IMG/VR virus record: IMGVR_UViG_3300045988_005753
Strand: one strand, 5' to 3'
Origin: a virus
Lineage: Duplodnaviria; Heunggongvirae; Uroviricota; Caudoviricetes
DNA: 64,000 nt
Shown here: positions 1 to 64,000 of the stretch, piece by piece
Numbering within the stretch: position 1 is the first letter of the stretch
Layout of the letters: each line of letters opens with the position of its first letter
Position numbers and translations under genes: made by a program
Notes under the pieces: model-generated
Seen by the model: the letters and a program-made list of their open reading frames with translations, nothing else
The model's database searches: none
What the model was told of the DNA's origin: nothing

Positions 1-57
1 ACGGGGAGGGAATGACCTTCCCCACTAAATAAAGTCCTAAACTGGAGATTCTAAATT

Positions 58-306
58 ATGTCAACTATCCGCGTAACTGTTAATGCTTATGGCTGCCACC
101 AACTTGATGCAAAATTCGATATCGGTGGAACAGATAACACCTTTGACCTTATCAAAATGCTGATTCAGCAGGTGATACCAGATTATAACCCTACTGATGA
201 CTTCTGGAAAGATGCCGTAAAAGAAGCCATAAACGAGGAATCTCACTACCATTATTGGGGTGACTTGATTATCTCTCTGTACTACAGCAAACAAGGTTAC
301 AACTAA
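58..306 (+). CDS. hypothetical protein (82 aa)
   Basis: ATG-initiated ORF from the track; followed by tandem hairpins and a T-run at 344-370. Confidence 0.5.
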   Translation: MSTIRVTVNAYGCHQLDAKFDIGGTDNTFDLIKMLIQQVIPDYNPTDDFWKDAVKEAINEESHYHYWGDLIISLYYSKQGYN

Positions 307-316
307 TCGACGCAGC

Positions 317-332
317 GGGGCTAAATAGCCCC
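317..332 (+). other. GC hairpin (GGGGCT/AGCCCC stem, 4-nt loop) with no T-run
   Basis: inverted repeat read directly; shares its stem sequence with the terminator hairpin at 344-364. Confidence 0.4.
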
Positions 333-343
333 AGATACCTTTA

Positions 344-370
344 CAGCCCCTATTTAAAGGGGCTTTTTTA
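344..370 (+). terminator. rho-independent terminator
   Basis: stem CAGCCCC/GGGGCT followed by TTTTT, directly after the 58-306 ORF. Confidence 0.6.
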
Positions 371-1900
371 CGTCTATGTGATAGCCTCTCTCAAAGACTT
401 ATACAATCCCTTTCCCTTTCCTTTCTAGAATCTTATCAGACCTTAAAAGCAATAACTCTATAGTCTACTCTATAGCCTTTTATCAAATCAACTTAAATAT
501 AAGCCCATAACCCGAAAGGGAAGGGCAACCATTAAAACGCTCTATAAAGCTCTATAACAGCCTTATCAACCTAACTTAAGCAATCATATTAACCCACTCT
601 AAAAAGCCCTTTATAGAGCTTCCCAGAGCCTTAAAAGAATCTTATAAGGTGTAAGCTTTATTATCTCGTTAGCTATCTTGTGAATATCTAAAAAGGGCTT
701 GTTAGTGTCTTAAAAGTATGTTATAGGAGCTTAAAAGTAGCTTAAAAGTTACGTAAATGCTAGCCCCCTTAACATCTTCTTAACAATTTCTTAACAATCC
801 CTACATAGTTATGCTTGTTAGAGACTTGTTAGCCCCTTGTTAAATCTCTGTTAAGACCATGTAAAATCCTTGTAAGAGTCTTTGGCATAGCCTTAAAAGC
901 TTCTGTAAAGCCCTATAAAGAGCTATCCATACAGTTGAGGGGTAGATACTAGGAAGAGGCTTAAAAGGGGCTATACAGAGCTATAGAGAGCTTTTAAGAG
1001 GCATGTTTAAGGAATCACTAAGAGGGAAAGGGAACGATAAGAAAAGAGTAGTGACCATGTTAATAGCTTGTTAAAAAGATTAAACACTTGTTAGAAACTT
1101 GTTAATTATCTTAACAAAATAACTCTTTAAAATTAACTTGTTAGCTCTTGTTAATCATCTGTTAAGATTCTGTAAAGCCCTATCAAATCTTGTTAGAAAA
1201 CTGTTAAGCCCTTGTTAGTTCTGTTAAGAATCTGTTAAGACCTTTGAAGAGTTGTTAAGAAGATGTGAGAACTGTTAAGGGATTGTTAAGGATATTTTAA
1301 AATTTTGCAAAGTACTTGTAAGGGAGCTGTTAAGGGCTACCAAGCAGATATACATCCTAATCAGATATTTTTCAGTTCCTTCAAAGACCCTAAAAAATGA
1401 CTTGATAGCCCTATTTTATAAAAATTTTAAAAATCTGAATAATTACCTAGACAGTCTTTTAAAAAATACAGGTAGAAACAGGCTTATAAGATACCTTGTT
1501 AGTACCGTGTTAGACCTTGTGAGATAAGGTCTGTGAAGATATTCCTGTTAAGTTTGTTAAAACAGTCTATATAGAGGCTTAGTAGTACCTAGTGAACACC
1601 TATAGAGGGTATCATAGCTTACCTAGAGATTAAGAGGTGTATAGGAGCTTCTAAGAGGGTGTAGAGGGATGGTTAAGGTGATTGTATAGGTTGTTAAGAA
1701 GGCTTGTTAGAGGGCTATTTAGAAGGGTTATACAGAGGGCTATTAAGACCACTAGATAGTTACTAAGATACTATATAGTACTATATAACTATATAGAGAG
1801 TAAGATTAAGAAGGTTGTTAAGAAGGATAGATATTTTATTCACATATGATGGTGACCCAGAGGTTGGGACAACCGATAAAATTTTATAAAAAATTAAAAA
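370..1900. repeat. non-coding repeat-rich region; array of TTGTTAAG/CTGTTAAG/CTTGTTAG octamers at about 9-12 bp spacing (densest 1060-1330), plus CTTAAAAG and CTATAAAG motifs
   Basis: no ORF of 60 aa or more on either strand; dozens of direct octamer copies and their reverse complements (CTTAACAA near 778-800) read directly. Confidence 0.75.
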
Positions 1901-1931
1901 GCCCCCAATTAAGGAGGCTCTTAAGATATTT

Positions 1932-2480
1932 TTAAATCAGTGTTTCCAGAACTGTTTTTAGTGATGACTTGGTTGTCTGATAAAAATGAGTAAAGCCGTT
2001 GTTGTTATCAAATACCTGCATCATGATATCATCTCCCTTGATTGGGTACACTCGGATATCATAGTGAAAACCATTAAAGACACAAGAGCCATTACAGAAT
2101 GCACTAAAGTCATCCACTGAGATATACTCTTCATGTCCTGTGATTTTTATACAGATACCTTTACTCGGTCTCTTAGGATTAATATCTTCCATCACAGACA
2201 TATTCTGTCCACCAAGAGATACCATAGTGACCACTTTACGGTTCTTCTGTCTAAAGTACATCTTAACTTTCTGTAAAGTGTCTTCATAGAACGGATAAGA
2301 CTTCTCTACAAAGATTCCTTCAAGTGGCTCTTTACCATTTTCAACTTCTCTGTTATGCCGTACTGCAAAGATAATTTGTTCGAACCAGTCAAGATTTTCT
2401 TCGGAGAGTGCTTCCCGAACATCACTCCAATCAAGGACTAGGTAGTTACCTTCAACTTCTTTTAAGTTATCTTTTTCCAT
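1932..2480 (-). CDS. hypothetical protein
   Basis: track ORF 1932-2525 starts on TTG; the first in-frame ATG at 2480 avoids overlap with the upstream gene. Confidence 0.45.
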   Translation of the reverse strand: MEKDNLKEVEGNYLVLDWSDVREALSEENLDWFEQIIFAVRHNREVENGKEPLEGIFVEKSYPFYEDTLQKVKMYFRQKNRKVVTMVSLGGQNMSVMEDINPKRPSKGICIKITGHEEYISVDDFSAFCNGSCVFNGFHYDIRVYPIKGDDIMMQVFDNNNGFTHFYQTTKSSLKTVLETLI

Positions 2481-2493
2481 ATCTATCACACCG

Positions 2494-2958
2494 TTATCGT
2501 AAAACTTGGTAAGCTGGTACTGCAAACTTGTTGCTATTGTTCCTAATAAGGTCTTCTTCTGTTACTAAGAATGTAATCCCACATAAGTGCGTATGGTGGC
2601 TGTCATACTCGAATATTTTAAGTAAGTATTTACCATCATGATAAACAGATTCTACTACACCTTTTGCAACAATCTTTCCAGTCTTGAAGTCTTTAAGAGG
2701 GTATGTATTACCAACTTTAGGGACTGTTTTCACTTCAGGTTCTTTTAGCTTCTCACTAGCTTCTACATCACCTAGTAAGTTAGAACTTTCAAAAGCTACG
2801 TGTTTCATATATGCTTCTGAACATTCCCAGATAAAACAATGTACAAGAACCTTAGCAGCATGTCTTGAGCAATTCAACTCATCACAGATTTCTTTGTACA
2901 TTTCATCTTTAGTTGAATTGGTAAGCATTGCTTTTCGAACTGTTTCTTTAATTTTCAT
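2494..2958 (-). CDS. hypothetical protein
   Basis: ATG start with GGAGAG RBS upstream. Confidence 0.55.
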   Translation of the reverse strand: MKIKETVRKAMLTNSTKDEMYKEICDELNCSRHAAKVLVHCFIWECSEAYMKHVAFESSNLLGDVEASEKLKEPEVKTVPKVGNTYPLKDFKTGKIVAKGVVESVYHDGKYLLKIFEYDSHHTHLCGITFLVTEEDLIRNNSNKFAVPAYQVLR

Positions 2959-3376
2959 AAGCTCTCCGAATAACCCTATTAAGCATCTCTAAAGTCAGCT
3001 TTCCAGATTCTAAATGTGGCACAATAAGTTTTAAAGCTTTTTCAACATCATGCACAACATCTATTATACCTTCTGCATAGGCTTCTACAAGGATATCTTT
3101 TACATTTTGTGATTTACCTTTTTGTGGTATCACTAGACGCATATCAAACTTATTTGCTTGAGGATGGTTCTTACCTTGCCAATAACCGTCTTTGTTAAAG
3201 CTGATGTAGTCACCGTGGTAAAAGTGTACACCATTAGCTTTAAACTTCTCCAGCACAAGGCATTGAATTGGGTATTCAGTATTCCACTCCCTGACTCCTA
3301 TAACCTTCACTGTTGCGATGTACTCCTGTGTTTTTGCATCTATGATGTCAAGTTCTTGACCAGCTATGATTTGCAT
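2948..3376 (-). CDS. hypothetical protein
   Basis: ATG start; operon-like packing with neighbours. Confidence 0.5.
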   Translation of the reverse strand: MQIIAGQELDIIDAKTQEYIATVKVIGVREWNTEYPIQCLVLEKFKANGVHFYHGDYISFNKDGYWQGKNHPQANKFDMRLVIPQKGKSQNVKDILVEAYAEGIIDVVHDVEKALKLIVPHLESGKLTLEMLNRVIRRAYEN

Positions 3377-3429
3377 ATTCGCTACCTTCTAAGTTTCTAC
3401 AAAGGGGCTATCAAGTAACCCCTAAGTTA

Positions 3430-3654
3430 TTACTCAGACTTTTCAGTCTTCTTATCGGATTTCTTACTAGTCTTCTTCTCAGCTTTCTGCTCAGGTTCCT
3501 TCTCAGGAGTTGCCTTGATAACCATATCAAGAAGCTCTGATAAGTCACTCTTCAGCAAAGTAACAGGCTGCTCGTTGTAGAAGTTTTTGTCAAGATAAAC
3601 TTTAAACTCTTCTATAGAAGGAAATCCAAAAATTGGTACAGGTGTCTTAATCAT
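3430..3654 (-). CDS. small lysine-rich hypothetical protein
   Basis: ATG start with GGAGAG RBS; KK-rich C-terminus. Confidence 0.5.
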   Translation of the reverse strand: MIKTPVPIFGFPSIEEFKVYLDKNFYNEQPVTLLKSDLSELLDMVIKATPEKEPEQKAEKKTSKKSDKKTEKSE

Positions 3655-3730
3655 TACTTAGTCTCTCCATAGGCATCTTTTAAGATTGCCTTGTTAATCA
3701 TTTCAGCGATTGCAAAACGAACACACACAG

Positions 3731-4234
3731 CTATAATTGTAGGTTGCATTCTTTACTTACCTCTTCAAGTTTAACCTCAGAATCCTTAAGTCGTTTCTTA
3801 TGAACCCTGAATCTCATTAGTGAGATGATAATACCAGCTAAAGGAACAGTATACAAGTACCAGATATCATGTAGCTTTGCAGTAATCTGTGTAATGGTCA
3901 AGTCTTGAGCTATGTAGCTGATTGCTGATACGGCTAGCAATGTTGCTAAGAAGAAAACCAGTATCATAACAATATTCAGACAACCTCTGGCGTGGTATTC
4001 ATGCTTAATGCACTTATTCTTCTCTTCAACAACCCTGTTGTAGTCATTTGTAAAGTCTCTGTAGAAAGCTTTCAAGTATTCTTGATTGTAGCCTTCAAAG
4101 CAACCTGTACCATACCAATAATCACCACCAAAATGTGCTATGATACCAGTATCTCCATTTGGTTTGGTTACTCTTAAAGAAGTATGATGACGAGTATCCT
4201 GGTAATCTATCTTATATCTCTCTTCAAAAATCAT
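3731..4234 (-). CDS. membrane protein (one hydrophobic segment)
   Basis: ATG at 4234 overlaps the upstream stop (ATGA) and has a GAGGGG RBS; hydrophobic stretch IVMILVFFLATLLAVSAISYI. Confidence 0.55.
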   Translation of the reverse strand: MIFEERYKIDYQDTRHHTSLRVTKPNGDTGIIAHFGGDYWYGTGCFEGYNQEYLKAFYRDFTNDYNRVVEEKNKCIKHEYHARGCLNIVMILVFFLATLLAVSAISYIAQDLTITQITAKLHDIWYLYTVPLAGIIISLMRFRVHKKRLKDSEVKLEEVSKECNLQL

Positions 4235-4449
4235 TTTCCAACCCCTCTCAATCGTTTGTTCCATTCAAGGTCAACAAATCTTTGCAGGACTTTCCCTCTA
4301 GGTGTTACACCTTTTAAATCTGCATCGTAACAATGGTAAAAGTCACCTTCAGCATGTTTACCATAGCATTTTCTGATATTCTGGCTTCTGCGATACTGTT
4401 CTAACAAGGACAGTTTGTAGTAATCTTCAACTGTAGTTAGTTTTTTCAT
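4231..4449 (-). CDS. hypothetical protein
   Basis: ATGA start-stop coupling with the upstream gene. Confidence 0.5.
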   Translation of the reverse strand: MKKLTTVEDYYKLSLLEQYRRSQNIRKCYGKHAEGDFYHCYDADLKGVTPRGKVLQRFVDLEWNKRLRGVGK

Positions 4450-4991
4450 TCTTTCACCATAGCATTTCTGAACTGACGTTGTGTTTCTCTTGTAATTTCG
4501 TTTGGAGTAAACCCTGCTTTTAGCATATCTCTGAAAAGAACTTCTAAATGGTTCCTCTCAATGATGTGAATGGCATTCTGAATAGCTGTTTTGCGCTCCT
4601 TCAGGTCACTACTAATCTCCTCGCACTTACTGGTAAGTTCTGTGTCAACTTTCTTATAGACTGGCATAACATGTGCGTAGCAACCTTTATTAGTCTCCAT
4701 GAAAAATTTAAAAGATTCTTCAGAGTCCTTTAGAGCAATCCCTATAAAGTTCTTGTAAGCACCTGTGAAAGATAAAGACTCAATCTCAGCAGTTGAGTAT
4801 ACAGTCCCTGCACACAGCCTTGCAGAAGTACTAAATGTGTGGTTTGGTGTCATGTCAAAATCTAAGTTCTTCAGTGGCCTGAAATAAACAATACCGTTGT
4901 GTGAGATATGTGTTACAACAGCCTCAACACTCTTTGACGGATTCTGTTTAACGTACAAAATTATTTTATCTTTTTCTTTCACTGTAGCCAT
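4446..4991 (-). CDS. hypothetical protein
   Basis: ORF of 181 aa packed in the operon. Confidence 0.55.
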   Translation of the reverse strand: MATVKEKDKIILYVKQNPSKSVEAVVTHISHNGIVYFRPLKNLDFDMTPNHTFSTSARLCAGTVYSTAEIESLSFTGAYKNFIGIALKDSEESFKFFMETNKGCYAHVMPVYKKVDTELTSKCEEISSDLKERKTAIQNAIHIIERNHLEVLFRDMLKAGFTPNEITRETQRQFRNAMVKE

Positions 4992-5063
4992 ATCTATTCT
5001 CCAGAAACTAAAAAGGGAACTACCTCTCGATAGCTCCCATCATAATTAATGTTGTATACTCAG

Positions 5064-5645
5064 TCAAGAGTATTTTTTAGGCAGTAATGCACTACGCTTG
5101 TTACTTTCCTCACTCAGTAGTGCGATAAATTCATCACCTTTGCCTTTCCACGGGCTAAATGTAGGGATGTGTTCTCTGATAGCCTCAATCACTGTTTTCA
5201 GGGCATTGTTCTTTAACCACCAATCAGACACTGCCGAAGCTACAATGTAGTAAGCACCATCATCCGTGAAGATTGGCTCAGAGATACATGGTGAAATCAT
5301 AGTGGTAATGATAGAACCATTATTCATGTAGTATGTTCTTTTTTCAACCTTGTCAAGAAGCTTATGAAGGTCTGCAAAGAGACTCACAACCTCTTTATGG
5401 TCAATATCTTTTTCAAGATTTGCTCTGTACTTTAATAGTGCAGCATCAACCTCTTTATCATTGAATTTGAAGTACTGGACTTCTTCATTCACACATACAC
5501 TGATATTGTTGGTGTTTATCGTCAATTTGCACAGTTTGACTGGAGAATTGATGTTAGTCTGAAAAAGTGCTACACAGCCTTCTACATTTCCGAAATGTTT
5601 TACTAATGTAACTTCTGGTTGGATATGCTCATGTTCTTCTGACAT
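5064..5645 (-). CDS. hypothetical protein
   Basis: ORF of 193 aa. Confidence 0.55.
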   Translation of the reverse strand: MSEEHEHIQPEVTLVKHFGNVEGCVALFQTNINSPVKLCKLTINTNNISVCVNEEVQYFKFNDKEVDAALLKYRANLEKDIDHKEVVSLFADLHKLLDKVEKRTYYMNNGSIITTMISPCISEPIFTDDGAYYIVASAVSDWWLKNNALKTVIEAIREHIPTFSPWKGKGDEFIALLSEESNKRSALLPKKYS

Positions 5646-5989
5646 TACAGTTTCCTCATTAAATACTTTTTAAGTTGTGTGTTAGGTTTCTCAAAAACTT
5701 CTATAGAAGATATCTTAACAGACTCACCACGCATACCAGTATGTTTGAATATATAGTACTCCAACATCCCTATGTACTTTGCTGGTAAGTCATACTTGAC
5801 ATACACCGTTACAGAATCTTCAAATTCAACAACCTTTGTGCCATCTTTGTAGTTAAACTCTTTAGGATGGTTGTAGTTGTCAATGTCATACATTAAAAAG
5901 AGTCTTTTACGTTGTAAGTCAAGCTTATTTGTTAAAGACTCTTTAATATCTGAGAAGTTTTTGTACACTGTGACATGGAGCTTGCTCAT
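5645..5989 (-). CDS. hypothetical protein
   Basis: ATG start with a GAGAG-type RBS. Confidence 0.5.
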   Translation of the reverse strand: MSKLHVTVYKNFSDIKESLTNKLDLQRKRLFLMYDIDNYNHPKEFNYKDGTKVVEFEDSVTVYVKYDLPAKYIGMLEYYIFKHTGMRGESVKISSIEVFEKPNTQLKKYLMRKL

Positions 5990-6275
5990 CGTTAAACTCT
6001 CTGACGAAGAAATAGTTGACTTTGTTATTACCTACCATAAGGTCAAAGCAGGTATTTTCAAAAGGTTTGTTGTAGGCATCGTATGAAATATATGGGTCAG
6101 CTACTTGCTTAGTGCTTAACTTCTTACTTGATGGATTTAAGAGGCCACCATACAGCTTCTTGATAGCCTCTTCTACAACAGACCAGATAATTTCGTCAGT
6201 AATTTCTTCGTACAGGTCAAGTTCACGCTCTAGTGAGAAGTCACAAATAGGGAAAACAACCTGTACTTTACTCAT
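5943..6275 (-). CDS. hypothetical protein
   Basis: ORF of 110 aa; its 3' end overlaps the next gene start by 47 nt. Confidence 0.45.
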   Translation of the reverse strand: MSKVQVVFPICDFSLERELDLYEEITDEIIWSVVEEAIKKLYGGLLNPSSKKLSTKQVADPYISYDAYNKPFENTCFDLMVGNNKVNYFFVREFNDEQAPCHSVQKLLRY

Positions 6276-6670
6276 TAACGAATAACCTGTGAGACTTGAA
6301 TTGCTTCAGTTACTGACAAGTCACCTACTTTCTCTTCTTTGATAAAAGTGAAGGTGAGTTCAACAGGTTCTTGCTCTTCTTGCTCAACTGGAATGCCATT
6401 AAGCTCATCGCGGATTGATTGGGTTGTCCAATCCTCCCCACCATCTGGATAATGGATGGCGTAAAGAGGAAACTCTAAATTATGCCAAGCAAAAACAGGA
6501 CAACCGTCTGCATCATCTCGGCATCTGTGGAGGTACGTATTTGTACCTTCAAAATGCAAATGAAGATTGCCATTCTTCTCAAATAGAAGAGCATCTTGCA
6601 GGTCTAGTTCCTCATTTTCGCTGTAACGACTGACATCAACTTTAACGTGGATATGACTGTTATTATTCAT
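6275..6670 (-). CDS. hypothetical protein
   Basis: ORF of 131 aa, tightly packed. Confidence 0.5.
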   Translation of the reverse strand: MNNNSHIHVKVDVSRYSENEELDLQDALLFEKNGNLHLHFEGTNTYLHRCRDDADGCPVFAWHNLEFPLYAIHYPDGGEDWTTQSIRDELNGIPVEQEEQEPVELTFTFIKEEKVGDLSVTEAIQVSQVIR

Positions 6671-7061
6671 AAAAACCTCTCTCTGCTTGTTCGATTTTTG
6701 CTCTTAAAGTTTCGCAATGCTGTAAATGGTAGTTAGCTTCTTGTTCATGTGTTGCTAACTGCCTTTCCAGAACAGTTTTATAGTAACCTGCAAGTTGCTC
6801 TTTTGTCAATGGGTGCTCTGAAATAATATCAAGTCCACTTTCACCAAGAGGATTGAATTGTCCATGCTCATTGACATTGTAAGTCTCAAACTTGAACATA
6901 CCATTGTTCACAGACTCAATAGGTGACAGTTCAACAAGCTCTACAGTAAACCGTGTATACACCTTGTCGCCTCTTGAAACTACATTGTTTCCAATGATGC
7001 GTACAAGCGAACCATTACGAGTGTATTTAAAAGTTCCAAAGTCACTAGCCCAAAGTTTCAT
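6663..7061 (-). CDS. hypothetical protein
   Basis: ATG with GGAGAAAA RBS immediately downstream of the terminator at 7079-7103. Confidence 0.55.
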   Translation of the reverse strand: MKLWASDFGTFKYTRNGSLVRIIGNNVVSRGDKVYTRFTVELVELSPIESVNNGMFKFETYNVNEHGQFNPLGESGLDIISEHPLTKEQLAGYYKTVLERQLATHEQEANYHLQHCETLRAKIEQAERGFYE

Positions 7062-7078
7062 AGTTTTCTCCTTAGAAA

Positions 7079-7103
7079 ATAAAAAAGGCTCCCGAAGGAG
7101 CCT
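7079..7103 (-). terminator. rho-independent terminator or attenuator after the endolysin gene
   Basis: hairpin AGGCTCC-CGAA-GGAGCCT followed by a T-run on the minus strand. Confidence 0.6.
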
Positions 7104-7112
7104 ATGAAGATA

Positions 7113-7577
7113 TTACTTTGGGTATACACTGTCAAGATAAATGTCAGCTTCCATTCTACGTCTGTTTTTCAGTCCGTTTGAAGTGACCTTCTTACCTTTG
7201 ACTGTAACCTTGTTCCACCACTGCATAGCTTCTGCACAACCTCCCTTATTACCAGCGTTGTGGCGCTTGATAAATGTTGAGTCCTGCATAGCTGTGATAC
7301 CGATGTTGTATGTTTCACTTACAAGTGCATCGAACTCATTCTGAGTAGTTGGAACCTTGATAGCTTTGTTCACTGCTGCAACAAACTTCTCAACATCCGC
7401 GAGAAGATACTGTTCAGCTTGTTCAGCAGTAATTTTCATACCCATCTTAACAGTTTTTCCGTCAATACGAATTGTACCATACCCGATTGTTGGGATTCCG
7501 GCAGAGTCTTCGTAAGCCTCTAACTCCAGACCTTCGAAGAACTTAATAGCGTCTAAACCTTTTCTTGAGAGTTGCAT
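7113..7577 (-). CDS. endolysin, phage lysozyme (T4 e / lambda R-like)
   Basis: N-terminal FEGLELEAYEDSAGIPTIGYG matches the catalytic-Glu region of phage lysozymes; 154 aa. Confidence 0.8.
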   Translation of the reverse strand: MQLSRKGLDAIKFFEGLELEAYEDSAGIPTIGYGTIRIDGKTVKMGMKITAEQAEQYLLADVEKFVAAVNKAIKVPTTQNEFDALVSETYNIGITAMQDSTFIKRHNAGNKGGCAEAMQWWNKVTVKGKKVTSNGLKNRRRMEADIYLDSVYPK

Positions 7578-8710
7578 TACGCCTCCCCTGCTGGGTTAAC
7601 TGTAACTGTTGCTGCATTGGATGTTACAGAGCCACCTGCACCAGTAACTACACAGGTGTAGCTTCCTGCATCAGCAGCGGTTGCACCTTCTTTGGTGTAA
7701 GTTGCAGTAGTTGCATCGAGGATGTCTTCCTCACCTTTCTTCCATTGGTAACCTGTCGCACCTGTTGCCACAACATTCAGCGTTAAGGTCTCACCTTCAG
7801 TGATTTCTTGATTGGTTGGCTGTTGAGTGATAACTGGTAAAGCTTTCACAGTAACGGTTGCAGGGCTAGAAGTGACAGAACCACCTGCACCTGTTACAAC
7901 GCAAGTGTATGAACCTGCATCTGCTGGCAGAGCACCAGACTTACTATAGGTTGCATCTGTAGCCGAAGGAATGTCAGAGCCATCTTTCTTCCACTGATAA
8001 CCTGTTGCACCTGTTGCAGTCACTTCCAAGTTGATGTTTCCACCCTCATTGACGGTCTGGCTAGAAGGTTGCTGTGTAATCACAGGCAGTGCGTTGACAG
8101 TAACTGTTGCCGCATCTGAGGTAACGCTTGTCCCAGCCTCTCCAGATACAACACAAGTGTATGAACCGGCATCAGAAGGTTCTACAGACTGTTTTGTGTA
8201 GGTTGCAGATGTGGCGCTAGTGATATCCTCACCATCCTTTTTCCATTGATATCCAGTGGCATTAGTTGCAACAACGCTTAGGGTAAGTGTACCACCTTCA
8301 TTTACTGTTTGATTGGTTGGTTGCTGAGTGATTGATGGTGGCTTGATAGCGTCCTTCAACTTAGCATTCAACATTGAGAATGGTTTAACTCTTGCCAGCC
8401 ATTCACAATAAACTGTATCAACGTCTTTACCATTGATAATTGCATATTGTAAGTCCATGAAGAAGTCAGAAGTTCTCATTTGAGCACCAATGCTGTAAAG
8501 CAACTCATCACTAAATGGAACTTTGTAGTCTGGTTTGTAGTCAAACTCATCGACTTCTGCAATATCAGCTTCAGGCCAATACGAACTGTAGGTAAGCGGT
8601 AAAATAGCCTCTTGATATGTTCTAAAATCATATCTCTTACCAGCCTTTACGTTTGCAATGAAGCCCTTCACAAACTCTTTGAAGTCTGGGTAAGTCTTTG
8701 CTTTAATCAT
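7577..8710 (-). CDS. protein with three tandem Ig-like domains; N-terminal domain paralogous to the 8707-9078 product
   Basis: three repeats of about 90 aa (ITQQP..NEGG..GATGYQWKKDG..DAGSYTCVV..VTV); shared WPE(A/E)DI and FMDLQY motifs with the neighbour. Confidence 0.7.
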   Translation of the reverse strand: MIKAKTYPDFKEFVKGFIANVKAGKRYDFRTYQEAILPLTYSSYWPEADIAEVDEFDYKPDYKVPFSDELLYSIGAQMRTSDFFMDLQYAIINGKDVDTVYCEWLARVKPFSMLNAKLKDAIKPPSITQQPTNQTVNEGGTLTLSVVATNATGYQWKKDGEDITSATSATYTKQSVEPSDAGSYTCVVSGEAGTSVTSDAATVTVNALPVITQQPSSQTVNEGGNINLEVTATGATGYQWKKDGSDIPSATDATYSKSGALPADAGSYTCVVTGAGGSVTSSPATVTVKALPVITQQPTNQEITEGETLTLNVVATGATGYQWKKGEEDILDATTATYTKEGATAADAGSYTCVVTGAGGSVTSNAATVTVNPAGEA

Positions 8711-9078
8711 TTCTTTTTAGCCTCTAAATGTGCGTTTAGTCTAAAATAACCTTTGTGATGCGGAGATACGTCACCAACAACAATACCTTTAACCTTATAA
8801 CCTTTACCAATTACATACTGGATATCCATAAGGAATCTTCCAAGACCAACAATATGGAACATTGGATATAATAGATTCTCAGAGTCTGGAATATTGATTT
8901 CGGGTTTGTAGGTACGATGTTCGATTGTTGGTGTAATATCTTCTTCAGGCCATTTGCTGAGTCTCCATGTCAAAGGTGTTGGGATAACATCATTAAGGCT
9001 GTACCTTTCACCATTTTGCACGGAATTGACATAGGATTGTAGGAAGCAATAAAAGTCTTTTGCACTCTTAGCTTTCAT
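8707..9078 (-). CDS. hypothetical protein, paralog of the N-terminal domain of the Ig-like protein
   Basis: alignable motifs KAK..DF, G(E/K)RY, WPEEDI, YKPE, LMDIQYVIGKG. Confidence 0.55.
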   Translation of the reverse strand: MKAKSAKDFYCFLQSYVNSVQNGERYSLNDVIPTPLTWRLSKWPEEDITPTIEHRTYKPEINIPDSENLLYPMFHIVGLGRFLMDIQYVIGKGYKVKGIVVGDVSPHHKGYFRLNAHLEAKKK

Positions 9079-9125
9079 TAAATATCCTTATAAATAGTTA
9101 AAGGGGCATCAGCCCCTATTCACAC

Positions 9126-9716
9126 TTAAGCTTTGGTCTTAAGTAGGTTCTTAAGTTTTTTAAGATTCATACTCTCATCAAACTTAAAACCAAATCCATT
9201 GACATAATCAATGAACTCGGATTTCTTACTAAGTGACAATGCGTAACTCATATCGAAGTTCTTACTTGTTTCTGCGTCTGGACTAGAGTTCACATCAAAT
9301 GAAATTTCTGTAGGTTCTTGCTTACTTTTTCTCATATTATCAACCAACAAACATGTATAGTTTGCTGGATAGAAGTTTACACTGCCATCAACGTAGCTGT
9401 ACTTATTATTATGGATAAGGTTGGAAAATACCTTAAGAAATGTTTCTGAGTCGTGGCAAACAAGTTTGAATTGGCTGCTCTCTCCAAGCGCAACTAATGA
9501 GTACGGACTTTCACTATCAAAGTCATAATTTGGATTCGATGGCGTCACTGTTACACGCATCAAGTTATTAGCGATAGTCTTCTGTTTAAAAGAATTTTGA
9601 ACATAGTGAAGACCTCTCTCACACTGATTGACTAGCTCTTTAAGTAGGTCATTTGCATATGGTGAATTAATTGATACAGAGCCATCACTATTGTAATTAA
9701 AACTTACTGTTAACAT
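9126..9716 (-). CDS. hypothetical protein
   Basis: ORF of 196 aa. Confidence 0.55.
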   Translation of the reverse strand: MLTVSFNYNSDGSVSINSPYANDLLKELVNQCERGLHYVQNSFKQKTIANNLMRVTVTPSNPNYDFDSESPYSLVALGESSQFKLVCHDSETFLKVFSNLIHNNKYSYVDGSVNFYPANYTCLLVDNMRKSKQEPTEISFDVNSSPDAETSKNFDMSYALSLSKKSEFIDYVNGFGFKFDESMNLKKLKNLLKTKA

Positions 9717-9943
9717 TTTTCAGTTCTCCTGCGATTTATAATTTTGCTGCAATAGAGAAACGAAGTAAACTCACTGGAAGAAACCACTAAGTGTTGTTCA
9801 CTAGATTGAGCCATTGCCCTGAAATACATTCCAGTCAAAGCATCATAGTGACTATTCTTTCCAATTGAGGTTATATAGCCATGACTCTTTGCAGTTTGAT
9901 ATAAATCTATAATATCTGCGATTTCTAATTGGGAACTACACAT
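9710..9943 (-). CDS. hypothetical protein
   Basis: ATG with AAGAGGA RBS. Confidence 0.5.
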   Translation of the reverse strand: MCSSQLEIADIIDLYQTAKSHGYITSIGKNSHYDALTGMYFRAMAQSSEQHLVVSSSEFTSFLYCSKIINRRRTEKC

Positions 9944-10086
9944 AGATAATCCTCTTGTCTTCTGTAATTTTGAAAGAACAGGTACAGACCAATTTCAGAG
10001 GATGAATAGTAGATTAACTCTACCCTTTTTGATTCCTTACAGTGATTGGTATTCTTACCTTTCTTCGGTTTATTTGATTTTCTCAT
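9925..10086 (-). CDS. small basic hypothetical protein
   Basis: ATG at 10086 has an AAGGAG RBS; the longer track ORF lacks one. Confidence 0.4.
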   Translation of the reverse strand: MRKSNKPKKGKNTNHCKESKRVELIYYSSSEIGLYLFFQNYRRQEDYLCVVPN

Positions 10087-10183
10087 TAAGTCTCCTTTGT
10101 AGAACAAGGCAGACCTACAGCTTTAAGTAAGATGGTACAGTAATCCATACAACAAGTCAAGAACTATTGCAAGTTAAAAAAGT

Positions 10184-10215
10184 TGTTGACAAAGTACTTG
10201 ACAAGGTGTAGGCTT
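10184..10215 (+). promoter_or_regulatory. conserved tandem TTGACAA element (GTTGACAAnnnACTTGACAAGGTGT) in a divergent intergenic region
   Basis: a near-identical element recurs at 51719-51746 in the second divergent intergenic region. Confidence 0.5.
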
Positions 10216-10335
10216 ATAAATACTTAGAAGATAACTTAAAAGGTTCCTCTAAAAAGGCTATTTAAACAGATATCTTTCTGGATATCTATCTTTTATCTTA
10301 AAAGCCTTTTAAGAGGTCTTATAAGAGGCATACCA

Positions 10336-10707
10336 ATGAAAAACAGAACAAACAAAGGCCAGTTTAAAAAAGGCCAGTCTGGAAACCCATCTGGAAGACC
10401 AAAAGGCTCACGTAACAAAAGCTCTCTCGTAAAAGCTCAACTGACCATTGATAATTCTGCTGAGTTTGCTGCAAAGTTGTTTGAAGCAATTGTTACAAGG
10501 GACGCTGCTAAGCTTGCAGAGTTCGGTTTGACGACTGACGATGTAAACCTGAAGTCGATGATGGAGGCTGGTAAAACTATCATGACTCACTCAGCAGGTG
10601 AGATGAAAGCGATTGCAGCAGACACTAAGAAGACCCCTGATAACGGTGGTCAGTCTCAGACAGATAACAAACCAACGTTCTCTGCTGTTGCAACGCTTAA
10701 AAAATAA
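10336..10707 (+). CDS. hypothetical protein with N-terminal GNPSGRPKG motif (possible DNA-binding, terminase-small-subunit-like)
   Basis: ATG with AGAGG RBS; basic glycine-rich N-terminus. Confidence 0.5.
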   Translation: MKNRTNKGQFKKGQSGNPSGRPKGSRNKSSLVKAQLTIDNSAEFAAKLFEAIVTRDAAKLAEFGLTTDDVNLKSMMEAGKTIMTHSAGEMKAIAADTKKTPDNGGQSQTDNKPTFSAVATLKK

Positions 10708-10789
10708 TTTTAAAAGGTGTTGACAGGCTCTATAAAGTTGCTCTAAAGTCTGTCACATCAACTAACAAAATGAGAGAAGAGAGTAAAAT

Positions 10790-12205
10790 ATGAGCGAATT
10801 ATTTAAACATGCGCACCTTCATGCAGGTCGAACTGAAAATGGTGCTGTAAACCATACTTCATCAATGTCTGCTCTTGTAGACTTTTACAAAGCTGCTGGT
10901 TCAAGCCGTAGCAATGTAGAAATCTTACCAGACCTGTTCTACAAAGCTTTGCGTGAGGATGTTGATGTTGCAGTTCGTATTTTACTGCATATGCGAGATG
11001 TACGAGAAGGTATGGGTGAGCGTAAAGCCTTCAGAACTGTTTTGCTTCAAGCGATTGAAGATAAAGTTTTAGAGCCTACGCAGGTTCTTCGCATTATGGA
11101 TAAGATTGCAGAGCTTGGTCGTTTTGATGACTTCAAAATCTTTGTAGGTACTCGTTTCGAGACAGATGCCTTCAAGCATTTAGAAGCAGCATTACTAGAC
11201 CCTGCAACAGCAGGTTTGGCAGCTAAGTGGTTACCACGAGTCAAACCACGTCATAAGCAGTTTGTAAAACGTTTCTGCAAGTTTGCAAACTTGAGTGAGA
11301 AAGAGTACCGCACACTGCTGTCTGCACTATCTGATACAGTTGAACAAAAAATATCTGCTAATGAGTTTGGTAAGATTGACTACAGTAAGATTCCTTCACT
11401 TGCTGCTGCACGTTACCAAAAGCTCTTTAACCGTAAAGATGGAGAACGCTACAAAGCTTACATTGAGTCCTTATCAAAGGGCGAGACTAAGATTAATGCT
11501 GGTGCTGTTTATCCATATGATGTGATTAAATCTATCAAGTATGGTAATGCAGATGTTGCTAATGAGCAGTGGAAAGCACTACCAAACTGGATGGCAGAAG
11601 GTGAAAACATCCTGTGTATGACTGATGTTTCAAGCTCAATGTCTTGGGTGAATCTTGGTTCAATCACTGCCCTTGATATTGGTGTATCCCTTGCCTTGTA
11701 TGTAGCAGAACGCAATACAGGTTGTTTTAAGAATGAGTTAATGGTTTATTCAACAAACCCTCATTTCATCGAACTGAGTGGTGATTTACGAAACCGTCAT
11801 CGTCAGGTAATGCGTCATGTTGAATATGGTTCAACTAACTTACAAGCAGCTTTTGACCGCATTCTTGAAATAGGTAAGAGAAACAACTTGACTCAGGAAG
11901 ATATGCCAAGTAAGCTTATCATCTTCTCTGATATGGAGTTCAATCAGGTTGACGGTGCAAATGGTCATACAAACTTTGAAGCAATTCAGAGTAAGTACAA
12001 AAAAGCTGGATATGAGATGCCACAATTGGTATTCTGGTACTTAGCAAACCGTAATGGTACTTGCGAAGTGTCTGTTAAGGATAACGGTGTAGCAATGGTA
12101 TCTGGTTTCTCTCCAGCCACTTTAAAAGCTCTGCTTGGTGGTGAGAAGTTTGACCCAATCAGCGTAATGCTCAAAGCAGTAATGATTGACCGCTATATCT
12201 GGTAA
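10790..12205 (+). CDS. vWA-domain protein, candidate Ro60/TROVE-like RNA-binding protein
   Basis: 471 aa; helical N-terminal part then a DxSxS MIDAS-type motif (DVSSSMS) typical of vWA folds; sits directly upstream of the tRNA array that contains Y-RNA-like elements. Confidence 0.55.
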   Translation: MSELFKHAHLHAGRTENGAVNHTSSMSALVDFYKAAGSSRSNVEILPDLFYKALREDVDVAVRILLHMRDVREGMGERKAFRTVLLQAIEDKVLEPTQVLRIMDKIAELGRFDDFKIFVGTRFETDAFKHLEAALLDPATAGLAAKWLPRVKPRHKQFVKRFCKFANLSEKEYRTLLSALSDTVEQKISANEFGKIDYSKIPSLAAARYQKLFNRKDGERYKAYIESLSKGETKINAGAVYPYDVIKSIKYGNADVANEQWKALPNWMAEGENILCMTDVSSSMSWVNLGSITALDIGVSLALYVAERNTGCFKNELMVYSTNPHFIELSGDLRNRHRQVMRHVEYGSTNLQAAFDRILEIGKRNNLTQEDMPSKLIIFSDMEFNQVDGANGHTNFEAIQSKYKKAGYEMPQLVFWYLANRNGTCEVSVKDNGVAMVSGFSPATLKALLGGEKFDPISVMLKAVMIDRYIW

Positions 12206-12223
12206 AAAGTTTTAAAAAGGGTA

Positions 12224-12252
12224 TTGACAATGTGTTTAATACCCTTTAATAT
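12224..12252 (+). promoter_or_regulatory. sigma70-type promoter upstream of the tRNA array
   Basis: TTGACA, 17-bp spacer, TAATAT. Confidence 0.55.
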
Positions 12253-12370
12253 GTTCTACATAGAAACGAAATGAGAGCTTTTCTAAGATACTGAAAAATA
12301 TTTTAAAAAAGTTCTTGACAACCACTAAAAAATAATGTTAAAGTAGTTACATAGAGTTTGAAAAGTTTAT

Positions 12371-12447
12371 CTCTGTTTAGCTCAGCTTGGTAGAGCGTTC
12401 CGTTTGGGGCGGTAAGGCCGGAGGTTCAAGTCCTCCAACAGAGACCA
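12371..12447 (+). tRNA. tRNA-Pro (UGG)
   Basis: cloverleaf folded by eye: acceptor CTCTGTT/AACAGAG, T-arm GGAGG-TTCAAGT-CCTCC, encoded CCA. Confidence 0.75.
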
Positions 12448-12454
12448 AATTAAT

Positions 12455-12532
12455 GTTCCAGTAGACAAAATGGTAAAGTCACCACTCTTTCAAAGTGGAT
12501 ATTTGAGGGTTCAAATCCCTTCTGGAACGCCA
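12455..12532 (+). tRNA. tRNA-Glu (UUC)
   Basis: acceptor GTTCCAG/CTGGAAC, anticodon stem CCACT/AGTGG, loop CTTTCAA, CCA. Confidence 0.75.
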
Positions 12533-12537
12533 GTTTT

Positions 12538-12618
12538 GACAGAAGACCAATTACAGCAAACTTAATCTTATTCATCTGAAGGTAAATCGGACAAAGAAGA
12601 GATTTGGTCTGGTCATTA
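12538..12618 (+). ncRNA. stem-bounded structured element A (ACAGAAGACCAATTACAGCAA ... TTGGTCTGG)
   Basis: 5' AGACCAA pairs with 3' TTGGTCT; compensatory changes relative to elements B and C. Confidence 0.4.
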
Positions 12619-12623
12619 AGAAT

Positions 12624-12700
12624 TGCGGGTATAGAGAAAGGGCGTCTCACATGTCTCATTAGCATGGTATCGGCAGGTTCGACTCCTGCACCCGCCTCCA
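12624..12700 (+). tRNA. tRNA-Met-like (CAU), irregular acceptor with a 1:72 mismatch
   Basis: T-arm GCAGG-TTCGACT-CCTGC, anticodon stem CATGT/GCATG, loop CTCATTA, CCA; 5' boundary uncertain. Confidence 0.5.
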
Positions 12701-12705
12701 AATTT

Positions 12706-12776
12706 ACAGAAGACCGTTTACAGCAACATTTATTAAATTTTTAGCGGAAAAATTGAAAGATACGGTCTGGTAATAC
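12706..12776 (+). ncRNA. stem-bounded structured element B (ACAGAAGACCGTTTACAGCAA ... ACGGTCTGG)
   Basis: 5' AGACCGT pairs with 3' ACGGTCT; internal AATTTTT-AGCGG-AAAAATT hairpin. Confidence 0.4.
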
Positions 12777-12783
12777 TAAACAT

Positions 12784-12860
12784 GGTTAGGAAGCACATAA
12801 GGTATGTGCGGTCGCCTGTTAAGCGAATGGCACAGGGTTCGAATCCCTGACTAACCGCCA
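12784..12860 (+). tRNA. tRNA-Asn (GUU)
   Basis: acceptor GGTTAGG/ACTAACC, D-stem GCAC/GTGC, loop CTGTTAA, T-arm CAGGG-TTCGAAT-CCCTG, CCA. Confidence 0.75.
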
Positions 12861-12929
12861 AATTTAGGAGAGAAGCGATTGCTCACCGATTTGTAAGGTG
12901 CAAGTCCTTAGCCTGAATAGAAATTAAAT

Positions 12930-13017
12930 GTGTCGTTATCCCGTAGATGGTAGCGGTGGGGACTGTAAATCCCTTGTCATTGAGACTCGGTAGGTTCGAC
13001 TCCTACACGGCACACCA
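12930..13017 (+). tRNA. tRNA-Tyr (GUA), long variable arm
   Basis: 88 nt; acceptor GTGTCGT/ACGGCAC, loop CTGTAAA, T-arm GTAGG-TTCGACT-CCTAC, CCA. Confidence 0.7.
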
Positions 13018-13022
13018 ATAAA

Positions 13023-13100
13023 GGTTATGTAGTTTAATCTGGTTAAAATACTCCCCTGTCACGGGAGATGATGAGGGTTCAAATCCCTTCGTAACCGCCA
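13023..13100 (+). tRNA. tRNA-Asp (GUC)
   Basis: acceptor GGTTATG/CGTAACC, anticodon stem CTCCC/GGGAG, loop CTGTCAC, CCA. Confidence 0.75.
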
Positions 13101-13124
13101 ATTTTGAGAGGGCTATTTAGCCCC

Positions 13125-13160
13125 TCCCTTAAAGAGTTCTTACGAGTATTCTTTAAAGGA
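13125..13160 (+). other. conserved hairpin (stem CCTTAAAGA/TCTTTAAAGG, loop containing TTCTTACGAG)
   Basis: same hairpin family recurs at 13974-14005 and 16466-16495, each time in a spacer of the tRNA array. Confidence 0.45.
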
Positions 13161-13161
13161 G

Positions 13162-13240
13162 CAGAAGGCCAAATACAGCAAGAATGTATGAAATTTCAAG
13201 CCAATTTAATTTTGAAAATTTAAAACTTGGTCTGGCTCAA
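13162..13240 (+). ncRNA. stem-bounded structured element D (AGAAGGCCAAATACAGCAAG ... TTGGTCTGG)
   Basis: 5' GGCCAA pairs with 3' TTGGTC (one G-U); same ACAGCAA core as A, B and C. Confidence 0.35.
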
Positions 13241-13247
13241 CAAATTT

Positions 13248-13385
13248 ACAGAAGACCGTTTACAGCAAAACTTAAACAATCTATTTCTCCGGTAAAGAAA
13301 AGGCGAAGGTTCGATTCCTTCACTCGGCAGATGTCGAGTTGGTGTAATGGTAGCACTTAAGATGATAAACAACGGTCTGGTAATT
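13248..13385 (+). ncRNA. candidate Y-RNA / YrlA-like tRNA mimic: closing stem around a circularly permuted tRNA-like module
   Basis: order read directly: 5' stem AGACCGTT, T-arm GAAGG-TTCGATT-CCTTC, acceptor 3' strand ACTCGGC, 4-nt loop, acceptor 5' strand GTCGAGT, D-arm GTGT-AATGGTA-GCAC, 3' stem AACGGTCT. Confidence 0.5.
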
Positions 13386-13529
13386 ATCTTTGTAGATAAG
13401 TTATTAAGCTTACCTGTGAGTATGCGACCACAAAGGGTGAATGGGTAAATTCTAGATTTAAACCCAAAAAGGCACATCGCTACAGACCTTAAGCAAGTCT
13501 GGGTAGCTTATCTACAAAGATAATTTAAT

Positions 13530-13605
13530 GGAAGTGTAGCAGAATGGTGATGCGGCAGACTTTTAATCTGACAGGCGATGGGTTCGAATCCCTCCACTTC
13601 TACCA
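13530..13605 (+). tRNA. tRNA-Lys (UUU)
   Basis: acceptor GGAAGTG/CACTTCT, loop CTTTTAA, T-loop TTCGAAT, CCA. Confidence 0.7.
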
Positions 13606-13609
13606 ATAT

Positions 13610-13686
13610 GGTTCAGTCGCAGATAAGGTAATGCAAGGGTCTCATAAGCCCTATGAATGTGGGTTCGATTCCCATCTGAACCTCCA
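13610..13686 (+). tRNA. tRNA-Met or tRNA-Ile2 (CAU)
   Basis: acceptor GGTTCAG/CTGAACC, anticodon stem AGGGT/GCCCT, loop CTCATAA, CCA. Confidence 0.7.
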
Positions 13687-13687
13687 A

Positions 13688-13763
13688 GCTGGTATAGTTA
13701 AGAAGGTTATAACACTCCCCTGATAAGGGAACATCGGTGGTTCGATTCCACCTACCAGTACCA
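13688..13763 (+). tRNA. tRNA-Ile (GAU)
   Basis: acceptor GCTGGTA/TACCAGT, D-stem GTTA/TAAC, loop CTGATAA, T-arm GGTGG-TTCGATT-CCACC, CCA. Confidence 0.7.
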
Positions 13764-13778
13764 ATTTCAATAAAGTTG

Positions 13779-13807
13779 TTGACATTGAGATGTGACTACT
13801 TTATAGT
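13779..13807 (+). promoter_or_regulatory. internal sigma70-type promoter within the tRNA array
   Basis: TTGACA, 17-bp spacer, TATAGT. Confidence 0.5.
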
Positions 13808-13973
13808 AACCTTAGTTTTCGTTGCGTAGCGTCTATTTTGCAAATTTAAAATAAATGCAAACGACAATGTTTTTCTGGCAGTAGCTTGATAGGCTAAACA
13901 CCAGTGAGGTCTTCCAATCCCTCATCAAAGAATTTGGCGTACTCGCCCACGGTATGATTAATAAGGTGGGCAT

Positions 13974-14005
13974 CTTTAAGGACTTTCTAAGAGAGTCTTT
14001 AAAGA
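13974..14005 (+). other. conserved hairpin (stem CTTTAAGGA/TCTTTAAAG, loop CTTTCTAAGAGAG)
   Basis: member of the TTCT(T)A(C/A)GAGAG-loop hairpin family. Confidence 0.45.
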
Positions 14006-14009
14006 TAAT

Positions 14010-14086
14010 GCACCCTTAGTTCAATTGGATAGAGCAACGGTCTTCTAAATCGTTAGTTACAGGTTCGAATCCTGTAGGGTGTACCA
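14010..14086 (+). tRNA. tRNA-Arg (UCU)
   Basis: acceptor GCACCCT/AGGGTGT, anticodon stem ACGGT/ATCGT, loop CTTCTAA, T-arm ACAGG-TTCGAAT-CCTGT, CCA. Confidence 0.75.
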
Positions 14087-14228
14087 AATAGTTAGCAGAT
14101 TACTTAGACTGCCTTAGCGGGTCTTCCTGTAGGGAGGTGGTCTGTATCTCATGTTTTCCAGAACATGTAAATAATCTGAGAAGAAGCTTGACAGTGTTGA
14201 GATAACAGGGTAAGCTTCGAATTATAAT

Positions 14229-14311
14229 ATGGGACGATGTTAAGACTCTAAGGCATGAGCAACGGCCTCCAAAACCGTTTCAAAGGGGTTCAACTCCTCC
14301 GTCCCATGCCA
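14229..14311 (+). tRNA. tRNA-like gene, probably tRNA-Trp (CCA), with an enlarged irregular D-region
   Basis: perfect 7-bp acceptor ATGGGAC/GTCCCAT, T-loop TTCAACT, CCA end, anticodon loop CTCCAAA; 83 nt. Confidence 0.5.
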
Positions 14312-14324
14312 AAGTCTTATTAGG

Positions 14325-14414
14325 GGTAGGTAGCGGCTAATGGCAGCCAAACAGTCTTGAAAACTGTTGCCACTGTAGAGATACGGTGAGGGTTCGACTC
14401 CTTTACTTACCGCC
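14325..14414 (+). tRNA. tRNA-Ser (UGA), long variable arm; CCA apparently not encoded
   Basis: acceptor GGTAGGT/ACTTACC, anticodon stem ACAGT/ACTGT, loop CTTGAAA, T-loop TTCGACT. Confidence 0.65.
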
Positions 14415-14565
14415 TAATAAGATTTACTCCGTCCATGCTTGTTCGCATTGTCGGTTTATCCCTCGTGTATTGTCGTACACTGTCAAAGCACCTAGTAGGT
14501 GTCATGGAGAGAGATAATATCAAGCTCTCCAAAGGTTCTAGTCACCGGATTAAACAAGACTATGC

Positions 14566-14588
14566 AAAGACCTAAATAGGTCTTTTTA
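14566..14588 (+). terminator. rho-independent terminator-like hairpin inside the tRNA array
   Basis: AAGACC-TAAATA-GGTCTT followed by TTTTT. Confidence 0.45.
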
Positions 14589-14591
14589 GAG

Positions 14592-14650
14592 GGCTTCTAA
14601 GGTTATTACAGCTTGTTGTGGAACCTTGTTGCTTAGGTTCTTAGAAGTTC
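14592..14650 (+). other. long hairpin (CTTCTAAGG ... CTTAGAAG)
   Basis: 8-bp inverted repeat around a 40-nt loop; related to the CTAAGG hairpin family. Confidence 0.35.
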
Positions 14651-14666
14651 TCTAAAAAGATTTAAT

Positions 14667-14744
14667 GGGAGATTGACGGTAATTGGTAAACCTACCATCC
14701 TTAGAAGTTGGTGTTTGAGGGTTCGAATCCCTTGTCTCCTACCA
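14667..14744 (+). tRNA. tRNA with anticodon UAG (Leu-type) but a short variable arm
   Basis: acceptor GGGAGAT/GTCTCCT, D-loop AATTGGTAA (Leu-like), anticodon stem CCATC/GTTGG, loop CTTAGAA, A73, CCA; 78 nt. Confidence 0.6.
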
Positions 14745-14751
14745 AATTAAT

Positions 14752-14827
14752 GCAGGTGTAGCAAAATGGTTATGCGGCTGACTCTTAATCAGTAAGACGA
14801 TGGGTTCAATTCCCTCCACCTGTACCA
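14752..14827 (+). tRNA. tRNA-Lys (CUU)
   Basis: acceptor GCAGGTG/CACCTGT, anticodon stem GCTGA/TCAGT, loop CTCTTAA, CCA; close paralog of the Lys(UUU) gene. Confidence 0.7.
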
Positions 14828-14833
14828 AACAAT

Positions 14834-14909
14834 GGGGTCATAGTTTATATGGTTAAAATTCGAGTTTTGCAAACTTGGGAACTGAGTTCAATTCTCAGTG
14901 ACTCCACCA
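14834..14909 (+). tRNA. tRNA-Ala (UGC)
   Basis: acceptor GGGGTCA/TGACTCC, anticodon stem CGAGT/ACTTG, loop TTTGCAA, T-arm CTGAG-TTCAATT-CTCAG, CCA. Confidence 0.75.
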
Positions 14910-14915
14910 ATTAGT

Positions 14916-14990
14916 GCATCCATAGTTTAAACGGGAAAATTACAGTCTTCCAAACTGAGGTTGAGGGTTCGATTCCCTCTGGATGCTCCA
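14916..14990 (+). tRNA. tRNA-Gly (UCC)
   Basis: acceptor GCATCCA/TGGATGC, loop CTTCCAA, T-arm GAGGG-TTCGATT-CCCTC, CCA. Confidence 0.7.
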
Positions 14991-14997
14991 AATTAAT

Positions 14998-15073
14998 GCT
15001 CCTATCGTATAATTGGTTATTACGGTTGCCTTGTAAGCAACTTATCAGGGTTCGAGTCCTTGTGGGAGCACCA
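14998..15073 (+). tRNA. tRNA-Thr (UGU)
   Basis: acceptor GCTCCTA/TGGGAGC, anticodon stem GTTGC/GCAAC, loop CTTGTAA, CCA. Confidence 0.75.
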
Positions 15074-15074
15074 A

Positions 15075-15165
15075 TTCAGAGGTCAAGTGAAAGACCGCTT
15101 TGAGTCAACTGAAGACCGTAACAAATTCCACGGAGTTGAGTTAGCGGCACAACTCCAGACCTCTT
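15075..15165 (+). ncRNA. structured spacer element E (long-range stem CAGAGGTC/GACCTCT, internal hairpin GGAGTTG...CAACTCC, GAAGACCGTAACAA motif)
   Basis: inverted repeats read directly; shares the GAAGACCGT core with elements A-D. Confidence 0.35.
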
Positions 15166-15169
15166 TCAT

Positions 15170-15244
15170 ACTCGCTTAGTTTATATGGTAAAACATCACC
15201 CTTACAAGATGAAGAAAAAGGTTCAAGTCCTTTAGTGAGTACCA
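15170..15244 (+). tRNA. tRNA-Val (UAC)
   Basis: acceptor ACTCGCT/AGTGAGT, D-stem GTTT/AAAC, anticodon stem TCACC/GATGA, loop CTTACAA, CCA. Confidence 0.7.
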
Positions 15245-15245
15245 T

Positions 15246-15323
15246 GTTCCAGTATCCCAATTGGCAGAGGATGCAAGCTCAAACCTTGTATTAGTGACGG
15301 TTCGAATCCGTCTTGGAACACCA
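15246..15323 (+). tRNA. tRNA with anticodon CAA (Leu-type) but a short variable arm
   Basis: acceptor GTTCCAG/TTGGAAC, D-loop AATTGGCAGAG (Leu-like), anticodon stem GCAAG/CTTGT, loop CTCAAAC, A73, CCA. Confidence 0.6.
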
Positions 15324-15328
15324 ATTTT

Positions 15329-15404
15329 GCAGGATTAGTTCAAATGGAAAGAGCAACAGTCTACGAAGCTGTTAATAGGGGTTCGAATCCCTTATCCTGC
15401 GCCA
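15329..15404 (+). tRNA. tRNA-Arg (ACG)
   Basis: acceptor GCAGGAT/ATCCTGC, D-stem GTTC/GAGC, anticodon stem ACAGT/GCTGT, loop CTACGAA, CCA. Confidence 0.75.
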
Positions 15405-15421
15405 GATAAAAAGGTGACACT

Positions 15422-15664
15422 ATGCAAACATTAACAGTAGTTGAACATGAAAACTGTGAGAGTATTGAGTTTGTCAGGGTCATTGGTGTTGAACACCACA
15501 TTTTCTTAAAAGTGGGATACTTATGTGACCCCGCTAGAGTAGAAAGATTTATACGTGATTGTTTTGGTGGTAGACATCTGAAGAGTGTTATTTTTGAGAC
15601 AGTTTTACCAGAAGGTTTAGAAACGAATAATAACATTTACCTCCTTACGAGGATTAGACAATGA
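15422..15664 (+). CDS. hypothetical protein embedded in the tRNA array
   Basis: ATG with AGGTGA RBS; ATGA coupling to the next ORF. Confidence 0.45.
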   Translation: MQTLTVVEHENCESIEFVRVIGVEHHIFLKVGYLCDPARVERFIRDCFGGRHLKSVIFETVLPEGLETNNNIYLLTRIRQ

Positions 15665-16218
15665 GATACTTAAAGTATGCTTCATGGATTTTCTTAGCTT
15701 TGTTAGAGCCATTTGCAGCAATCTTAGCAGTTATCTTAGCACCTTTCGTAGTTCCATTCTACAGTGAGAAGAAAGGACATCTACCTTTCGGGTTCAGATG
15801 GATGGAAACTTATGACAACCCAATTGATGGTGATGAAGGTCACGTTAAAAGATGGGCTAATATTAGATGGATTGGTAAACTAGGTGTCTACATGCAAAGA
15901 GTCGGATGGCTCTGGAGAAACAAAGCTTATAACTTCTCTTACCATGTATTAGGGAGAGATGTAAAAGATGTTACTAAGTGGAAAGGTAATATCAACGTAA
16001 GTTCTGACCCTGAAGATAATCAGACAGGTTATCTCCTAATGTGGAACAGTAATGCTTGGGGATTATTCGCTTTTATCCCATCAATTAAAATCTTTGGTAA
16101 ACAATTTTACTGGAGAATTTATATTGGATGGAAACTAAAAAGTGTTGTCCCAGAAGAAAGAGCATTCTCAAGGGAAAGAGTTATGTTGGCATTCTTTATT
16201 CATCCACTGAGAAAGTAA
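15661..16218 (+). CDS. membrane protein embedded in the tRNA array
   Basis: N-terminal hydrophobic segment WIFLALLEPFAAILAVILAPFVVPF; 185 aa. Confidence 0.5.
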   Translation: MRYLKYASWIFLALLEPFAAILAVILAPFVVPFYSEKKGHLPFGFRWMETYDNPIDGDEGHVKRWANIRWIGKLGVYMQRVGWLWRNKAYNFSYHVLGRDVKDVTKWKGNINVSSDPEDNQTGYLLMWNSNAWGLFAFIPSIKIFGKQFYWRIYIGWKLKSVVPEERAFSRERVMLAFFIHPLRK

Positions 16219-16226
16219 AGATTTAA

Positions 16227-16302
16227 AGGGGATTAGTTTACAAGGTTAAAACCTCGGTCTTTGAAATCGAAGAAGTTGGTTCAATTCCAACATCCCCCGC
16301 CA
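16227..16302 (+). tRNA. tRNA-Gln (UUG)
   Basis: acceptor AGGGGAT/ATCCCCC, anticodon stem TCGGT/ATCGA, loop CTTTGAA, T-arm GTTGG-TTCAATT-CCAAC, CCA. Confidence 0.7.
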
Positions 16303-16304
16303 AT

Positions 16305-16383
16305 GCTCCATTACTCCAATTGGCAGAGAGGCCAGACTTAAAATCTGTGTTATGTATCGGTTCGAATCCGATATGGAGTACCA
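16305..16383 (+). tRNA. tRNA with anticodon UAA (Leu-type) but a short variable arm
   Basis: acceptor GCTCCAT/ATGGAGT, D-loop AATTGGCAGAG (Leu-like), loop CTTAAAA, T-arm ATCGG-TTCGAAT-CCGAT, A73, CCA. Confidence 0.6.
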
Positions 16384-16388
16384 AATTT

Positions 16389-16464
16389 AGCGGTATAGCA
16401 TAACTGGCAATGCAGCAGTCTCTGAAGCTGTCTTATTAAGGTTCAAATCCTTATGCCGCTGCCA
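16389..16464 (+). tRNA. tRNA-Gln (CUG)
   Basis: acceptor AGCGGTA/TGCCGCT, anticodon stem GCAGT/GCTGT, loop CTCTGAA, CCA. Confidence 0.65.
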
Positions 16465-16465
16465 C

Positions 16466-16495
16466 TTCTAAGGATTCTTACGAGAGTCCTTAAAT
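16466..16495 (+). other. conserved hairpin (stem TAAGGA/TCCTTA, loop TTCTTACGAGAG)
   Basis: member of the TTCTTACGAG-loop hairpin family. Confidence 0.45.
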
Positions 16496-16571
16496 GTGGC
16501 CTTATCATAAATGGTAATGACCCATGCTGTGAACATGGTCTATACGGGTTCAAATCCCGTAGGTCACCCCA
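16496..16571 (+). tRNA. tRNA-His (GUG)
   Basis: acceptor GTGGCCT/AGGTCAC, D-stem TCAT/ATGA, anticodon stem CCATG/CATGG, loop CTGTGAA, CCA. Confidence 0.75.
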
Positions 16572-16576
16572 ATTTA

Positions 16577-16653
16577 TAGTCCAAGTAGCTTATATGGTTA
16601 AAGCGCGTGTCTGAAAAACATGAGAAGAGGGTTCAAATCCCACTGGACTACCA
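16577..16653 (+). tRNA. tRNA-Phe (GAA)
   Basis: acceptor TAGTCCA/TGGACTA, anticodon stem CGTGT/ACATG, loop CTGAAAA, T-loop TTCAAAT, CCA; 5' end uncertain by 1 nt. Confidence 0.65.
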
Positions 16654-16669
16654 ATTTCAAAGGTGCTTA

Positions 16670-17404
16670 ATGAAAGAGATGACAGAACAAGGTAAGGAGA
16701 TTTTTAATCTCTTAAAAACTGGTAAAGGGTTTTCTAACCCCCTTATTACTGGTGCAGCAGTTCTCGGTGGAACCGTAGCTGCCTCCACATCACTTGTAAG
16801 CTCTATTAGTTCTGTATCAGACCCTACAGTAAAAGATAAGCTTGTTGCTGCTGGACTTACAACAGTTCTGCTTAACAGCTTTACCACGAGTCTGACAAGC
16901 ACTACATCAACTACCAAAACACTGACAGATTACGGTCAAAAGTCCATTGATGAGTTTTCATCACGTATGCAGGTAGCAAAAGGTTATTCTAATGTTATGG
17001 GTGCAGCAGGTGAACAAGTTGGCTGTACACCATTTAGTGGTATTATGGGTGTTGCTACAGAGTATGGTCAAAAAGCTATTGATACGATTAACAGTGCACT
17101 AGACGGTGTTAATGATGTATTAAGTGATTTACAAGACGCTATTGACAAAGGTCTTGATACTATTTCTGATTTAGCTAACCAAGCTGTTAGTAAGATTAAT
17201 GAAGGTATCTCGAAGATTACAGCTTATGCAGATGAAGTTGTGCAGATGATTGAAGAAGAAGCTGCCCTTATTGCAGAGTACCTTAAAACGAATATCAATG
17301 GGTTCTTAGCAGGTATCTTACCAGACTGGTTTGATGATGCTTGTAAAACTGGTGTAATTGACACTATTGCAACACCAGAAATGAAGAACGCATTACAGAA
17401 ATAA
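16670..17404 (+). CDS. hypothetical Ser/Thr-rich protein
   Basis: track ORF starts inside tRNA-Phe; first ATG downstream of the tRNA (16670) has an AAAGGTG RBS. Confidence 0.5.
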   Translation: MKEMTEQGKEIFNLLKTGKGFSNPLITGAAVLGGTVAASTSLVSSISSVSDPTVKDKLVAAGLTTVLLNSFTTSLTSTTSTTKTLTDYGQKSIDEFSSRMQVAKGYSNVMGAAGEQVGCTPFSGIMGVATEYGQKAIDTINSALDGVNDVLSDLQDAIDKGLDTISDLANQAVSKINEGISKITAYADEVVQMIEEEAALIAEYLKTNINGFLAGILPDWFDDACKTGVIDTIATPEMKNALQK

Positions 17405-17405
17405 T

Positions 17406-17498
17406 GGAAGATTAACCCTAAAAGGTAAGGGAGCAGTTTGCTAAACTGCCAGTAGCTGAGAAATCGGTGTACCAGTTCAAGTCTGGTATCTTCCTCCA
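17406..17498 (+). tRNA. tRNA-Ser (GCU), long variable arm
   Basis: 93 nt; acceptor GGAAGAT/ATCTTCC, anticodon stem GCAGT/ACTGC, loop TTGCTAA, T-arm ACCAG-TTCAAGT-CTGGT, CCA. Confidence 0.7.
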
Positions 17499-17502
17499 AT
17501 TT

Positions 17503-17578
17503 GAATCCGTGACAGAAATGGCTATGTGCCTGTCTGCAAAACAGGTTTATAAGGGTTCGAGTCCCTTCGGATTCTCCA
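17503..17578 (+). tRNA. tRNA-Cys (GCA)
   Basis: acceptor GAATCCG/CGGATTC, anticodon stem CCTGT/ACAGG, loop CTGCAAA, T-arm AAGGG-TTCGAGT-CCCTT, CCA. Confidence 0.75.
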
Positions 17579-17615
17579 AGTTATTTTACTCTCTCTCAAT
17601 TAAAATAATAATAAT

Positions 17616-17676
17616 GCCCTGCTATCAGTATTCTTCCTTTCGCTACCGAAGAGTATTTTTAGACAGGGCTTTTTTA
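17616..17676 (+). terminator. terminator-like structure after the tRNA array
   Basis: GCCCTG ... CAGGGC stem around a structured loop, followed by TTTTTT. Confidence 0.5.
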
Positions 17677-17730
17677 CAGAGTTATACTTTATAAGAAGCC
17701 TTATACAGTATGTCTCTGACGTACATTGTG

Positions 17731-17755
17731 GTTTCTCCTTGACGGTCTCTGTACC
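17731..17755 (+). terminator. rho-independent terminator
   Basis: GACGGT-CTCTGT-ACCGTC followed by TTTTTT. Confidence 0.6.
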
Positions 17756-17800
17756 GTCTTTTTTAAGGGGAAACATGATTAACTATTTGGAGAAAACATA

Positions 17801-18001
17801 ATGAGCGAGACCGTTTATAAAGAACTTTATGAAGCTAATAAGAAGCTAGAATTTATGCAGAATACTATCATGGCAATTGCAGACAGATTGTCTGTAGCAA
17901 CAGGTATTGATATTAAAGAAGCATCTATGGATGCACTTCTTGATGCTGTTGATGCAAAGTTCGAAGTTAAGAAAGAAGAGACTGCTACAGACTCTGAATA
18001 A
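17801..18001 (+). CDS. small hypothetical protein upstream of the large terminase
   Basis: ATG with GGAGAAAA RBS; 66 aa. Confidence 0.5.
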   Translation: MSETVYKELYEANKKLEFMQNTIMAIADRLSVATGIDIKEASMDALLDAVDAKFEVKKEETATDSE

Positions 18002-18022
18002 TTCTATTTGCGGAGGCGCTTA

Positions 18023-19624
18023 ATGGACTTAAATGCTGTTAAGCAGAAGCGAGTGGAAGATGTTAGGAAAGTCCTAGCTGGAGAGTTGGGGCTTTCTGAT
18101 GAAGTAAAAGAAATTATTAAATCATTCGGTAAAGACCCCTCTAAATTCCTTCCAACTCAAATTCTGACTTTATTAAGATACACACCAGACCAAGTTCGCC
18201 TTATCTTTAAATTGATGACTGATAAGAATTATGTAGCCCCTCAGCCGGGTTCTCAAGAGGTCTTTTTAAATACTAATGCTGACTTGGTTCTTTATGGTGG
18301 TGCTGCTGGTGCTGGTAAAACTGCTGCATTGTTAATGGACTCTCTAAGATTTATTGAAGACCCTAACTATAATGCTGTATATTTCCGTCGAAATACAACA
18401 CAGCTACAAGGTGGTTTATGGCCTGCTGCAAAGAAACTATTTGGTAAGTTTGGTGGGATTCCTCACGAGCAGAAAATGACTATCACATTCCCTTCTGGGG
18501 CAACTATCAAGTTTACCTACCTAGAACTTGAAAAGCACGCTGAAGGTCATCAGGGTATTGAGTATTCAGCCATTTACTTTGACGAAGGTACACACTTCTC
18601 CGCTTCACAGATTTCATACCTACAAACCCGTCTACGTTCTGGTGCTGAAGGTGATTCATACATGAAGATTTCCATGAACCCAGACAGAGACCACTTTATT
18701 TATGATTGGGTGGAGCCATTCTTAGATGAAGAAGGCTATCCAGACCCTGAAAAGTGTGGTCGTATTCGTTGGTATGTAATGAATGATGGTGTGATGGTTT
18801 CTGATTGGGAGAGAGACAAGATTCTTGAAATGTTCCCTCTTGAGATTCCTCAAACATACACCTTTATCTCTGGTACGATTGATGATAACCCAATCCTTGA
18901 CTTCTTAGAGCCTAAGTACCGTGGTAAGTTGGAAAACAACACCCCTGTAAACGTTGCAAGACTTCGTTTCGGTAACTGGAAGGCTCGTGCAGAAGGTTCA
19001 AACTATTGGCAAAGACAATGGTGTGAAATTGTTGATTCACTCCCAGAAGATGTATTTGATGTTAGAGCATGGGACTTAGCAGCAACTTTACCATCTGAGG
19101 TTAACCCTAATCCAGACTGGACAGCAGGTGTTAAGATGGGTAAATCTAAAAAAGACGGTTGCTATTATATCATTGATGTAGTAAGATTTAGAGATAGACC
19201 CTCTGGAGTCGAAACACAAATTAATTTGACTGCTGAAAGTGACGGTAAGCGAACTGGTATTTTTATCCCTCAAGACCCAGGCGCTGCTGGTAAATCCTAC
19301 GCAACATCCCTCATCAGGAAACTTGCCGAGAAAGGTTATCGAGCAAGAGCCAAACCAACAAATAAAGATAAAGTTACCCGCTTTGCGGGATTTTCTGCTG
19401 CTTCTGAAGCTGGACTTGTAAAAGTCTTGAGAGGTAGTTGGAATGAAGCTTACTTTCAAGAACTTGAAGGCTTTTGTGGTGATGGTAAAACTAAAGATGA
19501 CCAAGTGGATGCTACCAGTGATGCTTTCAACAGTCTTAACGAAGTTAAATTATTCAAGCCACCATCAATGGGTGCTCACACAGATTTAGTGAGAGGAAAC
19601 CCATATGAGGGGCTTAGACGTTGA
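18023..19624 (+). CDS. terminase large subunit
   Basis: Walker A LVLYGGAAGAGKTAAL near the N-terminus; track ORF starts on TTG at 18008, ATG at 18023 has a GGAGG RBS. Confidence 0.85.
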   Translation: MDLNAVKQKRVEDVRKVLAGELGLSDEVKEIIKSFGKDPSKFLPTQILTLLRYTPDQVRLIFKLMTDKNYVAPQPGSQEVFLNTNADLVLYGGAAGAGKTAALLMDSLRFIEDPNYNAVYFRRNTTQLQGGLWPAAKKLFGKFGGIPHEQKMTITFPSGATIKFTYLELEKHAEGHQGIEYSAIYFDEGTHFSASQISYLQTRLRSGAEGDSYMKISMNPDRDHFIYDWVEPFLDEEGYPDPEKCGRIRWYVMNDGVMVSDWERDKILEMFPLEIPQTYTFISGTIDDNPILDFLEPKYRGKLENNTPVNVARLRFGNWKARAEGSNYWQRQWCEIVDSLPEDVFDVRAWDLAATLPSEVNPNPDWTAGVKMGKSKKDGCYYIIDVVRFRDRPSGVETQINLTAESDGKRTGIFIPQDPGAAGKSYATSLIRKLAEKGYRARAKPTNKDKVTRFAGFSAASEAGLVKVLRGSWNEAYFQELEGFCGDGKTKDDQVDATSDAFNSLNEVKLFKPPSMGAHTDLVRGNPYEGLRR

Positions 19625-19640
19625 TAGCTAGGTGAGAAGA

Positions 19641-21107
19641 ATGGCAGATATTACAGAAACACAAGAAAGCTTACCACCATTTAGAATGGGTGAAGTAGGT
19701 TCTTTGGGTCTGAAGGTTAAGAATGGAAGAATCTATGAAGAACCTCGTCAGGCACTAAGGTTCCCTGAAAGTATTAAAACTTTCCAATTAATGATGCGTG
19801 ACCCTGCTGTAGCAGCATCTGTAAATATTATTAAGATGTTTGTCAGAAAAGTCAACTGGAGATTTGTACCTCCAAAGGGAAAAGAGCAAGACCCTAAAAT
19901 GCTTGAAAGAGCAGACTTCTTTAATTCTTTAATGGATGACATGGAGCATGATTGGGCAGATTTTATTAATTCTGTAATGTCATTCTGCACTTATGGGTTC
20001 TGTGTTAACGAGAAAGTTTATAAGAAGCGTCAGGGTAAAAAAGGAAAGTACCAGTCTAAATTTGATGACGGTTTAATTGGATGGGCTAAATTACCAATCA
20101 GAAACCAGTCAACGCTTGATAAGTGGTATTTTGACGAAGACTTTAGAAAAGTTACTGGTGTCAGACAAAATCTGAGAAATGTTTCACATATTGCTGGAGC
20201 AATTAATCTCGGAGAAAGACCACTAACAAGAAAACTTCCACGAGCTAAATTCATGCTGTTCAAGTATGACGATGAATATGGAAATCCAGAAGGTCGTTCA
20301 CCATTACTTAATGCTTATGTACCGTGGAAGTATAAAGTACAGATTGAAGAGTATGAAGCTGTTGGTGTTTCAAGAGACTTGGTAGGTATGCCAAAGATTG
20401 GTTTACCACCAGATTATCTGGATGAAAATGCAGAACCTGAAAAGAAAGCTTTCGTACAATACTGCAAAACTGTTGTCAATGACATGATTGCTAATGACAG
20501 AGCAGGTTTAATCTGGCCTAGATATATTGACCCAGACACTAAAGAGGATATTTTTGAGTTCTCATTAGTTTCTAGACAGGGTGCTAAAGCATACGATACA
20601 GGTTCTATTATTGACAGATATTCCAAGCAGATTATGATGGCATTTATGTCAGATGTTCTTGCTATGGGTCAGTCAAAATACGGTTCATTCTCTCTTGCAG
20701 ATTCTAAGACAAGCTTACTAGCGATGTCAGTAGATATTCTGCTGAAGCAAATTAAGAACGTAATTAACCGTGATTTAGTTGCACAGACTTATGCTCTTAA
20801 TATGTGGGATGATGAAGAACATGTACAAATCACATATGATGATATCGAAACTCCAGACCTTGAAGCAATTGGTTCTTATATTCAGAAGACTGTTGCAGTA
20901 GGTGCTTTGGAAGTTGACAAAGAGCTATCTAACAAGCTTAGAGAGCATATTGGTCTTCCTCCTGCTGATGAGTCTCAGCCAGTATCTGAAAAGCTTTCTC
21001 CAAATAGCCAAAGCCGTTCAGGAGATGGTTATAAGACCGCTGGAGAAGGTACTGCAAAGACACCTTCAGCGAAAGACCCAAGCACAGCAAATAAGGCAAA
21101 TAAATAA
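19641..21107 (+). CDS. portal protein (by position and size)
   Basis: about 490-aa ORF directly after the terminase; track ORF starts on GTG at 19632, ATG at 19641 has an AGGTGA RBS. Confidence 0.65.
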   Translation: MADITETQESLPPFRMGEVGSLGLKVKNGRIYEEPRQALRFPESIKTFQLMMRDPAVAASVNIIKMFVRKVNWRFVPPKGKEQDPKMLERADFFNSLMDDMEHDWADFINSVMSFCTYGFCVNEKVYKKRQGKKGKYQSKFDDGLIGWAKLPIRNQSTLDKWYFDEDFRKVTGVRQNLRNVSHIAGAINLGERPLTRKLPRAKFMLFKYDDEYGNPEGRSPLLNAYVPWKYKVQIEEYEAVGVSRDLVGMPKIGLPPDYLDENAEPEKKAFVQYCKTVVNDMIANDRAGLIWPRYIDPDTKEDIFEFSLVSRQGAKAYDTGSIIDRYSKQIMMAFMSDVLAMGQSKYGSFSLADSKTSLLAMSVDILLKQIKNVINRDLVAQTYALNMWDDEEHVQITYDDIETPDLEAIGSYIQKTVAVGALEVDKELSNKLREHIGLPPADESQPVSEKLSPNSQSRSGDGYKTAGEGTAKTPSAKDPSTANKANK

Positions 21108-21607
21108 TGGCTGAAGTTATCTCTATTTCAAATGCTACACGGGTGCATTCGTATAGAGGTGTTCTTATCATCACTGACAAGTTATCTGTAGAGGCTGGCT
21201 CAAGGGTCAGCCTTTCAGGTTATGTAAGTGATGGTGGAGCCTCTGACGTTTTCACTATTTGTAGGTTACTTGATGCACCAATGAGTGGAAAACCGTTTAT
21301 TTCAGGAAATTGTAGTGAAATTGTTAAAATTCCATTTGACAGTTCATGCCTTTTGGGTGTAAAGTTATATAACTGCGAGAATAAACGTATCAATGTTAAT
21401 AGCATTGAAGCCGCTTTCATTACCCTCGACACTGCATTTCAATCTCCAATGACAGTTAATAAAGAAACAAACAGACTTGAATACATTTTTTCACAAAATG
21501 ATTACAAAGTACTTGTCAAAGGCAAAGTATATGATATGATTGTAAATGTGGTAGATGAATCTGGTAACCATTCAACAGTCCTTAAACAAAAAGTAAGGTT
21601 TAATTAA
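21107..21607 (+). CDS. hypothetical head-module protein
   Basis: start overlaps the portal stop (TAATG); 166 aa. Confidence 0.5.
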   Translation: MAEVISISNATRVHSYRGVLIITDKLSVEAGSRVSLSGYVSDGGASDVFTICRLLDAPMSGKPFISGNCSEIVKIPFDSSCLLGVKLYNCENKRINVNSIEAAFITLDTAFQSPMTVNKETNRLEYIFSQNDYKVLVKGKVYDMIVNVVDESGNHSTVLKQKVRFN

Positions 21608-21939
21608 TGGGAACATTAACTATTGATGGTAAGAACAAAATCCTCGCCACGCTAACCCCAACGACTATTATTTTACACAATGTAGACCCAACGGCAGACC
21701 CTACAGCAAATAAGGTTACTCAGCCAGTGGCTATTTATTTTTCTGAACCGGATAATGGCTTAATTGCCTCAGAAGACACAGTTAATATCACTGTTCCAGC
21801 TTCTGCAACGGTCTCACACTATAGCTTGTGGGATGCTAACGATAAATGCGTGGCAACTGGTGCTCTTAGCAAACCTCAATTCTTTGCTGAAGAAGGTATC
21901 TATGTTATCTCTTCAGTCTCTGTAGATTTAAACAAATAG
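21607..21939 (+). CDS. hypothetical head-module protein
   Basis: 110 aa, translationally coupled. Confidence 0.5.
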   Translation: MGTLTIDGKNKILATLTPTTIILHNVDPTADPTANKVTQPVAIYFSEPDNGLIASEDTVNITVPASATVSHYSLWDANDKCVATGALSKPQFFAEEGIYVISSVSVDLNK

Positions 21940-21950
21940 GGTGAGTAAAA

Positions 21951-23297
21951 ATGAGTTCGAATATCTTCAGACTTGCTGATAGATTATTCAACCAACCTTT
22001 ACTAGCCACTGAATCATTAGCTCACTCAGCAGCAACTTATGTGAATAACAGATTGCTGGGTGATGTCCAAGCAGCAGTAAACTTTGATAAACCCAAAGGT
22101 GACGCAAGAAGTCTTTTAAAAGTAAAAGATGACATTGCTATTATCCCTATTATGGGTGGCTTAACCCATCGTATGACATTCATTGATGCAATGTGTACAG
22201 GTGGATTAAGCTCTTATGAGGGTTTACGTAGAGGCTTTGACGAAGCTTTAGCAGATGAGTCAATTAAGACTATTGTTCTGCATATTGATTCTGGTGGTGG
22301 TGAAGCTTCAGGTTGCTTTGAATTAGCACGTCACATCATGGCTTCAAGAGGCCAAAAGAAAATTATTGCTTATGTAGATGAGTTCGCTTGTTCCGCTGCA
22401 TATGCTCTTGCATCTTCTGCTGAAGAAATTATTGCATCACCAGATGCAGATGTTGGTTCTATTGGTGTAATCATGGTTCATCAGGAATTAACTAAGGCAT
22501 TTGAAAAGAATGGCGTAACAATTAACGTCATCAAAGCTGGTGAGTTTAAAGGTATGGGTTCACCATTCCAAGCACTTTCAGAAGAAAGCAAAGAAAGACT
22601 TCAAAAGAGAATTAATGATACCTACGCAACCTTTACAGGTTTTGTAGCTGAAGCTCGTAATATCTCTGAAGAAGCTGTAAAGAATACTGAGGCGAATGTT
22701 TATTCTGCTCAGGAAGCTCTTGAACTTGGTTTAATTAACTCAATCATGTCTCAAGATGATTTCTTAAATTACTTACAAGGTTCTGAAGAGGCTCCTGTAA
22801 GTTTAAACGTTAACAATTCAGGTGAAGAAATGACTGAACAAGAAAAGCAAGAACTAGAAGCTTTGCGTCTTCAGGTTGCTCAAATGAAAGCTAAAGAACA
22901 GGAAGCTGCTTTGTCAGATTTGACTAATAAGATTTCTGCTTCTGCTGAAGCTTTTGGATTTGATGCAAAAGAAGCTGCAACGACTATTTTAGGTGCTGGT
23001 CTTGATAACCCTCTAAGTGTTCTGTTTATGAATGCTATGGAAGGTGCTAACCAGAAACTTAATGAAACTATCGCGTCCCATGCTTCTGCAATGGAAGAAA
23101 AAGAATCAGAAATTACCAAGCTGAAAGAAACTGCTGGTGCTGTTCTTGAACATTCTAACGCTATGGAAGAAGTGGGTAATGACGGCGAAGCTGATTTGGT
23201 TGAAGAAGAAAAAGAACCAGCTAAGAATGCTTCCGAAGACACCGCTGAACAACGCAAACTGGCTCTCCAGAATGCTCTAAAATCTCTTATCAAATAA
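21951..23297 (+). CDS. prohead protease (S49/SppA-ClpP-like) with Ala/Glu-rich scaffold-like C-terminal domain
   Basis: motifs IIPIMGG, HIDSGGGEASG, YVDEFACSAAYALAS; C-terminal coiled-coil-like region. Confidence 0.75.
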   Translation: MSSNIFRLADRLFNQPLLATESLAHSAATYVNNRLLGDVQAAVNFDKPKGDARSLLKVKDDIAIIPIMGGLTHRMTFIDAMCTGGLSSYEGLRRGFDEALADESIKTIVLHIDSGGGEASGCFELARHIMASRGQKKIIAYVDEFACSAAYALASSAEEIIASPDADVGSIGVIMVHQELTKAFEKNGVTINVIKAGEFKGMGSPFQALSEESKERLQKRINDTYATFTGFVAEARNISEEAVKNTEANVYSAQEALELGLINSIMSQDDFLNYLQGSEEAPVSLNVNNSGEEMTEQEKQELEALRLQVAQMKAKEQEAALSDLTNKISASAEAFGFDAKEAATTILGAGLDNPLSVLFMNAMEGANQKLNETIASHASAMEEKESEITKLKETAGAVLEHSNAMEEVGNDGEADLVEEEKEPAKNASEDTAEQRKLALQNALKSLIK

Positions 23298-23308
23298 GGA
23301 ACACAATA

Positions 23309-23686
23309 ATGGCATATCAAGGTTTTACTAAGTTAGGTAACAGAGAACCTCTGAATGATATCATTCTTTGGGAACAGGTTACACCAACAGGCCACTCTCG
23401 TAAAGAGTATACCCCACAGGCATCTACAGAGTATCGTGTAGGTGAAGTTCTGAAAGCAAACGGTACTAAGGTACAAGCTGGAGAAGAATCTCAAGCAGAC
23501 TCTGTATGTATCGTTAATTTCTACGCAGACCTGCAACTGTCTTACCACGGTCAGTTGAAAGTTGTTGGTATTTACCGCGACGCAGAGCTAAAAGACCTGC
23601 TAACTCTTGAATCAAGCGTTGATGCTACTGAAGTCAAGAAAGCTCTGGCTGCTAAAGGTATTGATTTCGTACCAACTGGCCTGTAA
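23309..23686 (+). CDS. head decoration-like protein (by position, lambda gpD-like)
   Basis: 125-aa ORF between protease and major capsid gene. Confidence 0.45.
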   Translation: MAYQGFTKLGNREPLNDIILWEQVTPTGHSRKEYTPQASTEYRVGEVLKANGTKVQAGEESQADSVCIVNFYADLQLSYHGQLKVVGIYRDAELKDLLTLESSVDATEVKKALAAKGIDFVPTGL

Positions 23687-23719
23687 TAACAATAATAAGA
23701 CATTCTGGAGAATTTTACA

Positions 23720-24826
23720 ATGTTGACTAATTCTGAAAAAAGCAGATTTTTCCTTGCTGACCTGACTGGTGAAGTCCAGTCTATCCCAAATACTTATGGG
23801 TATATTTCCAACTTAGGTCTGTTCCGTTCAGCACCAATCACCCAAACTACTTTCCTTATGGACTTGACTGATTGGGATGTTAGCTTGCTTGATGCGGTAG
23901 ACCGTGATAGCCGTAAAGCAGAGACTAGCGCACCTGAGCGTGTTCGTCAAATCAGCTTCCCAATGATGTACTTCAAAGAAGTTGAAAGCATTACTCCTGA
24001 TGAAATTCAGGGTGTACGTCAGCCAGGCACTGCAAACGAACTGACTACTGAAGCTGTAGTACGTGCTAAGAAGCTGATGAAGATTCGTACCAAGTTCGAT
24101 ATTACTCGTGAGTTCCTGTTTATGCAAGCTCTGAAGGGTAAAGTTGTTGATGCTCGTGGTACTCTGTATGCTGACCTGTACAAGCAGTTCGACGTTGAGA
24201 AGAAGACTGTTTACTTCGACCTTGACAACCCTAATGCTGACATCGACGCTTCTATTGAAGAACTGCGTATGCACATGGAAGACGAAGCTAAGACTGGCAC
24301 TGTAATCAACGGTGAAGAAATTCACGTAGTTGTTGACCGCTTATTCTTCAGCAAACTGGTTAAACACCCTAAGATTCGTGACGCTTATCTTGCACAGCAG
24401 ACTCCGCTGGCTTGGCAACAGATTACTGGTTCTCTGAGAACTGGTGGTACTGACGGCGTTCAGGCTCACATGAACACTTTCTACTACGGTGGTGTTAAGT
24501 TTGTCCAGTACAACGGTAAGTTCAAAGACAAGCGTGGTAAGGTTCACACTCTGGTGAGCATTGATAGTGTAGCAGCAACTGTTGGTGTAGGTCATGCTTT
24601 CCCTAACGTTTCTATGCTGGGTGAAGCTAACAACATCTTCGAAGTGGCATATGGTCCATGCCCTAAGATGGGTTATGCAAATACACTTGGTCAGGAACTG
24701 TACGTATTCGAATACGAAAAAGACCGTGACGAAGGTATTGACTTTGAAGCTCACTCTTACATGCTGCCATACTGCACACGTCCTCAGTTGCTGGTAGACG
24801 TTCGTTCTGACGCTAAACCAGACTAA
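23720..24826 (+). CDS. major capsid protein
   Basis: 368-aa ORF after protease and decoration genes, followed by a strong AAGGAGG RBS for the next gene. Confidence 0.7.
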   Translation: MLTNSEKSRFFLADLTGEVQSIPNTYGYISNLGLFRSAPITQTTFLMDLTDWDVSLLDAVDRDSRKAETSAPERVRQISFPMMYFKEVESITPDEIQGVRQPGTANELTTEAVVRAKKLMKIRTKFDITREFLFMQALKGKVVDARGTLYADLYKQFDVEKKTVYFDLDNPNADIDASIEELRMHMEDEAKTGTVINGEEIHVVVDRLFFSKLVKHPKIRDAYLAQQTPLAWQQITGSLRTGGTDGVQAHMNTFYYGGVKFVQYNGKFKDKRGKVHTLVSIDSVAATVGVGHAFPNVSMLGEANNIFEVAYGPCPKMGYANTLGQELYVFEYEKDRDEGIDFEAHSYMLPYCTRPQLLVDVRSDAKPD

Positions 24827-24847
24827 TATTCTTAAGGAGGGTTATGA

Positions 24848-25297
24848 ATGTGCTATACAGGCGACCCAGCCAATAACCCTCTTGATAGAGTAAGAATCCT
24901 CTGCACAGACACCAATAATGATGAAATTCTTATTGAGCAGTCTGTGCTAGAGTGGTTCTATCTAGAATCTGGAAAGGATGAAAAGAAAGCAGCCATCAAA
25001 GCTCTTAAATATTTACTCTTTCAAGTAGCCAAGATGGGAGATGAGAAGGTTGGTGGTGTTTATTTACGTAACTCTTCCAGATTCAAATCTCTGAAAGCTG
25101 TTTATGACGACCTTGTTAAAAGCTCTGTTTCAGGACTACCCTATGCAGGTGGTATTAATCAGTGCGACATTGATATGCGTCGTCAAAATCCTTGCTCTGT
25201 CAAGAAATACACAGAATATGGTGATGCTGCCAGATACGAAGGCAGAGATTACTGCAACCGTGTTAATGGCGTATTTATTATCGAGCGAGATGAATAA
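24848..25297 (+). CDS. head completion / connector protein (positional)
   Basis: AAGGAGGG RBS; 149 aa. Confidence 0.5.
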   Translation: MCYTGDPANNPLDRVRILCTDTNNDEILIEQSVLEWFYLESGKDEKKAAIKALKYLLFQVAKMGDEKVGGVYLRNSSRFKSLKAVYDDLVKSSVSGLPYAGGINQCDIDMRRQNPCSVKKYTEYGDAARYEGRDYCNRVNGVFIIERDE

Positions 25298-25779
25298 TGG
25301 TTAAAAGGGTTATTCACCCCGCTAGAGCAAAATTAGTCGGGGCTATGAAGAACTTGCAAACGGCTAATGCTCAAGTTGGGTATTTTCAAGAACAAGGTCA
25401 ACATAGCTCTGGTTTTTCTTATCCTGCTTTAATGTATTTACAAGAAGTTATTGGGGTTCCTTCAGCTTCTGGTAAAGTATATCGTAGGTTGTTTGAAATC
25501 ACTATGATGCTAAACAAACAGACCTTGTTAGAGCAGACTAAGAAGAATCTATATAAGCAACTTAGCAGTCTCAACACAGACCCTTCAAATACCTTAGAAG
25601 CATTTGCAAAGAATGCTCAAAAGGCAATTAAAAGAGGTTTTGGTAATTCTGCTATCCTCCCTCCTAACGCACCTTCCACAGTCAAGAAAAAAGGCTTTAA
25701 TGCACCTCTTGTTGAGACAGGTGACTTAAGAGATAACCTTGCTTATAAAATTTCTACTAAGAAGGGTATTAAGAAATGA
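25297..25779 (+). CDS. head-tail joining protein (positional)
   Basis: translationally coupled 160-aa ORF. Confidence 0.5.
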   Translation: MVKRVIHPARAKLVGAMKNLQTANAQVGYFQEQGQHSSGFSYPALMYLQEVIGVPSASGKVYRRLFEITMMLNKQTLLEQTKKNLYKQLSSLNTDPSNTLEAFAKNAQKAIKRGFGNSAILPPNAPSTVKKKGFNAPLVETGDLRDNLAYKISTKKGIKK

Positions 25780-26177
25780 GACTCTTAAACAGACACAGCT
25801 TTGTAGTAAAGCGTAAAGTCTCTGAAGACGGTTATTACAATGATGATGGTGATTGGGTAGCTTCACAAGATATTGTAGAGGTTAACTGTAAAGGTAATAT
25901 CCAGCCATATATCAAAGGTTCTGTAAAGAATGGTACACAGATTGCTTTACCGGAAGGTATCAGGCTTACCGATACAAGAATCCTGTATACTACATATAAA
26001 CTTAGAACTTCAGATGATGTAGAGTGGAATGAGTCTGACATTGTTATGATTGATGGTCATGAGTATGAAGTATTTATGACTATGGATTGGTCACAGCAAT
26101 TAGCCCATACGTCCCATTATGAATATATCATTATTAGAAGGGATAAAATGAATGCAGTTAGAAACAGCAGAACTTGA
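25776..26177 (+). CDS. head-tail joining protein (positional)
   Basis: ATGA-coupled 133-aa ORF. Confidence 0.5.
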   Translation: MRLLNRHSFVVKRKVSEDGYYNDDGDWVASQDIVEVNCKGNIQPYIKGSVKNGTQIALPEGIRLTDTRILYTTYKLRTSDDVEWNESDIVMIDGHEYEVFMTMDWSQQLAHTSHYEYIIIRRDKMNAVRNSRT

Positions 26178-26751
26178 AAAAGGTCTAGTTAGAACCTTAG
26201 TGGATGTTATTGGTCACAGACTAGCTCGTGATAAAAATAATAGACCAAACGTAATTAGAGCTTACCCTTCTGATAACTCAAATGACAAAGGTTTAAAACC
26301 TGACCAGCCATTTATTACCGTATATTGTCAAGATGCTGCAACACCTTATGGTTGGGTTCTTGATAAGTTTGTTGAGGATGATGTAGTTTGCTACAGAATT
26401 GCTTTTCAGATTCCTGTACTAATTACGGTGAATGGTAAAGGTGCTCACAGCATCATGCTTGAGCTTAAACAACGATTAGAGATGAGTTCAGTCAGAGATT
26501 TAATTCTTGAAGAGACAGGAGCTACAGTTCTAGACACTGGAGCTATTCCAAATGACTACACTTATCTTAATACAGATTTCGAAAATTCTGCACCTCTTGT
26601 TGTAACTCTTGTAAAAAATTCGGTCCTGAAAGATGAACGTGGAAGTATTATCGAACGTGTTATTGTGGATGGTGAATTAGTTTACGAAGAAGGACAAGAG
26701 CCACCAGAATATACTATCCATCTAGATGTAGACTCCAAAGGGGTAAAATAA
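26152..26751 (+). CDS. tail completion protein (positional)
   Basis: 199-aa ORF overlapping the upstream gene by 26 nt. Confidence 0.5.
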   Translation: MQLETAELEKGLVRTLVDVIGHRLARDKNNRPNVIRAYPSDNSNDKGLKPDQPFITVYCQDAATPYGWVLDKFVEDDVVCYRIAFQIPVLITVNGKGAHSIMLELKQRLEMSSVRDLILEETGATVLDTGAIPNDYTYLNTDFENSAPLVVTLVKNSVLKDERGSIIERVIVDGELVYEEGQEPPEYTIHLDVDSKGVK

Positions 26752-28104
26752 ATGTGGAATCCAATTGTTAATGTAGATATTACATTGAACACCGCAGGAA
26801 CTACAAGAGAAGGTTTTGGGCTGCCACTATTTTTAGCTTCAACAGATAATTTTGAAGAAAGAGTGCGTGGTTACACTTCCTTAACTGAAGTTGCTGAAGA
26901 TTTCGATGAGAACTCTGCTGCATATAAAGCTGCTAAACAACTTTGGAGTCAGACTCCTAAAGTAACTCAGCTTTATATTGGTAGACGTGCTATGCAGTAT
27001 ACTGTATCAATTCCTGATGAAGTTTCTGAAAGCACAGATTATTCTCTAACTGTAGCTGTTAGTGGTGGAGTTTCTCAGCCATTCCAGTACACTGCACAGT
27101 CAGAAGATACTGCTGAGAAAGTACTACAGCAGTTTAAAACACAGATTGAAGCAGAGCCTTCTGTTAAAGACCTTGTTACAGTTAATGTAACTGGTTCTGG
27201 CGGTTCAGCAACAATGGTAATTACCAAAGCTGGTGATAATGACTTCGTGAAGGTGACTTCTACAGCACAAACAGTATCAATTGCAAGTACTACTGCTGAC
27301 ACAGCATCGACTGCTCTGGCAGCTATTGAAGCTTATTCAACTGACTGGTATTTCATTGCAGCAGAAGACAGAACTCAACAGTTTGTCTTAGCAATGGCTT
27401 CTGAGATTCAAGCTCGCAAGAAGATTTTCTTTACAGCTAACTCCGATGTAACAGCCCTACAAGGCACAGAATTAGCTAGTGCAAACGATGTTCCAGCACA
27501 GCTTGCTAAGAGTCAGTACACTCGTACCGTTTGCTTGTGGCATCACACAGCAGCAGAAGACTATCCAGAAATGGCATACATCGCTTATGGTGCTCCGTAT
27601 GATGCAGGTTCAATTGCTTGGGGTAATGCACAGTTAACTGGTGTAGCTGCTTCTCTACAGCCATCTAATCAGAGACCTCTGACAAGTATTCAGAAGTCAG
27701 CTTTAGATGCACGTCACTGTAACTTTATTGACCTTGATGGTGGTGTTCCAGTGGTTCGTAGAGGGATTACTTCTGGTGGGGAATGGATTGATATCATCCG
27801 TGGTGTTGACTGGTTAGAATCAGACCTGAAAACTTCTCTGAGAGACTTGCTAATTAACCAGAAGGGTGGTAAGATTACTTATGATGATACTGGTATTACC
27901 CGTATTCGTCAAGTCATTGAAACCTCTCTGCAAAGAGCAGTCAACAGAAACTTCCTGTCATCTTACACAGTTAATGTTCCTAAAGCCTCTCAAGTTGCTT
28001 TGGCAGACAAGAAAGCTCGTATCCTGAAAGACGTTACCTTCTCAGGTATCTTAGCAGGGGCTATCTTGGATGTTGACTTGAAAGGTACAGTGGCTTACGA
28101 ATAA
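26752..28104 (+). CDS. tail sheath protein
   Basis: 450-aa ORF immediately upstream of the tube gene and chaperone pair; myovirus gene order. Confidence 0.6.
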   Translation: MWNPIVNVDITLNTAGTTREGFGLPLFLASTDNFEERVRGYTSLTEVAEDFDENSAAYKAAKQLWSQTPKVTQLYIGRRAMQYTVSIPDEVSESTDYSLTVAVSGGVSQPFQYTAQSEDTAEKVLQQFKTQIEAEPSVKDLVTVNVTGSGGSATMVITKAGDNDFVKVTSTAQTVSIASTTADTASTALAAIEAYSTDWYFIAAEDRTQQFVLAMASEIQARKKIFFTANSDVTALQGTELASANDVPAQLAKSQYTRTVCLWHHTAAEDYPEMAYIAYGAPYDAGSIAWGNAQLTGVAASLQPSNQRPLTSIQKSALDARHCNFIDLDGGVPVVRRGITSGGEWIDIIRGVDWLESDLKTSLRDLLINQKGGKITYDDTGITRIRQVIETSLQRAVNRNFLSSYTVNVPKASQVALADKKARILKDVTFSGILAGAILDVDLKGTVAYE

Positions 28105-28119
28105 TAGAGGTAAATTGGA

Positions 28120-28566
28120 ATGACTATGTATCAGCAATATTCCCCTAAAGACGTTGTGTGTAGCTGGAATGGTATTGCCATTGAAGGCTTTGCCCCAGAC
28201 TCATTCTTACGTCTACAGAGAACATCACCACTTGTGACACCAGTTGTAGGTGCAGGTGGTCAAGTTGCTCTGACAAGAAATGCAGACAAGACAGGTACTA
28301 TTGAGATTGAGCTAATGCAGACTTCTCTCTCTAACCAGATGCTTTCTGCAATTCAAGCTAAACAAGACAATATGGAACTTGAAGAAGATATCTCTTCTAA
28401 CTTCGTAATCTACGACCCATCAGGCTCTGTTCTGGCAACTGGTATTAATGCTTGGTTGCAGGAATTACCGCAGATTGAACTTGGTCGTGACCAGAACTCT
28501 AAAACTTGGATTTTTGGTTGTGAGAAGCTAGACTACACTTCTACAATTCCAGCGTCAAGTGTTTAA
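28120..28566 (+). CDS. tail tube protein
   Basis: 148-aa ORF after the sheath gene with AGAGG RBS, followed by a terminator. Confidence 0.6.
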   Translation: MTMYQQYSPKDVVCSWNGIAIEGFAPDSFLRLQRTSPLVTPVVGAGGQVALTRNADKTGTIEIELMQTSLSNQMLSAIQAKQDNMELEEDISSNFVIYDPSGSVLATGINAWLQELPQIELGRDQNSKTWIFGCEKLDYTSTIPASSV

Positions 28567-28576
28567 TAAATCCTAT

Positions 28577-28612
28577 AAGGGGGAGACTTTAAAAGGTCTT
28601 CCCCTTTTTTGT
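28577..28612 (+). terminator. rho-independent terminator after the tail tube gene
   Basis: AAGGGGGAGAC ... GTCTTCCCCTT stem followed by a T-run. Confidence 0.6.
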
Positions 28613-28639
28613 TTCTTTTAAAAGTATTAAGGAATCACA

Positions 28640-29038
28640 ATGAAAACAGAATCTAGAGTAATTAATGGTAAGAAAGTAAATATTGTTCTGCTTGGGGCAA
28701 GAGATGGTATTAAGATGTCTATGAAGTTGGGTAAAATTGTTGTTCCAACCTTTGCACAGATGCTGTCAAGTCTGACTGATAAAGACAAGAAAGAAGCTCC
28801 AATGGTTCCATTTAAAGAACTTGTTGAAGCTTGTTTTGACAGAATTGAAGAAATTAACCTTGAAGAAATAGCTACATTACTATTTCAAGGGGCAACTGTC
28901 GATGACTTCCCACTTAATATTGATACGTACTTCCAAGCAAACTACGGTGAGTTTATTGATTACTTAGCATTTGCGCTGGAGGCAAACTTCGGAAGTTTTT
29001 TCGAAGCAAGCATTTTCAAAAGCCTAACTTCTCAGTAA
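28640..29038 (+). CDS. tail assembly chaperone (upstream frame)
   Basis: position between tube and tape measure genes; slippery T_TTT_TTC at 28996-29002 near its 3' end. Confidence 0.6.
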   Translation: MKTESRVINGKKVNIVLLGARDGIKMSMKLGKIVVPTFAQMLSSLTDKDKKEAPMVPFKELVEACFDRIEEINLEEIATLLFQGATVDDFPLNIDTYFQANYGEFIDYLAFALEANFGSFFEASIFKSLTSQ

Positions 29039-29040
29039 AC

Positions 29041-29279
29041 ATGGGTAACACTCTACAGACACCACTAACTGATGCTGCTGTAGAGGCAACCTATGAAGAA
29101 GCAGACGAGATGAAATTTGTGCTTGCTATTTATGGTATGGAAGGGTGTAAAGAAACACTTGACCAACTCTTTGCTATGACATTCTCTGATTTATTATCAT
29201 TGAGACAATTTCTTGAGATTCAGAGGTCGTATAAAGAGGAAATTGCTTACAACGAACTTAGAAGAGCAGGAAAAATGTA

Positions 29280-29280
<1 letters not shown>
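29041..29280 (+). CDS. tail assembly chaperone -1 frame extension
   Basis: in the -1 frame relative to 28640-29038; the -1 frame is open from the slippery site to 29280. Confidence 0.5.
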
Positions 29281-34664
<5,384 letters not shown>

Positions 34665-34665
<1 letters not shown>

Positions 34666-36134
34666 TGGCAGGATTAACTACAACAGGATTACAAACTCTA
34701 AGATATCAGGAAATTTTTGATAATATCAAATCAAGACTTCTTAGAGATATTTCACCAAACCTTGACGTTTCTGAAGATAGCCAATTAGGTCTCTTCCTAG
34801 CTTCAATTGCAAGGTCTTTAGCAGATACACATGAGATTCTATCAGAAATCTATGACGGCGGGACAATTGACAAGGCTGAAGGATTTAACCTTGATGATAT
34901 TACAGCTTTGAATGCTGTATACAGATATGTTGCTCAGGCAACAAGGGGTCAGGTTGAGTTCACTGGAACAACTGGTGCTACCATCTCTTCAACAACAAGA
35001 TTGAGAAGTACTGCTGGAAATATCTTTTATCCAGTTAACAATATTACCCTCACCCCATCATATTGTGTTGAAGCTGTTCTTGAAGTTAACTCTTTACGAA
35101 CTGATGCAGATTATGTTATTATTATTGATAACGTTATTTTCTCATATAAACCAACCTCATCAGACACAATCACCACACTACTAACTAAATTAGCAGAGGT
35201 TATTAATGGTGGTATTGTAGCAAAAGCAGAAGTTATCAATGATGGAGCCTCATTAAGAATCTATAAAGACGAGGGTGATATCATTGCAAGAACAAACCCT
35301 ATGGTTGTTACTGCGACAACGTTTCTGACCTTTACAAAGATTACAACTATCTCAGATGTAGTGGCTGAAGAGGTTGGTGCTATTCCTGCTTTAGCTGGGA
35401 CTCTTATTGAGATTGAGACAACTGTTGATGGTCTTGACAGCATCTATAACAGGTATGACTTAACAACTGGTAGAAACGAAGAAACTGACACAGAACTTAG
35501 ACAGAGATATTTAGAATCCTTAGCAGTTACTGGTGTAGGGACTTTGGATGCAATTGTAGCTGCTGTTAAAAGGGTTCAAGGTGTCTCAGATGCTTCAGGT
35601 GTTGAAAATGATACTGAAGAGACGAACTCAGAAGGTCTTCCACCAAAATCTTTTAAGATTGTCGTAGTCGGTGGTCAAAATGATAATGTTGCTCAAGCAA
35701 TCTGGGATACAAAACCTGCTGGTATTAGAGCTTACGGCTCAATTTTTGGTACAGCCCATGATTTAGGTGGCTTAGCACATAATATTTACTTTAGCAGACC
35801 AACACCAAAATACGCATTTGTTAAAGTATCTTACTCATTATATGACGAAGAAAGCTTGACAATCCCTGAAGAGGATATCAGAGACAGTATTGTACAAGGT
35901 ATTAATGCCTACGGAAGAACTCTTAAGGTTGGTAATGACGTTATCCCTAACAGAATCTACGGATATATCTATGATGTAATTAAAGGTATTGAGATTAATG
36001 AGGTGAAAGTAGCATTATCAAACAGCCAATCAGTTCCACCTAGTGACGGACAATATACTACAGCAAGAATTACTGTTGACGGTGACCAATATACTGTTTG
36101 GGAAAGTAGCCAGTATACCATCACTAAGGAGTAA
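34665..36134 (+). CDS. baseplate J-like protein
   Basis: 489-aa ORF in the canonical position. Confidence 0.55.
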
Positions 36135-36136
36135 TA

Positions 36137-36991
36137 ATGTTTGAAAAGATTGATAGTGTTTATTATAAAACACTTGATGAAAGGACTGTAACACAGTTTA
36201 AAGATAAATTTATCTATACAAGTATCTTGAAAGCAATCACTGATGAGCTACAAACATTAGAGGATGTTTGCTGGCAGATGCACACAGAGAGAAATATCAG
36301 GACGTCAGTAGGCCAACAACTTGATAATATTGGCTCACTGATTAAAGTTCCTAGACCTTTAGGTGCAGATGATGAAACATATAGAGCTATGCTTTATATC
36401 CAAATCTTCCTAAGACGTTCTGACACTACTCCAACATTCTTGCAAAAAGCAATTATGACATTGTATGGTGCAACTTTCTCTCAGATTTTTGAGCATATTA
36501 CTCCTAAGACTGGTGGTATCGTTATCCGTATTAACACCAGAAAAAGCGTTCTAGATGCTGCATATACGCTGTCAAAGATTTCTGCAACAACTACTGGCTC
36601 CGCTGTTATCTTAAGAGATGTTACTTTAAATGGGACTGCTTGGACACCTGTAGAGGTTGCTGATTCATCACTTGCTATTGTTGATGATAAAGAGAACTGG
36701 TTTGTAACTGATGCTAACAGAGGTCTTGTCACAAATAATACTGGTGGCTCTCTGGAGTCCAACTTAGTAGGTAGCCTTGCAGATGCTGGTGTTATTGATG
36801 GTTACTTTAAGGTTGACAGAGCAGCAAACTCACAGAGTGATGATTATATGACTGTAGATAGGTCCAATAATAGTGGCTATTTCATCGTTGGTAAAGAAGC
36901 TATTGCAGATGGTGCATATGGAATCATGGCTGAGGTTGCACAAATTGTCAAAGGCAGAAAAGATAAATCACAACAAGAAGGAAATTCTTAA
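36137..36991 (+). CDS. baseplate/tail fibre attachment protein (positional)
   Basis: 284-aa ORF. Confidence 0.5.
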
Positions 36992-37293
36992 TGGCAGTTT
37001 TAAATTGGTCTACAAATGAAGTAGATACTGATGGTAATCAGTTAAAAGTTTTACCACCACCGGAAGTTCAAGAGACAGGTCTTTTAAAGGGTGAGCCTAT
37101 GGGTAGACAGTGGTTCAACTATATTATCAACTACCTGCTGAATAAAGTAAATGGCACTGTTGGTGAAGTTCGTTCATATGCAACTGAGCAACCAGATTTA
37201 GTAGCTAATGGCTGGAATCTCATTAAGTCTGAGACAGGGACTGCATCAACAAGTACAAGAAACCTTTACACATATGAATATGTAGGAGCTTAA
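36991..37293 (+). CDS. hypothetical tail protein
   Basis: 100-aa coupled ORF. Confidence 0.45.
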
Positions 37294-37295
37294 TA

Positions 37296-38471
37296 ATGGC
37301 AGTAGGTGAAATTCAAATTAGTGCCTTGCCACAAGCGGCCTTACCAATTGATTTGAGTGATATCTTCCATCTTAAGCAAGGTGTTGAGGATAAAAGATGT
37401 ACGCTTGAACAGTTGTTAGCACCTCACGCATCTTTGAGGAATAACCCTCATGGTGTAACGAAATCGCAAGTAGGTCTTGATAATGTTATTAACTCTCTTC
37501 AATTAGTTGCAGCTAATAACTTGTCAGACATTGTAAATGTTGCTGAGGCAAGAGCAAATCTACAAATTATGTCGTCAGAGGAAGTGAATAACTTAATTCA
37601 GCAACATATTGACGACAAAAGTAACCCACATAACACAACGAAAGCACAGGTCGGTTTAAGTAATGTTCAGAACTGGACAACATCTAATCTGTACAATGAA
37701 GATGCTGATAAGTACGCTACCGCGAAAGCAGTTAATAATTTATACAAAGCTATCCAAGCATCATATCCAGTGGGGACTATTCATCTGTCTGTTAACTCTG
37801 CTAACCCATCCACTTACTTGCTTTGTGGAGGTACTTGGGAGTTAGTTTCTAAAGGTAGAGCACTAGTTGGTTATGATACAGATTCCAGACCTGTTGGTTC
37901 AACGTTTGGTTCTCAGACTGTAGCATTAACAAATAATAATTTACCAGCACATACTCACTCTATCTATCTAACAGGTGGTGGTCATACACACTCTGCAAGT
38001 GTATCTATCTCTAGTTTTGATTATGGTTCAAAAAGTACATCAACTTTTGATTACGGTACAAAAACGACTAATAGTGCTGGTGCTCACACTCACACGTTTA
38101 GTGGCACAACAAGTAATGCTGGTAACCACAACCATAGAGTTCCTATGAGGGGTAATGATAGGGGTGGCACAAACGCTATTACTGCATCTGCTGATGCTGG
38201 TGTTGGTAATGCTATGTATACTGATTTAGCTGGTGCTCACACCCATAGCTTCTCAGGTACAACTGCATCATCTGGTGCTCATAGCCATACTGTCGCAATT
38301 GGTGCTCACAGCCACACTGTTAATATTGGTTCGCACAGTCATACAGGCACTGTTACTGTTTCTAGCTCTGAGCATACACACTCAGGGACATCTGGTTCTG
38401 TTGGTGGTGGTCAAGCTTTCAGTGTTGAGCAGCCATCTTTTGTAGTGTATGTGTGGCAGAGAACAGCTTAA
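37296..38471 (+). CDS. tail fibre protein with His-x-His C-terminal tip
   Basis: two copies of the NPH..TK.QVGL.NV phage fibre repeat; C-terminal repeats AHTHS, GHTHS, AHSHTV, SHSHTG. Confidence 0.75.
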   Translation: MAVGEIQISALPQAALPIDLSDIFHLKQGVEDKRCTLEQLLAPHASLRNNPHGVTKSQVGLDNVINSLQLVAANNLSDIVNVAEARANLQIMSSEEVNNLIQQHIDDKSNPHNTTKAQVGLSNVQNWTTSNLYNEDADKYATAKAVNNLYKAIQASYPVGTIHLSVNSANPSTYLLCGGTWELVSKGRALVGYDTDSRPVGSTFGSQTVALTNNNLPAHTHSIYLTGGGHTHSASVSISSFDYGSKSTSTFDYGTKTTNSAGAHTHTFSGTTSNAGNHNHRVPMRGNDRGGTNAITASADAGVGNAMYTDLAGAHTHSFSGTTASSGAHSHTVAIGAHSHTVNIGSHSHTGTVTVSSSEHTHSGTSGSVGGGQAFSVEQPSFVVYVWQRTA

Positions 38472-38480
38472 TTTCTTTAC

Positions 38481-38501
38481 AGGGGCTTTATAGCCCCTTT
38501 T
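38481..38501 (+). terminator. weak terminator-like hairpin between the two fibre genes
   Basis: AGGGGCT-TTAT-AGCCCCT followed by TTT. Confidence 0.4.
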
Positions 38502-38517
38502 AAGAGGAAAATTCATA

Positions 38518-41067
38518 ATGGCAGATTACAAATTGAGTCAATTAAACTCAATCGACACAATTCGTTCAGAAGACCTATTGCACATCAGAGTTAAGAAAAG
38601 ACCTGAAATGTTGGGTGATGAAGACCGCAGAATGACCTATCAAGACTTCTTAGCTTCCTTCAAACTAGAAAGGTTTGTTCAGATTGCTGGAAGTAATATG
38701 ACTGGGGATTTAGGTATTGTCAAGTTACTTTATGGTGGTAAGGCAGTATTTGACCCTACAGGTTCTTCTGAAATTACTATTGGGGATGTTTTAAAGACTT
38801 TTAAACTTAATGCAAATGGTCTTAAACTAACTATTGCAGATGCTTCAAGGTCAGCAACTGTTTATCATACTCTGAATAAGCCAAGTCCTAATGAGCTTGG
38901 TATGAGAACTAATGAAGAGAATGACGCAAGATATGCAAGACTTGCTATCACAAACACATTCTCTGGAACTCAAAATATTCAAGGTGATGCTAACTTACTT
39001 CGCCTTAGAAACCAAAATGCAAATAATGCACAATACATCGAAGGTGTAAACCTAGATGGTTCGGCTAGATGGTGGGTTGGTATTGGTAGTAATGGCTCTG
39101 ATGAAGTAAAGCTGTACAATAACAAATACAACTCAGCCTTGACTGTTGCAAGTAATGTCTCTGTTAATAAGTCTTTAGCAATCACTGGTCAAGTTCAACC
39201 TTCAGATTTCTCTAACTTAGATGCTAGATACTTCACTCAGACAGTTGCTAATCAGAGATTTGCACAGTTAGCTGCTAATAATAATTTCACGGGCACTAAC
39301 ACGTTTAGTAGAAATCTAACCATCATTAGTGACAGTGCTGCTTTAAGGTTGAAAAATGCAACAGCTAGCTCACTATTCATTCATGGTGTTGACTCTCAGA
39401 ACACTAACAGGTGGTATGTAGGGAACGGGGATAACACAGCCTCTGTGCTGCTACACAACTATGTACACGGTTCAAATATCAGGCTTGATAATGGCTATAT
39501 CTCAGTCAACCAGAACTTCAGAATCACTGGTCAAGTTCAACCTTCGGATTGGACTAATATTGACTCTAGATATATTCCGGCAGCAACATTAAGTACGATT
39601 GCAAGAACTAATGCACAAAATACTTTTAATGGTGTACAGAAAGTTGTTACGGATAATGAAGCCCTAATTGTGAAAAACTCTACTCAGAACAGACCATTGT
39701 ATATCCGTGGTGTGGACACTGCTAATGTGTCAAGGTGGTGGGTAGGTGTTGGTAGGGCAGATAATAATGATGTAACCCTAAATAACAGTTATTCTGGAAC
39801 CCAATTGGTTCTCGGGAATACAACATCATACATTAACAAAACATTGACTATTGCTGGACAAGTTCAACCTTCAGATTTCTCTAACTTAGATGCTAGATAC
39901 TTTACGCAAAGTGCTAGTGATAGTAGATACCTAAGAATCAGAAGCACTAGCTTCAATGTGGGAAACACTGATAAGTGGGCTAAAATTGCCACTGTTGTGA
40001 TGCCACAATCAGCATCCACTGCTGTTATTGAGGTATTTGGTGGGTCAGGTTTTAATATTAATACACCAAACCAAGCAGGTAAATGTGAAATTGTTCTGCG
40101 AACTTCAAATAACAATCCAAAGGGCTTAAATGTTGTTGCTTGGAGAACATCAGAGAACACCATTATCAGGGATATTGGTTATGTGAATACTTCTGGAGAC
40201 ACCTATGATATTTACTATCTTGCTGGTACGCATCAAAACAGCACAACGACAAGGGTTCAGTCTTCTAGTAATGCAAGTGTACAGTTGTTTGAAGTCCCAC
40301 AGACATTTGATGATGCTCCACAAGGTATTGTGAAGGGTACAATTGCAAAATACTACACAAGTTTGCAAAAACCAACCCCTTCAGATATTGGTGCATACAC
40401 TAAAGCAGAGACTGACCAGAAAATTGCAGAAGCAATTAGTGACTCTACAGACCTGAATAAAATCTATCCAGTAGGTATTGTAACGTGGTTTAACAGTAAT
40501 GTTAACCCTAATACAGCACTTCCTGGTCTAACTTGGACGTACCTGAACAATGGTGTTGGTAGAACTATTAGAATTGCAGCAGCAAACGGTTCAGATGTTG
40601 CTACAACTGGTGGTTCAGACTCTGTAACGTTATCTGTTGGTAACTTACCTTCACATACACACAGTTTCTCTGCTACCACTTCATCATTTGATTATGGTAC
40701 TAAGACTTCTAGCACAACTGGTAACCATAACCACAACAGAGGTACTATGGAGATTACTGGTTCATTTGGTTACTTCAGGAGTGACACTAGCAGCTTCTAC
40801 ACAGCAAGTGGTGCATTCCACCTCGGTAGTCAGGCAGGTTCTAAAGGGTTTACTGGTAATAACTTTACTAATGGTATCCCTGTCAACTTCAACGCATCAA
40901 GAAACTGGTCTGGTGTAACAAATACAACAGGTAACCATAGCCACACTGTAGGTATTGGTGCTCACAGTCACACTGTTAGTGGTAACACAGGTGGTACTGG
41001 TTCTGGTTCAGCATTTAGTGTTACTAACCAGTTCTATAAGCTAATGGCTTGGGTAAGAACTGCTTAA
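38518..41067 (+). CDS. long tail fibre protein with three internal tandem repeats and a His-x-His C-terminal tip
   Basis: repeated ITGQVQPSDFSNLDARYFTQ and WWVG.G blocks; C-terminus SHTHSFS..NHNHN..NHSHTVGIGAHSHTV; ends ..WVRTA like the shorter fibre. Confidence 0.75.
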   Translation: MADYKLSQLNSIDTIRSEDLLHIRVKKRPEMLGDEDRRMTYQDFLASFKLERFVQIAGSNMTGDLGIVKLLYGGKAVFDPTGSSEITIGDVLKTFKLNANGLKLTIADASRSATVYHTLNKPSPNELGMRTNEENDARYARLAITNTFSGTQNIQGDANLLRLRNQNANNAQYIEGVNLDGSARWWVGIGSNGSDEVKLYNNKYNSALTVASNVSVNKSLAITGQVQPSDFSNLDARYFTQTVANQRFAQLAANNNFTGTNTFSRNLTIISDSAALRLKNATASSLFIHGVDSQNTNRWYVGNGDNTASVLLHNYVHGSNIRLDNGYISVNQNFRITGQVQPSDWTNIDSRYIPAATLSTIARTNAQNTFNGVQKVVTDNEALIVKNSTQNRPLYIRGVDTANVSRWWVGVGRADNNDVTLNNSYSGTQLVLGNTTSYINKTLTIAGQVQPSDFSNLDARYFTQSASDSRYLRIRSTSFNVGNTDKWAKIATVVMPQSASTAVIEVFGGSGFNINTPNQAGKCEIVLRTSNNNPKGLNVVAWRTSENTIIRDIGYVNTSGDTYDIYYLAGTHQNSTTTRVQSSSNASVQLFEVPQTFDDAPQGIVKGTIAKYYTSLQKPTPSDIGAYTKAETDQKIAEAISDSTDLNKIYPVGIVTWFNSNVNPNTALPGLTWTYLNNGVGRTIRIAAANGSDVATTGGSDSVTLSVGNLPSHTHSFSATTSSFDYGTKTSSTTGNHNHNRGTMEITGSFGYFRSDTSSFYTASGAFHLGSQAGSKGFTGNNFTNGIPVNFNASRNWSGVTNTTGNHSHTVGIGAHSHTVSGNTGGTGSGSAFSVTNQFYKLMAWVRTA

Positions 41068-41074
41068 TCCCTTG

Positions 41075-41103
41075 TTGACTGATTGTTAAGATGGTGTTAA
41101 TAT
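41075..41103 (+). promoter_or_regulatory. sigma70-type promoter upstream of the holin-like gene
   Basis: TTGACT, 17-bp spacer, TAATAT; overlapped by inverted repeat AGATGGTG ... CACCATCT. Confidence 0.55.
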
Positions 41104-41146
41104 TCTTTATGGGTATTCTCACCATCTTGGCTGATGAGGTGATTAA

Positions 41147-41341
41147 ATGCCTACAATCCTAGCAATTCTTCTAAAAAATCTAGGTAGCTTCTTCTGGAAA
41201 CTCATTTTATCCCTTCTGAGTGAATACATGATTGAGAAAGTGTTCTTTAAGCTTGCAAGATACCTTGCGAGTAAAACAGACACACCTATTGATGATGAGT
41301 TCGTAGATAACTTAGAAAAAGCTTTTAAGGGGGAGAAATAA
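41147..41341 (+). CDS. holin-like small membrane protein
   Basis: 64 aa, N-terminal hydrophobic segment, charged C-terminus, GAGGTGA RBS. Confidence 0.45.
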   Translation: MPTILAILLKNLGSFFWKLILSLLSEYMIEKVFFKLARYLASKTDTPIDDEFVDNLEKAFKGEK

Positions 41342-41713
41342 ATGAAGTGGCTAGAGGAAGCTTTTAAAAATAATATTGGTGCAATTGTAGTTGGTATTTT
41401 TAGTGTTATCGGGATGTATACCACTATGCAAGTTTCAAGTGGTAAGCAAGAAGTGTCTGTCACAACAAAGTTACAGCAGCTAGATAATTATTCCAAAAGT
41501 AACTATTCAGCTATTCGTGATTTACAGTCTGACATGAGACTAATTCAGCTAGGGATGGAGAACCAGAAAGTCCAGTTAGAGAATGTTAAGGGTGAGAATG
41601 CGAAACTTACCAAAACTCTTGATAAATTCTCTGACAGTGTGAACAATCTGGCCCAATCAGTATCAGCCTTGCAAGCTATTACTGAAAAGAACACAAAGAA
41701 TACTGAAAAATAA
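41342..41713 (+). CDS. membrane-anchored coiled-coil protein (spanin or antiholin candidate)
   Basis: N-terminal TM segment IGAIVVGIFSVIGMY then coiled-coil-like region; coupled to the holin-like ORF. Confidence 0.4.
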   Translation: MKWLEEAFKNNIGAIVVGIFSVIGMYTTMQVSSGKQEVSVTTKLQQLDNYSKSNYSAIRDLQSDMRLIQLGMENQKVQLENVKGENAKLTKTLDKFSDSVNNLAQSVSALQAITEKNTKNTEK

Positions 41714-41720
41714 AATTTTA

Positions 41721-41748
41721 AGGCTCCCGTAAAAAGGAGCCTTTTTTG
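41721..41748. terminator. bidirectional rho-independent terminator between convergent operons
   Basis: GGCTCC ... GGAGCC hairpin flanked by T-runs on both strands. Confidence 0.65.
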
Positions 41749-41750
41749 TT

Positions 41751-42650
41751 TTATTTACCTACTGACAAAGGTGCTTCAATCTTCCCTGCATGTTGGTAGT
41801 TGTTAATACCACCAATAAAATCACTTGCAGTAAGATGTTTCAGGTCACTTAAAGTATTAAGTGGTAGACCAATCTCAAAAGTTGGTGCATGGAACTCTTC
41901 ATTGTTCATCAGTTCATAAACCTGCTTCATATGGTTCTGATAAATCTGAGTATCTCCAAAGACACCTATCAAGTACCGTGGAGTGTATCCAGTCATCTTG
42001 CAAAGAACTTCTAAGATGAAGCCATAAGACGCAATGTTAAATGGAAGTCCTAAAAAGGTGTCTACAGAACGCTGATACCATTGCAAATCCACTTCACCTT
42101 CATTAGTGATATAAATCTGAAACAGAACATGACAAGGTGCTAAAGCCATTGAGTTTGCTGCAATATCTGCTGCATTCCAAGCATTAACAAGCATGTAACG
42201 GTCTGTGATATCACCCTTCATCTTCGTTACTAAGGTCTCTAGTTGGTCTACAACACAACCATTATGACCTTCGAAGTTTCTCCACTGGACCCCATAGATT
42301 CTCCCACCTGCATCTTCTAACCAATCTTGTTCAGAAGAATAATTAGAACTTAACCAGCGTTTAAAATCATCTGACCAGATAGTCCAGCGTTCCCCATCAT
42401 TTTCACCCCAAGTACGGTAACGGAGTTCACCAAGTTTATTCTCACCATTCAGGAACCATAAAGCTTCCCCAATAACTTGCCGTGTAAACACCTGTTTAGA
42501 TGTTAAGAGTGGGAAACCAGTGCGCATATCAAAACGAAATTTTGGTGGAGCAAATGCAGAGATAACATCTCCAGTTCGTGTAGTACGCAGTTCACCAACG
42601 GATAAAACATGGTTCAGGATATTTTTGTAACTTGTATCTGCTTGTGACAT
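41751..42650 (-). CDS. thyA: thymidylate synthase
   Basis: active-site region LAPCHVLFQIYI and overall ThyA-like sequence; 299 aa. Confidence 0.85.
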   Translation of the reverse strand: MSQADTSYKNILNHVLSVGELRTTRTGDVISAFAPPKFRFDMRTGFPLLTSKQVFTRQVIGEALWFLNGENKLGELRYRTWGENDGERWTIWSDDFKRWLSSNYSSEQDWLEDAGGRIYGVQWRNFEGHNGCVVDQLETLVTKMKGDITDRYMLVNAWNAADIAANSMALAPCHVLFQIYITNEGEVDLQWYQRSVDTFLGLPFNIASYGFILEVLCKMTGYTPRYLIGVFGDTQIYQNHMKQVYELMNNEEFHAPTFEIGLPLNTLSDLKHLTASDFIGGINNYQHAGKIEAPLSVGK

Positions 42651-42651
42651 A

Positions 42652-43098
42652 TCAAAAGTGCCCTTTTACTTGTGGAACATAAATTTCAAAGGTGGCTTTA
42701 CCATCCTCTGATGGTTTTGACTGTACCTTTGTAAATACACGGTTATCATACAGCTTCTCAAAGAAGTTTTCAAAAGGTAAATACACAGTGGCCTCTTCAG
42801 TAACTTTATGGAAAACTGTATGGAAAACTACACCATCAAGATTCTGGTAAAGCTCTTTGATGAAGTGGTCTTTCACAATCTGACTGCTAGTTGTTTCCAG
42901 CTTAATGTTCGAGATTGCTGAACCTACAGCCATATAGCCCATGACACGTTTCTTCTCAGTATGCTTAATCTTACCATCTTTGTAAGCCATAATGAGATTG
43001 GAGAGAATCTTCACACCATAATACTTTTCAAGGTGAGTGGGTACGCCATAAAAACCTAATGCGAAGTTTTCAGAGTGGATAATGTTTTCACGTTTCAT
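42652..43098 (-). CDS. hypothetical protein
   Basis: 148-aa ORF coupled to thyA. Confidence 0.5.
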   Translation of the reverse strand: MKRENIIHSENFALGFYGVPTHLEKYYGVKILSNLIMAYKDGKIKHTEKKRVMGYMAVGSAISNIKLETTSSQIVKDHFIKELYQNLDGVVFHTVFHKVTEEATVYLPFENFFEKLYDNRVFTKVQSKPSEDGKATFEIYVPQVKGHF

Positions 43099-43099
43099 A

Positions 43100-43399
43100 T
43101 TAATCTGCCAACCTTAAATTAAAATTAACACCAAATTTTTCACATACTCCCAACATATACTCAAGGGAGACATTACCAGTGAGATGAATTATGTTGGATA
43201 CACGAGCCTGAGAGATACCACAAATTTTAGCAACTTGCTCTTGAGAAAGACCTCTGGATTTAATCTCTCTCTTAAAACGATGTGCAACGAAATCTCTCAT
43301 TTCGTCTACATCCATTGGACAAATATAACTCTCCATTTCAGCCTCTCTATCAGCCTCCCAATCATCTTGTGGGGCATAAGGGTCAAAAACCTCATTCAT
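43100..43399 (-). CDS. helix-turn-helix DNA-binding protein
   Basis: LSQEQVAKICGISQARVSNI HTH motif; track ORF starts on TTG at 43429, ATG at 43399 chosen. Confidence 0.55.
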   Translation of the reverse strand: MNEVFDPYAPQDDWEADREAEMESYICPMDVDEMRDFVAHRFKREIKSRGLSQEQVAKICGISQARVSNIIHLTGNVSLEYMLGVCEKFGVNFNLRLAD

Positions 43400-43604
43400 C
43401 TTTCTTCTTCCGTTTGCGTGAAGTATCAATCAACGAATCTATGTTTGTAGCCCTAACCTTTTCACGTTCATCATTAAGATAATCATCAAGAGCCTTTTCA
43501 ATCTGTGAATCATCTTGACAGATAACTGTAAAGACTGTAAAGCCGTCTGTATCGTCAATTATCTTACCATAACCGCTTCTGGGATGTAACTTTTTAAGAG
43601 CCAT
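43392..43604 (-). CDS. hypothetical protein
   Basis: 70-aa ORF. Confidence 0.45.
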   Translation of the reverse strand: MALKKLHPRSGYGKIIDDTDGFTVFTVICQDDSQIEKALDDYLNDEREKVRATNIDSLIDTSRKRKKKDE

Positions 43605-43605
43605 A

Positions 43606-43989
43606 TTAGATACCTGTGCAGCTTCTGTTTTCTAAGAAATACTCAACACCATACATAGCTTTTTGCATCAAATCTTCTTTAAACTGGATACGATGGTTGA
43701 GCATAGCCTGTACATCAATATCATCATGGTGCTTCTCTTTAATATTTGCAGATTGCAGGAAATACTCTGCAAGAACGCGATATTGATAGTCAGTCACCTT
43801 GTCAGTCATCTCTGTCAAAGATTCTTCAGAGATTGGTTTAAGTAGCTCACCATTAGCTAGAGCAACACCTTTTACAATCTGGCAAGTATCTTCTGGAACA
43901 CCTGACAAGTCCACATTTGGGAGTTCTGTTGCATTGACTGGTAAATTCATTGCCATAACCATTGCAGCAGCTAATAAAATCTTTTTCAT
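43606..43989 (-). CDS. secreted/periplasmic protein (signal peptide)
   Basis: N-terminal MKKILLAAAMVMAMNLPVNA; GAGGT RBS. Confidence 0.55.
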   Translation of the reverse strand: MKKILLAAAMVMAMNLPVNATELPNVDLSGVPEDTCQIVKGVALANGELLKPISEESLTEMTDKVTDYQYRVLAEYFLQSANIKEKHHDDIDVQAMLNHRIQFKEDLMQKAMYGVEYFLENRSCTGI

Positions 43990-44084
43990 AATGACCTCAA
44001 AGTTATATTAAATTTTGTATTACATTGAGTATAAAAATAAGCTATAACACCTGACTTGTCAACAGATTTTATAGCTTATTTGGC

Positions 44085-44195
44085 AGATTTTTTATAAGGC
44101 TACTGCCATCCTTCCATACATTACCTAACCAAGCCGAACATCACACAACCAGACCGAGCCGCACCCCGCCTTATTAAAAGACCCTGTTTAAAGAC
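44085..44195. repeat. CA-rich (GT-rich on the minus strand) repeat element, copy 1, with core TTAAAAGACCCTGTTTAAAGACCTTTTAAAAAGG
   Basis: aligned by eye to copy 2 at 45330-45650. Confidence 0.6.
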
Positions 44196-44222
44196 CTTTT
44201 AAAAAGGAGCCTCCAAAGAGGC
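44196..44222 (-). terminator. rho-independent terminator after the 44235-44675 gene
   Basis: AGCCTC-TTTG-GAGGCT hairpin followed by a T-run on the minus strand. Confidence 0.5.
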
Positions 44223-44234
44223 TACCTAGTCAAC

Positions 44235-44675
44235 TTAGAAAGGTTTTCTACGTTGCTTGTTAATGTTAGCTTTCATAGCAGCTAAATGGTTTTGCTGTTC
44301 AATTAGTCGTGAACGTTCTTGATGGCTAAGTGCCATAGTGTTCACATTCTCAATTGCTTGAGTGGCTTGCTTTAAAGCTCGACCAATCTTACCAGACATT
44401 TTACGTTTTGCAATAGTTGCTTGATGTTTAGGCTCAACCACACGATAACCAACACCCATTGAAGCAACCAGATAAATCTTCTCTTCTTTAAGAAGCTTTT
44501 CAATAAACTTCTCAAGTCGGTTTAGACGTGTAAGTGCATAAGCCTTCATTTCATCTTCGTACTTAACAATGTCACCTTGATAAGTTGGCTTCACAATACC
44601 TAAGAAGGTATCCATCTCAGAGTGTGATACAGTGTCACCGTAACTAAACTTTGCTGCTAATGCTTTTGTATTCAT
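44235..44675 (-). CDS. hypothetical protein
   Basis: 146-aa ORF. Confidence 0.5.
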   Translation of the reverse strand: MNTKALAAKFSYGDTVSHSEMDTFLGIVKPTYQGDIVKYEDEMKAYALTRLNRLEKFIEKLLKEEKIYLVASMGVGYRVVEPKHQATIAKRKMSGKIGRALKQATQAIENVNTMALSHQERSRLIEQQNHLAAMKANINKQRRKPF

Positions 44676-44677
44676 AA

Positions 44678-45283
<606 letters not shown>

Positions 45284-45329
45284 TTAGTTGATTGTTAAGT
45301 TGTTTGTAAAGAACCCTCAATAGAAGACT

Positions 45330-45650
45330 CTTTAGAAACTTGGTAGATTTTTAACGTGGCTACTACCATCCACCCATACCATACCATACCAAACCTGACC
45401 AAATCTTGCCGCACCCAACCTGACCTCGCCTAACCTTACCACACCTCATTAAAAGACCCTTTTAAAGACCTTTTAAAAAGGTAAGTCTCATTTTAATGTA
45501 GCTGAGACTAACTACCCATACCTTACCGCACCGGACCTTACCGGACCGCACATCGCCGCACCAAACCAAACATCACATTACCTGACCTCACCGCGCCTTA
45601 CCATACCTCACTTAAAAACCCTCTTAGAAAGACTCTTAAGTGATGCTGGT
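45330..45650. repeat. CA-rich repeat element, copy 2 (two CA-rich arms flanking the same TTAAAAGACCC...TTTTAAAAAGG core and a hairpin)
   Basis: shares GGCTACT(G/A)CCATCC and the 34-bp core with copy 1. Confidence 0.6.
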
Positions 45651-45699
45651 GAGTACCCGTTGGTTTATGCTGCTCAGTATACTCACCAAATTTTCTATG

Positions 45700-45888
45700 T
45701 CAACAACTTTCTAATAAAGTTTTATGAAGATTTTGCTTAACAACTCGCCTCACATGCCTATGTTCTTTCTTAATAAAGAGTGACCTCTTCTTGATAGAGC
45801 GCCTATTCTTGTAAGTATTACTAGGATACTTATCATGAACCGGACAACAACTACCCGGATTTGTAAACTTGATAATCTCTCTTTTCAC
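45700..45888 (-). CDS. small basic hypothetical protein
   Basis: 62-aa ORF immediately downstream of the ligase gene; weak. Confidence 0.3.
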   Translation of the reverse strand: MKREIIKFTNPGSCCPVHDKYPSNTYKNRRSIKKRSLFIKKEHRHVRRVVKQNLHKTLLESC

Positions 45889-46988
45889 TATTCATAATCC
45901 CTAATAACGAGACCAACAGGGAACTGTAAAGACCCCTTACGAGTCATCTTCTGGAACTGAACCGTTAAAGGCTTCCCGATAAACTCTTCAGGATGCTCAG
46001 CAAGATACTGTTTCTTCTCATGAGTAGTCTTCCATGAGACATCTACAAAGACGTTAGGAAGAGTCTCTACAACGAACTTGCCATGACCACGTTTATCGGT
46101 CTTGACACCAGTCACTTTAAACTCTTCAGTGTGCATCTTCTTGTGCTTAATCAAGAAATATGAACGGTGACAACACTCATAGAAGGAGTCTTCAGAGATT
46201 GAACGGTACATTGCACCTTCAAACTTAGCTTCAACCCACTTATCATGGGCTTCGTCAAACTCTTCCCAAGAATTTACACGGATAGTCTGTACAGGAACAA
46301 CTCTACAGGTATCCCCAAGCTCAACAATGGGTGAGTTATCGATAACTTCACGACGCTCAGGCCAAGATTTTGAATTGTCACAGATATCATACCAGTAGAA
46401 TTTAAGAAGGTGACGGTCTGGATTGTCAGCATTCTTAATCATAGACACAATATCTTCTAAGTCCCAACCATGAGCATAAATCTCGCCATCAAAGTCTTCA
46501 ACTTGCGGGTGTAATTTAAGCAACAAAAGCAAATCTGGGATTAGTTCTGCTGGAACGTTGTAAACAGTATTCTCACGAGAATAAGCCGTGAAACTAACTG
46601 TATCAGCATCTCTTGAAATTCTACAACGGACACCATCAAGCTTTGGTTGAGCATCAGCAGGGAACTTCAGATACTTTGCATGACTAACCTTTGCAGCGTC
46701 ATGAGCAAGCTGTACACCTACCTTCTCAGTATTCTGTGCAGACTCTTTTGTGTAAGCATAACCCTTGCGGTCAACTTGCTTTTTATACTTAGCAGCAACT
46801 TCAAAGAGAGCTTGCTGTTCAGCGTTACGCTCATTCTTTTTACCGATGTTTTTAGGTTCTGCTGTATACTCTTCAAACATCATCTTGCCATTTTCTTTAC
46901 CGTAGGTTGTAATAACTTTGTCACCTACAGCAACACATGACCAAACGTTGAAGGAACCATCTTTATTTTGTTTGTACAGAATTGTCAT
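45888..46988 (-). CDS. ATP-dependent DNA ligase
   Basis: KxDG adenylation motif (PKLDGVRC) and typical size of 366 aa. Confidence 0.8.
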   Translation of the reverse strand: MTILYKQNKDGSFNVWSCVAVGDKVITTYGKENGKMMFEEYTAEPKNIGKKNERNAEQQALFEVAAKYKKQVDRKGYAYTKESAQNTEKVGVQLAHDAAKVSHAKYLKFPADAQPKLDGVRCRISRDADTVSFTAYSRENTVYNVPAELIPDLLLLLKLHPQVEDFDGEIYAHGWDLEDIVSMIKNADNPDRHLLKFYWYDICDNSKSWPERREVIDNSPIVELGDTCRVVPVQTIRVNSWEEFDEAHDKWVEAKFEGAMYRSISEDSFYECCHRSYFLIKHKKMHTEEFKVTGVKTDKRGHGKFVVETLPNVFVDVSWKTTHEKKQYLAEHPEEFIGKPLTVQFQKMTRKGSLQFPVGLVIRDYE

Positions 46989-46993
46989 TCAAA

Positions 46994-47518
46994 TTACCTT
47001 AGCATGTGTGATTTTACTGGAATAAAGATACCAAATTGTGAGACTGCTAAACCAGATAGTGACATACACTGTTCAGGTAAGTACACAAAAACCCCTGTGT
47101 AGAAGTCTATAAAAGAACCATCATCTTGTTTGCAGGCTAGTTTTCCATAACCATAGTTGTACAACTTTAATGAACCATCATCATACTTTAAGTAGTTCTT
47201 GAACTGAACATTAAAAGCATATTCAGAGAACCTTGTGTACAGGTCATAAAGCAATCCAATACTGTCGTCGACTATTGCTACACCAAACTTTTTACAAATA
47301 TCTACATAGTTTTTGTATAATTTATTATGATTTTCAGGTGTTGCAAAGTTTGTATACCAATGTTCTAAGATAGATAACTTAATTGGCTGATTTTTAGAAT
47401 ATTCTAATACCTTCATGTCATACCAAGATTTCCTAAGTCTGACATCATCTAGCCTTAAATTTTGAGACACTTCGCGGAAGTTTTTGATGATTATATTTCT
47501 GCGCCTATTGTCAATCAT
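46994..47518 (-). CDS. hypothetical protein
   Basis: track ORF starts on TTG at 47551; ATG at 47518 has an AGAGGA RBS. Confidence 0.5.
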   Translation of the reverse strand: MIDNRRRNIIIKNFREVSQNLRLDDVRLRKSWYDMKVLEYSKNQPIKLSILEHWYTNFATPENHNKLYKNYVDICKKFGVAIVDDSIGLLYDLYTRFSEYAFNVQFKNYLKYDDGSLKLYNYGYGKLACKQDDGSFIDFYTGVFVYLPEQCMSLSGLAVSQFGIFIPVKSHMLR

Positions 47519-47520
47519 AA

Positions 47521-47712
47521 TCAATCCTCTGAGTGATACCAAGTGTTGCAAGCATTACATGCGTAAAGCTCTAAGTCATTTTTATCTGGTTTATGAAAAC
47601 AGTTCGCTCCGCAGTGACAACGAAATGGTTTTCCACCAACTGTCAGAATGAAGGATTGAACCTTTCCATCAGGAGTTCGTACAGCATTTTTATGCTTGTC
47701 TTCTTTATTCAT
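47521..47712 (-). CDS. small Cys-rich (zinc-ribbon-like) protein
   Basis: CHC..C and C..C pairs (FRCHCGANCF ... YACNACN). Confidence 0.5.
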   Translation of the reverse strand: MNKEDKHKNAVRTPDGKVQSFILTVGGKPFRCHCGANCFHKPDKNDLELYACNACNTWYHSED

Positions 47713-47868
47713 TTGTGCTATTGCCTTTGTCAGATTTCATATAGGACATGTTACTACGCCTTTTAATAAAATGTACAACGCATTTTGGTGTATCCTTTGC
47801 GTCTTTGATGTGCAATCTCTCGAAACTGTGCACTGTGAAGGTTGCATCTGTCATTGTTTGCTTAGGTT

Positions 47869-48075
47869 TCATTTTCTCTTACCACCAATCTCTACGTCGA
47901 TAACTTGAACATCGCCAGCAACATCAAACTTATGAATGATGCTTTCAACAGTGTAAGTCCAACCATCAATGCGAACCAACTCACCTTCTCGTGGGACGAT
48001 TGGATTACGTTGAGCTACGGTTGTAGTGGAGTGAACAACATCATAACGATAGATATAGTTTACTAATACTTCCAT
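47869..48075 (-). CDS. hypothetical protein
   Basis: track ORF overlaps the upstream gene by 89 nt; internal ATG at 48075 with GAGGT RBS chosen. Confidence 0.4.
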   Translation of the reverse strand: MEVLVNYIYRYDVVHSTTTVAQRNPIVPREGELVRIDGWTYTVESIIHKFDVAGDVQVIDVEIGGKRK

Positions 48076-48085
48076 CGTGAAAACC

Positions 48086-48343
48086 TCACTCAATAACCGT
48101 GGTATGTGATTGACTATTTTTGCCATAGTTATAAGATGTTGTTGTTTGAGAGTTTGGACATCTGACAACAACAATATCTCTGCTTATAGCATCACCATTG
48201 AGTTTGTAGATTTTGCAGTCTTGCATCTCTGGAGGGAGGCTGTAAGAATCATCTTTGATTTCATAAGATGGGTTGCAGCCAGCCAGAAAAATTACTCCAA
48301 GTGCAACCATTGCTTTCACACAACCCTTAACCTTATTGTTCAC
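48086..48343 (-). CDS. lipoprotein
   Basis: signal peptide with lipobox LAGC (MVALGVIFLAGC). Confidence 0.55.
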   Translation of the reverse strand: MNNKVKGCVKAMVALGVIFLAGCNPSYEIKDDSYSLPPEMQDCKIYKLNGDAISRDIVVVRCPNSQTTTSYNYGKNSQSHTTVIE

Positions 48344-48475
48344 GATAGTCTACCTCTCTGTATGTTTTTAAATAGTGAGTGATGAGTTCTGGTAATTCAC
48401 TACGTTTAACGTTTGAACGAAGAAGTGTCCAGTCAAAACCTTTACCAACCCTTCCCCAGAGACTGTACATTTTCT

Positions 48476-48709
48476 TCATAGCAACTCCAGAATATCAATA
48501 CGTTCGCCTTTGAGTACTCCAGTACGGTCTTTTGCAATCTTACCATCAACGATAAGGATGTGTGTAGACCTTAAAGCGTCGTTGTTAAAGGTTTTTACGA
48601 ACTTGCTAGGCATGACTACAATGGACATCTCCTGAATTAACTCTGGAGTGTAGCAGTTATCATGAAGTTGCTGAATAACGTCTGCAAGTGTCATTTTTGA
48701 TGTCTCCAA
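48476..48709 (-). CDS. hypothetical protein
   Basis: 77-aa ORF. Confidence 0.45.
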   Translation of the reverse strand: METSKMTLADVIQQLHDNCYTPELIQEMSIVVMPSKFVKTFNNDALRSTHILIVDGKIAKDRTGVLKGERIDILELL

Positions 48710-48906
48710 TATTCAATATCTACAAGTTCTTGTGCAATACTTTTAAGGTTACTTTTAAGGAAAACTTTCTCACCACCAGACATGGAAGTGTTATCAATGA
48801 GTCTATTCATTCTCTCAAACAACTTCTGCTTACGGTTCTTGATAGTTTCCTTTGATGCACCTTTCATCATTGCTGCATGGGTTCTTCCACGGTGGCTCAT
48901 AATCAC
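48691..48906 (-). CDS. hypothetical protein
   Basis: 71-aa ORF. Confidence 0.45.
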   Translation of the reverse strand: MIMSHRGRTHAAMMKGASKETIKNRKQKLFERMNRLIDNTSMSGGEKVFLKSNLKSIAQELVDIEYWRHQK

Positions 48907-48961
48907 TCCTATATAAGATATTGTATATGGTACTCTTCCATGAGCACCTTGTCAATACTAA

Positions 48962-51661
48962 TCAGTGAACCTCAAGCCAGCTTTTACCAACCTTACCAGT
49001 ACCTGTAACAAGTGTTTCTTTCTTAAGACCTAAGTTTTTAGAAGCTTGTCCATAATACCAGTCAGTAACTGCTTTCACTTCTGCCGTCATACTTTCTGGA
49101 CATTCCCAGCTTGTTTCATCGTGATATGCGCAGAGTAAACGAGCACCAATAGCTGGTTGACGACCATTTAACTTCATCAAACCTTCGTCAATCATACGAC
49201 GACAAGCAAGGTTAATTGCCTCATTTTGAATCTGAGCCTCTGAACCCATCAAAAGGTAGTTCAACAGTTTGTGTGGAGATTTACACCACAACCAAGCTCC
49301 AGCAACCTTTACAAAACCCCCTTTAGAGATTGCAGCAGTCTTACCAAACACCTCTTCAAGTGCCTTTTTAGTTGCTTTGTAGTCAGCTTCCAAGTCATCT
49401 AGCAGCTTCTTAATTTTAGGCAAACGGATAAAGTAAGTCTGTTTAGTCAGCGCACCTTCCTGAGTAGTTGCAGCCTTAATCGTCTTAGCAAACTTCTCAT
49501 CACCTGCACCGAACAGCAGTGCATAGATACCATTCTTAGCTTTCTTACGACCCTTACTAATCTCATGAAGAAGGTTCTCATCCTGAGTAGCACGACAAGT
49601 CAAGATGTCCTGCTCATCATTCAAGCTAAAGTAAATACTATTCAGTGTATGCGCATCAGTCCCTGAATAGACAACGTACAGGTCATTCTCAGAGTCATAA
49701 CGAAGGTACTTATCAATCTCTGGGTTGAGGTACTCATCAAAGTGTTTGCAGTAATAGCGTCCATCTTCTTGACGAATAAACTCAATCTCTTCTTTACCTT
49801 GCGTTACCGCTTTGGTGAAGTCTTTATCACCCATAAAGTTACAAAGCAGAACTAACTGGGCCGAGTTCATATCTACAGAGACAACGTTAGTACCTTCCTC
49901 ACAAATCCACACTGCCCTCATTGGTTCCCCATAGACAGCAGCACCAGACGGTACGTTTACAATACCATATTGTGTCATACGTCCAGTTGAAGTACCAAAC
50001 ACCATTGCACCAGCACTAAGTCGACCATCAGGACGAATCTGGTTCAACCAACCTTTTTCATCATCCTTTGAGTTCTCAATAGTTCTGCGTCTGTGCATCA
50101 AAGTATAGTACTTAGCAATCTTCTGTCCAAGCTCACCTTCAATCGTATCATAAGATGATTCAGTAAGTTTTGGTGAAGTACGGATTAAGCAAGGCTCAAG
50201 CAAATCTGTGTACTTCTTCACAGACCAGTTATGCTCAATGTACTGGACACCTTCATGCTCAACATAGCTCAAACCACACCGCTCAACCATTTCCTGCCAC
50301 TTAGGATGCTTTGTAATCATCTTTTTATTGTCTTTGAAACGACAAACTTTGACAGGGCGACCATCTGAGTCTTTCTTGTAATTCCAATCATCTGGAATCC
50401 AGCCAACTGATTTCAAGTAGTCTTTAACAACTGCTACCTGAGTCATGCGAGAAACTTCGAACTCAATTGGTGTATATGGTGCATCAATCAAACCTGTGTA
50501 GCGACTTGACTCAAGTTCAAAGTGGTTAACAACATGACTGTTATAGTACTTCACAGTTTTGACTGTTTTTACTGGCTTCCAGTCTTTGCATTTCTTACCA
50601 ATCTTTGCGTTCAACTCATTGCAAATTGCACGAGCATCCTTCATTGCTACAAAACCTTCCTTGTACTCTTCACCAGTTACAGAGTTGGTTGGCGTATAGC
50701 AATTTCTCTTTTCAATGTTAAAAATCTTTGTAGTTGGCTTACCAAATGGCTTGATTTCGTATGTCTGCATCTCACCGTTACGTACCTGCTGACGATACTT
50801 TGTTTTAGGGTACTTGGTAATTCTCTTCAGTCCATCTGCATGACCAAATGTTTCAACATACTCATTCCAAGCTTTTGCAAACTCTTCTCCAGTGACTTTA
50901 CCTTTGGTCTTAATAGTTGGAGGTAGATGTGGTTCAACCTCTGAGGCAAGCTCATTAGTCAACTTGTCAAGCTCCTTTACATGGAACTCCATAAGCTCCT
51001 TATCAGCTTTCCAACCATTGATAGCTTGTTGACTCATCCAGAAAGATGTTTCTTTAGCTCGCATGTAGGTTTCATAAGTGTCTATGCCACACTTCTTAAG
51101 CTTGAGATACTCATTATCAAGTGCCCGTTTAGTTTTGGCGTTAATACGAATATCTTCTACAACACGAGTGAAGATTTCTGCATTCCAAACACCCCAATGC
51201 TCAATCTCTGGCTTACGAACACCAACACGAGCACCCCATGCAGCCAAGCCATGAGCACCTTTATAACCCTTTGGAGTTGGTCTATCCATCCACTGAACAC
51301 GAGACTGGATAAGAGAATCCTGAAAGAAATTACTCCACGGCTTACACTTTGGATTATCAAAGTTCCATAAATCAGGGGCAATGTGATTGAAAACCCACCA
51401 GTCATAACCGAGACCATTATGGATGCAAAGACGTTTTGCCTTTAACGCAAACTCAATACCTTCACGTAAGCCACCCTTAATGTACTTGGTATACTTGTGA
51501 CCGAGGATAGGCTCGTCTGTAAATACCCATACAGGCGGCTCTTCATCGTCAGATTTATAGTCTGCGAAAGCCATTACGTGAACTTTAGTGAACTCAAGGA
51601 GTAAACCATCAGTTTCTGTATCACCAACTAAATGTAAGTTTTTAAAATCTACGTTTTCCAT
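48962..51661 (-). CDS. DNA polymerase, family A, with 3'-5' exonuclease domain
   Basis: exo motif DTETDGL, motif-B-like KKAKNGIYALLFGAG, motif C YHDE; ATG at 51661 has a GAGGGAG RBS. Confidence 0.85.
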   Translation of the reverse strand: MENVDFKNLHLVGDTETDGLLLEFTKVHVMAFADYKSDDEEPPVWVFTDEPILGHKYTKYIKGGLREGIEFALKAKRLCIHNGLGYDWWVFNHIAPDLWNFDNPKCKPWSNFFQDSLIQSRVQWMDRPTPKGYKGAHGLAAWGARVGVRKPEIEHWGVWNAEIFTRVVEDIRINAKTKRALDNEYLKLKKCGIDTYETYMRAKETSFWMSQQAINGWKADKELMEFHVKELDKLTNELASEVEPHLPPTIKTKGKVTGEEFAKAWNEYVETFGHADGLKRITKYPKTKYRQQVRNGEMQTYEIKPFGKPTTKIFNIEKRNCYTPTNSVTGEEYKEGFVAMKDARAICNELNAKIGKKCKDWKPVKTVKTVKYYNSHVVNHFELESSRYTGLIDAPYTPIEFEVSRMTQVAVVKDYLKSVGWIPDDWNYKKDSDGRPVKVCRFKDNKKMITKHPKWQEMVERCGLSYVEHEGVQYIEHNWSVKKYTDLLEPCLIRTSPKLTESSYDTIEGELGQKIAKYYTLMHRRRTIENSKDDEKGWLNQIRPDGRLSAGAMVFGTSTGRMTQYGIVNVPSGAAVYGEPMRAVWICEEGTNVVSVDMNSAQLVLLCNFMGDKDFTKAVTQGKEEIEFIRQEDGRYYCKHFDEYLNPEIDKYLRYDSENDLYVVYSGTDAHTLNSIYFSLNDEQDILTCRATQDENLLHEISKGRKKAKNGIYALLFGAGDEKFAKTIKAATTQEGALTKQTYFIRLPKIKKLLDDLEADYKATKKALEEVFGKTAAISKGGFVKVAGAWLWCKSPHKLLNYLLMGSEAQIQNEAINLACRRMIDEGLMKLNGRQPAIGARLLCAYHDETSWECPESMTAEVKAVTDWYYGQASKNLGLKKETLVTGTGKVGKSWLEVH

Positions 51662-51718
51662 TTTTACTCCCTCTAAAATCATTAACCCCATACATTACTG
51701 CAAAAAATTATAAAAAGC

Positions 51719-51746
51719 AAGTTGACAATACACTTGACAAGGTGTT
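51719..51746 (+). promoter_or_regulatory. second copy of the conserved tandem TTGACAA element
   Basis: GTTGACAATACACTTGACAAGGTGT, near-identical to 10184-10215. Confidence 0.5.
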
Positions 51747-51918
51747 AATCTTTGCGAAGTGGGTTTTTACTTAAAAGGTTACTTAACAGTTTAACTATAC
51801 AGATACTTTAGAACTCTTAAAAGATTATTTAATAGCTTTTAAAAAGCTTTAAAGTATAACGTATAGAATACGTTAAGATAAAAGATTAAAACTTAATAGT
51901 TACTTAAAAGAGGCTTAC

Positions 51919-52341
51919 ATGCAGAAAATGTTTGTTCACCCAGACATAGCTGACTTTGTTAGAGCTTTGCAGAAGTTGGAAGAACTTGACATTGCTGCTC
52001 AACGGGAATATGCTCACCATCACAGGGGAATGGTAGATATACAACATGAAATAGAGTTGTCTGAAAACTATGAAGATGACTTAAAATGCTCTGTATTTGA
52101 GCATATGAAAGATGTTGCTACAGCGAGACGTAAAGCTAAAGACACAGTTGCTTTACTAGATTCTCTTAAAAAGAGGTTGCAAAGTGGTACAGACCTGTGT
52201 AATCTAGCGTCACTGATTAACGATGTTGAAACTTCTTGGGATAGGCACTATTATCCACGTTCTGAAAAGACACTTGACTTTTCTTCATCAGAAAACTTAA
52301 AATGTTCTAGAAAGAAACTTAACCAACTGAGAGAGAAATAA
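51919..52341 (+). CDS. hypothetical protein
   Basis: AGAGG RBS; 140 aa. Confidence 0.5.
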   Translation: MQKMFVHPDIADFVRALQKLEELDIAAQREYAHHHRGMVDIQHEIELSENYEDDLKCSVFEHMKDVATARRKAKDTVALLDSLKKRLQSGTDLCNLASLINDVETSWDRHYYPRSEKTLDFSSSENLKCSRKKLNQLREK

Positions 52342-52342
52342 T

Positions 52343-53143
52343 ATGAATATCGATGTAGAAAAGATGCTTGAAGAAAAAGGTATTGACGAAGCATTTTTAA
52401 TCAATGCCGTAGAAAGCATGGCTATGATTCTTCGTGGGAACAACTACACAGAACAGTTTATGCCTGCAAGCTACAACTTGCCTGAAGACAAGTCTGATAA
52501 CGGTGCTTTTGCAGAACAGGTCAACATGATGCTTTGCGACAAAACACTTGCTTTAGCATCTATCGTTGTAGGTGTTGATGCTCTTGCAGAGTTCATTTTT
52601 TATGAGATGCAGAAAAATGACTATATTGCCATGACCACTGAAGAAAAAGACTTGCTACTACTCGCAGGTAATGATGAGCTAATTGACCTGTTAATTTCAT
52701 CAACCAGTGCTGTTATGGCTGCTCTTGAGAAGCGAATGGAAGAGAAGTTGTCACGATATGAAAAACTTGATTGGGGTGTAGAAGAACTAAACCCACGAAT
52801 CAAGGAGATTATCCAGCAAACTAAAGAGTCTTTGGAAGAAGCTGTTGAGAATGACTCTGTAGCTGATATAGAACCGCTTCAGGTGAAAGTTGCACTAATG
52901 ATTCCAGCTATCTCTACGATGATGAATATCGTTGCACTAATCCAACTTTCACAGATGATGGGTGTGAGTATTGAGTTCATTGAAGAGATGACTGGTGGCG
53001 TCAGTATGCAAGCAATCAATGATGTTTTGGTGAACATTGGTGCTTCCATCATTGAAGAGAAACTACGCATCAACTTCGGTGATGATTTTGTGAAGCAACT
53101 CTCAGCTATGGCTGAAAAAGAGTCTGCTGAGCAACTACACTAA
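52343..53143 (+). CDS. hypothetical acidic protein
   Basis: 266-aa coupled ORF. Confidence 0.5.
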   Translation: MNIDVEKMLEEKGIDEAFLINAVESMAMILRGNNYTEQFMPASYNLPEDKSDNGAFAEQVNMMLCDKTLALASIVVGVDALAEFIFYEMQKNDYIAMTTEEKDLLLLAGNDELIDLLISSTSAVMAALEKRMEEKLSRYEKLDWGVEELNPRIKEIIQQTKESLEEAVENDSVADIEPLQVKVALMIPAISTMMNIVALIQLSQMMGVSIEFIEEMTGGVSMQAINDVLVNIGASIIEEKLRINFGDDFVKQLSAMAEKESAEQLH

Positions 53144-53161
53144 GTCTTTATAAATCTTACA

Positions 53162-53186
53162 AGCCTCCTTAGTTGGGGGCTTTTTA
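53162..53186 (+). terminator. rho-independent terminator
   Basis: AGCCTCC ... GGGGGCT hairpin followed by TTTTT. Confidence 0.6.
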
Positions 53187-53204
53187 GTAATTAATGGAGA
53201 TAAA

Positions 53205-53948
53205 ATGAGTAATATTATCGCATTTACTGGAAAGGCACGTTCTGGAAAAGACACCTCATGTTCTATTGTGAAGAACATCTTAGAGGATGAGTATGGCTAC
53301 AATGTTGAAGTAATGGCCTTTGCAGACAACCTTAAACTATCTGCATCAAAGATATTTGACTTGACTTGGAATGACCTGTACGGTGAAACTAAAGAGACTC
53401 CACAGGTTTTTGACTTATCATATCCTGAACTGATGTTTAAAGTTACGGAAGCTATGGAGTTCACCTTCAGGGATGAACGTTACCATATGGACTTCAAGCT
53501 TATGTCAGAGTTAACCGGACGATTAATCATGGAGCTTAAGAAGGTTGCTAAACCAACTCTATTGACACGTCTGGGGTTTAGCAAAAAGTATAAATTCTCA
53601 TCAAGACAAATTCAACAGATTTGGGGTACTGAAGTTGTCCGTAAAGTAATGGGCGACAAGTTCTGGTCTAAAGACCTTGAAAAAAGAATGGTTAGATTCC
53701 ATGAAATGTGCTCACTTAGAAATCAATATGGTTTTGTCTTAATCAGTGATTTAAGATTTGACTCTGAAGCTGAATGGCTGAGTAGATTTGCACACCAAAC
53801 TATTGAAGTAAAAAGAGACAATGTGGACAAAGTTTCATCACATGTTTCAGAAAATGGGATTTCTACAAAATATGAGCGTGACATTATTCATAATAATGGT
53901 ACTCTTGCAGACCTTGAGAACAAGCTAAGAGCCATCATTAAAGTTTAA
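53205..53948 (+). CDS. deoxynucleoside monophosphate kinase-like protein
   Basis: N-terminal P-loop IIAFTGKARSGKDT resembling T4 gene 1 dNMP kinase. Confidence 0.55.
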   Translation: MSNIIAFTGKARSGKDTSCSIVKNILEDEYGYNVEVMAFADNLKLSASKIFDLTWNDLYGETKETPQVFDLSYPELMFKVTEAMEFTFRDERYHMDFKLMSELTGRLIMELKKVAKPTLLTRLGFSKKYKFSSRQIQQIWGTEVVRKVMGDKFWSKDLEKRMVRFHEMCSLRNQYGFVLISDLRFDSEAEWLSRFAHQTIEVKRDNVDKVSSHVSENGISTKYERDIIHNNGTLADLENKLRAIIKV

Positions 53949-53956
53949 AAGAGAGA

Positions 53957-54157
53957 ATGAAGATGAGAGTAAAAGACAATTTTAAAGTTATTGACCACCG
54001 TTTAGTGGAACTCTCATCTCTTTCCAATGAGGTAATGATTGAACGTCTTAAGAGAGTTGAATCACGAAGGAAAGAGATTGCAGATGAAATTCATGAACTG
54101 GACAAGATTGAAAATGGATTGAAGGCAGAACTACAACGAAGAGGTGCTAATGTCTAA
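53957..54157 (+). CDS. small hypothetical protein
   Basis: 66-aa ORF. Confidence 0.45.
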   Translation: MKMRVKDNFKVIDHRLVELSSLSNEVMIERLKRVESRRKEIADEIHELDKIENGLKAELQRRGANV

Positions 54158-56135
54158 AGGTCGTAAATTGAAAGAGGCTGGTCAGTTTGTTGGTCATTGC
54201 GCATGTCCACGTTGTGGTTCATCAGATGCTGGTTCAATCTATCATCATGACGATGATTCTTATTCAATGACTTGCTTTAGTTGTAACAAAGGTTTCCCAG
54301 AGTGGGATTTTGATAAAGGACAAATCGTGAGCACTTATTCTACTGGTTCAGACAATAAAAACCGTACTTTCCGTGGAATGGATTTAGACGATGTAAAAGA
54401 AAACCTAGAAGCAATGGACTTGAAAGATAGGAAGATTCCTGCAAAAGTCCTTGAACGCTTAGGTATCAAGGTTGACATTGACAGTGACGGTGAAATTGAT
54501 GCGCACTTCTATCCAACTTACAAACGTAATGAAGATGGTAAGCTAGCACATGTTGGCTACCGTGTTCGTCACCGTTACCCAGAAGACCATCCAAAAGAGC
54601 ACCTACGTGGTAAGCTAAAAGACTTTTCTGGTGGTGTTGGAGACATTAAAGGTGAACTGGCAATGTTCGGTTCATGGATTGCTCCAGAAGGTGGTAACCG
54701 TCTATTCATCTGGGAAGGTGAGATGGAATGTGCGACAGCAATCTACATGACTTCTTTGGCGATTAAAGATAAGTCTCGTCGTAAGAATTACTGTCACGTA
54801 TCTGTTCCGTCAGGTGCAAACATTAAGTCTATCAAAGACAACTATCAGTACATCACATCATTTGATGAGATTTACTTGTGCTTTGATAACGATGAAGCAG
54901 GTGCTAAAGCTACCAAAGAGGCTGCTGGTATCCTACCTATTGAGAAGGTTCGTTTATTCCAGTATCCAGAAGGTGTAAAAGACCTTAACGAATGGTGGAC
55001 AAAGTTCTATAAAGAGAAAGACACAGTTCTTGAAGGGTTTAAGCAGCGTATCTACAATGCGCCCCGTTACTGCCCTGCTGGTATCAAGAACTTCGCAGAT
55101 GGTTTTGAGGCAATGAAGAATCGTGGTCAGATTCCATTGATTCCTTTCCCAGAATCTTTCGGAGATTTGAACAGGCTGACTTATGGCGGTTACGGTTTAG
55201 GTGAGATTACAACTCTGGCAGCACCATCTTCAGTGGGTAAATCTGCATACACTCGTGAAATGATTTATACTGCTTGGAAAGATACCGATTACAATATTGG
55301 TGTAATTCCTGTAGAAGATACCTATGAAGAGTTGATGGAGATGCTTTGTGCAATCCACCTGAGCAAGCAGATTTCTGAGATTCCTTATGACGAACGTGAT
55401 TGGGATGAATTGAAGGAAGCACATGCAGAACTGTCTAAAGGTCGTCGTATCCACATCGTAGACCATCAAGGGGCAATTGACCAAGATAACCTGCTGGAAT
55501 TTGTTGATTATCTTGTTAACAGTTTAGACTGTAAGATTATTATTCTTGACCCTATTACGTTGGCTCTGTCACGTTCAGATACGGATGAAGAGGAAGTTTT
55601 GTCTGAGCTATTGCGCCGTTGCAAACGCTACCAGTATGCACAGGTGAACGTCTGTCACGTTCGTAAGAGCGCAGGTGGTCAGAAAGCCAACTCTGAAGGT
55701 GGAGATATCTCTGAAGAGGATATTAAAGGCTCTGGTGCGTATTTCCAGATTTCTATGAACAACATTCTGTTAATGCGTAACAAGGTTGACCCAGACCCTG
55801 TTAAGAAAAACTTGACAAAAATCAAGTTAACTAAATGTCGTCGTCATGGTAAGTCAACTGGTATTGCTGGTCATACTTGGTACAATCCAGATACAGGACG
55901 TCTCATCAAAGCATCTGGTTGTGGAGTTGACATTGATGGCGCAGCAGAGAATATTCGCCAACAGTTTGGTATTGGTGAAGCTGAAGACCATTACGATGAC
56001 TCTTTGCCACATTATGAGGATGAAGTGTTTGACCGTGAGACTGGTGAAGTCTATACTGAAGAGCAGCGTCAAAGCTCAACGATTCCACCTGTATTAAGTG
56101 AGGATGCAGATGACTGCCCGTTCGAAACTGAGTGA
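54150..56135 (+). CDS. bifunctional DNA primase / DnaB-like helicase (T7 gp4-like)
   Basis: N-terminal zinc ribbon CACPRCGS...CFSCN, TOPRIM-like region, Walker A GEITTLAAPSSVGKSA; ATG at 54150 with AGAGGTG RBS. Confidence 0.85.
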   Translation: MSKGRKLKEAGQFVGHCACPRCGSSDAGSIYHHDDDSYSMTCFSCNKGFPEWDFDKGQIVSTYSTGSDNKNRTFRGMDLDDVKENLEAMDLKDRKIPAKVLERLGIKVDIDSDGEIDAHFYPTYKRNEDGKLAHVGYRVRHRYPEDHPKEHLRGKLKDFSGGVGDIKGELAMFGSWIAPEGGNRLFIWEGEMECATAIYMTSLAIKDKSRRKNYCHVSVPSGANIKSIKDNYQYITSFDEIYLCFDNDEAGAKATKEAAGILPIEKVRLFQYPEGVKDLNEWWTKFYKEKDTVLEGFKQRIYNAPRYCPAGIKNFADGFEAMKNRGQIPLIPFPESFGDLNRLTYGGYGLGEITTLAAPSSVGKSAYTREMIYTAWKDTDYNIGVIPVEDTYEELMEMLCAIHLSKQISEIPYDERDWDELKEAHAELSKGRRIHIVDHQGAIDQDNLLEFVDYLVNSLDCKIIILDPITLALSRSDTDEEEVLSELLRRCKRYQYAQVNVCHVRKSAGGQKANSEGGDISEEDIKGSGAYFQISMNNILLMRNKVDPDPVKKNLTKIKLTKCRRHGKSTGIAGHTWYNPDTGRLIKASGCGVDIDGAAENIRQQFGIGEAEDHYDDSLPHYEDEVFDRETGEVYTEEQRQSSTIPPVLSEDADDCPFETE

Positions 56136-56391
56136 TAGCTATAAAAGAGAGGGGTTCACACCCTTCTTTGAAGAAAAAAGTTTAAATAAATTTCAGGAAG
56201 AGTGTTTGACAAAGGTTGATAGGTTCTATAGAATGCTCTACATGAAATGTGATGGAGGTGTTGAGGTAGAAGAAAAGTTCCATCACAGTATTATCACAGT
56301 CACTATTACTATACCTGAACATAATATTGGTTGGCTGTTTATAATGAAAGAAAATGTGTTTGAATATCAAGTATATCGGAGAATATCATGA
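56098..56391 (+). CDS. doubtful ORF overlapping the primase-helicase 3' end
   Basis: contains a candidate promoter inside; kept at low confidence. Confidence 0.25.
   Translation: MRMQMTARSKLSDSYKREGFTPFFEEKSLNKFQEECLTKVDRFYRMLYMKCDGGVEVEEKFHHSIITVTITIPEHNIGWLFIMKENVFEYQVYRRIS
56206..56234 (+). promoter_or_regulatory. sigma70-type promoter
   Basis: TTGACA, 17-bp spacer, TAGAAT. Confidence 0.5.
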
Positions 56392-56537
56392 AACACTCTA
56401 AAGCATTTGAAAAAGTTTTTGGGGATTCCTTAAAAGCCACTGCTGGAAAACCAGCAAAATACTATGAAGAAAAACGTGTAAGAACTGGAAAAACTGCACG
56501 TAAAGCAGCTTCTAAAGATAAGCACAACTTCCAGTAA
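56388..56537 (+). CDS. small basic protein (49 aa, below the ORF-track cutoff)
   Basis: ATG with GGAGA RBS; reads MKHSKAFEKVFGDSLKATAGKPAKYYEEKRVRTGKTARKAASKDKHNFQ. Confidence 0.4.
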   Translation: MKHSKAFEKVFGDSLKATAGKPAKYYEEKRVRTGKTARKAASKDKHNFQ

Positions 56538-56544
56538 TTAGTAT

Positions 56545-56573
56545 TTGACAATAGAGTATCAACAAATTAGAAT
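56545..56573 (+). promoter_or_regulatory. sigma70-type promoter upstream of the SSB-like gene
   Basis: TTGACA, 17-bp spacer, TAGAAT. Confidence 0.55.
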
Positions 56574-56609
56574 TGGTACTCTTCATAAATTGAGATAGAG
56601 GTTTAAATA

Positions 56610-57467
56610 ATGTCTAAAGTTGTTAAAATGAAAGCTCCGGTAGAGAAGTACAACGGTACTGAACGTCAAACTCTGCGTTACCTTCTGAAAGATGTCTGGT
56701 TTTATTACCTGAACACTTCACCACGTCCGGGAAAAGGTAAGTCTATTGATAAGAAATTTCCAGGCAAAGATTGTAACTACAGCGTATCAATTCTGGCAGA
56801 AGACGGTAACAAACTGTTTAAAGAGTTTACTAAGTCTAAGAAAAATCCAGAAGGCTGGGATAAAGTCACTACTGAAGCAGTTGATGCAGATGACTTCGAA
56901 GAGAAGTTTGGTTGCAAACCACCATTTGAAGCAGATACTTACTACATCTTGAAAGTAAGTCGTGCAGCAGCTTATAAAGATGGTGCTGTGTGGACAGCTA
57001 AACAGTCATTCCCTGTAATGCTGATTGAAGAAGTAAATGGTAAGCGTGTAGCTGTTAAGCAGCCGATGAAGAAAATCAAAGCTCAAGCATCTGATAAACA
57101 TGAAGATGACAAGAACTATGATGTAATTCATCCAGATATTGCAGTTGGTAACGGTTCTTTTGGTAGTGTGATTCTTTCTACTCACTTCTACACTTTTGAG
57201 AACAATGTCTTGACAAAGCCTATTCAGGAACAGTTTATCATTGATACTCTTGTACCTTACACTGGTGGTAACGGTGCTAATGGTGAGCCTGAACTGGATG
57301 AAGATGAATTGGCTATGCTTGGTCTTGATGGTGTTGAAGATAACGGTGAAATCACTGAAGAAGACGCAACAGACCATAAATCTTCGAATGATTCTGATGA
57401 TGGTGACGATGAAGACTTGCCAGACCCAGATGACGAAGAAGATGAAGACTTCGATACAGAAGACTAA
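56610..57467 (+). CDS. single-stranded DNA-binding protein-like (acidic C-terminal tail)
   Basis: C-terminus DDGDDEDLPDPDDEEDEDFDTED resembles the acidic tails of T7 gp2.5-type SSBs; lies within the replication module. Confidence 0.45.
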   Translation: MSKVVKMKAPVEKYNGTERQTLRYLLKDVWFYYLNTSPRPGKGKSIDKKFPGKDCNYSVSILAEDGNKLFKEFTKSKKNPEGWDKVTTEAVDADDFEEKFGCKPPFEADTYYILKVSRAAAYKDGAVWTAKQSFPVMLIEEVNGKRVAVKQPMKKIKAQASDKHEDDKNYDVIHPDIAVGNGSFGSVILSTHFYTFENNVLTKPIQEQFIIDTLVPYTGGNGANGEPELDEDELAMLGLDGVEDNGEITEEDATDHKSSNDSDDGDDEDLPDPDDEEDEDFDTED

Positions 57468-57486
57468 TCTCTAAAAAGTTACTTTA

Positions 57487-57514
57487 AAGCCCTGTACTTA
57501 GTATGGGGCTTTTT
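57487..57514 (+). terminator. rho-independent terminator
   Basis: AGCCC ... GGGCT hairpin followed by TTTTT. Confidence 0.55.
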
Positions 57515-57530
57515 CATATGGAGAGCCATA

Positions 57531-58571
57531 ATGGAGAAGTACACATTAACAAAACTTCCAGATTCAGTTACACATGTCTTTATTGACTCTGACAGCATTG
57601 CCTATAAAGGTGCTTGTGTAGTTGAGAAAGCAAAGTATAAATACGTTAATAAACTCACAGCAGAAGAATCTGAACCATTTGATAATGCGAAAGATGCTGC
57701 AAGATGGTTAGCAGACCAGAGAATCCTTGTGGAAGAGCTTGGCCTGACATTTGATGAAGATGAATGGGAAAGACAAACTTGGAAAGAAGCTAAGAGTGAA
57801 AAAGAAGCTATCATGGCTACTCAACAGGTTCTTCAGGAATGGCTTAAGGTTGTTGGTAAAGAAAGAACTTGGGTGGGTTATTTAACAGAGAAAGGTGTGC
57901 ATAAACATAAAGACATTAAAGGTCTTGAGCACCAATATCAAGGTAACCGTAAAGATGCTGTCACACCAACACACTTAGTCGCTTGTCGTGAATACCTTTT
58001 ATCCAGACCAGAGTTCAAGCTCTTAAAGGGAGGCTTCGAAGCCGATTCAATCGTAATTGCTAAAGCTGAAAAGATGGGTAAGAAGGCTGCTCTTATGAGT
58101 ATTGACAAAGACCTTCGACAAGCTGAAGGAACTTATTGTATTGATATGACTTATGAAAAATCACCACTAATCTTTATTGCTGATAATAATGTTGGTGATA
58201 TCTGGGATTGTCCTATCAAATCAAAACCAAAAGCTGCAAAAACAGTTGGTGTAGGTTTTAAATTTTTGTGTTATCAGGCTGTTGCTGGAGATAATGCAGA
58301 CAACTACTTTGGCCTTAAAGGTGCTGGCAAAGTAGCTGTGATGAATGCTTTAGATGGTAAAGAGACCTATAAAGAGTGCCTTGACGCTATCTATGAACTC
58401 TATGCTAAAAAAGAGTCTTACACCTATGTGTCATGGGATGGACAGACTGTTACCAAAACACCATTAGAGTTAATGGAGCAACATTTCTGGATAGCATATC
58501 AAGAGAGAAATCCAAAAGATAATTTCTCTTTTAAGAAATATAATTGGGAGCCGTGTATGAATGAAGATTAA
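57531..58571 (+). CDS. 5'-3' exonuclease / flap endonuclease-like protein
   Basis: N-terminal HVFIDSDSIAYKGA resembles the FEN-family metal-binding motif; position beside primase and SSB. Confidence 0.45.
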   Translation: MEKYTLTKLPDSVTHVFIDSDSIAYKGACVVEKAKYKYVNKLTAEESEPFDNAKDAARWLADQRILVEELGLTFDEDEWERQTWKEAKSEKEAIMATQQVLQEWLKVVGKERTWVGYLTEKGVHKHKDIKGLEHQYQGNRKDAVTPTHLVACREYLLSRPEFKLLKGGFEADSIVIAKAEKMGKKAALMSIDKDLRQAEGTYCIDMTYEKSPLIFIADNNVGDIWDCPIKSKPKAAKTVGVGFKFLCYQAVAGDNADNYFGLKGAGKVAVMNALDGKETYKECLDAIYELYAKKESYTYVSWDGQTVTKTPLELMEQHFWIAYQERNPKDNFSFKKYNWEPCMNED

Positions 58572-59058
58572 AGGATTTGGCAATTGTCCCACCTACGGTC
58601 ATTGGGTATCTTTGTGTGGGGAAGTTGACCCCACTAAACATTTTGGCTTTGTCTATTTAGTATACTGTAAGAAAACCGGACAATACTATATCGGAAAGAA
58701 ACAGCTTAATAGTGTGACCAAAAGAAAAGTTGCTGGTAAGACTCGGAAGAAGGTAGTCACTAAGGAAAGTGATTGGATGACTTATGAGACTTCTTCTGAG
58801 TATATTAAAAAAGATATTGAAAGCTTTGGAAAAGAATCTTTTGACTTTTACATTATTCAAACCTACTACACAAAAGGTGGCCTAGTCTATGGTGAAGCAA
58901 ACCTTCAACATAAATTCGATGTAATGACAAAAAGGATTGACTCGAAGCTCAGACTCTTCTACAATGCCAATATTGCAGCAATTAAGTTTATTACTAAAGA
59001 AACTTATGAAGATGCTGAAAAAAGAATCCATAAGGTAATGAAAGCAAATTGTGCTTGA
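58561..59058 (+). CDS. GIY-YIG nuclease-like protein (homing endonuclease candidate)
   Basis: FGFVYLVYCKKTGQYYIGKK matches the GIY ... YIG spacing. Confidence 0.5.
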   Translation: MKIKGFGNCPTYGHWVSLCGEVDPTKHFGFVYLVYCKKTGQYYIGKKQLNSVTKRKVAGKTRKKVVTKESDWMTYETSSEYIKKDIESFGKESFDFYIIQTYYTKGGLVYGEANLQHKFDVMTKRIDSKLRLFYNANIAAIKFITKETYEDAEKRIHKVMKANCA

Positions 59059-59064
59059 TAACTA

Positions 59065-59328
59065 TTGAGAGAGAATAAAATGTTTAACAAAAGTAAAGCT
59101 GTGAGTCATGTAGCAAAAGTTGACAGCAAGATTGAAGAACTTGAGCGCATTCTTGCAAATGCCAGAGAGTCGATAATTAAAGAGGTTGAAGCTGTTGAAT
59201 CTCAAATGCAGCACCTAATGCTTAAACGTCAAGAGCTACGTGAGCATCTGGAATATATTGAAACACGAGAGCTAAAGGTTAACAGATATTTTAAGGAGTC
59301 CAAATGTTTAACTCAAGAGAATCAGTAA
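59065..59328 (+). CDS. hypothetical coiled-coil protein
   Basis: 87-aa ORF. Confidence 0.45.
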   Translation: MRENKMFNKSKAVSHVAKVDSKIEELERILANARESIIKEVEAVESQMQHLMLKRQELREHLEYIETRELKVNRYFKESKCLTQENQ

Positions 59329-60059
59329 AAAACTGGAATCTTCGTTGTGGAAACACTCAAAAGCAACCTTACAGTGATGAGTATTGGGAATCTTTGAAAT
59401 CTCAATCTCTGTGTATGCTTGAAGAAGCAAAAGAGCTTGTAAAAGCAATTGAAGAGAAAGACCCCATTGAGACACTGGATGCTCAGGCAGATTTGCAATA
59501 TGTTCTTGACGGTTTGATTTACCTGTCACAACATGACCATAACGGTGCTATGAAAGCTGTTTGCCATAATAATGACCTGAAGTACACAGACGACTATGAA
59601 GAAGCTTTAAAGCGTCTTGCAGATATTGAGAAGCGTACTGGTCAAGAGTGTATCATCAGAATGTCAGTAGTTGATGGTAAAGAGTGGTATGCGATTGTTC
59701 GTGCAGCCGATGGGAAGATTATGAAGCAATCAAATCTCCCTAAAGTTCAGCTTGGTGAATACATTGTAGAACTTGAAAGCCAAGAACTTTTTGTGGTAGT
59801 ATCTGACACATGCGTTATCTGCAAAGGTATTGTATGTAGCTTAAAGGATTTGGGTGTAGATGGTTTTGTAGAAGTTAATCCAATTACCTCTAAAGCAGAT
59901 AAAGATTTCTGTAAAGAGAATGGACTATGGATTGCAGATATTGTCTACTATGATGGTGAGCAGTTCCATGTAACCTCATACCCGAAACTGAATTATGATG
60001 CTAATAACCTGAAGTGCTGGTTAAAAGGGGTTGGTTATAATGGATTCACAGAACATTAA
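59304..60059 (+). CDS. hypothetical protein
   Basis: AAGGAG RBS; 251 aa. Confidence 0.5.
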   Translation: MFNSRESVKNWNLRCGNTQKQPYSDEYWESLKSQSLCMLEEAKELVKAIEEKDPIETLDAQADLQYVLDGLIYLSQHDHNGAMKAVCHNNDLKYTDDYEEALKRLADIEKRTGQECIIRMSVVDGKEWYAIVRAADGKIMKQSNLPKVQLGEYIVELESQELFVVVSDTCVICKGIVCSLKDLGVDGFVEVNPITSKADKDFCKENGLWIADIVYYDGEQFHVTSYPKLNYDANNLKCWLKGVGYNGFTEH

Positions 60060-60363
60060 TAAAGAAGGTGTGGCTCAGAAGAGCCACTTCTCAAACTACA
60101 ATATCTCTATGACGGTGTTTATGAATGACCCGTTACTTGAGAAGTATGGTGAGACTCCAGATACACTTCTGGATAATGAACAAGTTTTAAAAGCAGTCCT
60201 GTACAAATACGGGATTGATATTGAGAAAGAGTATTCTTTTGAAATCTGTCAACACAGGAATACTTTTGGTAAAGTTGTAATGGCTCCACTCTTCATGGGT
60301 GTAGAAAGAACTGACTATGGTTGGTTATATCTAAAAAGAAACTTGGAGAAATACCGTGTCTAA
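60040..60363 (+). CDS. hypothetical protein
   Basis: track ORF starts on TTG at 60031; ATG at 60040 chosen. Confidence 0.45.
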   Translation: MDSQNINKEGVAQKSHFSNYNISMTVFMNDPLLEKYGETPDTLLDNEQVLKAVLYKYGIDIEKEYSFEICQHRNTFGKVVMAPLFMGVERTDYGWLYLKRNLEKYRV

Positions 60364-60688
60364 AGCAAAAAAGTTATCTTATGATGACATTATCTCAGGT
60401 GCTAAATTAGGTGTTGATAGTATCGGACAAGATGTTAAGCACGGAGACACAGTTATGTACTGTGATGACCGAAGAGGCAGAAGTGCAATCTTGTTTGGAA
60501 GAGTTGTTTGCAAGATGCGAGGCAATTACGTTGTTGAAGACATGAATGTGGATGTCACAAAACAGCTTGAAATAATTATGAATAGTGATATATCATGGTT
60601 CGTCAATTGTATGCACACTTCGTCAGTCACAAAGGTAAGTGATAAGTTTTACGATATGTGGCAGAATGAGCAAATTTTCAAGATTTAA
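60356..60688 (+). CDS. hypothetical protein (GTG start)
   Basis: no in-frame ATG near the 5' end; GTG with TGGAGA RBS. Confidence 0.4.
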   Translation: MSKAKKLSYDDIISGAKLGVDSIGQDVKHGDTVMYCDDRRGRSAILFGRVVCKMRGNYVVEDMNVDVTKQLEIIMNSDISWFVNCMHTSSVTKVSDKFYDMWQNEQIFKI

Positions 60689-60692
60689 ACTA

Positions 60693-60720
60693 GGAGCCTC
60701 TTCGGAGGCTCTTCTCATCT
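60693..60720 (+). terminator. hairpin with UUCG tetraloop upstream of the RNR gene (attenuator or terminator)
   Basis: GGAGCCTC-TTCG-GAGGCTC followed by a T-rich tract. Confidence 0.5.
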
Positions 60721-60733
60721 GTAGGATTCAAAA

Positions 60734-62968
60734 ATGATTAAGACAATTAAAAAATCAAACGGTACAGTGGTAAGTTTTGACCCAGAAAGACTGAATAAGT
60801 GGGCATCATGGGCAGATAAGCGTGGAATCATCTGGTCAGAAGTCACTATGGAAGCCATGAAACGTGTCTATGAAGGTTGCACCACAAAAGAGATGCACCA
60901 AGCCATGATTGATGTTTGTGTTGATAAACAAACTCAAGAGTACTCAGACATGGCTGGACGGCTACTTCTGGGGATTATCTACAAAGAAGCCTTTGGAGGC
61001 TTTACTAAGGTTCCTACGCTGGTTACCTTCGTTAAAAATATGGAGAGAGCAGGACTTTGGGAGAAAATGGACTATTCTCAGGAAGAGCTTGAATATCTGC
61101 AAGGGTATATTGTGCACTCAAAAGATATCTCTTACGGCTATGCAGTGTTGAAACAGTTCAGAGACAAATATGGTATCCGTGATATTAAAACAGGAAGACT
61201 TTTTGAGTCACCACAGTTTATGTTTATGGGTATGGCTATGAAAGCCTTTGAGAAGCAACCAAAACACCGTAGACTGCAAGATGTGATTAAGCTGTACACT
61301 TACTTATCTGACCTGAAGATTAACGCTCCTACGCCTTATCTGAATGGCTTAAGAGCTACTAAATCAGGTTATGCGTCATGCTGTTTGATTAAGGCGAATG
61401 ATACTGCTGAATCTCTAGGTATTGCTGCAAAGGTTGCCTATGACATGACCACAAAGCAAGCTGGTATTGGTATGCTGATGGAGACTCGCACTATTGGTGA
61501 TGGTATCCGTCAAAACACTATTGAGCACATGGGTAAACTGCCTTATTACAAGCTTGTACGTTCATCTGTAGAGGCAAATAAACAGAAGAGTCGTGGTGGT
61601 TCAGCTAACAACTTCTACACCGCTCTAGACCCGCAGATTGAAGATTTACTACGTTTGAAGCACCCTACAACGGTTCCTTCTAAACGTATTAATGAGATGG
61701 ACTACTCATTTGGTACAAATGATTATTTCTGGCAGTGTGTTCAATATGATACAGATTGGTTGCTATTCTCTTACAAGGATGCACCAAAACTTTATGATAT
61801 GTTCTACACCGCATCTGCTGATGAGTTTGCTATGGCAGTTGGTCACGCAGTACATTCTGGTGTTAAACATAGACGAGTAAAGGCTCGTGAAATTGCTAAA
61901 CTGTTTATCCAGCAGCGTTATGCAACAGGTCGTGTGTACCCATTCTTCACAAATAATGCAAACACACATACACCATTTAAAGAGCCTTTGAAGATGTCAA
62001 ATCTTTGCATGGAAATTGTGTTGCCAGTGTACGGCTTTGAGAAAGAGACAGACCTTTACAGAGATGATGCTGTGAAAGAGGATGGTGAGGTAGCTCTTTG
62101 CTTCCTAGCTAGTTTGGTTGCAGGGAGAATTTCAGAAGATGAATACGCTGACGTTGCTTATTATGCTCTTGCAATGGTTGACTCCGTTATTGACCTTATG
62201 GATTATCCGTATCCATCGATGCGCAACCATGTTCAGAAGCGTCGTTCTGTTGGTATTGGCCTTACAAATGTGGCTCATTACCTTGCGAAAAACTACGTGA
62301 ACTACTCTTCAAGAGCAGGTAAAACGAAGCTTCATGAGCTTGCTGAAATGCACTCTTACTACTTACACGAAGCTTCTTTAAGACTTGCTAAAGAGCGTGG
62401 TGTACCTGAATACATGAAGTTCACTAAGTATCCTGAAGGATGGGTTCCTCCGAAGACAGCTAACAAGAAGATTGATGAGAAGCATGATGCAAAACTAAGA
62501 TATGATTGGGAAGACTTAGCACAACGTATCAAAGAAAATGGTGGCATCCGAAACTCTGTACTTGAGGCTTATATGCCTAATGAGAGTTCTTCACTGGCAA
62601 CTAACACGACAAATGGCTTGTACCCAATTCGTGACTTTATTTTAACTAAAAAGTCTGCAACTGGTAACGTACTGTTTATTGTTCCAGATTATGAAGAGTT
62701 AAAGTATGTCTATGAAATTGCTTGGGCTATTGACACCTTTGACCTGATTGATTGTTATGCAATTGTTCAAAAGTTCACTGGTCAAGCTATCTCTTCAGAC
62801 TTCTATGTTGACTATGCAAAGTCTAAGAAGGTATCATTGGCTCAAGCTTTAAAATACATGATTTACGCTAACTCGGTAGGTATGAAAACCATGTACTACC
62901 TTAACAGTCGCATCGGTGTAGGTAAGTCTGCACTGCAAGATGCCTATTGCGAGGGTTGTGGTGTTTAG
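60734..62968 (+). CDS. nrdA: ribonucleotide reductase class I alpha subunit
   Basis: active-site region NLCMEIVLP and N-terminal ATP-cone-like segment; 744 aa. Confidence 0.85.
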   Translation: MIKTIKKSNGTVVSFDPERLNKWASWADKRGIIWSEVTMEAMKRVYEGCTTKEMHQAMIDVCVDKQTQEYSDMAGRLLLGIIYKEAFGGFTKVPTLVTFVKNMERAGLWEKMDYSQEELEYLQGYIVHSKDISYGYAVLKQFRDKYGIRDIKTGRLFESPQFMFMGMAMKAFEKQPKHRRLQDVIKLYTYLSDLKINAPTPYLNGLRATKSGYASCCLIKANDTAESLGIAAKVAYDMTTKQAGIGMLMETRTIGDGIRQNTIEHMGKLPYYKLVRSSVEANKQKSRGGSANNFYTALDPQIEDLLRLKHPTTVPSKRINEMDYSFGTNDYFWQCVQYDTDWLLFSYKDAPKLYDMFYTASADEFAMAVGHAVHSGVKHRRVKAREIAKLFIQQRYATGRVYPFFTNNANTHTPFKEPLKMSNLCMEIVLPVYGFEKETDLYRDDAVKEDGEVALCFLASLVAGRISEDEYADVAYYALAMVDSVIDLMDYPYPSMRNHVQKRRSVGIGLTNVAHYLAKNYVNYSSRAGKTKLHELAEMHSYYLHEASLRLAKERGVPEYMKFTKYPEGWVPPKTANKKIDEKHDAKLRYDWEDLAQRIKENGGIRNSVLEAYMPNESSSLATNTTNGLYPIRDFILTKKSATGNVLFIVPDYEELKYVYEIAWAIDTFDLIDCYAIVQKFTGQAISSDFYVDYAKSKKVSLAQALKYMIYANSVGMKTMYYLNSRIGVGKSALQDAYCEGCGV

Positions 62969-63023
62969 TTTTAATAACTATGAGGGTCGTAAAAGACCCT
63001 CTAAAATTAACTTTGGAGAGACT

Positions 63024-63281
63024 ATGAAAGATTTAATAGCAAACCATGAATGGACTATATACTTGCTCCACAAACCTCGGAAAACGTTGTACTACGTGAG
63101 TAGCACAGACATGATGATAAAACAAAATGATGACTCATGGGTCGATGGTGTCTCTTACATCTCTACAGCAGATGGTAAAATCTATGCAAGACCTTATGAC
63201 ATGTTTAATAAAGAAAATTGGGAAGTTTTAGACAGAAAACAAGCCTTAGAGATGATAAAGAAAGGAGAAATCACATTATGA
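63024..63281 (+). CDS. small hypothetical protein between the RNR genes
   Basis: track ORF 62940-63281 overlaps nrdA; ATG at 63024 has a GGAGAG RBS. Confidence 0.4.
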   Translation: MKDLIANHEWTIYLLHKPRKTLYYVSSTDMMIKQNDDSWVDGVSYISTADGKIYARPYDMFNKENWEVLDRKQALEMIKKGEITL

Positions 63282-64000
63282 TTAACCAACACCCAATCTT
63301 TTTAGGTGGTGAGAGAAAGACATTTGACTCACTTAACAAGCACTACCCAAAAATCTTTGAGCTATATAAACAACAAAAAGCTCAAGACTGGTCAGAAGAT
63401 GAGTTCCCTTTTGAACAATCACGTCTTGATTTTGAGAGTGTACCAGCATCAATGTCAGGTGTAATGCTTGAGATTCTTAAGTGGCAGTGGGAAGCAGATA
63501 CCCAAGTTGCTAAGAGTTTAGCGTTTGCTTTTGCACCATTCATCTCTGATGACATTTATGCAACTGCAATTATGAAGCAGTCTGAGATTGAAAACCTACA
63601 CGCTCTGACTTACTCGGAGATTGTAAGGCAATGTATTAAAAATCCTGAAACAATCTTAGATGAGATTAACCAGAACATTGCTGTACAAGACCGATTAAAA
63701 ACTGTGAATCATGTTCTTGAAGAATTACTGGATGAAGGTATAAACTATCGACTGAGTTATGTCCGCGACTCACTTCTGGACAAAGACCCTTTACACTTCC
63801 ATAAAGTGATTCTGAAAGGTCTATTTGCAGTGACTGCACTGGAAGGTATTTCTTTTATGGCATCCTTTGCATGTACTTTTGCACTTGATGCTCAAGATAA
63901 ATTTCAGGGTATTGCTCAAGCTGTCCAGAAAATTATGCTTGACGAAATCCTTCACACTAAAATTGATATTGAAGTTTTAAAAGAAACTTTAAGAGATGAT
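63279..64000 (+). CDS. nrdB: ribonucleotide reductase beta subunit, 5' part (runs off the window end)
   Basis: ATG at 63279 with AAGGAG RBS; ferritin-like motifs EGISFMASFA and DEILH; frame open to the window end. Confidence 0.7.

Follow-up and report, generated by a model that had tools for sequence, protein, structure and literature searches.

The open reading frame (ORF) at positions 10790 to 12205 of the window, the whole 64,000-nucleotide stretch of DNA analysed here, lies in a Felix O1-like phage. On the structural model its product is a diverged Ro60-superfamily protein, in which a helical ring is joined to a vWA domain whose metal-binding MIDAS is intact. The tRNA array that follows the gene contains four previously unannotated small RNA elements, E1 to E4, which resemble Y RNAs. 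We consider it likely that the protein and these four cognate RNAs form a particle that modulates host surveillance. The assignment of the protein was already known, and the candidate RNA partners are the new part. The fold, the MIDAS and the orthology to gp130 of phage Bas63 are established in this analysis, as is the existence of the RNA elements, with their structure, their covariation and their genomic association with the gene family in distant phages.

Results

The gene and its protein family

The first-pass annotation had described a 471-residue ORF with a helical N-terminal region, the motif DVSSSMS and a C-terminal region sized for a vWA fold, and all of this holds. The plus-strand ORF, with an ATG start, is present exactly as given there (Table 1). 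Its product is predicted to be all-helical to about residue 265 and to alternate between beta and alpha thereafter. D279, S281, S283, T349 and D381, which together make a complete DxSxS...T...D MIDAS, are invariant among 93 homologues. The sequence AGAGAAGAGAG lies 5-15 nt 5' of the ATG. A promoter-like site is found further upstream, at 10720..10749, but it is weak evidence because the region as a whole has no more such sites than shuffled sequence. One search returned more than 2,500 homologues, and an exhaustive profile search with the protein family gave 9,003 clusters at 50% identity (E<=1e-3). Since these numbers are so large, this is not a chance ORF.

By its profile matches the protein belongs to the DUF2828/DUF7788 family of phage 'RNA-binding proteins' (PF11443 and PF25043; PHROG 850). 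It scores 151 bits against PF25043 (DUF7788; cutoff 27.1) and 102 bits against PF11443 (DUF2828; cutoff 29), and phrog_850 matches over its full length, residues 1-471, with an E-value of 2.5e-183. An NCBIfam search with the protein matched nothing. A DUF2828-type gene is present in at least 710 sequenced phage records, with both Gram-negative and Gram-positive hosts.

Table 1. Positions of the protein gene, its domains, the tRNA array and the small RNA elements in the window
Feature	Position	Strand	Basis
Promoter-like site TTGACA-18-TAAAGT	10720..10749	+	41 nt 5' of ORF; consensus scan, 10/12 match
Ro60-fold DUF2828/DUF7788 protein (model), 471 aa, Bas63 gp130 orthologue	10790..12205	+	ORF, Pfam, PHROG 850, synteny, AF2
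All-helical N-terminal region, residues 1 to ~265, predicted counterpart of the Ro60 HEAT-repeat ring (TROVE)	10790..11584	+	
vWA domain (DUF7788, residues 275-455)	11612..12154	+	PF25043 E 3e-44; hhalign to Ro60 vWA E 8.3e-5
MIDAS DxSxS (D279-V-S281-S-S283-M-S), motif DVSSSMS, residues 279-285	11624..11644	+	
MIDAS completed by T349	11834-11836	+	
MIDAS completed by D381	11930-11932	+	
Intergenic region with 12-bp stem-loop, ahead of first tRNA	12216..12344	+	sequence
Promoter-like site TTGACA-17-TAATAT	12224-12252	+	consensus scan
Promoter-like site TTGACA-18-TAAAGT with TG	12315-12344	+	consensus scan
Array of 26 tRNA genes with small RNAs embedded	12371..17578	all +	ARAGORN; Rfam tRNA matches
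E1, short Y-like / Class I-like RNA	12536..12616	+	gap between tRNA-Glu (ends 12532) and tRNA-Met (starts 12624)
E2, short Y-like / Class I-like RNA	12703..12774	+	between tRNA-Met (ends 12700) and tRNA-Asn (starts 12784)
E3, short Y-like RNA, diverged copy (GAAGGCC...AUACAGCAA...GGUCUGG)	13158..13239	+	R2 31.2 bits; fold
E4, YrlA-like RNA	13245..13384	+	MFE fold; R1 165 bits, R2 122 bits
E4 outer helices	13246-13249/13380-13383 and 13253-13260/13371-13378	+	
E4 motif UACAGCAA	13261-13268	+	
E4 V hairpin	13284-13300	+	
E4 T-arm	13305-13321	+	
E4 closed 7-bp acceptor-like stem, loop AGAU	13322-13328/13333-13339	+	
E4 U8	13340	+	
E4 D-arm	13342-13356	+	

Relationship to Ro60

The protein had been called a Ro60/TROVE-like vWA protein. 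The fold, the MIDAS and the DUF2828/DUF7788 matches bear this out, but TROVE itself (PF05731) gives no match at E<=1 in an HMM search with the window protein. Structure prediction, proposed earlier as a check, points to Ro60. The AF2 model (pLDDT 91.8, pTM 0.90) has the Ro60-type layout of a helical-repeat ring followed by a vWA domain, and its top 12 Foldseek matches in the PDB are all Ro60/TROVE structures (E 7e-9 to 3e-7, TM 0.54-0.66). The HMM profiles proposed alongside gave a divided answer: DUF2828 and DUF7788 are above their cutoffs, whereas TROVE is absent and VWA_2 is below threshold.

Sequence comparison reaches Ro60 less easily. PF05731 is absent from the 25 families listed for 93 members of the family; vWA_Ro60 (PF25045) weakly matches 20 of these 93 (best E 1.7e-4) and does not match the window protein itself. 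In a profile alignment (hhalign) with vertebrate Ro60, residues 240-445 alone align (E 8.3e-5, probability 61%), with the MIDAS residues of the two proteins in register. The best 150 of the 9,003 clusters, in which a bridge to TROVE was sought, are all close relatives. A PDB search with the single window sequence found nothing, and one with a profile found solely non-significant matches, though these were enriched in Ro60. Ro60/Rsr and the window protein have the ring and vWA/MIDAS fold in common, yet they fall into different Pfam families (TROVE/vWA_Ro60 against DUF2828/DUF7788) and share 11-16% identity.

Four small RNAs in the tRNA array

The array begins 166 nt 3' of the stop codon of the ORF. 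The region between, with its stem-loop and two promoter-like sites, is the putative start of a tRNA/small-RNA transcription unit. E1 to E4 have a common core, 5' AAG-[covarying helix]-UUACAGCAA...[helix]-CUG, and the four paired 5' and 3' motifs are clustered at 12540-13383. Two covariance models were used, R1, built from Felixounavirus sequences only, and R2; the E-values of both are rough, as their calibration was shortened. E1 (R2 44.5 bits) folds into a 4-bp helix, an AGA/G internal loop and a 7-bp helix, and E2 (R2 47.7 bits) was also folded. Folding energy z-scores for the four are -1.3 to -2.1, so that thermodynamics alone does not distinguish them.

The first-pass annotation had placed a Y-RNA-like tRNA mimic in the array beside the gene, and E4 is such an element. 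Its RNAalifold consensus is the same as the structure drawn by hand, with three compensatory pairs in the acceptor-like stem, and its tRNA features are canonical (U8, A14, G18G19, A21 and the T-loop UUCGAUU). When un-permuted it is called a tRNA by ARAGORN, as are 10 of 12 un-permuted constructs of the family, although this test is contrived. E4 is 100% conserved in loci where E1 to E3 have drifted to 73-96%. In Felixounavirus L009 its 3' half has been lost through T-arm/T-arm recombination.

The RNA family in other phages

Co-occurrence in related phages, a further check proposed earlier, was found also in distant phages, with same-strand copies beside the gene in Vibrio, Aeromonas, Mycobacterium and Staphylococcus phages. 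In phages with a protein of 39-47% identity, R1 found full-length same-strand matches next to the gene. The gene strand carries 65 of the 68 R1 matches and all 88 of the R2 matches at E<=1. When 6 kb on each side of the gene were searched with R2 at 65 distant loci, 20 had a match at E<0.01 and about two thirds had no detectable element. Proximity to the gene is marked: 12 of 26 such R2 matches at E<0.01 lie within 250 nt of it, against about one expected if they were evenly spread.

Single phages illustrate this range. The match in Mycobacterium phage Crossroads (48 bits) is 97 nt 3' of the gene and has UACAGCAA exactly, Staphylococcus phage 6ec has a match beside the gene, and Aeromonas phage LAh_9 has about eight copies. 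At locus L019 there are at least four copies and no canonical tRNA. In the tRNA cluster of Vibrio phage KVP40 the matches overlap features annotated as 'tRNA-Pseudo-3/4/5'.

Covariation was assessed in 30 sequences, in an alignment fitted to the model, and was seen in every helix. Paired cells make up 88%, a figure that falls to 60% in shuffles and to 31-44% when partners are slid; double changes occur in 29 of 32 pairs, and none of 500 shuffles reached the observed values. The family consensus is aAG-helix-uUaCAGCAA...helix-uCUG. While the helix covaries, the unpaired UUACAGCAA and the closing G-C pair (present in 29 of the 30 sequences) are conserved. About half of the elements with a tRNA-like domain in distant phages have NCCA after the 3' strand of the acceptor, which suggests that RNase P and 3'-end processing turn them into stable RNAs.

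No protein neighbour is conserved in more than 16 of the 65 distant loci, and RNA ligase, RtcB and PNK are not conserved neighbours. DUF5681 was considered as the RNA partner and rejected, being confined to Felixounavirus; in Bas63, loss of the DUF5681 gene is deleterious on all hosts shown and not specifically on the Ppl host (10.1101/2024.10.10.617714).

A protein family of at least 710 phages and about 9,000 clusters is accompanied by an RNA family that is unannotated. In databases these RNAs have been overlooked, recorded as 'pseudo-tRNAs' (KVP40) or buried under spurious hypothetical ORFs (Bas63, Alf5).

Comparison with bacterial Y RNAs

Like YrlA (Chen et al. 2014), E4 has the order V, T-arm and closed acceptor-like stem, then D-arm, inside a long terminal stem. 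Ro60/Rsr genes, like the gene in the window, have small RNAs next to them on their own strand, and one RNA per locus has a permuted tRNA-like domain, as E4 does here. Canonical phage Ro60 genes are also found in tRNA-rich regions beside YrlA RNAs, and R2 picks up genuine actinophage YrlA RNAs as well, which it recognises by their tRNA-like module. Known relatives of this kind include actinophage Ro-like proteins and the Ro60 of Thermus phage phiLo with Yrl1 and Yrl2; tethering of PNPase is a feature of Rsr and of the phiLo Ro60. Interactions with PNPase, RNase P or the CCA-adding enzyme of the host have been shown among Rsr, phiLo Ro60 and M. smegmatis YrlA.

There are also differences. E4 adjoins a DUF2828 gene with a Ro60 fold and not a TROVE-type gene. 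The YrlA family RF02553 has no match at E<=10 on 12500-13540 or 12533-13400, and an Rfam scan of the window has no Y_RNA or YrlA match at E<=10; on actinophage YrlA RNAs RF02553 itself scores 32-34 bits, under its gathering score of 69. The 5'-strand motif GNCGAA(N0-1)G, a putative Rsr binding site, is absent from E4, which reads ACAGAAG (CAGAAG, not CGAAG). Distant members keep only the AAG of that motif, and have UUACAGCAA as the conserved motif instead. The putative docking module is AAG-helix-UUACAGCAA...CUG here, and GNCGAA(N)G / CGAA in canonical Y RNAs. Such a difference offers a natural experiment in protein-RNA co-evolution within the Ro60 superfamily. The canonical TROVE type occurs in 357 phage records, almost all of actinophages, as against the 710 records and wider host range of the DUF2828 type.

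Orthology to gp130 and the Ppl defence

The window protein is 98% identical to bas63_0130 (gp130) of Escherichia phage JohannRWettstein (Bas63), with identical synteny. This gene was studied in the PhageMaP preprint (10.1101/2024.10.10.617714). There, the fitness for gene 130 was -2.9 to -3.7 on the Ppl host but +0.6 to +1.1 on the remaining hosts shown; complementation with gp130 restored the phenotype, and gp130 moved into T7 rescued T7 on the Ppl host. Plasmid-borne or in T7, gp130 alone brings back plaquing on that host, and disruption of 'gene 137', a minus-strand ORF call over E4, was neutral on every host shown, the Ppl host included (10.1101/2024.10.10.617714). The anti-Ppl phenotype shown by those authors for Bas63 we infer by orthology for this phage. 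Because gp130 alone suffices and the disruption of 'gene 137' is neutral, the RNAs appear dispensable for anti-Ppl activity, the sole known phenotype. As a caveat to the neutral disruption of E4, that screen hit E4 alone among the four elements, through 'gene 137', and E1 to E3 could be redundant for docking.

The same authors speculated that 'some tRNA genes are possibly Y RNAs' (10.1101/2024.10.10.617714). In Bas63, however, the real elements are not annotated tRNAs; they sit in the gaps between tRNAs, with E4 beneath the spurious minus-strand ORF bas63_0137. A possible role in escape from host anticodon nucleases, raised in the first-pass annotation, found no support. Bas63 is annotated with a polynucleotide kinase and a phosphatase, without an RNA ligase, and a link to anticodon nucleases or RNA repair was rejected. 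Our literature searches found nothing on the mechanism of Ppl or on DUF2828/PF11443. With the RNAs in hand it becomes possible to ask by what mechanism phage Ro60-like proteins act, and by which one gp130 overcomes Ppl.

Discussion

In the reading that we favour, the first part of the tRNA operon would encode four cognate small RNAs, probably released by the tRNA-processing enzymes as they cut the flanking tRNAs. Each RNA carries the same module, made of a fixed-length helix closed by an invariant G-C pair (5' AAG / CUG 3') and then the unpaired UUACAGCAA. The Ro60-like protein may dock on this module, as Ro60 does on the conserved stem of Y RNAs. The circularly permuted tRNA-like domain of E4, as in YrlA, could recruit tRNA-recognising host factors or nucleases, or shield them from the particle. 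In the infected cell the particle would most likely modulate the host's surveillance of RNA or nucleic acids; the single output demonstrated so far, with the 98%-identical orthologue, is that the Ppl defence protein is neutralised. Of the earlier proposal of a phage Ro60 with an RNA partner of its own, the RNA family and its linkage to the gene stand, while we infer that the RNAs are expressed and processed and that the protein binds them, as well as the mechanism.

Does the protein act with these RNAs? Or, does it act alone, as a direct inhibitor or decoy of Ppl, for example through its vWA/MIDAS face, with the RNAs being processing or spacer elements of the tRNA operon or decayed tRNA genes? 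The rescue by gp130 is of T7, a phage without a tRNA array, disruption over E4 is neutral on Ppl, and L009 has no intact E4. In addition, binding to other proteins is a classic function of vWA/MIDAS domains; the Midasin-UBL and Ku complexes, both among the fold matches of the window protein, are examples. We nevertheless think it unlikely that the protein acts alone. The RNA family tracks the gene and not the tRNAs, being adjacent and on the same strand even at the tRNA-free L019, and this adjacency spans phages of Proteobacteria, Actinobacteria and Firmicutes. An unpaired UUACAGCAA and a closing G-C pair conserved amid a covarying helix are typical of a protein-binding site, canonical Ro60 proteins bind RNA and have adjacent Y RNAs, and protein-only anti-Ppl activity can coexist with an RNP function.

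Somewhat less probable again is that the elements act in cis within the gene or operon transcript, as autoregulatory operators, stabilisers or attenuators, rather than as stable trans-acting Y-like RNAs. Many copies do lie on the same strand in a likely 5' or 3' UTR (-12, -14 and -53 nt; +34 to +218 nt), and in LAh_9 the copies are stacked just 5' of the coding region, overlapping the annotated start. In the window, however, the elements are 330-1,180 nt 3' of the stop codon, beyond two promoter-like sites and several tRNAs, and those of KVP40 are 6-13 kb from the gene, inside the tRNA cluster. Many elements have a full tRNA-like domain, often with the NCCA described above. In bacteria, too, Y RNAs are transcribed together with rsr before they are processed (Chen et al. 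2014). We regard it as highly improbable that the product is a generic vWA/MIDAS protein of the BatA/CoxE/MoxR-partner type with a superficial likeness to Ro60. The missing TROVE HMM match, the weak matches to VWA_2 and VWA_CoxE and the restriction of the hhalign similarity to the vWA region would fit such a protein; the best structural match of the model is Ro60.

The phage RNAs also resemble dictyostelid Class I RNAs (RF01414; Kjellin et al. 2021, PMC7919456), which are abundant in Dictyostelium and are thought to be unique to Dictyostelia. Both begin with AAG and end with CUG(U), with a short terminal helix of covarying sequence, and in both an invariant 5' G pairs with the C of CUG beside an unpaired (CC)UUACAGCAA. 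Both are about 55-80 nt long, low in G+C and found in tandem clusters. The adjacent unpaired 11-nt motif of Class I has T, C, C, A and A at positions 3, 6, 9, 10 and 11 (PMC7919456). All phage helix pairs show double changes (30 sequences), fitting the covarying terminal helix of Class I, in a comparison that used predicted and not mapped ends of the phage RNAs. The Rfam Class I model aligns end-to-end to E1 (19.7 bits, E 0.77), to E2 (17.1 bits) and to seven tandem LAh_9 elements (18-30 bits); the best phage match is 29.6 bits (E 0.0034), and none reaches the gathering score of 41.5 bits. One 60-kb Rfam scan of five loci, with the stricter filters used for large inputs, gave no Class I match. 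Class I genes have a eukaryotic DUSE promoter about 60 nt 5', whereas the phage elements have sigma-70-like sites and are embedded in a tRNA operon. In the phages the helix is extended by a further outer 4-bp helix and an internal loop, and some phage copies have a tRNA-like insert for which Class I RNAs have no described counterpart. Among proteins that bind Class I RNAs only one is named, the RRM protein Rnp1A/CIBP, and our literature searches found no other. Three unnamed proteins are associated with DdR-21 (Avesson et al. 2011).

It is possible, though we hold it doubtful, that DUF2828-type proteins and AAG-helix-UUACAGCAA...CUG RNAs are one ancient RNP of tailed phages (of many bacterial phyla), giant viruses and dictyostelids. 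Class I RNAs would then be the Y-RNA equivalents of a DUF2828 protein, and the phage particle, in some cases joined to a permuted tRNA whose CCA end is encoded, would be an anti-defence device. Through the shared signature, Class I RNAs gain a candidate protein partner and a possible evolutionary origin. Mimivirus-like DUF2828 proteins have been mentioned in the literature. The DUF2828/DUF7788 proteins of giant viruses (Pithovirus, Mimiviridae, Marseillevirus, CroV and Bodo saltans virus) share their fold and Pfam families with the window protein, but belong to viruses of eukaryotes, and several are longer (about 760 aa) than its 471 residues. The protein of Pithovirus LCPAC304 matches the window protein with a TM score of 0.88 at 28% identity.

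The Ro60-like gene and its family

The gene proposed in the first-pass annotation is present, with its ATG preceded by a purine-rich Shine-Dalgarno-like stretch and the DVSSSMS motif at residues 279-285 of the product. The neighbouring tRNA array was also confirmed, with 26 tRNA genes on the same strand, the first of them 166 nt past the stop codon. The window is from a Felix O1-like phage (Felixounavirus), with 96-97% identity to many E. coli and Salmonella phages.

The expected match to TROVE was not found in a Pfam HMM search with the protein. Instead, DUF7788 (E 3e-44, residues 275-455) and DUF2828 (E 4.5e-29) matched above cutoff, and VWA_2 matched below threshold. An NCBIfam search gave no match, and PHROG 850 ('RNA-binding protein') covers the protein end to end. 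Among 93 family members TROVE is absent from the 25 Pfam families listed, and vWA_Ro60 is touched by 20 members (best E 1.7e-4). In the alignment of these 93 sequences the MIDAS residues D279, S281, S283, T349 and D381 are invariant. The AF2 model made from this alignment (pLDDT 91.8, pTM 0.90) has helices to about residue 265 and is alpha/beta beyond. Every one of the best 12 Foldseek matches in the PDB is a Ro60/TROVE chain that aligns along the full length (E 7e-9 to 3e-7, TM 0.54-0.66); isolated vWA domains appear only from E>1e-3, at TM ~0.2. A profile of vertebrate Ro60, aligned from database proteins carrying TROVE and vWA_Ro60, matched over the last HEAT helix and the entire vWA domain, the MIDAS motifs being in register (E 8.3e-5, probability 61%), a marginal sequence-level link to Ro60. 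The protein is therefore a Ro60-superfamily member by fold and a DUF2828/DUF7788 member by sequence, not a member of the TROVE family by HMM. The original structural reading was correct, and at the protein level it has already been published.

The family is large: a word-indexed search gave more than 2,500 matches, and an exhaustive profile search gave 9,003 clusters (50% identity) at E<=1e-3. It is found in 710 phage genome records, several already annotated 'Ro-like RNA binding protein', from hosts including Escherichia, Salmonella, Vibrio, Aeromonas, Campylobacter, Mycobacterium, Listeria, Staphylococcus, Enterococcus and Bacillus. DUF2828 proteins are also present in giant viruses of protists.

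Elsewhere in the window, an Ig-like protein has three tandem repeats ('PxITQQPxxQxVxEG...GYQWKK...AGSYTC'); its relatives are annotated as immunoglobulin-like domain or tail proteins.

Small RNA elements within the tRNA array

In the gaps between the first tRNAs, the 5' motif CAGAAGRCC is paired four times with the 3' motif GGTCTGG, always on the plus strand and within 12540-13383. The base that each pair forms on folding is common to all: a 4-bp helix is separated by an AGA/G internal loop from a helix of 7-8 bp, and an unpaired UACAGCAA comes next on the 5' side. The four pairs define the elements E1 to E4. Because E1 and E2 occupy their spacers exactly, tRNA processing would be expected to release them.

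Features in the window and in the compared phage loci
Feature	Position	Strand	Description
Ig-like protein	7577-8710	-	377 aa
DUF5681 ORF	10336-10707	+	123 aa, directly 5' of Ro60-like gene
Ro60-like gene	10790-12205	+	471 aa
E1	12536-12616	+	exactly fills tRNA-Glu/tRNA-Met spacer
E2	12703-12774	+	exactly fills tRNA-Met/tRNA-Asn spacer
E3	13158-13239	+	after tRNA-Asp
E4	13245-13384	+	after tRNA-Asp (with E3)
Hypothetical ORF	13220-13477	-	public annotation over E3/E4
Sigma-70-like site	13779-13807	+	TTGACA-17-TATAGT, between tRNA-Ile and tRNA-Arg
tRNA-like cloverleaf	14229-14312	+	uncalled
E4/tRNA-Lys fusion	L009:8447-8610		natural Felixounavirus isolate
tmRNA	L078:9710-10201	+	250-kb phage contig
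YrlA-like element	Beuffert (L085) 1629-1751	+	second such element in this Streptomyces phage
'tRNA-Pseudo-3/4/5'	KVP40 (NC_005083) 19243-19379, 21039-21169	-	113-124 nt

The Y-RNA-like tRNA mimic that had been noticed in the array is borne out by E4. Its modules run from a hairpin at the variable-arm position through a canonical T-arm (GAAGG-UUCGAUU-CCUUC), an acceptor-like stem of 7 bp with the closing loop AGAU, and U8-N9 to a D-arm (GUGU-AAUGGUA-GCAC). E4 is thus a circularly permuted tRNA in which a long terminal helix replaces the anticodon arm. RNAalifold returned a structure identical to that drawn by hand, and the acceptor-like stem has compensatory changes (ACUCGGC/GUCGAGU, ACACG/CGUGU, ACCCUUC/GAAGGGU). 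Among Felixounaviruses E4 is the best-conserved element, being 100% identical where E1-E3 are 73-96%. In one isolate (L009) a fusion joins the E4 T-arm to the tRNA-Lys 3' end, and the E4 3' half and the intervening spacer are deleted, consistent with recombination between the two T-arms. Public annotations place minus-strand hypothetical ORFs over E3/E4 (bas63_0137/0138 in Bas63, BIZ90_gp133 in RefSeq phage Alf5); these calls are probably spurious.

Two other features of the array were seen. The cloverleaf ends in UGCCA and has an acceptor stem of 8 bp, a T-arm and, at the anticodon position, a loop of 9 nt (CCUCCAAAA); it has no ARAGORN call, only 23 bits to tRNA-Sec in Rfam, and no annotation in Bas63. 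The best sigma-70-like match in the region (11/12) lies inside the array, which suggests that there may be internal promoters.

Linkage of the RNA family to the gene in other phages

Relatives of the gene were compared at 80 loci, 15 of which are Felixounavirus-like. The other 65 are distant (39-47% identity), with phages of 100-380 kb as the source of many. A tRNA near the gene is universal in Felixounavirus, but elsewhere the linkage is partial (21 of 65 distant loci within 6 kb, 11 of 65 within 650 nt). Across the distant loci the gene has no conserved protein-coding neighbour, and DUF5681 is confined to Felixounavirus loci.

The first covariance model (R1), built from eight E4 sequences of Felixounavirus only, found full-length matches adjoining the gene in distant loci (L079, L019, L071, L038 and L028). 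That in L079 scores 58.6 bits and lies 140 nt downstream of the gene, and L019 has four copies without a canonical tRNA. The gene strand carries 65 of the 68 R1 matches. A second model (R2), built from 17 matches, gave 88 matches at E<=1, every one on the gene strand. At E<0.01 it found 20 of the 65 distant loci (18 non-redundant); of the 26 matches in the latter, 21 are no more than 1 kb from the gene and 12 no more than 250 nt.

In KVP40 (L083) no element lies within 6 kb of the gene; seven full-length matches are present on the same strand in a tRNA cluster 6-13 kb away, one exactly filling the tRNA-Thr/tRNA-Gln gap and others coinciding with the annotated 'tRNA-Pseudo' features. A full-length element that scores 48 bits and contains an exact UACAGCAA lies 97 nt past the gene in Mycobacterium phage Crossroads, where protein identity is 33%. 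About eight short copies are found at the gene 5' end in Aeromonas phage LAh_9, and two copies follow closely on the gene in Staphylococcus phage 6ec; Campylobacter CPX gave an ambiguous result. The annotated LAh_9 (L090) Ro-like CDS start (3866) overlaps two RNA elements (3843-3963 region) and is probably mis-set, since the part homologous to the window protein starts near 4001. Directly downstream of this CDS is an SPFH/band-7 gene, with an RNA ligase 2 gene ~3.7 kb beyond (5522-6430 and 9070 onwards). The tmRNA in L078 (Rfam, 87 bits) is ~2.3 kb downstream of its Ro60-like gene.

Across 30 sequences, in an alignment fitted to the model, 88% of cells are paired (60% when shuffled, 31-44% with slid partners) and the covariation score is 0.476 (0.14 and <0.1, respectively). 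In the same fitted alignment 29 of 32 pairs have double changes, and none of 500 shuffles reached any of the observed measures. The conserved core is aAG-[helix]-uUaCAGCAA ... [helix]-uCUG, with a G-C closing pair in 29 of 30 sequences. About half of the distant-phage tRNA-module copies have NCCA directly 3' of the acceptor strand; E4 of the window does not. When un-permuted, 10 of 12 constructs were called tRNA by ARAGORN, which is supportive only, as the anticodon loop and ACCA tail were supplied and many cut points scanned.

Comparison with YrlA and dictyostelid Class I RNAs

Bacterial YrlA is defined by the order V, T, AS, D inside a terminal stem (Chen et al. 2014), and E4 has this order. 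However, where YrlA and the phiLo Yrl RNAs have the GNCGAA(N)G / CGAA motif, the RNAs here have UUACAGCAA, and a search of the window with the Rfam YrlA model (RF02553) gave no match at E<=10. E4 therefore resembles YrlA in architecture but falls outside the Rfam family. In phages Bxz1 and Beuffert, RF02553 does match elements (32-34 bits) beside Ro60 genes of the canonical TROVE type; our model matches these elements via the tRNA-like module only. The second Beuffert element, ~1.2 kb upstream of the canonical Ro-like gene, is matched full-length by our model (48.7 bits) and was not reported by the Rfam YrlA model at E<=0.1.

Unexpectedly, the Rfam family closest to the short elements is Dicty_Class_I_RNA (RF01414), with the consensus GaUcuC-CUUACAGCAA-...-GagAuC-UG. 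Its end-to-end matches are seven elements in tandem in LAh_9, at 18.4-29.6 bits (E 0.0034-2.3, corrected for all families), E1 (19.7 bits) and E2 (17.1 bits), none reaching the gathering score of 41.5. Class I RNAs are ~60 nt, low in G+C and encoded by clustered genes; they start with AAG and end with CUGU. Their terminal stem is short and covarying, includes an invariant G that pairs with the C of CUGU, and adjoins an unstructured motif of 11 nt in which T3, C6, C9, A10 and A11 do not vary (Kjellin et al. 2021, PMC7919456). The phage elements share these defining features, which were derived independently here before the comparison. Class I RNAs were reported as unique to Dictyostelia, with their function unresolved (Kjellin et al. 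2021). Four proteins associate with Class I RNA, of which only Rnp1A/CIBP is named.

Possible function and the Bas63 orthologue

In phage Bas63 the counterpart is bas63_0130, which shares 461 of 471 residues (98%) and has identical synteny. According to the PhageMaP preprint (10.1101/2024.10.10.617714), this orthologue, gp130, resembles Ro60 in structure. Bas63 from which it is deleted is crippled on a host with Ppl, a defence gene encoding an ATPase and a PHP domain, and complementation rescues the phage. Plasmid-borne or inserted into T7, gp130 restores T7 plaquing on Ppl. The authors also raise, as speculation, that Y RNAs may be among the downstream 'tRNA genes'. No description of the Ppl mechanism was found in the literature searched. 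In the PhageMaP supplementary fitness data, gene 130 (the DUF2828 protein) scores -2.9, -3.3 and -3.7 on the Ppl host and +0.6 to +1.1 on the other hosts shown. Gene 137, the minus-strand ORF call over E4, scores +0.55 to +0.73 on the Ppl host and is positive on the others. The anti-Ppl activity thus appears independent of the phage RNAs, or at least of E4. Either it is a protein-only function, perhaps via the MIDAS face, or host RNAs or redundant E1-E3 substitute.

Taken together, these data probably reflect a ribonucleoprotein in which the Ro60-like ring/vWA protein would dock E1-E4 through the AAG-helix-UUACAGCAA/CUG module. E4 would contribute a tRNA mimic, and the particle may interfere with host RNA or nucleic-acid surveillance, a role proposed by analogy with Rsr-YrlA-PNPase and phiLo Ro60-Yrl-PNPase. 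The fitness of gene 137 would suit a protein-only inhibitor with unrelated RNAs beside it, which we consider unlikely given the same-strand RNAs near the gene in distant loci. The elements might instead be cis-regulatory, a reading that the LAh_9 copies at the gene 5' end would suit; with E4 a permuted tRNA and the KVP40 copies 6-13 kb away, this is a little less likely still. That the protein is a generic vWA protein is very improbable in light of the full-length Ro60/TROVE matches. A link to anticodon nucleases, also suggested earlier, is unsupported. What the present analysis adds to the published protein is a predicted RNA partner that is a widespread, covarying family without annotation, and a candidate docking motif that is distinct from the canonical Y RNA motif and shares its anatomy with dictyostelid Class I RNAs.

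The upstream DUF5681 ORF (Bas63 gene 129) differs from gene 130 in that its disruption is deleterious on all hosts shown, with scores of -2.4 to -2.5 on the Ppl host and -0.9 to -3.5 on the others. Since loss of gene 130 is neutral on those other hosts, this phenotype is not a polar effect on gene 130.

What the first reader, a model, noticed from the sequence alone, without database searches (positions are those of the whole stretch)
12371..17578. Large tRNA array apparently covering all 20 amino acids
By manual folding I find about 27 tRNA genes on the plus strand, most ending in an encoded CCA. The anticodons read as Pro, Glu, Met (two CAU genes), Asn, Tyr, Asp, Lys (UUU and CUU), Ile, Arg (UCU and ACG), Trp, Ser (UGA and GCU), three Leu-type, Ala, Gly, Thr, Val, Gln (UUG and CUG), His, Phe and Cys. 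A near-complete set suggests independence from the host tRNA pool and possibly evasion of tRNA-cleaving defences; tRNA-Lys(UUU) is a classic anticodon-nuclease target and is duplicated here.
Basis: partly seen in the sequence, partly recalled or inferred. Interest (0 to 1): 0.6.

Follow-up and report, generated by a model that had tools for sequence, protein, structure and literature searches.

The report
Phage tRNA array hiding Y-like RNAs
The tRNA gene cluster is real but is the already-annotated array of Felix O1-like phages; what is new is that its spacers hold four small structured RNAs that look like partners of the Ro60-like protein encoded just upstream, an RNA family found beside that protein's gene in many unrelated phages.

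Summary
Observation confirmed. The 27th (Trp, 14229-14311) is missed by ARAGORN and Rfam, but it is a conserved, covarying, non-canonical tRNA-Trp-like RNA.

The window is a Felixounavirus, 97.6% identical to sequenced relatives. RefSeq annotates the same 26 tRNAs, so the array itself is already known.

Codon use fits codon compensation: AGA is used 15 times more often than in E. coli, and ACA, UCA, CUA, UUA, CCA and AAG are also enriched. Each has a cognate phage tRNA. Defence evasion is plausible but only inferred. Lys(UUU) is not duplicated.

New: the gene upstream (10790-12205; DUF2828) has a Ro60 fold. The spacers hold four unannotated modules, Y1-Y4 (12537-13383). Each has a covarying stem followed by single-stranded UUACAGCAA. 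Y4 carries a permuted tRNA-like domain, as in YrlA Y RNAs.

A model built from such modules was run on 75 independent DUF2828 loci. It gave 47 hits, all on the gene's strand and 43 within about 500 nt of the gene. The modules also match Rfam's Dictyostelium Class I RNA model at full length, below its threshold. Binding and function are untested.

The parts
10790..12205 (+). Ro60-like RNA-binding protein gene (471 aa; Pfam DUF2828 + DUF7788 + weak VWA), directly upstream of the array
   Evidence: Pfam. PHROG 850 'RNA-binding protein'. AlphaFold2 model with pLDDT 85 and pTM 0.87. The ten best Foldseek PDB matches are all Ro60/Rsr/phage phiLo Ro60 at full length, E 1e-7 to 4e-5.
12224..12344 (+). 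Two sigma-70-like promoter matches (TTGACA-N17-TAATAT and TTGACA-N18-TAAAGT) ahead of the first tRNA
   Evidence: The number of promoter-like sites in the region is not above the shuffle expectation, so this is weak evidence.
12371..12447 (+). tRNA-Pro(UGG)
12455..12532 (+). tRNA-Glu(UUC)
12537..12615 (+). Y1: stem-loop module UGAC-AGA-AGACCAA-UUACAGCAA...UUGGUCU-G-GUCA
   Evidence: Own model R1 32.3 bits. Rfam RF01414 19.7 bits, full length.
12624..12700 (+). Non-canonical tRNA(CAU): U1.C72 mismatch, 3-nt connector before the D stem, U37 (loop CUCAUUA). It lies exactly between Y1 and Y2.
   Evidence: ARAGORN only. No match to the Rfam tRNA model; only a 15.9-bit tRNA-Sec match. Cloverleaf by minimum free energy. 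The P778 homologue has an A.A mismatch at 1-72.
12704..12773 (+). Y2: module UUAC-AGA-AGACCGU-UUACAGCAA...ACGGUCU-G-GUAA
   Evidence: R1 34.3 bits. RF01414 17.1 bits.
12784..12860 (+). tRNA-Asn(GUU)
12930..13017 (+). tRNA-Tyr(GUA), long variable arm
   Evidence: Rfam scores it only as tRNA-Sec, 29.6 bits.
13023..13100 (+). tRNA-Asp(GUC)
13159..13238 (+). Y3: module GAGC-AGA-AGGCCAA-AUACAGCAA...UUGGUCU-G-GCUC
   Evidence: R1 25.2 bits.
13246..13383 (+). Y4: the same closing stems and UUACAGCAA motif around a permuted tRNA-like domain. V hairpin; T arm 13305-13321; closed acceptor-like stem 13322-13339; D arm 13342-13356. This is the YrlA-like architecture.
   Evidence: The minimum-free-energy fold gives this structure. 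The acceptor-like helix is 100% paired with 3 covarying pairs while T and D are invariant. Partial Rfam tRNA match at 13272-13322.
13382..13525 (+). Long hairpin with about 24 bp of closing stem. It encloses small hairpins, including a mini-module CAGACCUUAAGCAAGUCUG.
   Evidence: Inverted repeat I2. Fold -49.2 kcal/mol, z = -5.95.
13530..13605 (+). tRNA-Lys(UUU)
   Evidence: Compared with E. coli lysT.
13610..13686 (+). tRNA-Met(CAU), canonical cloverleaf; G28-30:C40-42, U73
13688..13763 (+). tRNA-Ile(GAU)
13779..13807 (+). Best promoter-like site in the region (TTGACA-N17-TATAGT, 11 of 12 matches)
14010..14086 (+). tRNA-Arg(UCU)
14229..14311 (+). tRNA-Trp(CCA)-like RNA. Non-canonical: 8-bp acceptor, 10-nt insert before a 3-bp D hairpin, C31.A39, 4-bp T stem.
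   Evidence: Sequence. Not called by ARAGORN or Rfam. Covariation. Conserved in Yersinia phage P778.
14325..14414 (+). tRNA-Ser(UGA); the only gene without a complete encoded CCA
14667..14744 (+). tRNA-Leu(UAG)
14752..14827 (+). tRNA-Lys(CUU), an 82%-identical paralogue of Lys(UUU)
14834..14909 (+). tRNA-Ala(UGC)
14916..14990 (+). tRNA-Gly(UCC)
14998..15073 (+). tRNA-Thr(UGU)
15170..15244 (+). tRNA-Val(UAC)
15246..15323 (+). tRNA-Leu(CAA)
15329..15404 (+). tRNA-Arg(ACG)
15422..16218 (+). Two conserved phage ORFs inside the array: 80 aa (PHROG 14202) and 185 aa (DUF7338)
16227..16302 (+). tRNA-Gln(UUG)
16305..16383 (+). tRNA-Leu(UAA)
16389..16464 (+). tRNA-Gln(CUG)
16496..16571 (+). tRNA-His(GUG)
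16578..16653 (+). tRNA-Phe(GAA)
16670..17404 (+). Conserved phage ORF inside the array (244 aa, DUF7217)
17406..17498 (+). tRNA-Ser(GCU)
17503..17578 (+). tRNA-Cys(GCA), the last gene of the array
17741..17766 (+). Terminator-like hairpin followed by a T run, downstream of the array

Best explanation
This is the tRNA/small-RNA region of a Felix O1-like (Felixounavirus) phage. It lies between a Ro60-like RNA-binding protein gene and the terminase gene.

Shown: 26 canonical-to-near-canonical tRNA genes plus one conserved non-canonical tRNA-Trp-like gene lie head to tail on one strand. Most are separated by 1-7 nt. Relatives annotate the same set.

Inferred: the genes are transcribed from a few sigma-70-type promoters as polycistronic precursors and cut out by host RNase P and 3' processing enzymes.

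Shown for codon use, inferred for effect: the set has one U34 or A34 tRNA per four-codon box. It supplies decoders for the A/U-ending codons that this 39% G+C genome uses far more than E. coli does, with AGA the extreme case. It could also keep translation running if host tRNAs are depleted or cleaved.

Shown: interleaved with the first tRNAs are four unannotated RNA modules, Y1-Y4. Each has a 4-bp lower stem, an AGA/G internal loop and a 7-bp upper stem, followed by single-stranded UUACAGCAA. Y4 additionally holds a permuted tRNA-like domain (V, T arm, closed acceptor stem, D arm), as in bacterial YrlA Y RNAs. Modules of this type sit next to DUF2828 Ro60-like genes, on the same strand, in many unrelated phages.

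Inferred: the modules are released by the flanking tRNA processing and bound by the Ro60-like ring protein. The result would be a phage Ro60/Y-RNA-type particle acting on tRNA or RNA quality control or on counter-defence.
For: tRNAs:
- ARAGORN finds 26 genes; Rfam passes 24 at its gathering score; 25 of 26 encode CCA.
- The region is 97.6% identical to Felixounavirus genomes, and 232 records cover at least 80% of it. RefSeq NC_041979 annotates the same 26 tRNAs in the same order.
- Codon use: AGA, ACA, UCA, CUA, UUA, CCA and AAG are enriched 2-15 fold over E. coli K-12, and each has an exact cognate phage tRNA.
- The Trp-like RNA is 99.3% paired, with 7 pairs changed on both sides.

Ro60-like protein:
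- The model has pLDDT 85. The ten best PDB matches are all Ro60, Rsr or phage Ro60, at full length.

Modules:
- There are four copies in the window, in the same order in all loci of related ~87-kb (Felix O1-like) phages examined.
- Closing stems are 99.7% paired, with 5 of 11 pairs covarying among 30 distinct copies.
- The Y4 acceptor-like helix is 100% paired with 3 covarying pairs, while T and D are invariant. The minimum-free-energy fold gives the permuted cloverleaf.
- The same stem plus CAGCAA architecture occurs beside DUF2828 genes in Yersinia, Aeromonas, Vibrio, Campylobacter, Listeria and Mycobacterium phages. Across 20 such modules, 7 of 7 pairs covary.
- Covariance model R1 hits only these modules in the 64-kb window.
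- On 75 independent IMG/VR loci that encode DUF2828 homologues, R1 gives 47 hits at E <= 1. All are on the gene's strand and 43 lie within about 500 nt of the gene. Three of six further GenBank phages also hit.
- Rfam YrlA matches the tRNA-like middle module of the mycobacteriophages LeBron and Kingsolomon (E 1.8e-5 and 6.5e-5).

Literature:
- The Bas63 homologue gp130 is Ro60-like and counters the Ppl defence system. The authors guessed that some 'tRNAs' might be Y RNAs (10.1101/2024.10.10.617714).
Against: - There is no expression, processing or binding data for this phage. RNA ends are inferred.
- Promoter-like sites are not more frequent than in shuffled sequence.
- The protein matches neither Pfam TROVE nor any PDB sequence. 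Its likeness to Ro60 is at fold level only, with TM 0.4-0.65.
- Y4 does not match Rfam YrlA even at E <= 10 and lacks the 5' GNCGAAN0-1G motif that defines YrlA.
- The 3' strands used in alignment A5 were chosen by best pairing, which inflates the percentage paired.
- About half of the independent DUF2828 loci gave no hit with the crude model.
- Bas63 tRNAs were mostly dispensable on laboratory strains, so the benefit of the array is conditional.
Confidence: 0.75

Rival explanations
1. The array exists mainly as a counter-defence. On this reading the phage tRNAs replace host tRNAs cleaved by anticodon nucleases (PrrC, PARIS AriB, retron PtuAB and similar), and codon matching is secondary.
For: Phage tRNAs rescue infection from PARIS, retron-Eco7 and PrrC in T5-like phages (PMC11464382, PMC11555353, PMC12409363). 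Here Lys(UUU) has U41 instead of A41, and Thr(UGU) and Asn(GUU) have G39 instead of U39. These are the positions whose mutation protects T5 tRNA-Lys from AriB. The set is close to a complete minimal decoder.
Against: The Lys(UUU) anticodon loop is identical to the host's, so loop-recognising nucleases such as PrrC would not obviously be evaded. The strong match between the tRNA set and phage-enriched codons is explained by codon compensation alone. Nothing has been tested in this phage group. The two roles are not mutually exclusive.
Confidence: 0.35
2. The spacer modules are not trans-acting RNAs with a protein partner. They would instead be DNA-level repeats (promoter or regulator sites, recombination or homing sites) or plain processing or terminator hairpins of the tRNA precursor.
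For: They lie between tRNAs, where processing signals are expected. There are no expression data. The motif is short.
Against: The stems change sequence while keeping pairing, both between copies and between phages of Proteobacteria, Firmicutes, Actinobacteria and Campylobacterota. That pattern indicates selection on the RNA. All 47 independent hits lie on the gene's strand and next to the DUF2828 gene, whether or not tRNAs are nearby. No U-tract follows the stems. Y4 and the mycobacteriophage homologues carry a YrlA-like domain.
Confidence: 0.1
3. The modules are cis-regulatory leader or trailer elements through which the Ro60-like protein autoregulates its own mRNA, rather than separate Y-RNA-like molecules.
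For: In many phages the modules lie directly upstream of the gene, sometimes within 50 nt of the start.
Against: In Felixounavirus and the mycobacteriophages they lie downstream, and here they are separated from the gene by promoters and tRNAs. They occur in tandem arrays of 3-8 copies, which is unusual for a leader. Y4 has a tRNA-like effector domain.
Confidence: 0.15
4. The Trp-like element (14229-14311) and the first CAU gene (12624-12700) are decaying tRNA pseudogenes with no function.
For: Neither matches the Rfam tRNA model, and the Trp-like element is also missed by ARAGORN. The defects are a C31.A39 mismatch, an aberrant D region, U37 and a 1-72 mismatch. In wV8-like relatives the Trp-like element is replaced by a different tRNA-Trp that ARAGORN does call, next to an HNH endonuclease gene.
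Against: Seven base pairs of the Trp-like RNA changed on both sides while staying paired. It is the only part of its 238-nt spacer still alignable with Yersinia phage P778. The odd features of the CAU gene (loop CUCAUUA, 1-72 mismatch, extra connector base) are themselves conserved in P778.
Confidence: 0.25

Closest known systems
tRNA gene clusters of Felix O1-like phages (Felixounavirus, e.g. NC_041979 typing phage 1, wV8, Felix O1, Bas63) and of T5-like phages
   Same: The same 26 tRNAs in the same order and at the same position, between the 'RNA-binding protein' gene and the terminase gene, at 95-98% identity. The proposed roles, codon compensation and rescue from tRNA-targeting defences, are also the same.
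   Different: Nothing about the tRNAs themselves. The records do not annotate the Trp-like RNA of this lineage or the four spacer modules.
Bacterial and phage YrlA Y RNAs bound by Ro60/Rsr (Chen et al. 2014, PMC4201824; Rfam RF02553)
   Same: Y4 lies within 1.1 kb of a Ro60-fold gene on the same strand. It has a terminal stem and a permuted tRNA-like domain in the order V - T arm - closed acceptor-like stem - D arm. T and D are invariant and the acceptor-like stem covaries.
   Different: There is no GNCGAAN0-1G motif near the 5' end; UUACAGCAA takes its place. Y4 has no Rfam RF02553 match. The protein is a DUF2828 family member, not a Pfam TROVE protein. Three of the four modules lack the tRNA-like domain.
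Dictyostelid Class I RNAs (Rfam RF01414; Kjellin et al. 2021, PMC7919456)
   Same: A short terminal stem whose sequence varies with compensation, immediately followed by an unpaired conserved motif. The Rfam consensus is GaUcuC-CUUACAGCAA...GagAuC-UG, and the phage form is AAG-stem-UUACAGCAA...stem-CUG(G/U). The Rfam model aligns at full length to Y1 and Y2 (19.7 and 17.1 bits) and to six Aeromonas phage modules (up to 29.6 bits, E 0.0015).
   Different: All scores are below the gathering score of 41.5. The Felixounavirus copies have an extra lower stem and an internal loop and are longer. The RNAs are viral and prokaryotic, not Pol III or DUSE driven. Class I RNAs are reported as unique to Dictyostelia, and their known binder is the RRM protein Rnp1A, not a Ro60-like protein.
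Thermus phage phiLo Ro60 with Yrl1/Yrl2 (PMC12135203)
   Same: A phage-encoded Ro60-fold protein with small stem-bulge-stem RNAs encoded beside its gene. Its structure is among the best fold matches (9KOP and 9L5Y).
   Different: The phiLo RNAs carry a CGAA motif and lie upstream of the gene. The protein is a recognisable TROVE protein, and no tRNA array is involved.

Membership tests
Phage tRNA gene array (Felixounavirus type) | Many cloverleaf tRNA genes clustered on one strand | tested here: met
   26 genes by ARAGORN and 24 above the Rfam gathering score, within 5.2 kb.
Phage tRNA gene array (Felixounavirus type) | Sequence identity and synteny with annotated arrays of the genus | tested here: met
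   97.6% identity to Felixounavirus AN17P8. NC_041979 has the same tRNA order and the same flanking genes.
Canonical tRNA-Trp | Recognised by tRNA detectors (ARAGORN; Rfam RF00005 at or above 29 bits) | tested here: not met
   Not called at 14229-14311, even at -ps80. Only a 23-bit tRNA-Sec match.
Canonical tRNA-Trp | Anticodon CCA in a 7-nt loop, G73, A1-U72 and a 3' CCA (E. coli TrpRS identity set, from established knowledge) | tested here: met
   Read directly from the sequence and conserved across relatives.
Canonical tRNA-Trp | Standard D arm (2-nt connector, 3-4 bp stem) and a Watson-Crick 31-39 pair | tested here: not met
   10-nt insert before a 3-bp hairpin; C31.A39 mismatch.
Canonical tRNA-Trp | Aminoacylation with Trp and use in translation | not testable with these tools
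   Needs tRNA-seq or charging assays.
YrlA Y RNA (Rfam RF02553) | Encoded within about 4 kb of a Ro60 orthologue on the same strand | tested here: met
   Y4 begins 1.04 kb after the stop codon of the Ro60-fold gene, on the same strand.
YrlA Y RNA (Rfam RF02553) | tRNA-like domain with conserved T and D stem-loops separated by a variable acceptor-like stem-loop | tested here: met
   T and D invariant; acceptor-like helix 100% paired with 3 covarying pairs.
YrlA Y RNA (Rfam RF02553) | GNCGAAN0-1G motif near the 5' end | tested here: not met
   The only GNCGAA in the region (13302) overlaps the T stem. The 5' motif is UUACAGCAA.
YrlA Y RNA (Rfam RF02553) | Score at or above the Rfam gathering threshold (69 bits) | tested here: not met
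   No RF02553 match at E <= 10 in 12520-13420. The mycobacteriophage homologues score 38-40 bits.
Ro60/TROVE protein | HEAT-repeat ring plus vWA domain fold | tested here: met
   Full-length Foldseek matches to 2NVO, 9KOP, 1YVP, 2I91 and human Ro60.
Ro60/TROVE protein | Pfam TROVE domain or sequence similarity to solved Ro60 structures | tested here: not met
   Only DUF2828, DUF7788 and weak VWA. No PDB sequence match, even with a profile.
Dictyostelid Class I RNA (Rfam RF01414) | Short stem joining the 5' and 3' ends, conserved in structure but not in sequence | tested here: met
   (7 of 7 pairs covary).
Dictyostelid Class I RNA (Rfam RF01414) | Conserved unpaired 11-nt motif next to the 5' strand of the stem | tested here: met
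   UUACAGCAA matches the Rfam consensus CUUACAGCAA. CAGCAA is invariant in 20 of 20 modules.
Dictyostelid Class I RNA (Rfam RF01414) | Conserved AAG start and CUGU end | tested here: inconclusive
   AAG...CUGG in the window; AAG or UAG...CUGU in the Aeromonas and Vibrio phages. The RNA ends are not mapped.
Dictyostelid Class I RNA (Rfam RF01414) | Score at or above the Rfam gathering threshold (41.5 bits) | tested here: not met
   19.7 and 17.1 bits in the window; at most 29.6 bits in phage LAh_9.
Dictyostelid Class I RNA (Rfam RF01414) | DUSE promoter about 60 nt upstream; dictyostelid genome | tested here: not met
   This is a phage genome. The promoter-like sites present are of the bacterial sigma-70 type.

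The most novel reading that the evidence does not exclude
The stem-plus-UUACAGCAA RNAs are the cognate ligands of the DUF2828 branch of Ro60-like proteins. Together they would form a widespread phage Ro60/Y-RNA-type particle that is often linked to tRNA arrays, RtcB or RNA ligase genes and that acts in tRNA/RNA surveillance or counter-defence. They would also be evolutionarily related to the dictyostelid Class I RNAs. That would make Class I RNAs, whose function is unknown and which are thought unique to social amoebae, Y-RNA analogues with a predictable Ro60-like protein partner.
Probability: 0.35. Interest if true: 0.8.

Novelty: new member of a known kind. Interest (0 to 1): 0.5.

Why it matters
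The tRNA array as reported is ordinary. It is annotated in hundreds of Felix O1-like genomes and fits codon compensation.

The added value lies in the spacers. They give candidate RNA partners to a very common phage protein family: more than 2,500 DUF2828 homologues were found, and 710 phage records. The Bas63 member of that family has been shown to counter the Ppl defence system, but no RNA ligand has been identified for it.

The result yields a concrete, testable binding motif (stem plus UUACAGCAA). It shows a YrlA-like tRNA mimic embedded in a tRNA operon. It explains why some 'tRNA' calls in these phages look odd.

The unexpected resemblance to Dictyostelium Class I RNAs turns a 20-year-old question, what Class I RNAs do, into a direct experiment: does a DUF2828/Ro60-like protein bind them?

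Tried and rejected
- Relaxed ARAGORN thresholds (-ps, -ps90, -ps80) did not recover a tRNA-Trp. They added only antisense artefacts.
- Sequence-only searches of the Ro60-like protein against the PDB, with a single sequence and with a 33-sequence profile, found nothing relevant. Only the fold comparison worked.
- I considered an alternative pairing in which GGUCUGG is the 5' strand and CAGAAGACC the 3' strand, which would enclose the CAU tRNA as in a leader-trailer helix. I rejected it because the compensatory changes (AA:UU against GU:AC, and the lower stems UGAC:GUCA, UUAC:GUAA, GAGC:GCUC) fit only the hairpin arrangement.
- Rfam YrlA does not match Y4, so I do not file Y4 as a YrlA member.
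- MAFFT on full-length modules misaligned the 3' strands. I used condensed 50-nt versions instead.
- The promoter scan is no better than chance overall, so I do not rely on it.
- The supplementary tables of Chen et al. 2014 that list the 22 phages with YrlA are not held. I therefore cannot exclude that some DUF2828 phages were among them.
- The AlphaFold-database fold search, meant to look for a Dictyostelium DUF2828 protein, was unavailable.
- I considered whether one CAU tRNA is a lysidine-type tRNA-Ile2. AUA is rare in the phage (1.4 per 1000), so there is no evident need. This is left open.

Full report
**1. The observation**

ARAGORN finds 26 tRNA genes in the window, all on the + strand between 12371 and 17578 and none elsewhere.

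Rfam's tRNA model passes its gathering score for 24 of them. Tyr scores only as tRNA-Sec (29.6 bits). The first CAU gene (12624-12700) does not match the tRNA model; its only Rfam match is a 15.9-bit tRNA-Sec hit.

25 of 26 genes end in an encoded CCA; Ser(UGA) ends GCC-U. Within the sub-clusters the genes are 1-7 nt apart. Larger gaps of 240-820 nt hold ORFs or non-coding sequence.

Lys(UUU) is single copy; the second Lys gene has anticodon CUU and is an 82%-identical paralogue.

**2. What the window is**

The region is 97.6% identical to Felixounavirus AN17P8. It is 95-97% identical to many Escherichia, Salmonella and Shigella Felix O1-like phages. 404 phage records match, and 232 cover at least 80% of the region.

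RefSeq NC_041979 annotates the same 26 tRNAs in the same order. In that record they lie between an 'RNA-binding protein' gene and the large terminase gene, with the same three ORFs inside the array. As a tRNA array, this is already known and annotated.

**3. The Trp-like element**

At 14229-14311 there is an 83-nt RNA-like element with these features:
- A1-U72, G73 and a 3' CCA;
- the anticodon loop CUCCAAA;
- a C31.A39 mismatch;
- a conserved 10-nt insert (GAUGUUAAGA) before a 3-bp D-like hairpin;
- an 8-bp acceptor stem and a 4-bp T stem.

It is the only part of its 238-nt spacer that still aligns with the distant Yersinia phage P778. Among 7 distinct homologues the four helices are 99.3% paired. 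Seven pairs changed on both sides (4 of the 5 anticodon-stem pairs, 1 D pair, 2 acceptor pairs), against none in the slid controls.

So it is a selectively maintained structured RNA, not a chance fold. Whether it is charged with Trp cannot be told from sequence.

In wV8-like relatives this element is replaced by a different tRNA-Trp that ARAGORN does call, followed by an HNH endonuclease gene.

**4. Function of the tRNA set**

I compared 40 long phage ORFs (13,786 codons) with 34 E. coli K-12 genes (13,773 codons).

| Codon | Phage (per 1000) | E. coli K-12 (per 1000) |
|---|---|---|
| AGA | 18.1 | 1.2 |
| ACA | 24.9 | 5.3 |
| UCA | 20.0 | 5.2 |
| CUA | 9.6 | 4.1 |
| UUA | 20.1 | 9.7 |
| CCA | 16.8 | 8.7 |
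| AAG | 31.9 | 12.1 |

Each of these codons has an exact cognate phage tRNA. Cognate codons are enriched overall (Mann-Whitney p = 0.03). This is the classical codon-compensation pattern for a 39% G+C phage in a 51% G+C host.

For the defence-evasion reading, the Lys(UUU) anticodon loop equals that of E. coli lysT, but the 3' stem reads U39-C40-U41 instead of U-C-A. Thr(UGU) and Asn(GUU) have G39. PMC12409363 shows that the PARIS nuclease AriB cuts E. coli Lys(UUU), Thr(UGU) and Asn(GUU) at U36-A-A-U-C|A41, and that U39A or A41C protect. Evasion is therefore plausible for PARIS-type nucleases, but this is inference only.

In the related phage Bas63 the tRNAs were mostly non-essential on four laboratory strains (10.1101/2024.10.10.617714).

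**5. The gene upstream is Ro60-like**

The 471-aa product of 10790-12205 matches only Pfam DUF2828, DUF7788 and, weakly, VWA. It has no sequence match in the PDB.

An AlphaFold2 model built from 33 homologues has pLDDT 85 and pTM 0.87. Its ten best Foldseek matches in the PDB are all Ro60 proteins, at full length with E 1e-7 to 4e-5: D. radiodurans Rsr, Thermus phage phiLo Ro60, and Xenopus and human Ro60.

This independently confirms the structural similarity reported for Bas63 gp130. That preprint found that gp130 counters the Ppl defence system and speculated that some neighbouring 'tRNAs' might be Y RNAs.

**6. Four unannotated RNA modules in the spacers**

A repeat search showed four copies of CAGAAGACCNNUUACAGCAA. 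Each pairs with a downstream NNGGUCUGG to give the following architecture:
- a 4-bp lower stem;
- an AGA/G internal loop;
- a 7-bp upper stem;
- an unpaired UUACAGCAA.

The four modules are Y1 12537-12615, Y2 12704-12773, Y3 13159-13238 and Y4 13246-13383. The minimum-free-energy folds reproduce these stems.

The same four modules, in the same order, occur in every locus examined from related ~87-kb (Felix O1-like) phages, including Suspvirus and Mooglevirus members. Among 30 distinct stem sets, 99.7% of cells pair and 5 of 11 pairs changed on both sides. With slid partners only 21-47% pair.

Y4 encloses a V hairpin, a T arm (GAAGG-UUCGAUU-CCUUC), a closed 7-bp acceptor-like stem and a D arm (GUGU-AAUGGUA-GCAC). 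T and D are invariant. The acceptor-like stem has three different sequences (ACUCGGC/GUCGAGU, ACACGUU/GGCGUGU, ACCCUUC/GAAGGGU) and is 100% paired.

This is the architecture that Chen et al. 2014 (PMC4201824) described for YrlA Y RNAs. But Y4 lacks their GNCGAAN0-1G motif and does not match Rfam RF02553. It works like a YrlA, but I do not file it as a member.

The odd CAU 'tRNA' (U1.C72, extra connector base, U37) sits exactly between Y1 and Y2. Processing of this tRNA and its neighbours would free the modules; this step is inferred.

**7. The modules belong to a wide family tied to DUF2828 genes**

The same design is a 7-bp stem, 1-5 nt (usually 1-3), an invariant CAGCAA, a variable loop, then the 3' strand followed by G(U). 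It lies on the same strand next to the DUF2828 gene in the following phages:
- Yersinia P778, with stems changed to GGACUGU/ACAGUCC;
- Aeromonas LAh_9, with 8 tandem copies;
- Vibrio phi-pp2;
- Campylobacter CPX;
- Listeria LMTA-34;
- mycobacteriophages LeBron and Kingsolomon.

In 20 such modules all 7 stem pairs changed on both sides. The caveat is that I chose the 3' strands by best pairing.

In the mycobacteriophages the middle module carries a T / acceptor-like / D domain that Rfam YrlA matches at E 1.8e-5 and 6.5e-5.

A covariance model of the condensed modules (R1) hits only Y1-Y4 in the 64-kb window, apart from one 12.7-bit match at E 3.7.

Out-of-sample results:
- Vibrio BUCT194 gives three tandem hits (E 8e-6). 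Bacillus MrDarsey and a Staphylococcus phage give one each. Three other phages give none.
- On 75 IMG/VR loci fetched only by DUF2828 homology (39-47% identity), R1 gives 47 hits at E <= 1.
- All 47 hits are on the gene's strand, and 43 lie within about 500 nt of the gene's ends.
- 28 of the 75 loci hit at E <= 0.01.

This association cannot be chance.

DUF2828 genes also tend to sit beside tRNA arrays, RtcB or RNA ligase genes. That recalls the Salmonella rsr-yrlBA-rtcBA operon (PMC7790460).

**8. Resemblance to Dictyostelium Class I RNAs**

In the all-family Rfam scans, the only family that aligns at full length to the modules is RF01414, Class I RNA from Dictyostelium:
- six LAh_9 modules at 18-30 bits (E 0.0015-1);
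- Y1 at 19.7 bits and Y2 at 17.1 bits.

All are below the gathering score of 41.5.

The Rfam consensus is GaUcuC-CUUACAGCAA...GagAuC-UG. The published description is a 6-bp terminal stem conserved only in structure, an unpaired 11-nt motif next to the 5' strand, an AAG start and a CUGU end (PMC7919456). Both match the phage modules point for point. That paper reports Class I RNAs as absent outside Dictyostelia and of unknown mechanism.

I could not test whether dictyostelids encode a DUF2828 protein. Common ancestry or a shared protein partner is therefore a hypothesis. I put its probability at about 0.35.

**9. Literature check**

Searches for DUF2828, Ro-like proteins, Y RNA with Felixounavirus, and Class I RNA with Ro60 found no description of these modules. 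Known phage Y-like RNAs are those of TROVE-annotated phages (PMC4201824) and of Thermus phage phiLo (PMC12135203). Both carry a CGAA-type motif.

**10. Verdict**

The finding as written is correct and already known.

The real interest lies in what the array hides. There is a conserved non-canonical Trp-like RNA. There is also a cluster of four Y-RNA-like modules, one of them YrlA-like, which belong to a previously undescribed RNA family genomically coupled to DUF2828 Ro60-like proteins across phages. Expression and binding remain to be shown.

Noticed in passing
L003:3147-3636 (phage wV8); also rows for phages warpig, tootiki and JN01: In wV8-like relatives the Trp-like element is replaced by a different 71-nt tRNA-Trp(CCA) that ARAGORN calls, followed directly by an HNH endonuclease gene. 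The homology with the window breaks exactly at the 5' end of the Trp-like element. This looks like a homing-endonuclease cassette that carried in its own tRNA.
   Followed up: partly
window 13382-13525: A 144-nt hairpin with about 24 bp of closing stem (z = -5.95) lies between Y4 and tRNA-Lys(UUU). Inside it is a miniature module, CAGACC-UUAAGCAA-GUCUG. It may be a fifth structured RNA or an RNase III site.
   Followed up: partly
window 14581-14660: An inverted repeat with 21-nt arms, 90% complementary and 38 nt apart, lies just upstream of tRNA-Leu(UAG). It is unexplained.
   Followed up: no
L032 (IMGVR_UViG_2706796742, an 87.5-kb Felix O1-like phage contig), Y4 region: The T arm of Y4 is fused directly to the 3' part of tRNA-Lys(UUU). 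This is a deletion that looks like recombination between the two T loops, so Y4 can be lost.
   Followed up: no
L082:929-1480 (Listeria phage LMTA-34): There is a sub-threshold full-length ROOL RNA match (82.7 bits, against a gathering score of 99.1). It lies between tRNAs and upstream of three CAGCAA modules, the DUF2828 gene and an RtcB ligase gene.
   Followed up: no
L006 (Aeromonas LAh_9) and L083 (mycobacteriophage Kingsolomon): An SPFH/band-7 family gene lies near the DUF2828 gene in two unrelated phages. Xanthomonas XbC2 has an RNA ligase there, and Listeria LMTA-34 has RtcB. This may be a recurring gene neighbourhood.
   Followed up: no
L002:2595-2980 (Yersinia phage P778): The 690-nt gap between tRNA-Ala and tRNA-Lys holds two orphan T-arm-like sequences (GGGUUCGAUUCCC) and a weak tmRNA-like match (18 bits). 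These are degenerate tRNAs or further tRNA-like RNAs.
   Followed up: no
window 15422-16218 and 16670-17404: Three conserved protein genes are embedded in the tRNA array: an 80-aa product (PHROG 14202), a DUF7338 protein and a DUF7217 protein. All are of unknown function.
   Followed up: partly
hit H79 (GU169904, Staphylococcus phage SA1): A record labelled as a Staphylococcus phage carries a 97.7%-identical copy of this Felixounavirus gene. It is probably a chimeric or contaminated assembly.
   Followed up: no
window 14197-14228: A promoter-like site (TTGAGA-N17-AATTAT, overlapping a TATAAT) ends 1-5 nt before the Trp-like RNA. Transcription could therefore start at or inside its 5' end.
   Followed up: no

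What the first reader, a model, noticed from the sequence alone, without database searches (positions are those of the whole stretch)
13125..16495. Conserved hairpin family with a TTCTTACGAG-type loop recurring in the tRNA array
Hairpins at 13125-13160, 13974-14005 and 16466-16495 share a CTTAAAG/CTAAGG-type stem and loops containing TTCTTACGAG(A/T) or TTTCTAAGAGAG; a related longer hairpin lies at 14592-14650. None is followed by a clear U-tract, so they are unlikely to be simple terminators. They could be processing sites, protein-binding sites or homing-endonuclease targets.
Basis: seen in the sequence. Interest (0 to 1): 0.5.

Follow-up and report, generated by a model that had tools for sequence, protein, structure and literature searches.

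The report
Conserved UNCG hairpins punctuating phage RNAs
Three near-identical RNA hairpins sit between the tRNA and other small-RNA genes of this Felix O1-like phage, recur in several unrelated enterobacterial phages, and most likely mark or protect RNA ends during processing: a familiar kind of element, but this family is uncatalogued.

Summary
The window is a Felixounavirus. H1 (13124-13161), H2 (13972-14006) and H3 (16462-16499) are stable hairpins on the tRNA strand. H1 and H3 share TTCTTACGAG, which occurs nowhere else in the 64 kb. Across Ounavirinae the stems change by compensatory or G.U substitutions, and the loop changes only UACG to UGCG. They are therefore sense-strand RNA hairpins capped by a UNCG tetraloop.

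H2 is the 3'-terminal helix of a tmRNA-like RNA (tag ANDNVFLAVA). In Erwinia phages the same position holds a UACG-type hairpin. Every copy ends 0-7 nt before the next RNA module, usually a tRNA 5' end.

The family is not specific to tRNA arrays. The same apical sequence (R-UUCU-UNCG-AGAG-U) occurs in sense-strand intergenic regions of phiEco32-like phages, T5-like phages and an uncultured phage contig. Looser relatives lie at 44-46 kb of the window. The lower stem covaries freely while the apex stays fixed.

Best reading: RNA punctuation hairpins that cap or insulate ends, or act as processing signals. The fixed apex may be read by an unidentified factor. They are not terminators and not homing-endonuclease DNA targets. 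H4 (14577-14664) is a separate 25-bp helix. No Rfam family or paper describes the motif.

The parts
13124..13161 (+). H1: family hairpin with a UACG tetraloop (13141-13144). It lies between tRNA-Asp plus a small GC hairpin and Y-RNA-like unit 3.
   Evidence: Fold. Family model 53.6 bits. Fully conserved in 8 genomes, with the series A-U to G.U to G-C and a UACG to UGCG change among variants.
13110..13123 (+). Small GC hairpin (GGGCU-AUUU-AGCCC) directly 5' of H1
   Evidence: Fold. Conserved, with variation only in the loop.
13972..14006 (+). H2: 16-bp hairpin with a UAA loop. It is the 3'-terminal helix of the tmRNA-like RNA and ends 3 nt before tRNA-Arg(UCU).
   Evidence: Sense -18.2 to -19.5 kcal/mol against -11.4 antisense. 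A-U/G.U/G-C and C-G/U.G variants. Family model 23 bits. Erwinia phages carry a UACG-type hairpin at the same position.
16462..16499 (+). H3: family hairpin (core 16469-16492, UACG at 16479-16482) that fills the 31-nt spacer between tRNA-Gln(CUG) and tRNA-His.
   Evidence: Fold. Family model 55 bits. Matches 415 phage records. Variants show A-U to G.U and UACG to UGCG. In L058 the stem is a perfect 18 bp that includes the tRNA termini.
14577..14664 (+). H4: a separate conserved 25-bp helix closing a variable apical region. It ends about 3 nt before tRNA-Leu(UAG) and is not a family member.
   Evidence: RNAalifold gives 25 pairs, many G.U and one compensatory pair. No family-model hit.
13815..13971 (+). 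tmRNA-like RNA whose terminal hairpin is H2. It has a promoter at 13779-13807, a resume codon at 13857, tag ANDNVFLAVA, and stops at 13887-13892 in a helix-5-like hairpin followed by a pseudoknot.
   Evidence: Promoter. Tag and homologues. Weak Rfam tmRNA hits. No tRNA-like domain was found.
44169..44207 (-). Related H2-like hairpin directly after an intrinsic terminator, followed by GGUNN repeats.
   Evidence: Family model 29 bits. Sequence. Sense -11.1 against -8.3 kcal/mol antisense.
45444..45481 (-). Related H2-like hairpin followed by GGUNN repeats.
   Evidence: Family model 26 bits. Sequence. Fold.
45606..45645 (-). Related hairpin sharing CUUUCUAAGAG with H2. It lies about 45 nt downstream of a sigma70-like promoter and is followed by GGUNN repeats.
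   Evidence: Family model 19 bits. Sequences. Sense -13.6 against -6.1 kcal/mol antisense.

Best explanation
H1, H2 and H3 are copies of one RNA hairpin module. It is made on the same strand as the tRNAs. It has an AU-rich lower stem that is free to covary, and a fixed apex, R-UUCU-[UNCG]-AGAG-U.

The module acts as punctuation in the phage's long, largely non-coding precursor transcripts. It sits, with linkers of only 0-7 nt, between independently folding RNA units:
- tRNA-Gln | tRNA-His
- tRNA-Asp | Y-RNA-like unit
- tmRNA-like RNA | tRNA-Arg

The proposed sequence of events is as follows. RNase P cuts at the 5' end of the downstream tRNA, and RNase E or another endonuclease cuts in the AU linkers. 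The hairpin is then left as the terminal cap of the neighbouring fragment. There it blocks 3'-to-5' exonucleases and keeps neighbouring modules from mispairing. For H2 this would define and protect the 3' end of the tmRNA-like RNA.

The fixed apex suggests the hairpin is also read by a trans-acting factor, which I could not identify.

**Shown:** the structure, the strand, the conservation, the positions and the distribution.
**Inferred:** the cleavages, the protection and any reader.
For: **RNA structure under selection on the sense strand.**
- In 15 distinct family members, 90.4% of cells are paired.
- 12 of 17 pairs change on both sides.
- The covariation score is 0.491 against 0.226 in shuffles (0 of 500 shuffles reach it). 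Slid controls pair in 58% of cells or fewer.
- There are 23 G.U cells against 9 A.C cells.
- H2-type hairpins fold much better in sense than antisense: -18.2 vs -11.4 and -14.8 vs -4.7 kcal/mol.

**The loop is a UNCG tetraloop.** The loops seen are UACG, UGCG (twice, independently) and UCCG.

**Position.**
- H2 ends 3 nt before the next tRNA and H3 1-3 nt before it.
- The Erwinia copy ends 1-7 nt before its tRNA.
- H1 abuts Y-like unit 3.
- Other spacer RNAs also end in a helix 3-4 nt before a tRNA: H4, and the 22-bp inverted repeat at 13382/13525.

**Link to the tmRNA-like RNA.** H2 and the Erwinia UACG hairpin occupy the same place at the 3' end of that RNA, although different tRNAs follow.

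**Intergenic and sense-strand in other phage lineages.** Copies lie 5 nt after a stop codon, directly after terminators, or 5-25 nt before the next ribosome-binding site.

**Not efficient terminators.** There is no U-tract. H3 is 1-3 nt from tRNA-His, leaving no room for a promoter that could restart transcription.
Against: - There are no RNA-end data, so no cleavage or protection is shown.
- An exonuclease barrier right after the CCA of tRNA-Gln (H3) would hinder 3' maturation of that tRNA unless an endonuclease cuts between them.
- A hairpin reaching position -4 of a pre-tRNA leader could slow RNase P rather than help it.
- Stability alone does not explain why the apical 14 nt are fixed across unrelated phages while the lower stem drifts.
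- The tetraloop is closed by U-A, not the extra-stable C-G.
- In the UNCG-type copies, sense and antisense folding energies differ little (-14.6 vs -13.2 kcal/mol on average).
Confidence: 0.45

Rival explanations
1. The hairpins are cleavage sites for host RNase III or another double-strand-specific endonuclease. Cutting them would split the array transcript into segments, as the RNase III sites of T7 do between its genes.
For: - H4 is a 25-bp helix, the inverted repeat at 13382/13525 has 22 bp, and H2 has 16-18 bp. All are near the size RNase III cuts.
- In L058, H3 is a perfect 18-bp helix that includes the CCA end of tRNA-Gln and the first 4 nt of tRNA-His. A cut at its base would separate the two tRNAs.
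- The copies are intergenic and on the sense strand in several phages.
- The comparison with T7 sites rests on my own knowledge.
Against: - H3 in most genomes has only 10-11 pairs, and H1 has mismatches. Both are short for E. coli RNase III.
- As far as I know, RNase III has no strict requirement for an apical sequence or a tetraloop, so the fixed apex is unexplained.
- No cleavage data exist.
Confidence: 0.22
2. The apex (R-UUCU-UNCG-AGAG-U) is a sequence-specific binding site for a protein. Because the phage lineages are unrelated, a host protein is the likelier reader. Binding would give an RNP with a regulatory or protective role.
For: - The apical 5 pairs and loop are fixed in Ounavirinae, Gordonclarkvirinae, a T5-like phage and contig L055, while flanks and lower stems are unrelated or covary.
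- A Ro60-like gene and Y-RNA-like units lie beside the array (PMC11482910).
Against: - No candidate protein was identified.
- No similar sequence of 20 nt or more exists in E. coli genomes that would point to mimicry of a host operator.
- H1 (AGUA instead of AGAG) and H2 (UAA loop) depart from the apex yet are conserved.
- The Ro60-like gene was not examined in the T5-like or phiEco32-like phages that carry the hairpin.
Confidence: 0.2
3. The hairpins are DNA-level elements: recognition sites for homing endonucleases, or repeated joints for recombination (PeSL-like). The RNA hairpin would then be incidental.
For: - In relatives, an HNH gene replaces tRNA-Arg starting 3 nt after H2. Another HNH gene sits right after H4, and different tRNAs follow H4 with the breakpoint exactly at the junction.
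- The related modules at 44-46 kb flank a two-gene cassette that is absent from many Salmonella Felixounaviruses.
- The same 20 nt in unrelated phages suggests horizontal spread.
Against: - Compensatory changes pass through G.U intermediates, which pair only on the sense strand.
- All non-coding copies are on the transcribed strand.
- Breakpoints lie beside the hairpins, not inside them.
- The hairpins are kept in genomes with no adjacent HNH gene, including this window.
Confidence: 0.1
4. The hairpins are weak intrinsic terminators or pause sites that tune how much transcription continues down the array.
For: - The Michonne record annotates the H3 counterpart as a terminator.
- The 3' arms are U-rich (UCCUUAAAU, UCUUUAAAG).
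- Several copies directly follow genuine terminators.
Against: - There is no U-run after any copy.
- The stems are AU-rich, unlike the phage's genuine terminators, which have GC stems and a run of five or more U.
- Termination at H3 would abolish tRNA-His and tRNA-Phe, which have no promoter of their own.
Confidence: 0.07

Closest known systems
Intercistronic C(UUCG)G hairpins of phage T4 mRNAs (Tuerk et al. 1988, cited from memory)
   Same: Both are short, very stable hairpins capped by a UNCG tetraloop. Both recur between genes in a virulent coliphage on the sense strand, and both are thought to stabilise or organise transcripts.
   Different: Here the closing pair is U-A rather than C-G, and the stem is AU-rich. 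A 14-nt apical sequence is fixed across unrelated phages. Copies lie inside a tRNA and small-RNA array and at the end of a tmRNA-like RNA.
RNase III processing sites of T7-like phages (own knowledge)
   Same: Both are families of similar intergenic hairpins that punctuate polycistronic phage transcripts. After cleavage the T7 sites leave protective terminal hairpins.
   Different: T7 sites are longer, about two helical turns with an internal loop. H1 and H3 have 10-15 pairs and no such loop. Cleavage has not been tested here.
Intrinsic (Rho-independent) terminators
   Same: Both are stem-loops at gene boundaries. One counterpart is annotated as a terminator in Michonne.
   Different: The family has no U-tract and no GC-rich stem. 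Essential downstream tRNAs have no promoter of their own.
PeSL (promoter-early stem-loop) cassettes of T4-type phages (Arbiol et al. 2010, cited from memory) and bacterial REP elements
   Same: Both are short repeated intergenic stem-loop motifs in plastic genome regions. Gene cassettes are gained or lost at the repeats. REP hairpins also protect upstream mRNA.
   Different: The array copies have no promoter inside them. The sequences are unrelated. Here there is direct evidence for selection on RNA pairing.
Terminal or closing helices of structured small RNAs released from tRNA precursors (for example 3'ETS-type RNAs; own knowledge)
   Same: The RNA 3' end is made by RNase P cleavage at the next tRNA, and a terminal helix protects it. 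This fits H2 and the tmRNA-like RNA.
   Different: H1 and H3 enclose or terminate no obvious cargo RNA.

Membership tests
Intrinsic terminator | Run of U directly after the stem | tested here: not met
   The flanks are GCAGAAGG, AAUGCACC and AUGUGGCC. The consensus terminator scan does not list them.
Intrinsic terminator | GC-rich stem | tested here: not met
   The hairpins have 31-42% G+C. Genuine terminators of the phage are GC-rich.
Intrinsic terminator | Lies at the end of a transcription unit | tested here: not met
   H3 is 1-3 nt from tRNA-His and H2 is 3 nt from tRNA-Arg, with no promoter in between.
UNCG-tetraloop hairpin | 4-nt loop of the form U-N-C-G | tested here: met
   UACG in H1 and H3, with UGCG and UCCG in variants and paralogues. 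H2 is the exception, with a UAA loop.
UNCG-tetraloop hairpin | C-G closing pair (the extra-stable cUNCGg form) | tested here: not met
   The closing pair is U-A in all 15 members (pair 17-22).
RNase III substrate | About two turns (20 bp or more) of mostly regular double helix | tested here: inconclusive
   H4 has 25 bp, H2 has 16-18 bp, H3 has 10-11 bp (18 bp in L058), and H1 has about 15 bp with 2 mismatches.
RNase III substrate | Staggered cleavage by RNase III | not testable with these tools
   This needs in vitro cleavage, or comparison of RNA ends in rnc mutant and wild-type hosts.
Homing-endonuclease target or DNA palindrome | Conservation of the DNA word irrespective of strand and of RNA pairing | tested here: not met
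   Changes are compensatory or G.U on the sense strand. All non-coding copies are on the sense strand.
Homing-endonuclease target or DNA palindrome | An endonuclease gene inserted at or next to the site | tested here: inconclusive
   HNH genes follow H2 in heid and H4 in Michonne. Most genomes, including this window, have none there.
Any Rfam family | Match to a curated covariance model | tested here: not met
   No hit on the hairpins at E of 1 or below in the window or in other phages.
tmRNA (the host element of H2) | Resume codon and tag reading frame ending in stop codons inside a helix-5 hairpin | tested here: met
   AUAAAU-GCA..., tag ANDNVFLAVA followed by two stops. Tags are conserved with coding-type variation in 5 other phage groups.
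tmRNA (the host element of H2) | Pseudoknots downstream of the tag | tested here: met
   The hairpin GUGAGG/CCUCAU covaries, and its loop CCAA/CCAG/CCGA covaries with UUGG/CUGG/UCGG. This rests on few sequences read by eye.
tmRNA (the host element of H2) | tRNA-like domain in cis, with acceptor stem, G3.U70 and CCA | tested here: not met
   ARAGORN finds none in the window or in 25 related loci. Its single 'permuted' call, in Mordin, stitches together separate elements. Rfam scores are below threshold.

The most novel reading that the evidence does not exclude
The fixed apex (R-UUCU-UNCG-AGAG-U) is a recognition tag read by a specific host or phage factor. It would mark a set of phage non-coding RNAs, namely the tmRNA-like RNA, the spacers next to the Y-RNA-like units and the GGUNN-repeat RNAs, for a shared fate such as processing, protection or assembly into an RNP. 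The tag would have spread horizontally among unrelated virulent enterobacterial phages. In that case this would be a portable RNA address label, not a generic stable hairpin.
Probability: 0.2. Interest if true: 0.7.

Novelty: new member of a known kind. Interest (0 to 1): 0.45.

Why it matters
Phage tRNA arrays are usually annotated as tRNAs separated by junk. Here the spacers turn out to be organised RNA:
- a conserved hairpin module
- four Y-RNA-like units beside a Ro60-like gene
- a tmRNA-like RNA

The hairpin family gives a concrete handle for asking how a 5-kb non-coding precursor is cut into more than 30 stable RNAs. Compensatory mutants can be made in a tractable phage such as Bas63.

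The presence of the module in unrelated coliphages suggests a shared host-dependent step. If that step can be identified, the module could also serve as a compact insulator or processing part for engineered phage and bacterial transcripts.

Tried and rejected
- **Sarcin-ricin loop mimic.** The loops share UACGAGAG with 23S rRNA. I rejected this because the UACG to UGCG/UCCG changes and H1's GAGU do not fit the bulged-G/GAGA motif, and the flanking bases do not fit either.
- **Anticodon-arm or T-arm mimic.** The registers give mismatches, and the putative 'anticodon' would vary.
- **boxA-like antitermination site.** Only a 7-nt resemblance (UCUUUAA), and it lies inside a helix.
- **Ribosome-binding-site sequestration.** UAAGGA pairs with UCCUUA, but no suitably placed ORF exists in the array.
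- **Kissing partner.** No complement of the loop occurs in the array.
- **Host mimicry.** No match in 5,426 E. coli genomes.
- **Literature search for the sequence itself.** One hit, in an unrelated human lung-cancer paper.
- **Transcript maps for Felix O1-like phages.** Searches found none.
- **Degenerate IMG/VR scan** (AGRRTTCTTNCGAGAGTYYTT). The extra hits lie inside ORFs or a giant-virus repeat and were discarded. L071 is also inside an ORF and was left aside.
- **tRNA-like domain for the tmRNA-like RNA.** None found. ARAGORN's permuted call in Mordin is a chimera.

Full report
**Identity of the window.** The region is the tRNA array of a Felix O1-like myovirus. ARAGORN finds 26 tRNAs on the + strand between 12371 and 17578. 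The 5.3-kb array is 97.6% identical to Felixounavirus AN17P8, and 233 phage records cover at least 80% of it.

**Checking the observation.**
- H1 (13124-13161) has about 15 pairs and a UACG loop.
- H2 (13972-14006) has 16 uninterrupted pairs and a UAA loop.
- H3 (core 16469-16492) has 10 pairs and a UACG loop.

They fold well below shuffled controls, with z-scores of -2.9, -5.3 and -4.2. TTCTTACGAG occurs exactly twice in 64 kb, both times as these loops. No copy is followed by a U-run.

The 'related longer hairpin' is real, but it is a different object. It is a 25-bp helix at 14577-14664 that closes a variable apical region. The family covariance model does not detect it.

**It is an RNA structure on the tRNA strand.** I compared Felixounavirus, Suspvirus, Mooglevirus and IMG/VR relatives.
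- H1 is almost invariant. Where it varies, it runs A-U to G.U to G-C at one pair and repairs a C.A mismatch to C-G at another.
- H2 shows A-U, G.U and G-C at one pair, and C-G or U.G at others.
- H3 shows A-U to G.U.
- The loop changes only UACG to UGCG. This happened independently in H1 (L035) and in H3 (L003).
- On 11 orthologues and paralogues, 88.5% of cells pair, and covariation exceeds all 500 shuffles.
- G.U intermediates pair only in the sense orientation. For H2-type hairpins the sense fold is 7-10 kcal/mol better than the antisense fold.

**Anatomy of the surroundings.** Each hairpin is wedged between two folded RNA units.
- H3 fills the 31-nt spacer between the CCA of tRNA-Gln(CUG) and tRNA-His.
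- H2 ends 3 nt before tRNA-Arg(UCU).
- H1 follows tRNA-Asp and a small GC hairpin, and abuts the next unit.

That next unit is one of four repeats at 12537-12616, 12704-12774, 13159-13239 and 13246-13384. All four share one architecture: a covarying 4-bp lower helix, an AGA/G internal loop, a 7-bp helix AGACCAA/UUGGUCU, then UUACAGCAA. The fourth repeat carries a T-arm, a closed acceptor stem that covaries between genomes, and a D-arm. This is the layout of bacterial YrlA Y RNAs (PMC4201824).

The gene just upstream of the array (10790-12205) is a DUF2828/vWA protein. Its Bas63 homologue gp130 is described as structurally similar to Ro60 (PMC11482910).

**H2 belongs to a tmRNA-like RNA.** Downstream of a strong sigma70-type promoter (13779-13807; this is P45 of Felix O1, PMC3185647) lies AUAAAU-GCA AAC GAC AAU GUU UUU CUG GCA GUA GCU UGA UAG. 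This is a tmRNA-style resume site and tag, ANDNVFLAVA.
- The stop codons sit in a helix-5-like hairpin.
- A hairpin follows whose stem covaries.
- The loop of that hairpin covaries with a downstream segment, which makes a pseudoknot.

Homologues with tags ANEEMYLAVA, ANDDVVLMAA, ANDNAYLAVA and ANDAQFLAVA occur in unannotated gaps of Carvajevirus, an N4-like phage, an Ackermannviridae phage, another Klebsiella phage and Erwinia Kolesnikvirus. Rfam gives only sub-threshold tmRNA hits.

ARAGORN finds no tmRNA, apart from a chimeric 'permuted' call in Mordin. That kind of call probably explains the ssrA reported for phage Moogle (PMC4319497). I found no tRNA-like domain in cis, so I do not classify the element as a bona fide tmRNA.

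The link to the finding is positional. H2 is the last helix of this RNA. In Erwinia phages the same position holds a UACG-type hairpin (CUAAAAGGUUCU-UACG-AGAGUCUUUCAG), followed by a different tRNA, Leu-CAA. H2 is therefore an orthologue of the UACG type. H1 and H3 are solo copies of the same module.

**The family is wider than the tRNA array.**
- A blastn of the 36-nt H3 against 50,697 phage records finds it in Ounavirinae, in phiEco32-like Gordonclarkvirinae and in T5-like Epseptimavirus.
- In ECBP2 and Bas92 the hairpin AAGGAUUCU-UACG-AGAGUCCUU lies 5 nt after a stop codon, with no tRNA nearby.
- ECBP2 has a second copy with a UCCG loop, directly after a terminator.
- In phage S126 the hairpin lies in the tRNA region, 25 nt before an ORF that precedes tRNA-Arg(UCU).
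- In IMG/VR contig L055 it follows a capsid-like ORF and a UUCG terminator, about 5 nt before the next ribosome-binding site.
- All these copies are on the sense strand.

In the 15-member alignment, 12 of 17 pairs change on both sides. These changes are all in the lower stem. The apical five pairs and the loop never change on both sides.

Exact-word scans of IMG/VR return about 15-20 chance hits per 15-mer. Those hits have no hairpin and no tRNA context, which calibrates the background.

Searching the window with the model also finds looser, H2-like hairpins on the minus strand at 44169-44207, 45444-45481 and 45606-45645, where the local genes are also on the minus strand. In a complete relative, the only copies scoring above 50 bits are the H1 and H3 counterparts.

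**Mechanism.** Four things are shown.
- There is a sense-strand RNA hairpin with a UNCG loop.
- Its apex is fixed and its base is free to covary.
- It is always packed between folded RNA or gene units with very short linkers.
- It is independent of any one neighbour: different tRNAs follow it in different phages.

From this I infer punctuation as the most economical reading. After RNase P cuts at the next tRNA, and an endonuclease cuts in the AU linkers, the hairpin becomes a terminal cap. The cap stops 3' exonucleases and insulates folding. For H2, this would set the 3' end of the tmRNA-like RNA.

The main weakness is that stability alone does not explain the fixed apex. The two nearest rivals are therefore cleavage by RNase III, favoured by the longer helices and the 18-bp L058 variant, and a specific protein reader.

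A terminator role is unlikely. There is no U-tract, the stems are AU-rich, and the downstream tRNAs have no promoter. A DNA-level homing-endonuclease target is unlikely because of the G.U-mediated covariation and the strand bias. Even so, HNH insertions and tRNA replacements in relatives begin exactly at the hairpin|tRNA junction, so the modules do coincide with recombination joints.

**Comparison with what is known.** The closest analogues are the intercistronic C(UUCG)G hairpins of T4, the RNase III sites of T7, REP-type stabilisers and the PeSL cassettes of T4-type phages. All four comparisons rest on my own knowledge.

This family differs in several ways:
- a U-A closing pair
- an AU-rich stem
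- a 14-nt apex fixed across unrelated phages
- placement inside a small-RNA array

No Rfam model, no paper in the searchable library and no E. coli sequence matches it.

**Verdict.** The family is a new member of a known kind of element. Interest is moderate. The surrounding array, with its Y-RNA-like units, tmRNA-like RNA and GGUNN-repeat modules, is arguably more surprising than the hairpins themselves.

Noticed in passing
window 12537-12616, 12704-12774, 13159-13239, 13246-13384 (+); gene 10790-12205 (+): Four Y-RNA-like units sit between tRNAs. Each has a covarying 4-bp lower helix, an AGA/G internal loop, the helix AGACCAA/UUGGUCU and then UUACAGCAA. The fourth has a T-arm, a closed and covarying acceptor stem and a D-arm, as in bacterial YrlA. 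They lie just downstream of a DUF2828/vWA gene whose Bas63 homologue is described as Ro60-like (PMC11482910, PMC4201824). No record that I inspected annotates them.
   Followed up: partly
window 13779-13971 (+); L046-L049, L008: A tmRNA-like RNA: promoter, resume codon at 13857, tag ANDNVFLAVA followed by two stops, a helix-5-like hairpin and a covarying pseudoknot. No tRNA-like domain was found in cis. Homologues at about 80% identity occur in unannotated gaps of unrelated phages (Carvaje, IME11, SKML-39, ZC2, Erwinia phages). In wV8 and ESh20 the region is annotated as a minus-strand hypothetical protein, probably wrongly.
   Followed up: partly
window 44120-44165, 45373-45445, 45515-45607 (-): Tracts of pentamer repeats, (GGUNN)n, lie directly downstream of the H2-like hairpins. 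GGTNNGGTNNGGTNNGGT with up to 1 mismatch is found 19 times against 0.07 expected, all on the minus strand in this region. One module starts about 45 nt after a sigma70-like promoter that shares the AAGTTGTTGACAT box with the tmRNA-like promoter. The layout resembles the binding tracts of ring-shaped RNA-binding proteins. The function is unknown.
   Followed up: partly
window 44235-45280 (-); L094, L095: The two genes phrog_4652 and phrog_5926 are flanked by hairpin plus GGUNN modules. They are absent from many Salmonella Felixounaviruses, where a single module remains. The repeats therefore mark a gene-cassette insertion or deletion.
   Followed up: partly
window 13382-13403 / 13504-13525 (+): A 22-nt inverted repeat, 95% complementary, encloses about 100 nt and ends 4 nt before tRNA-Lys(UUU). 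It is probably the closing helix of another spacer RNA.
   Followed up: no
window 14229-14310 (+): A tRNA-like sequence with a perfect 7-bp acceptor stem and a T-arm, but a 9-nt anticodon loop (CCUCCAAAA) and an odd D region. ARAGORN does not call it. Rfam gives a tRNA-Sec hit of 23 bits, and wV8 annotates the counterpart as a pseudo-tRNA.
   Followed up: no
window 12861-12929 (+): A degenerate tRNA-like remnant with the T-arm-like sequence AAGGUGCAAGUCCUU lies between tRNA-Asn and tRNA-Tyr.
   Followed up: no
window 14566-14588 (+): A small terminator-like hairpin, AAAGACC-loop-GGUCUUU followed by UU. Its 3' half and U-run also form the 5' strand of the H4 basal helix, so the two pairings are alternatives. 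The same arrangement, a terminator whose U-rich tail is the 5' arm of the next hairpin, recurs at 44.2 kb, in L055 and in the second ECBP2 copy.
   Followed up: partly
L003 (heid) 2365-2890; L002 (Michonne) 3276-3856; L019, L025, L035, L005: In relatives, an HNH endonuclease gene replaces tRNA-Arg(UCU) starting 3 nt after H2, and another sits directly after H4. A different tRNA (GCACCUAUAGCC...) follows H4 in several genomes. The breakpoints fall exactly at the hairpin|tRNA junction.
   Followed up: partly
L058 (IMG/VR 2706796783) around 5688: An H3 variant in which AAAU is replaced by AGAA. This turns the hairpin into a perfect 18-bp helix, CCACUUCUAAGGAUUCU/AGAGUCCUUAGAAGUGG, which pairs the CCA end of tRNA-Gln with the first 4 nt of tRNA-His.
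   Followed up: no
L052 (Salmonella phage S126) 431-895: About 470 nt are unannotated between a tRNA with anticodon UCA and the family hairpin. There is no Rfam hit and no tmRNA-like tag. It may be another spacer RNA.
   Followed up: no
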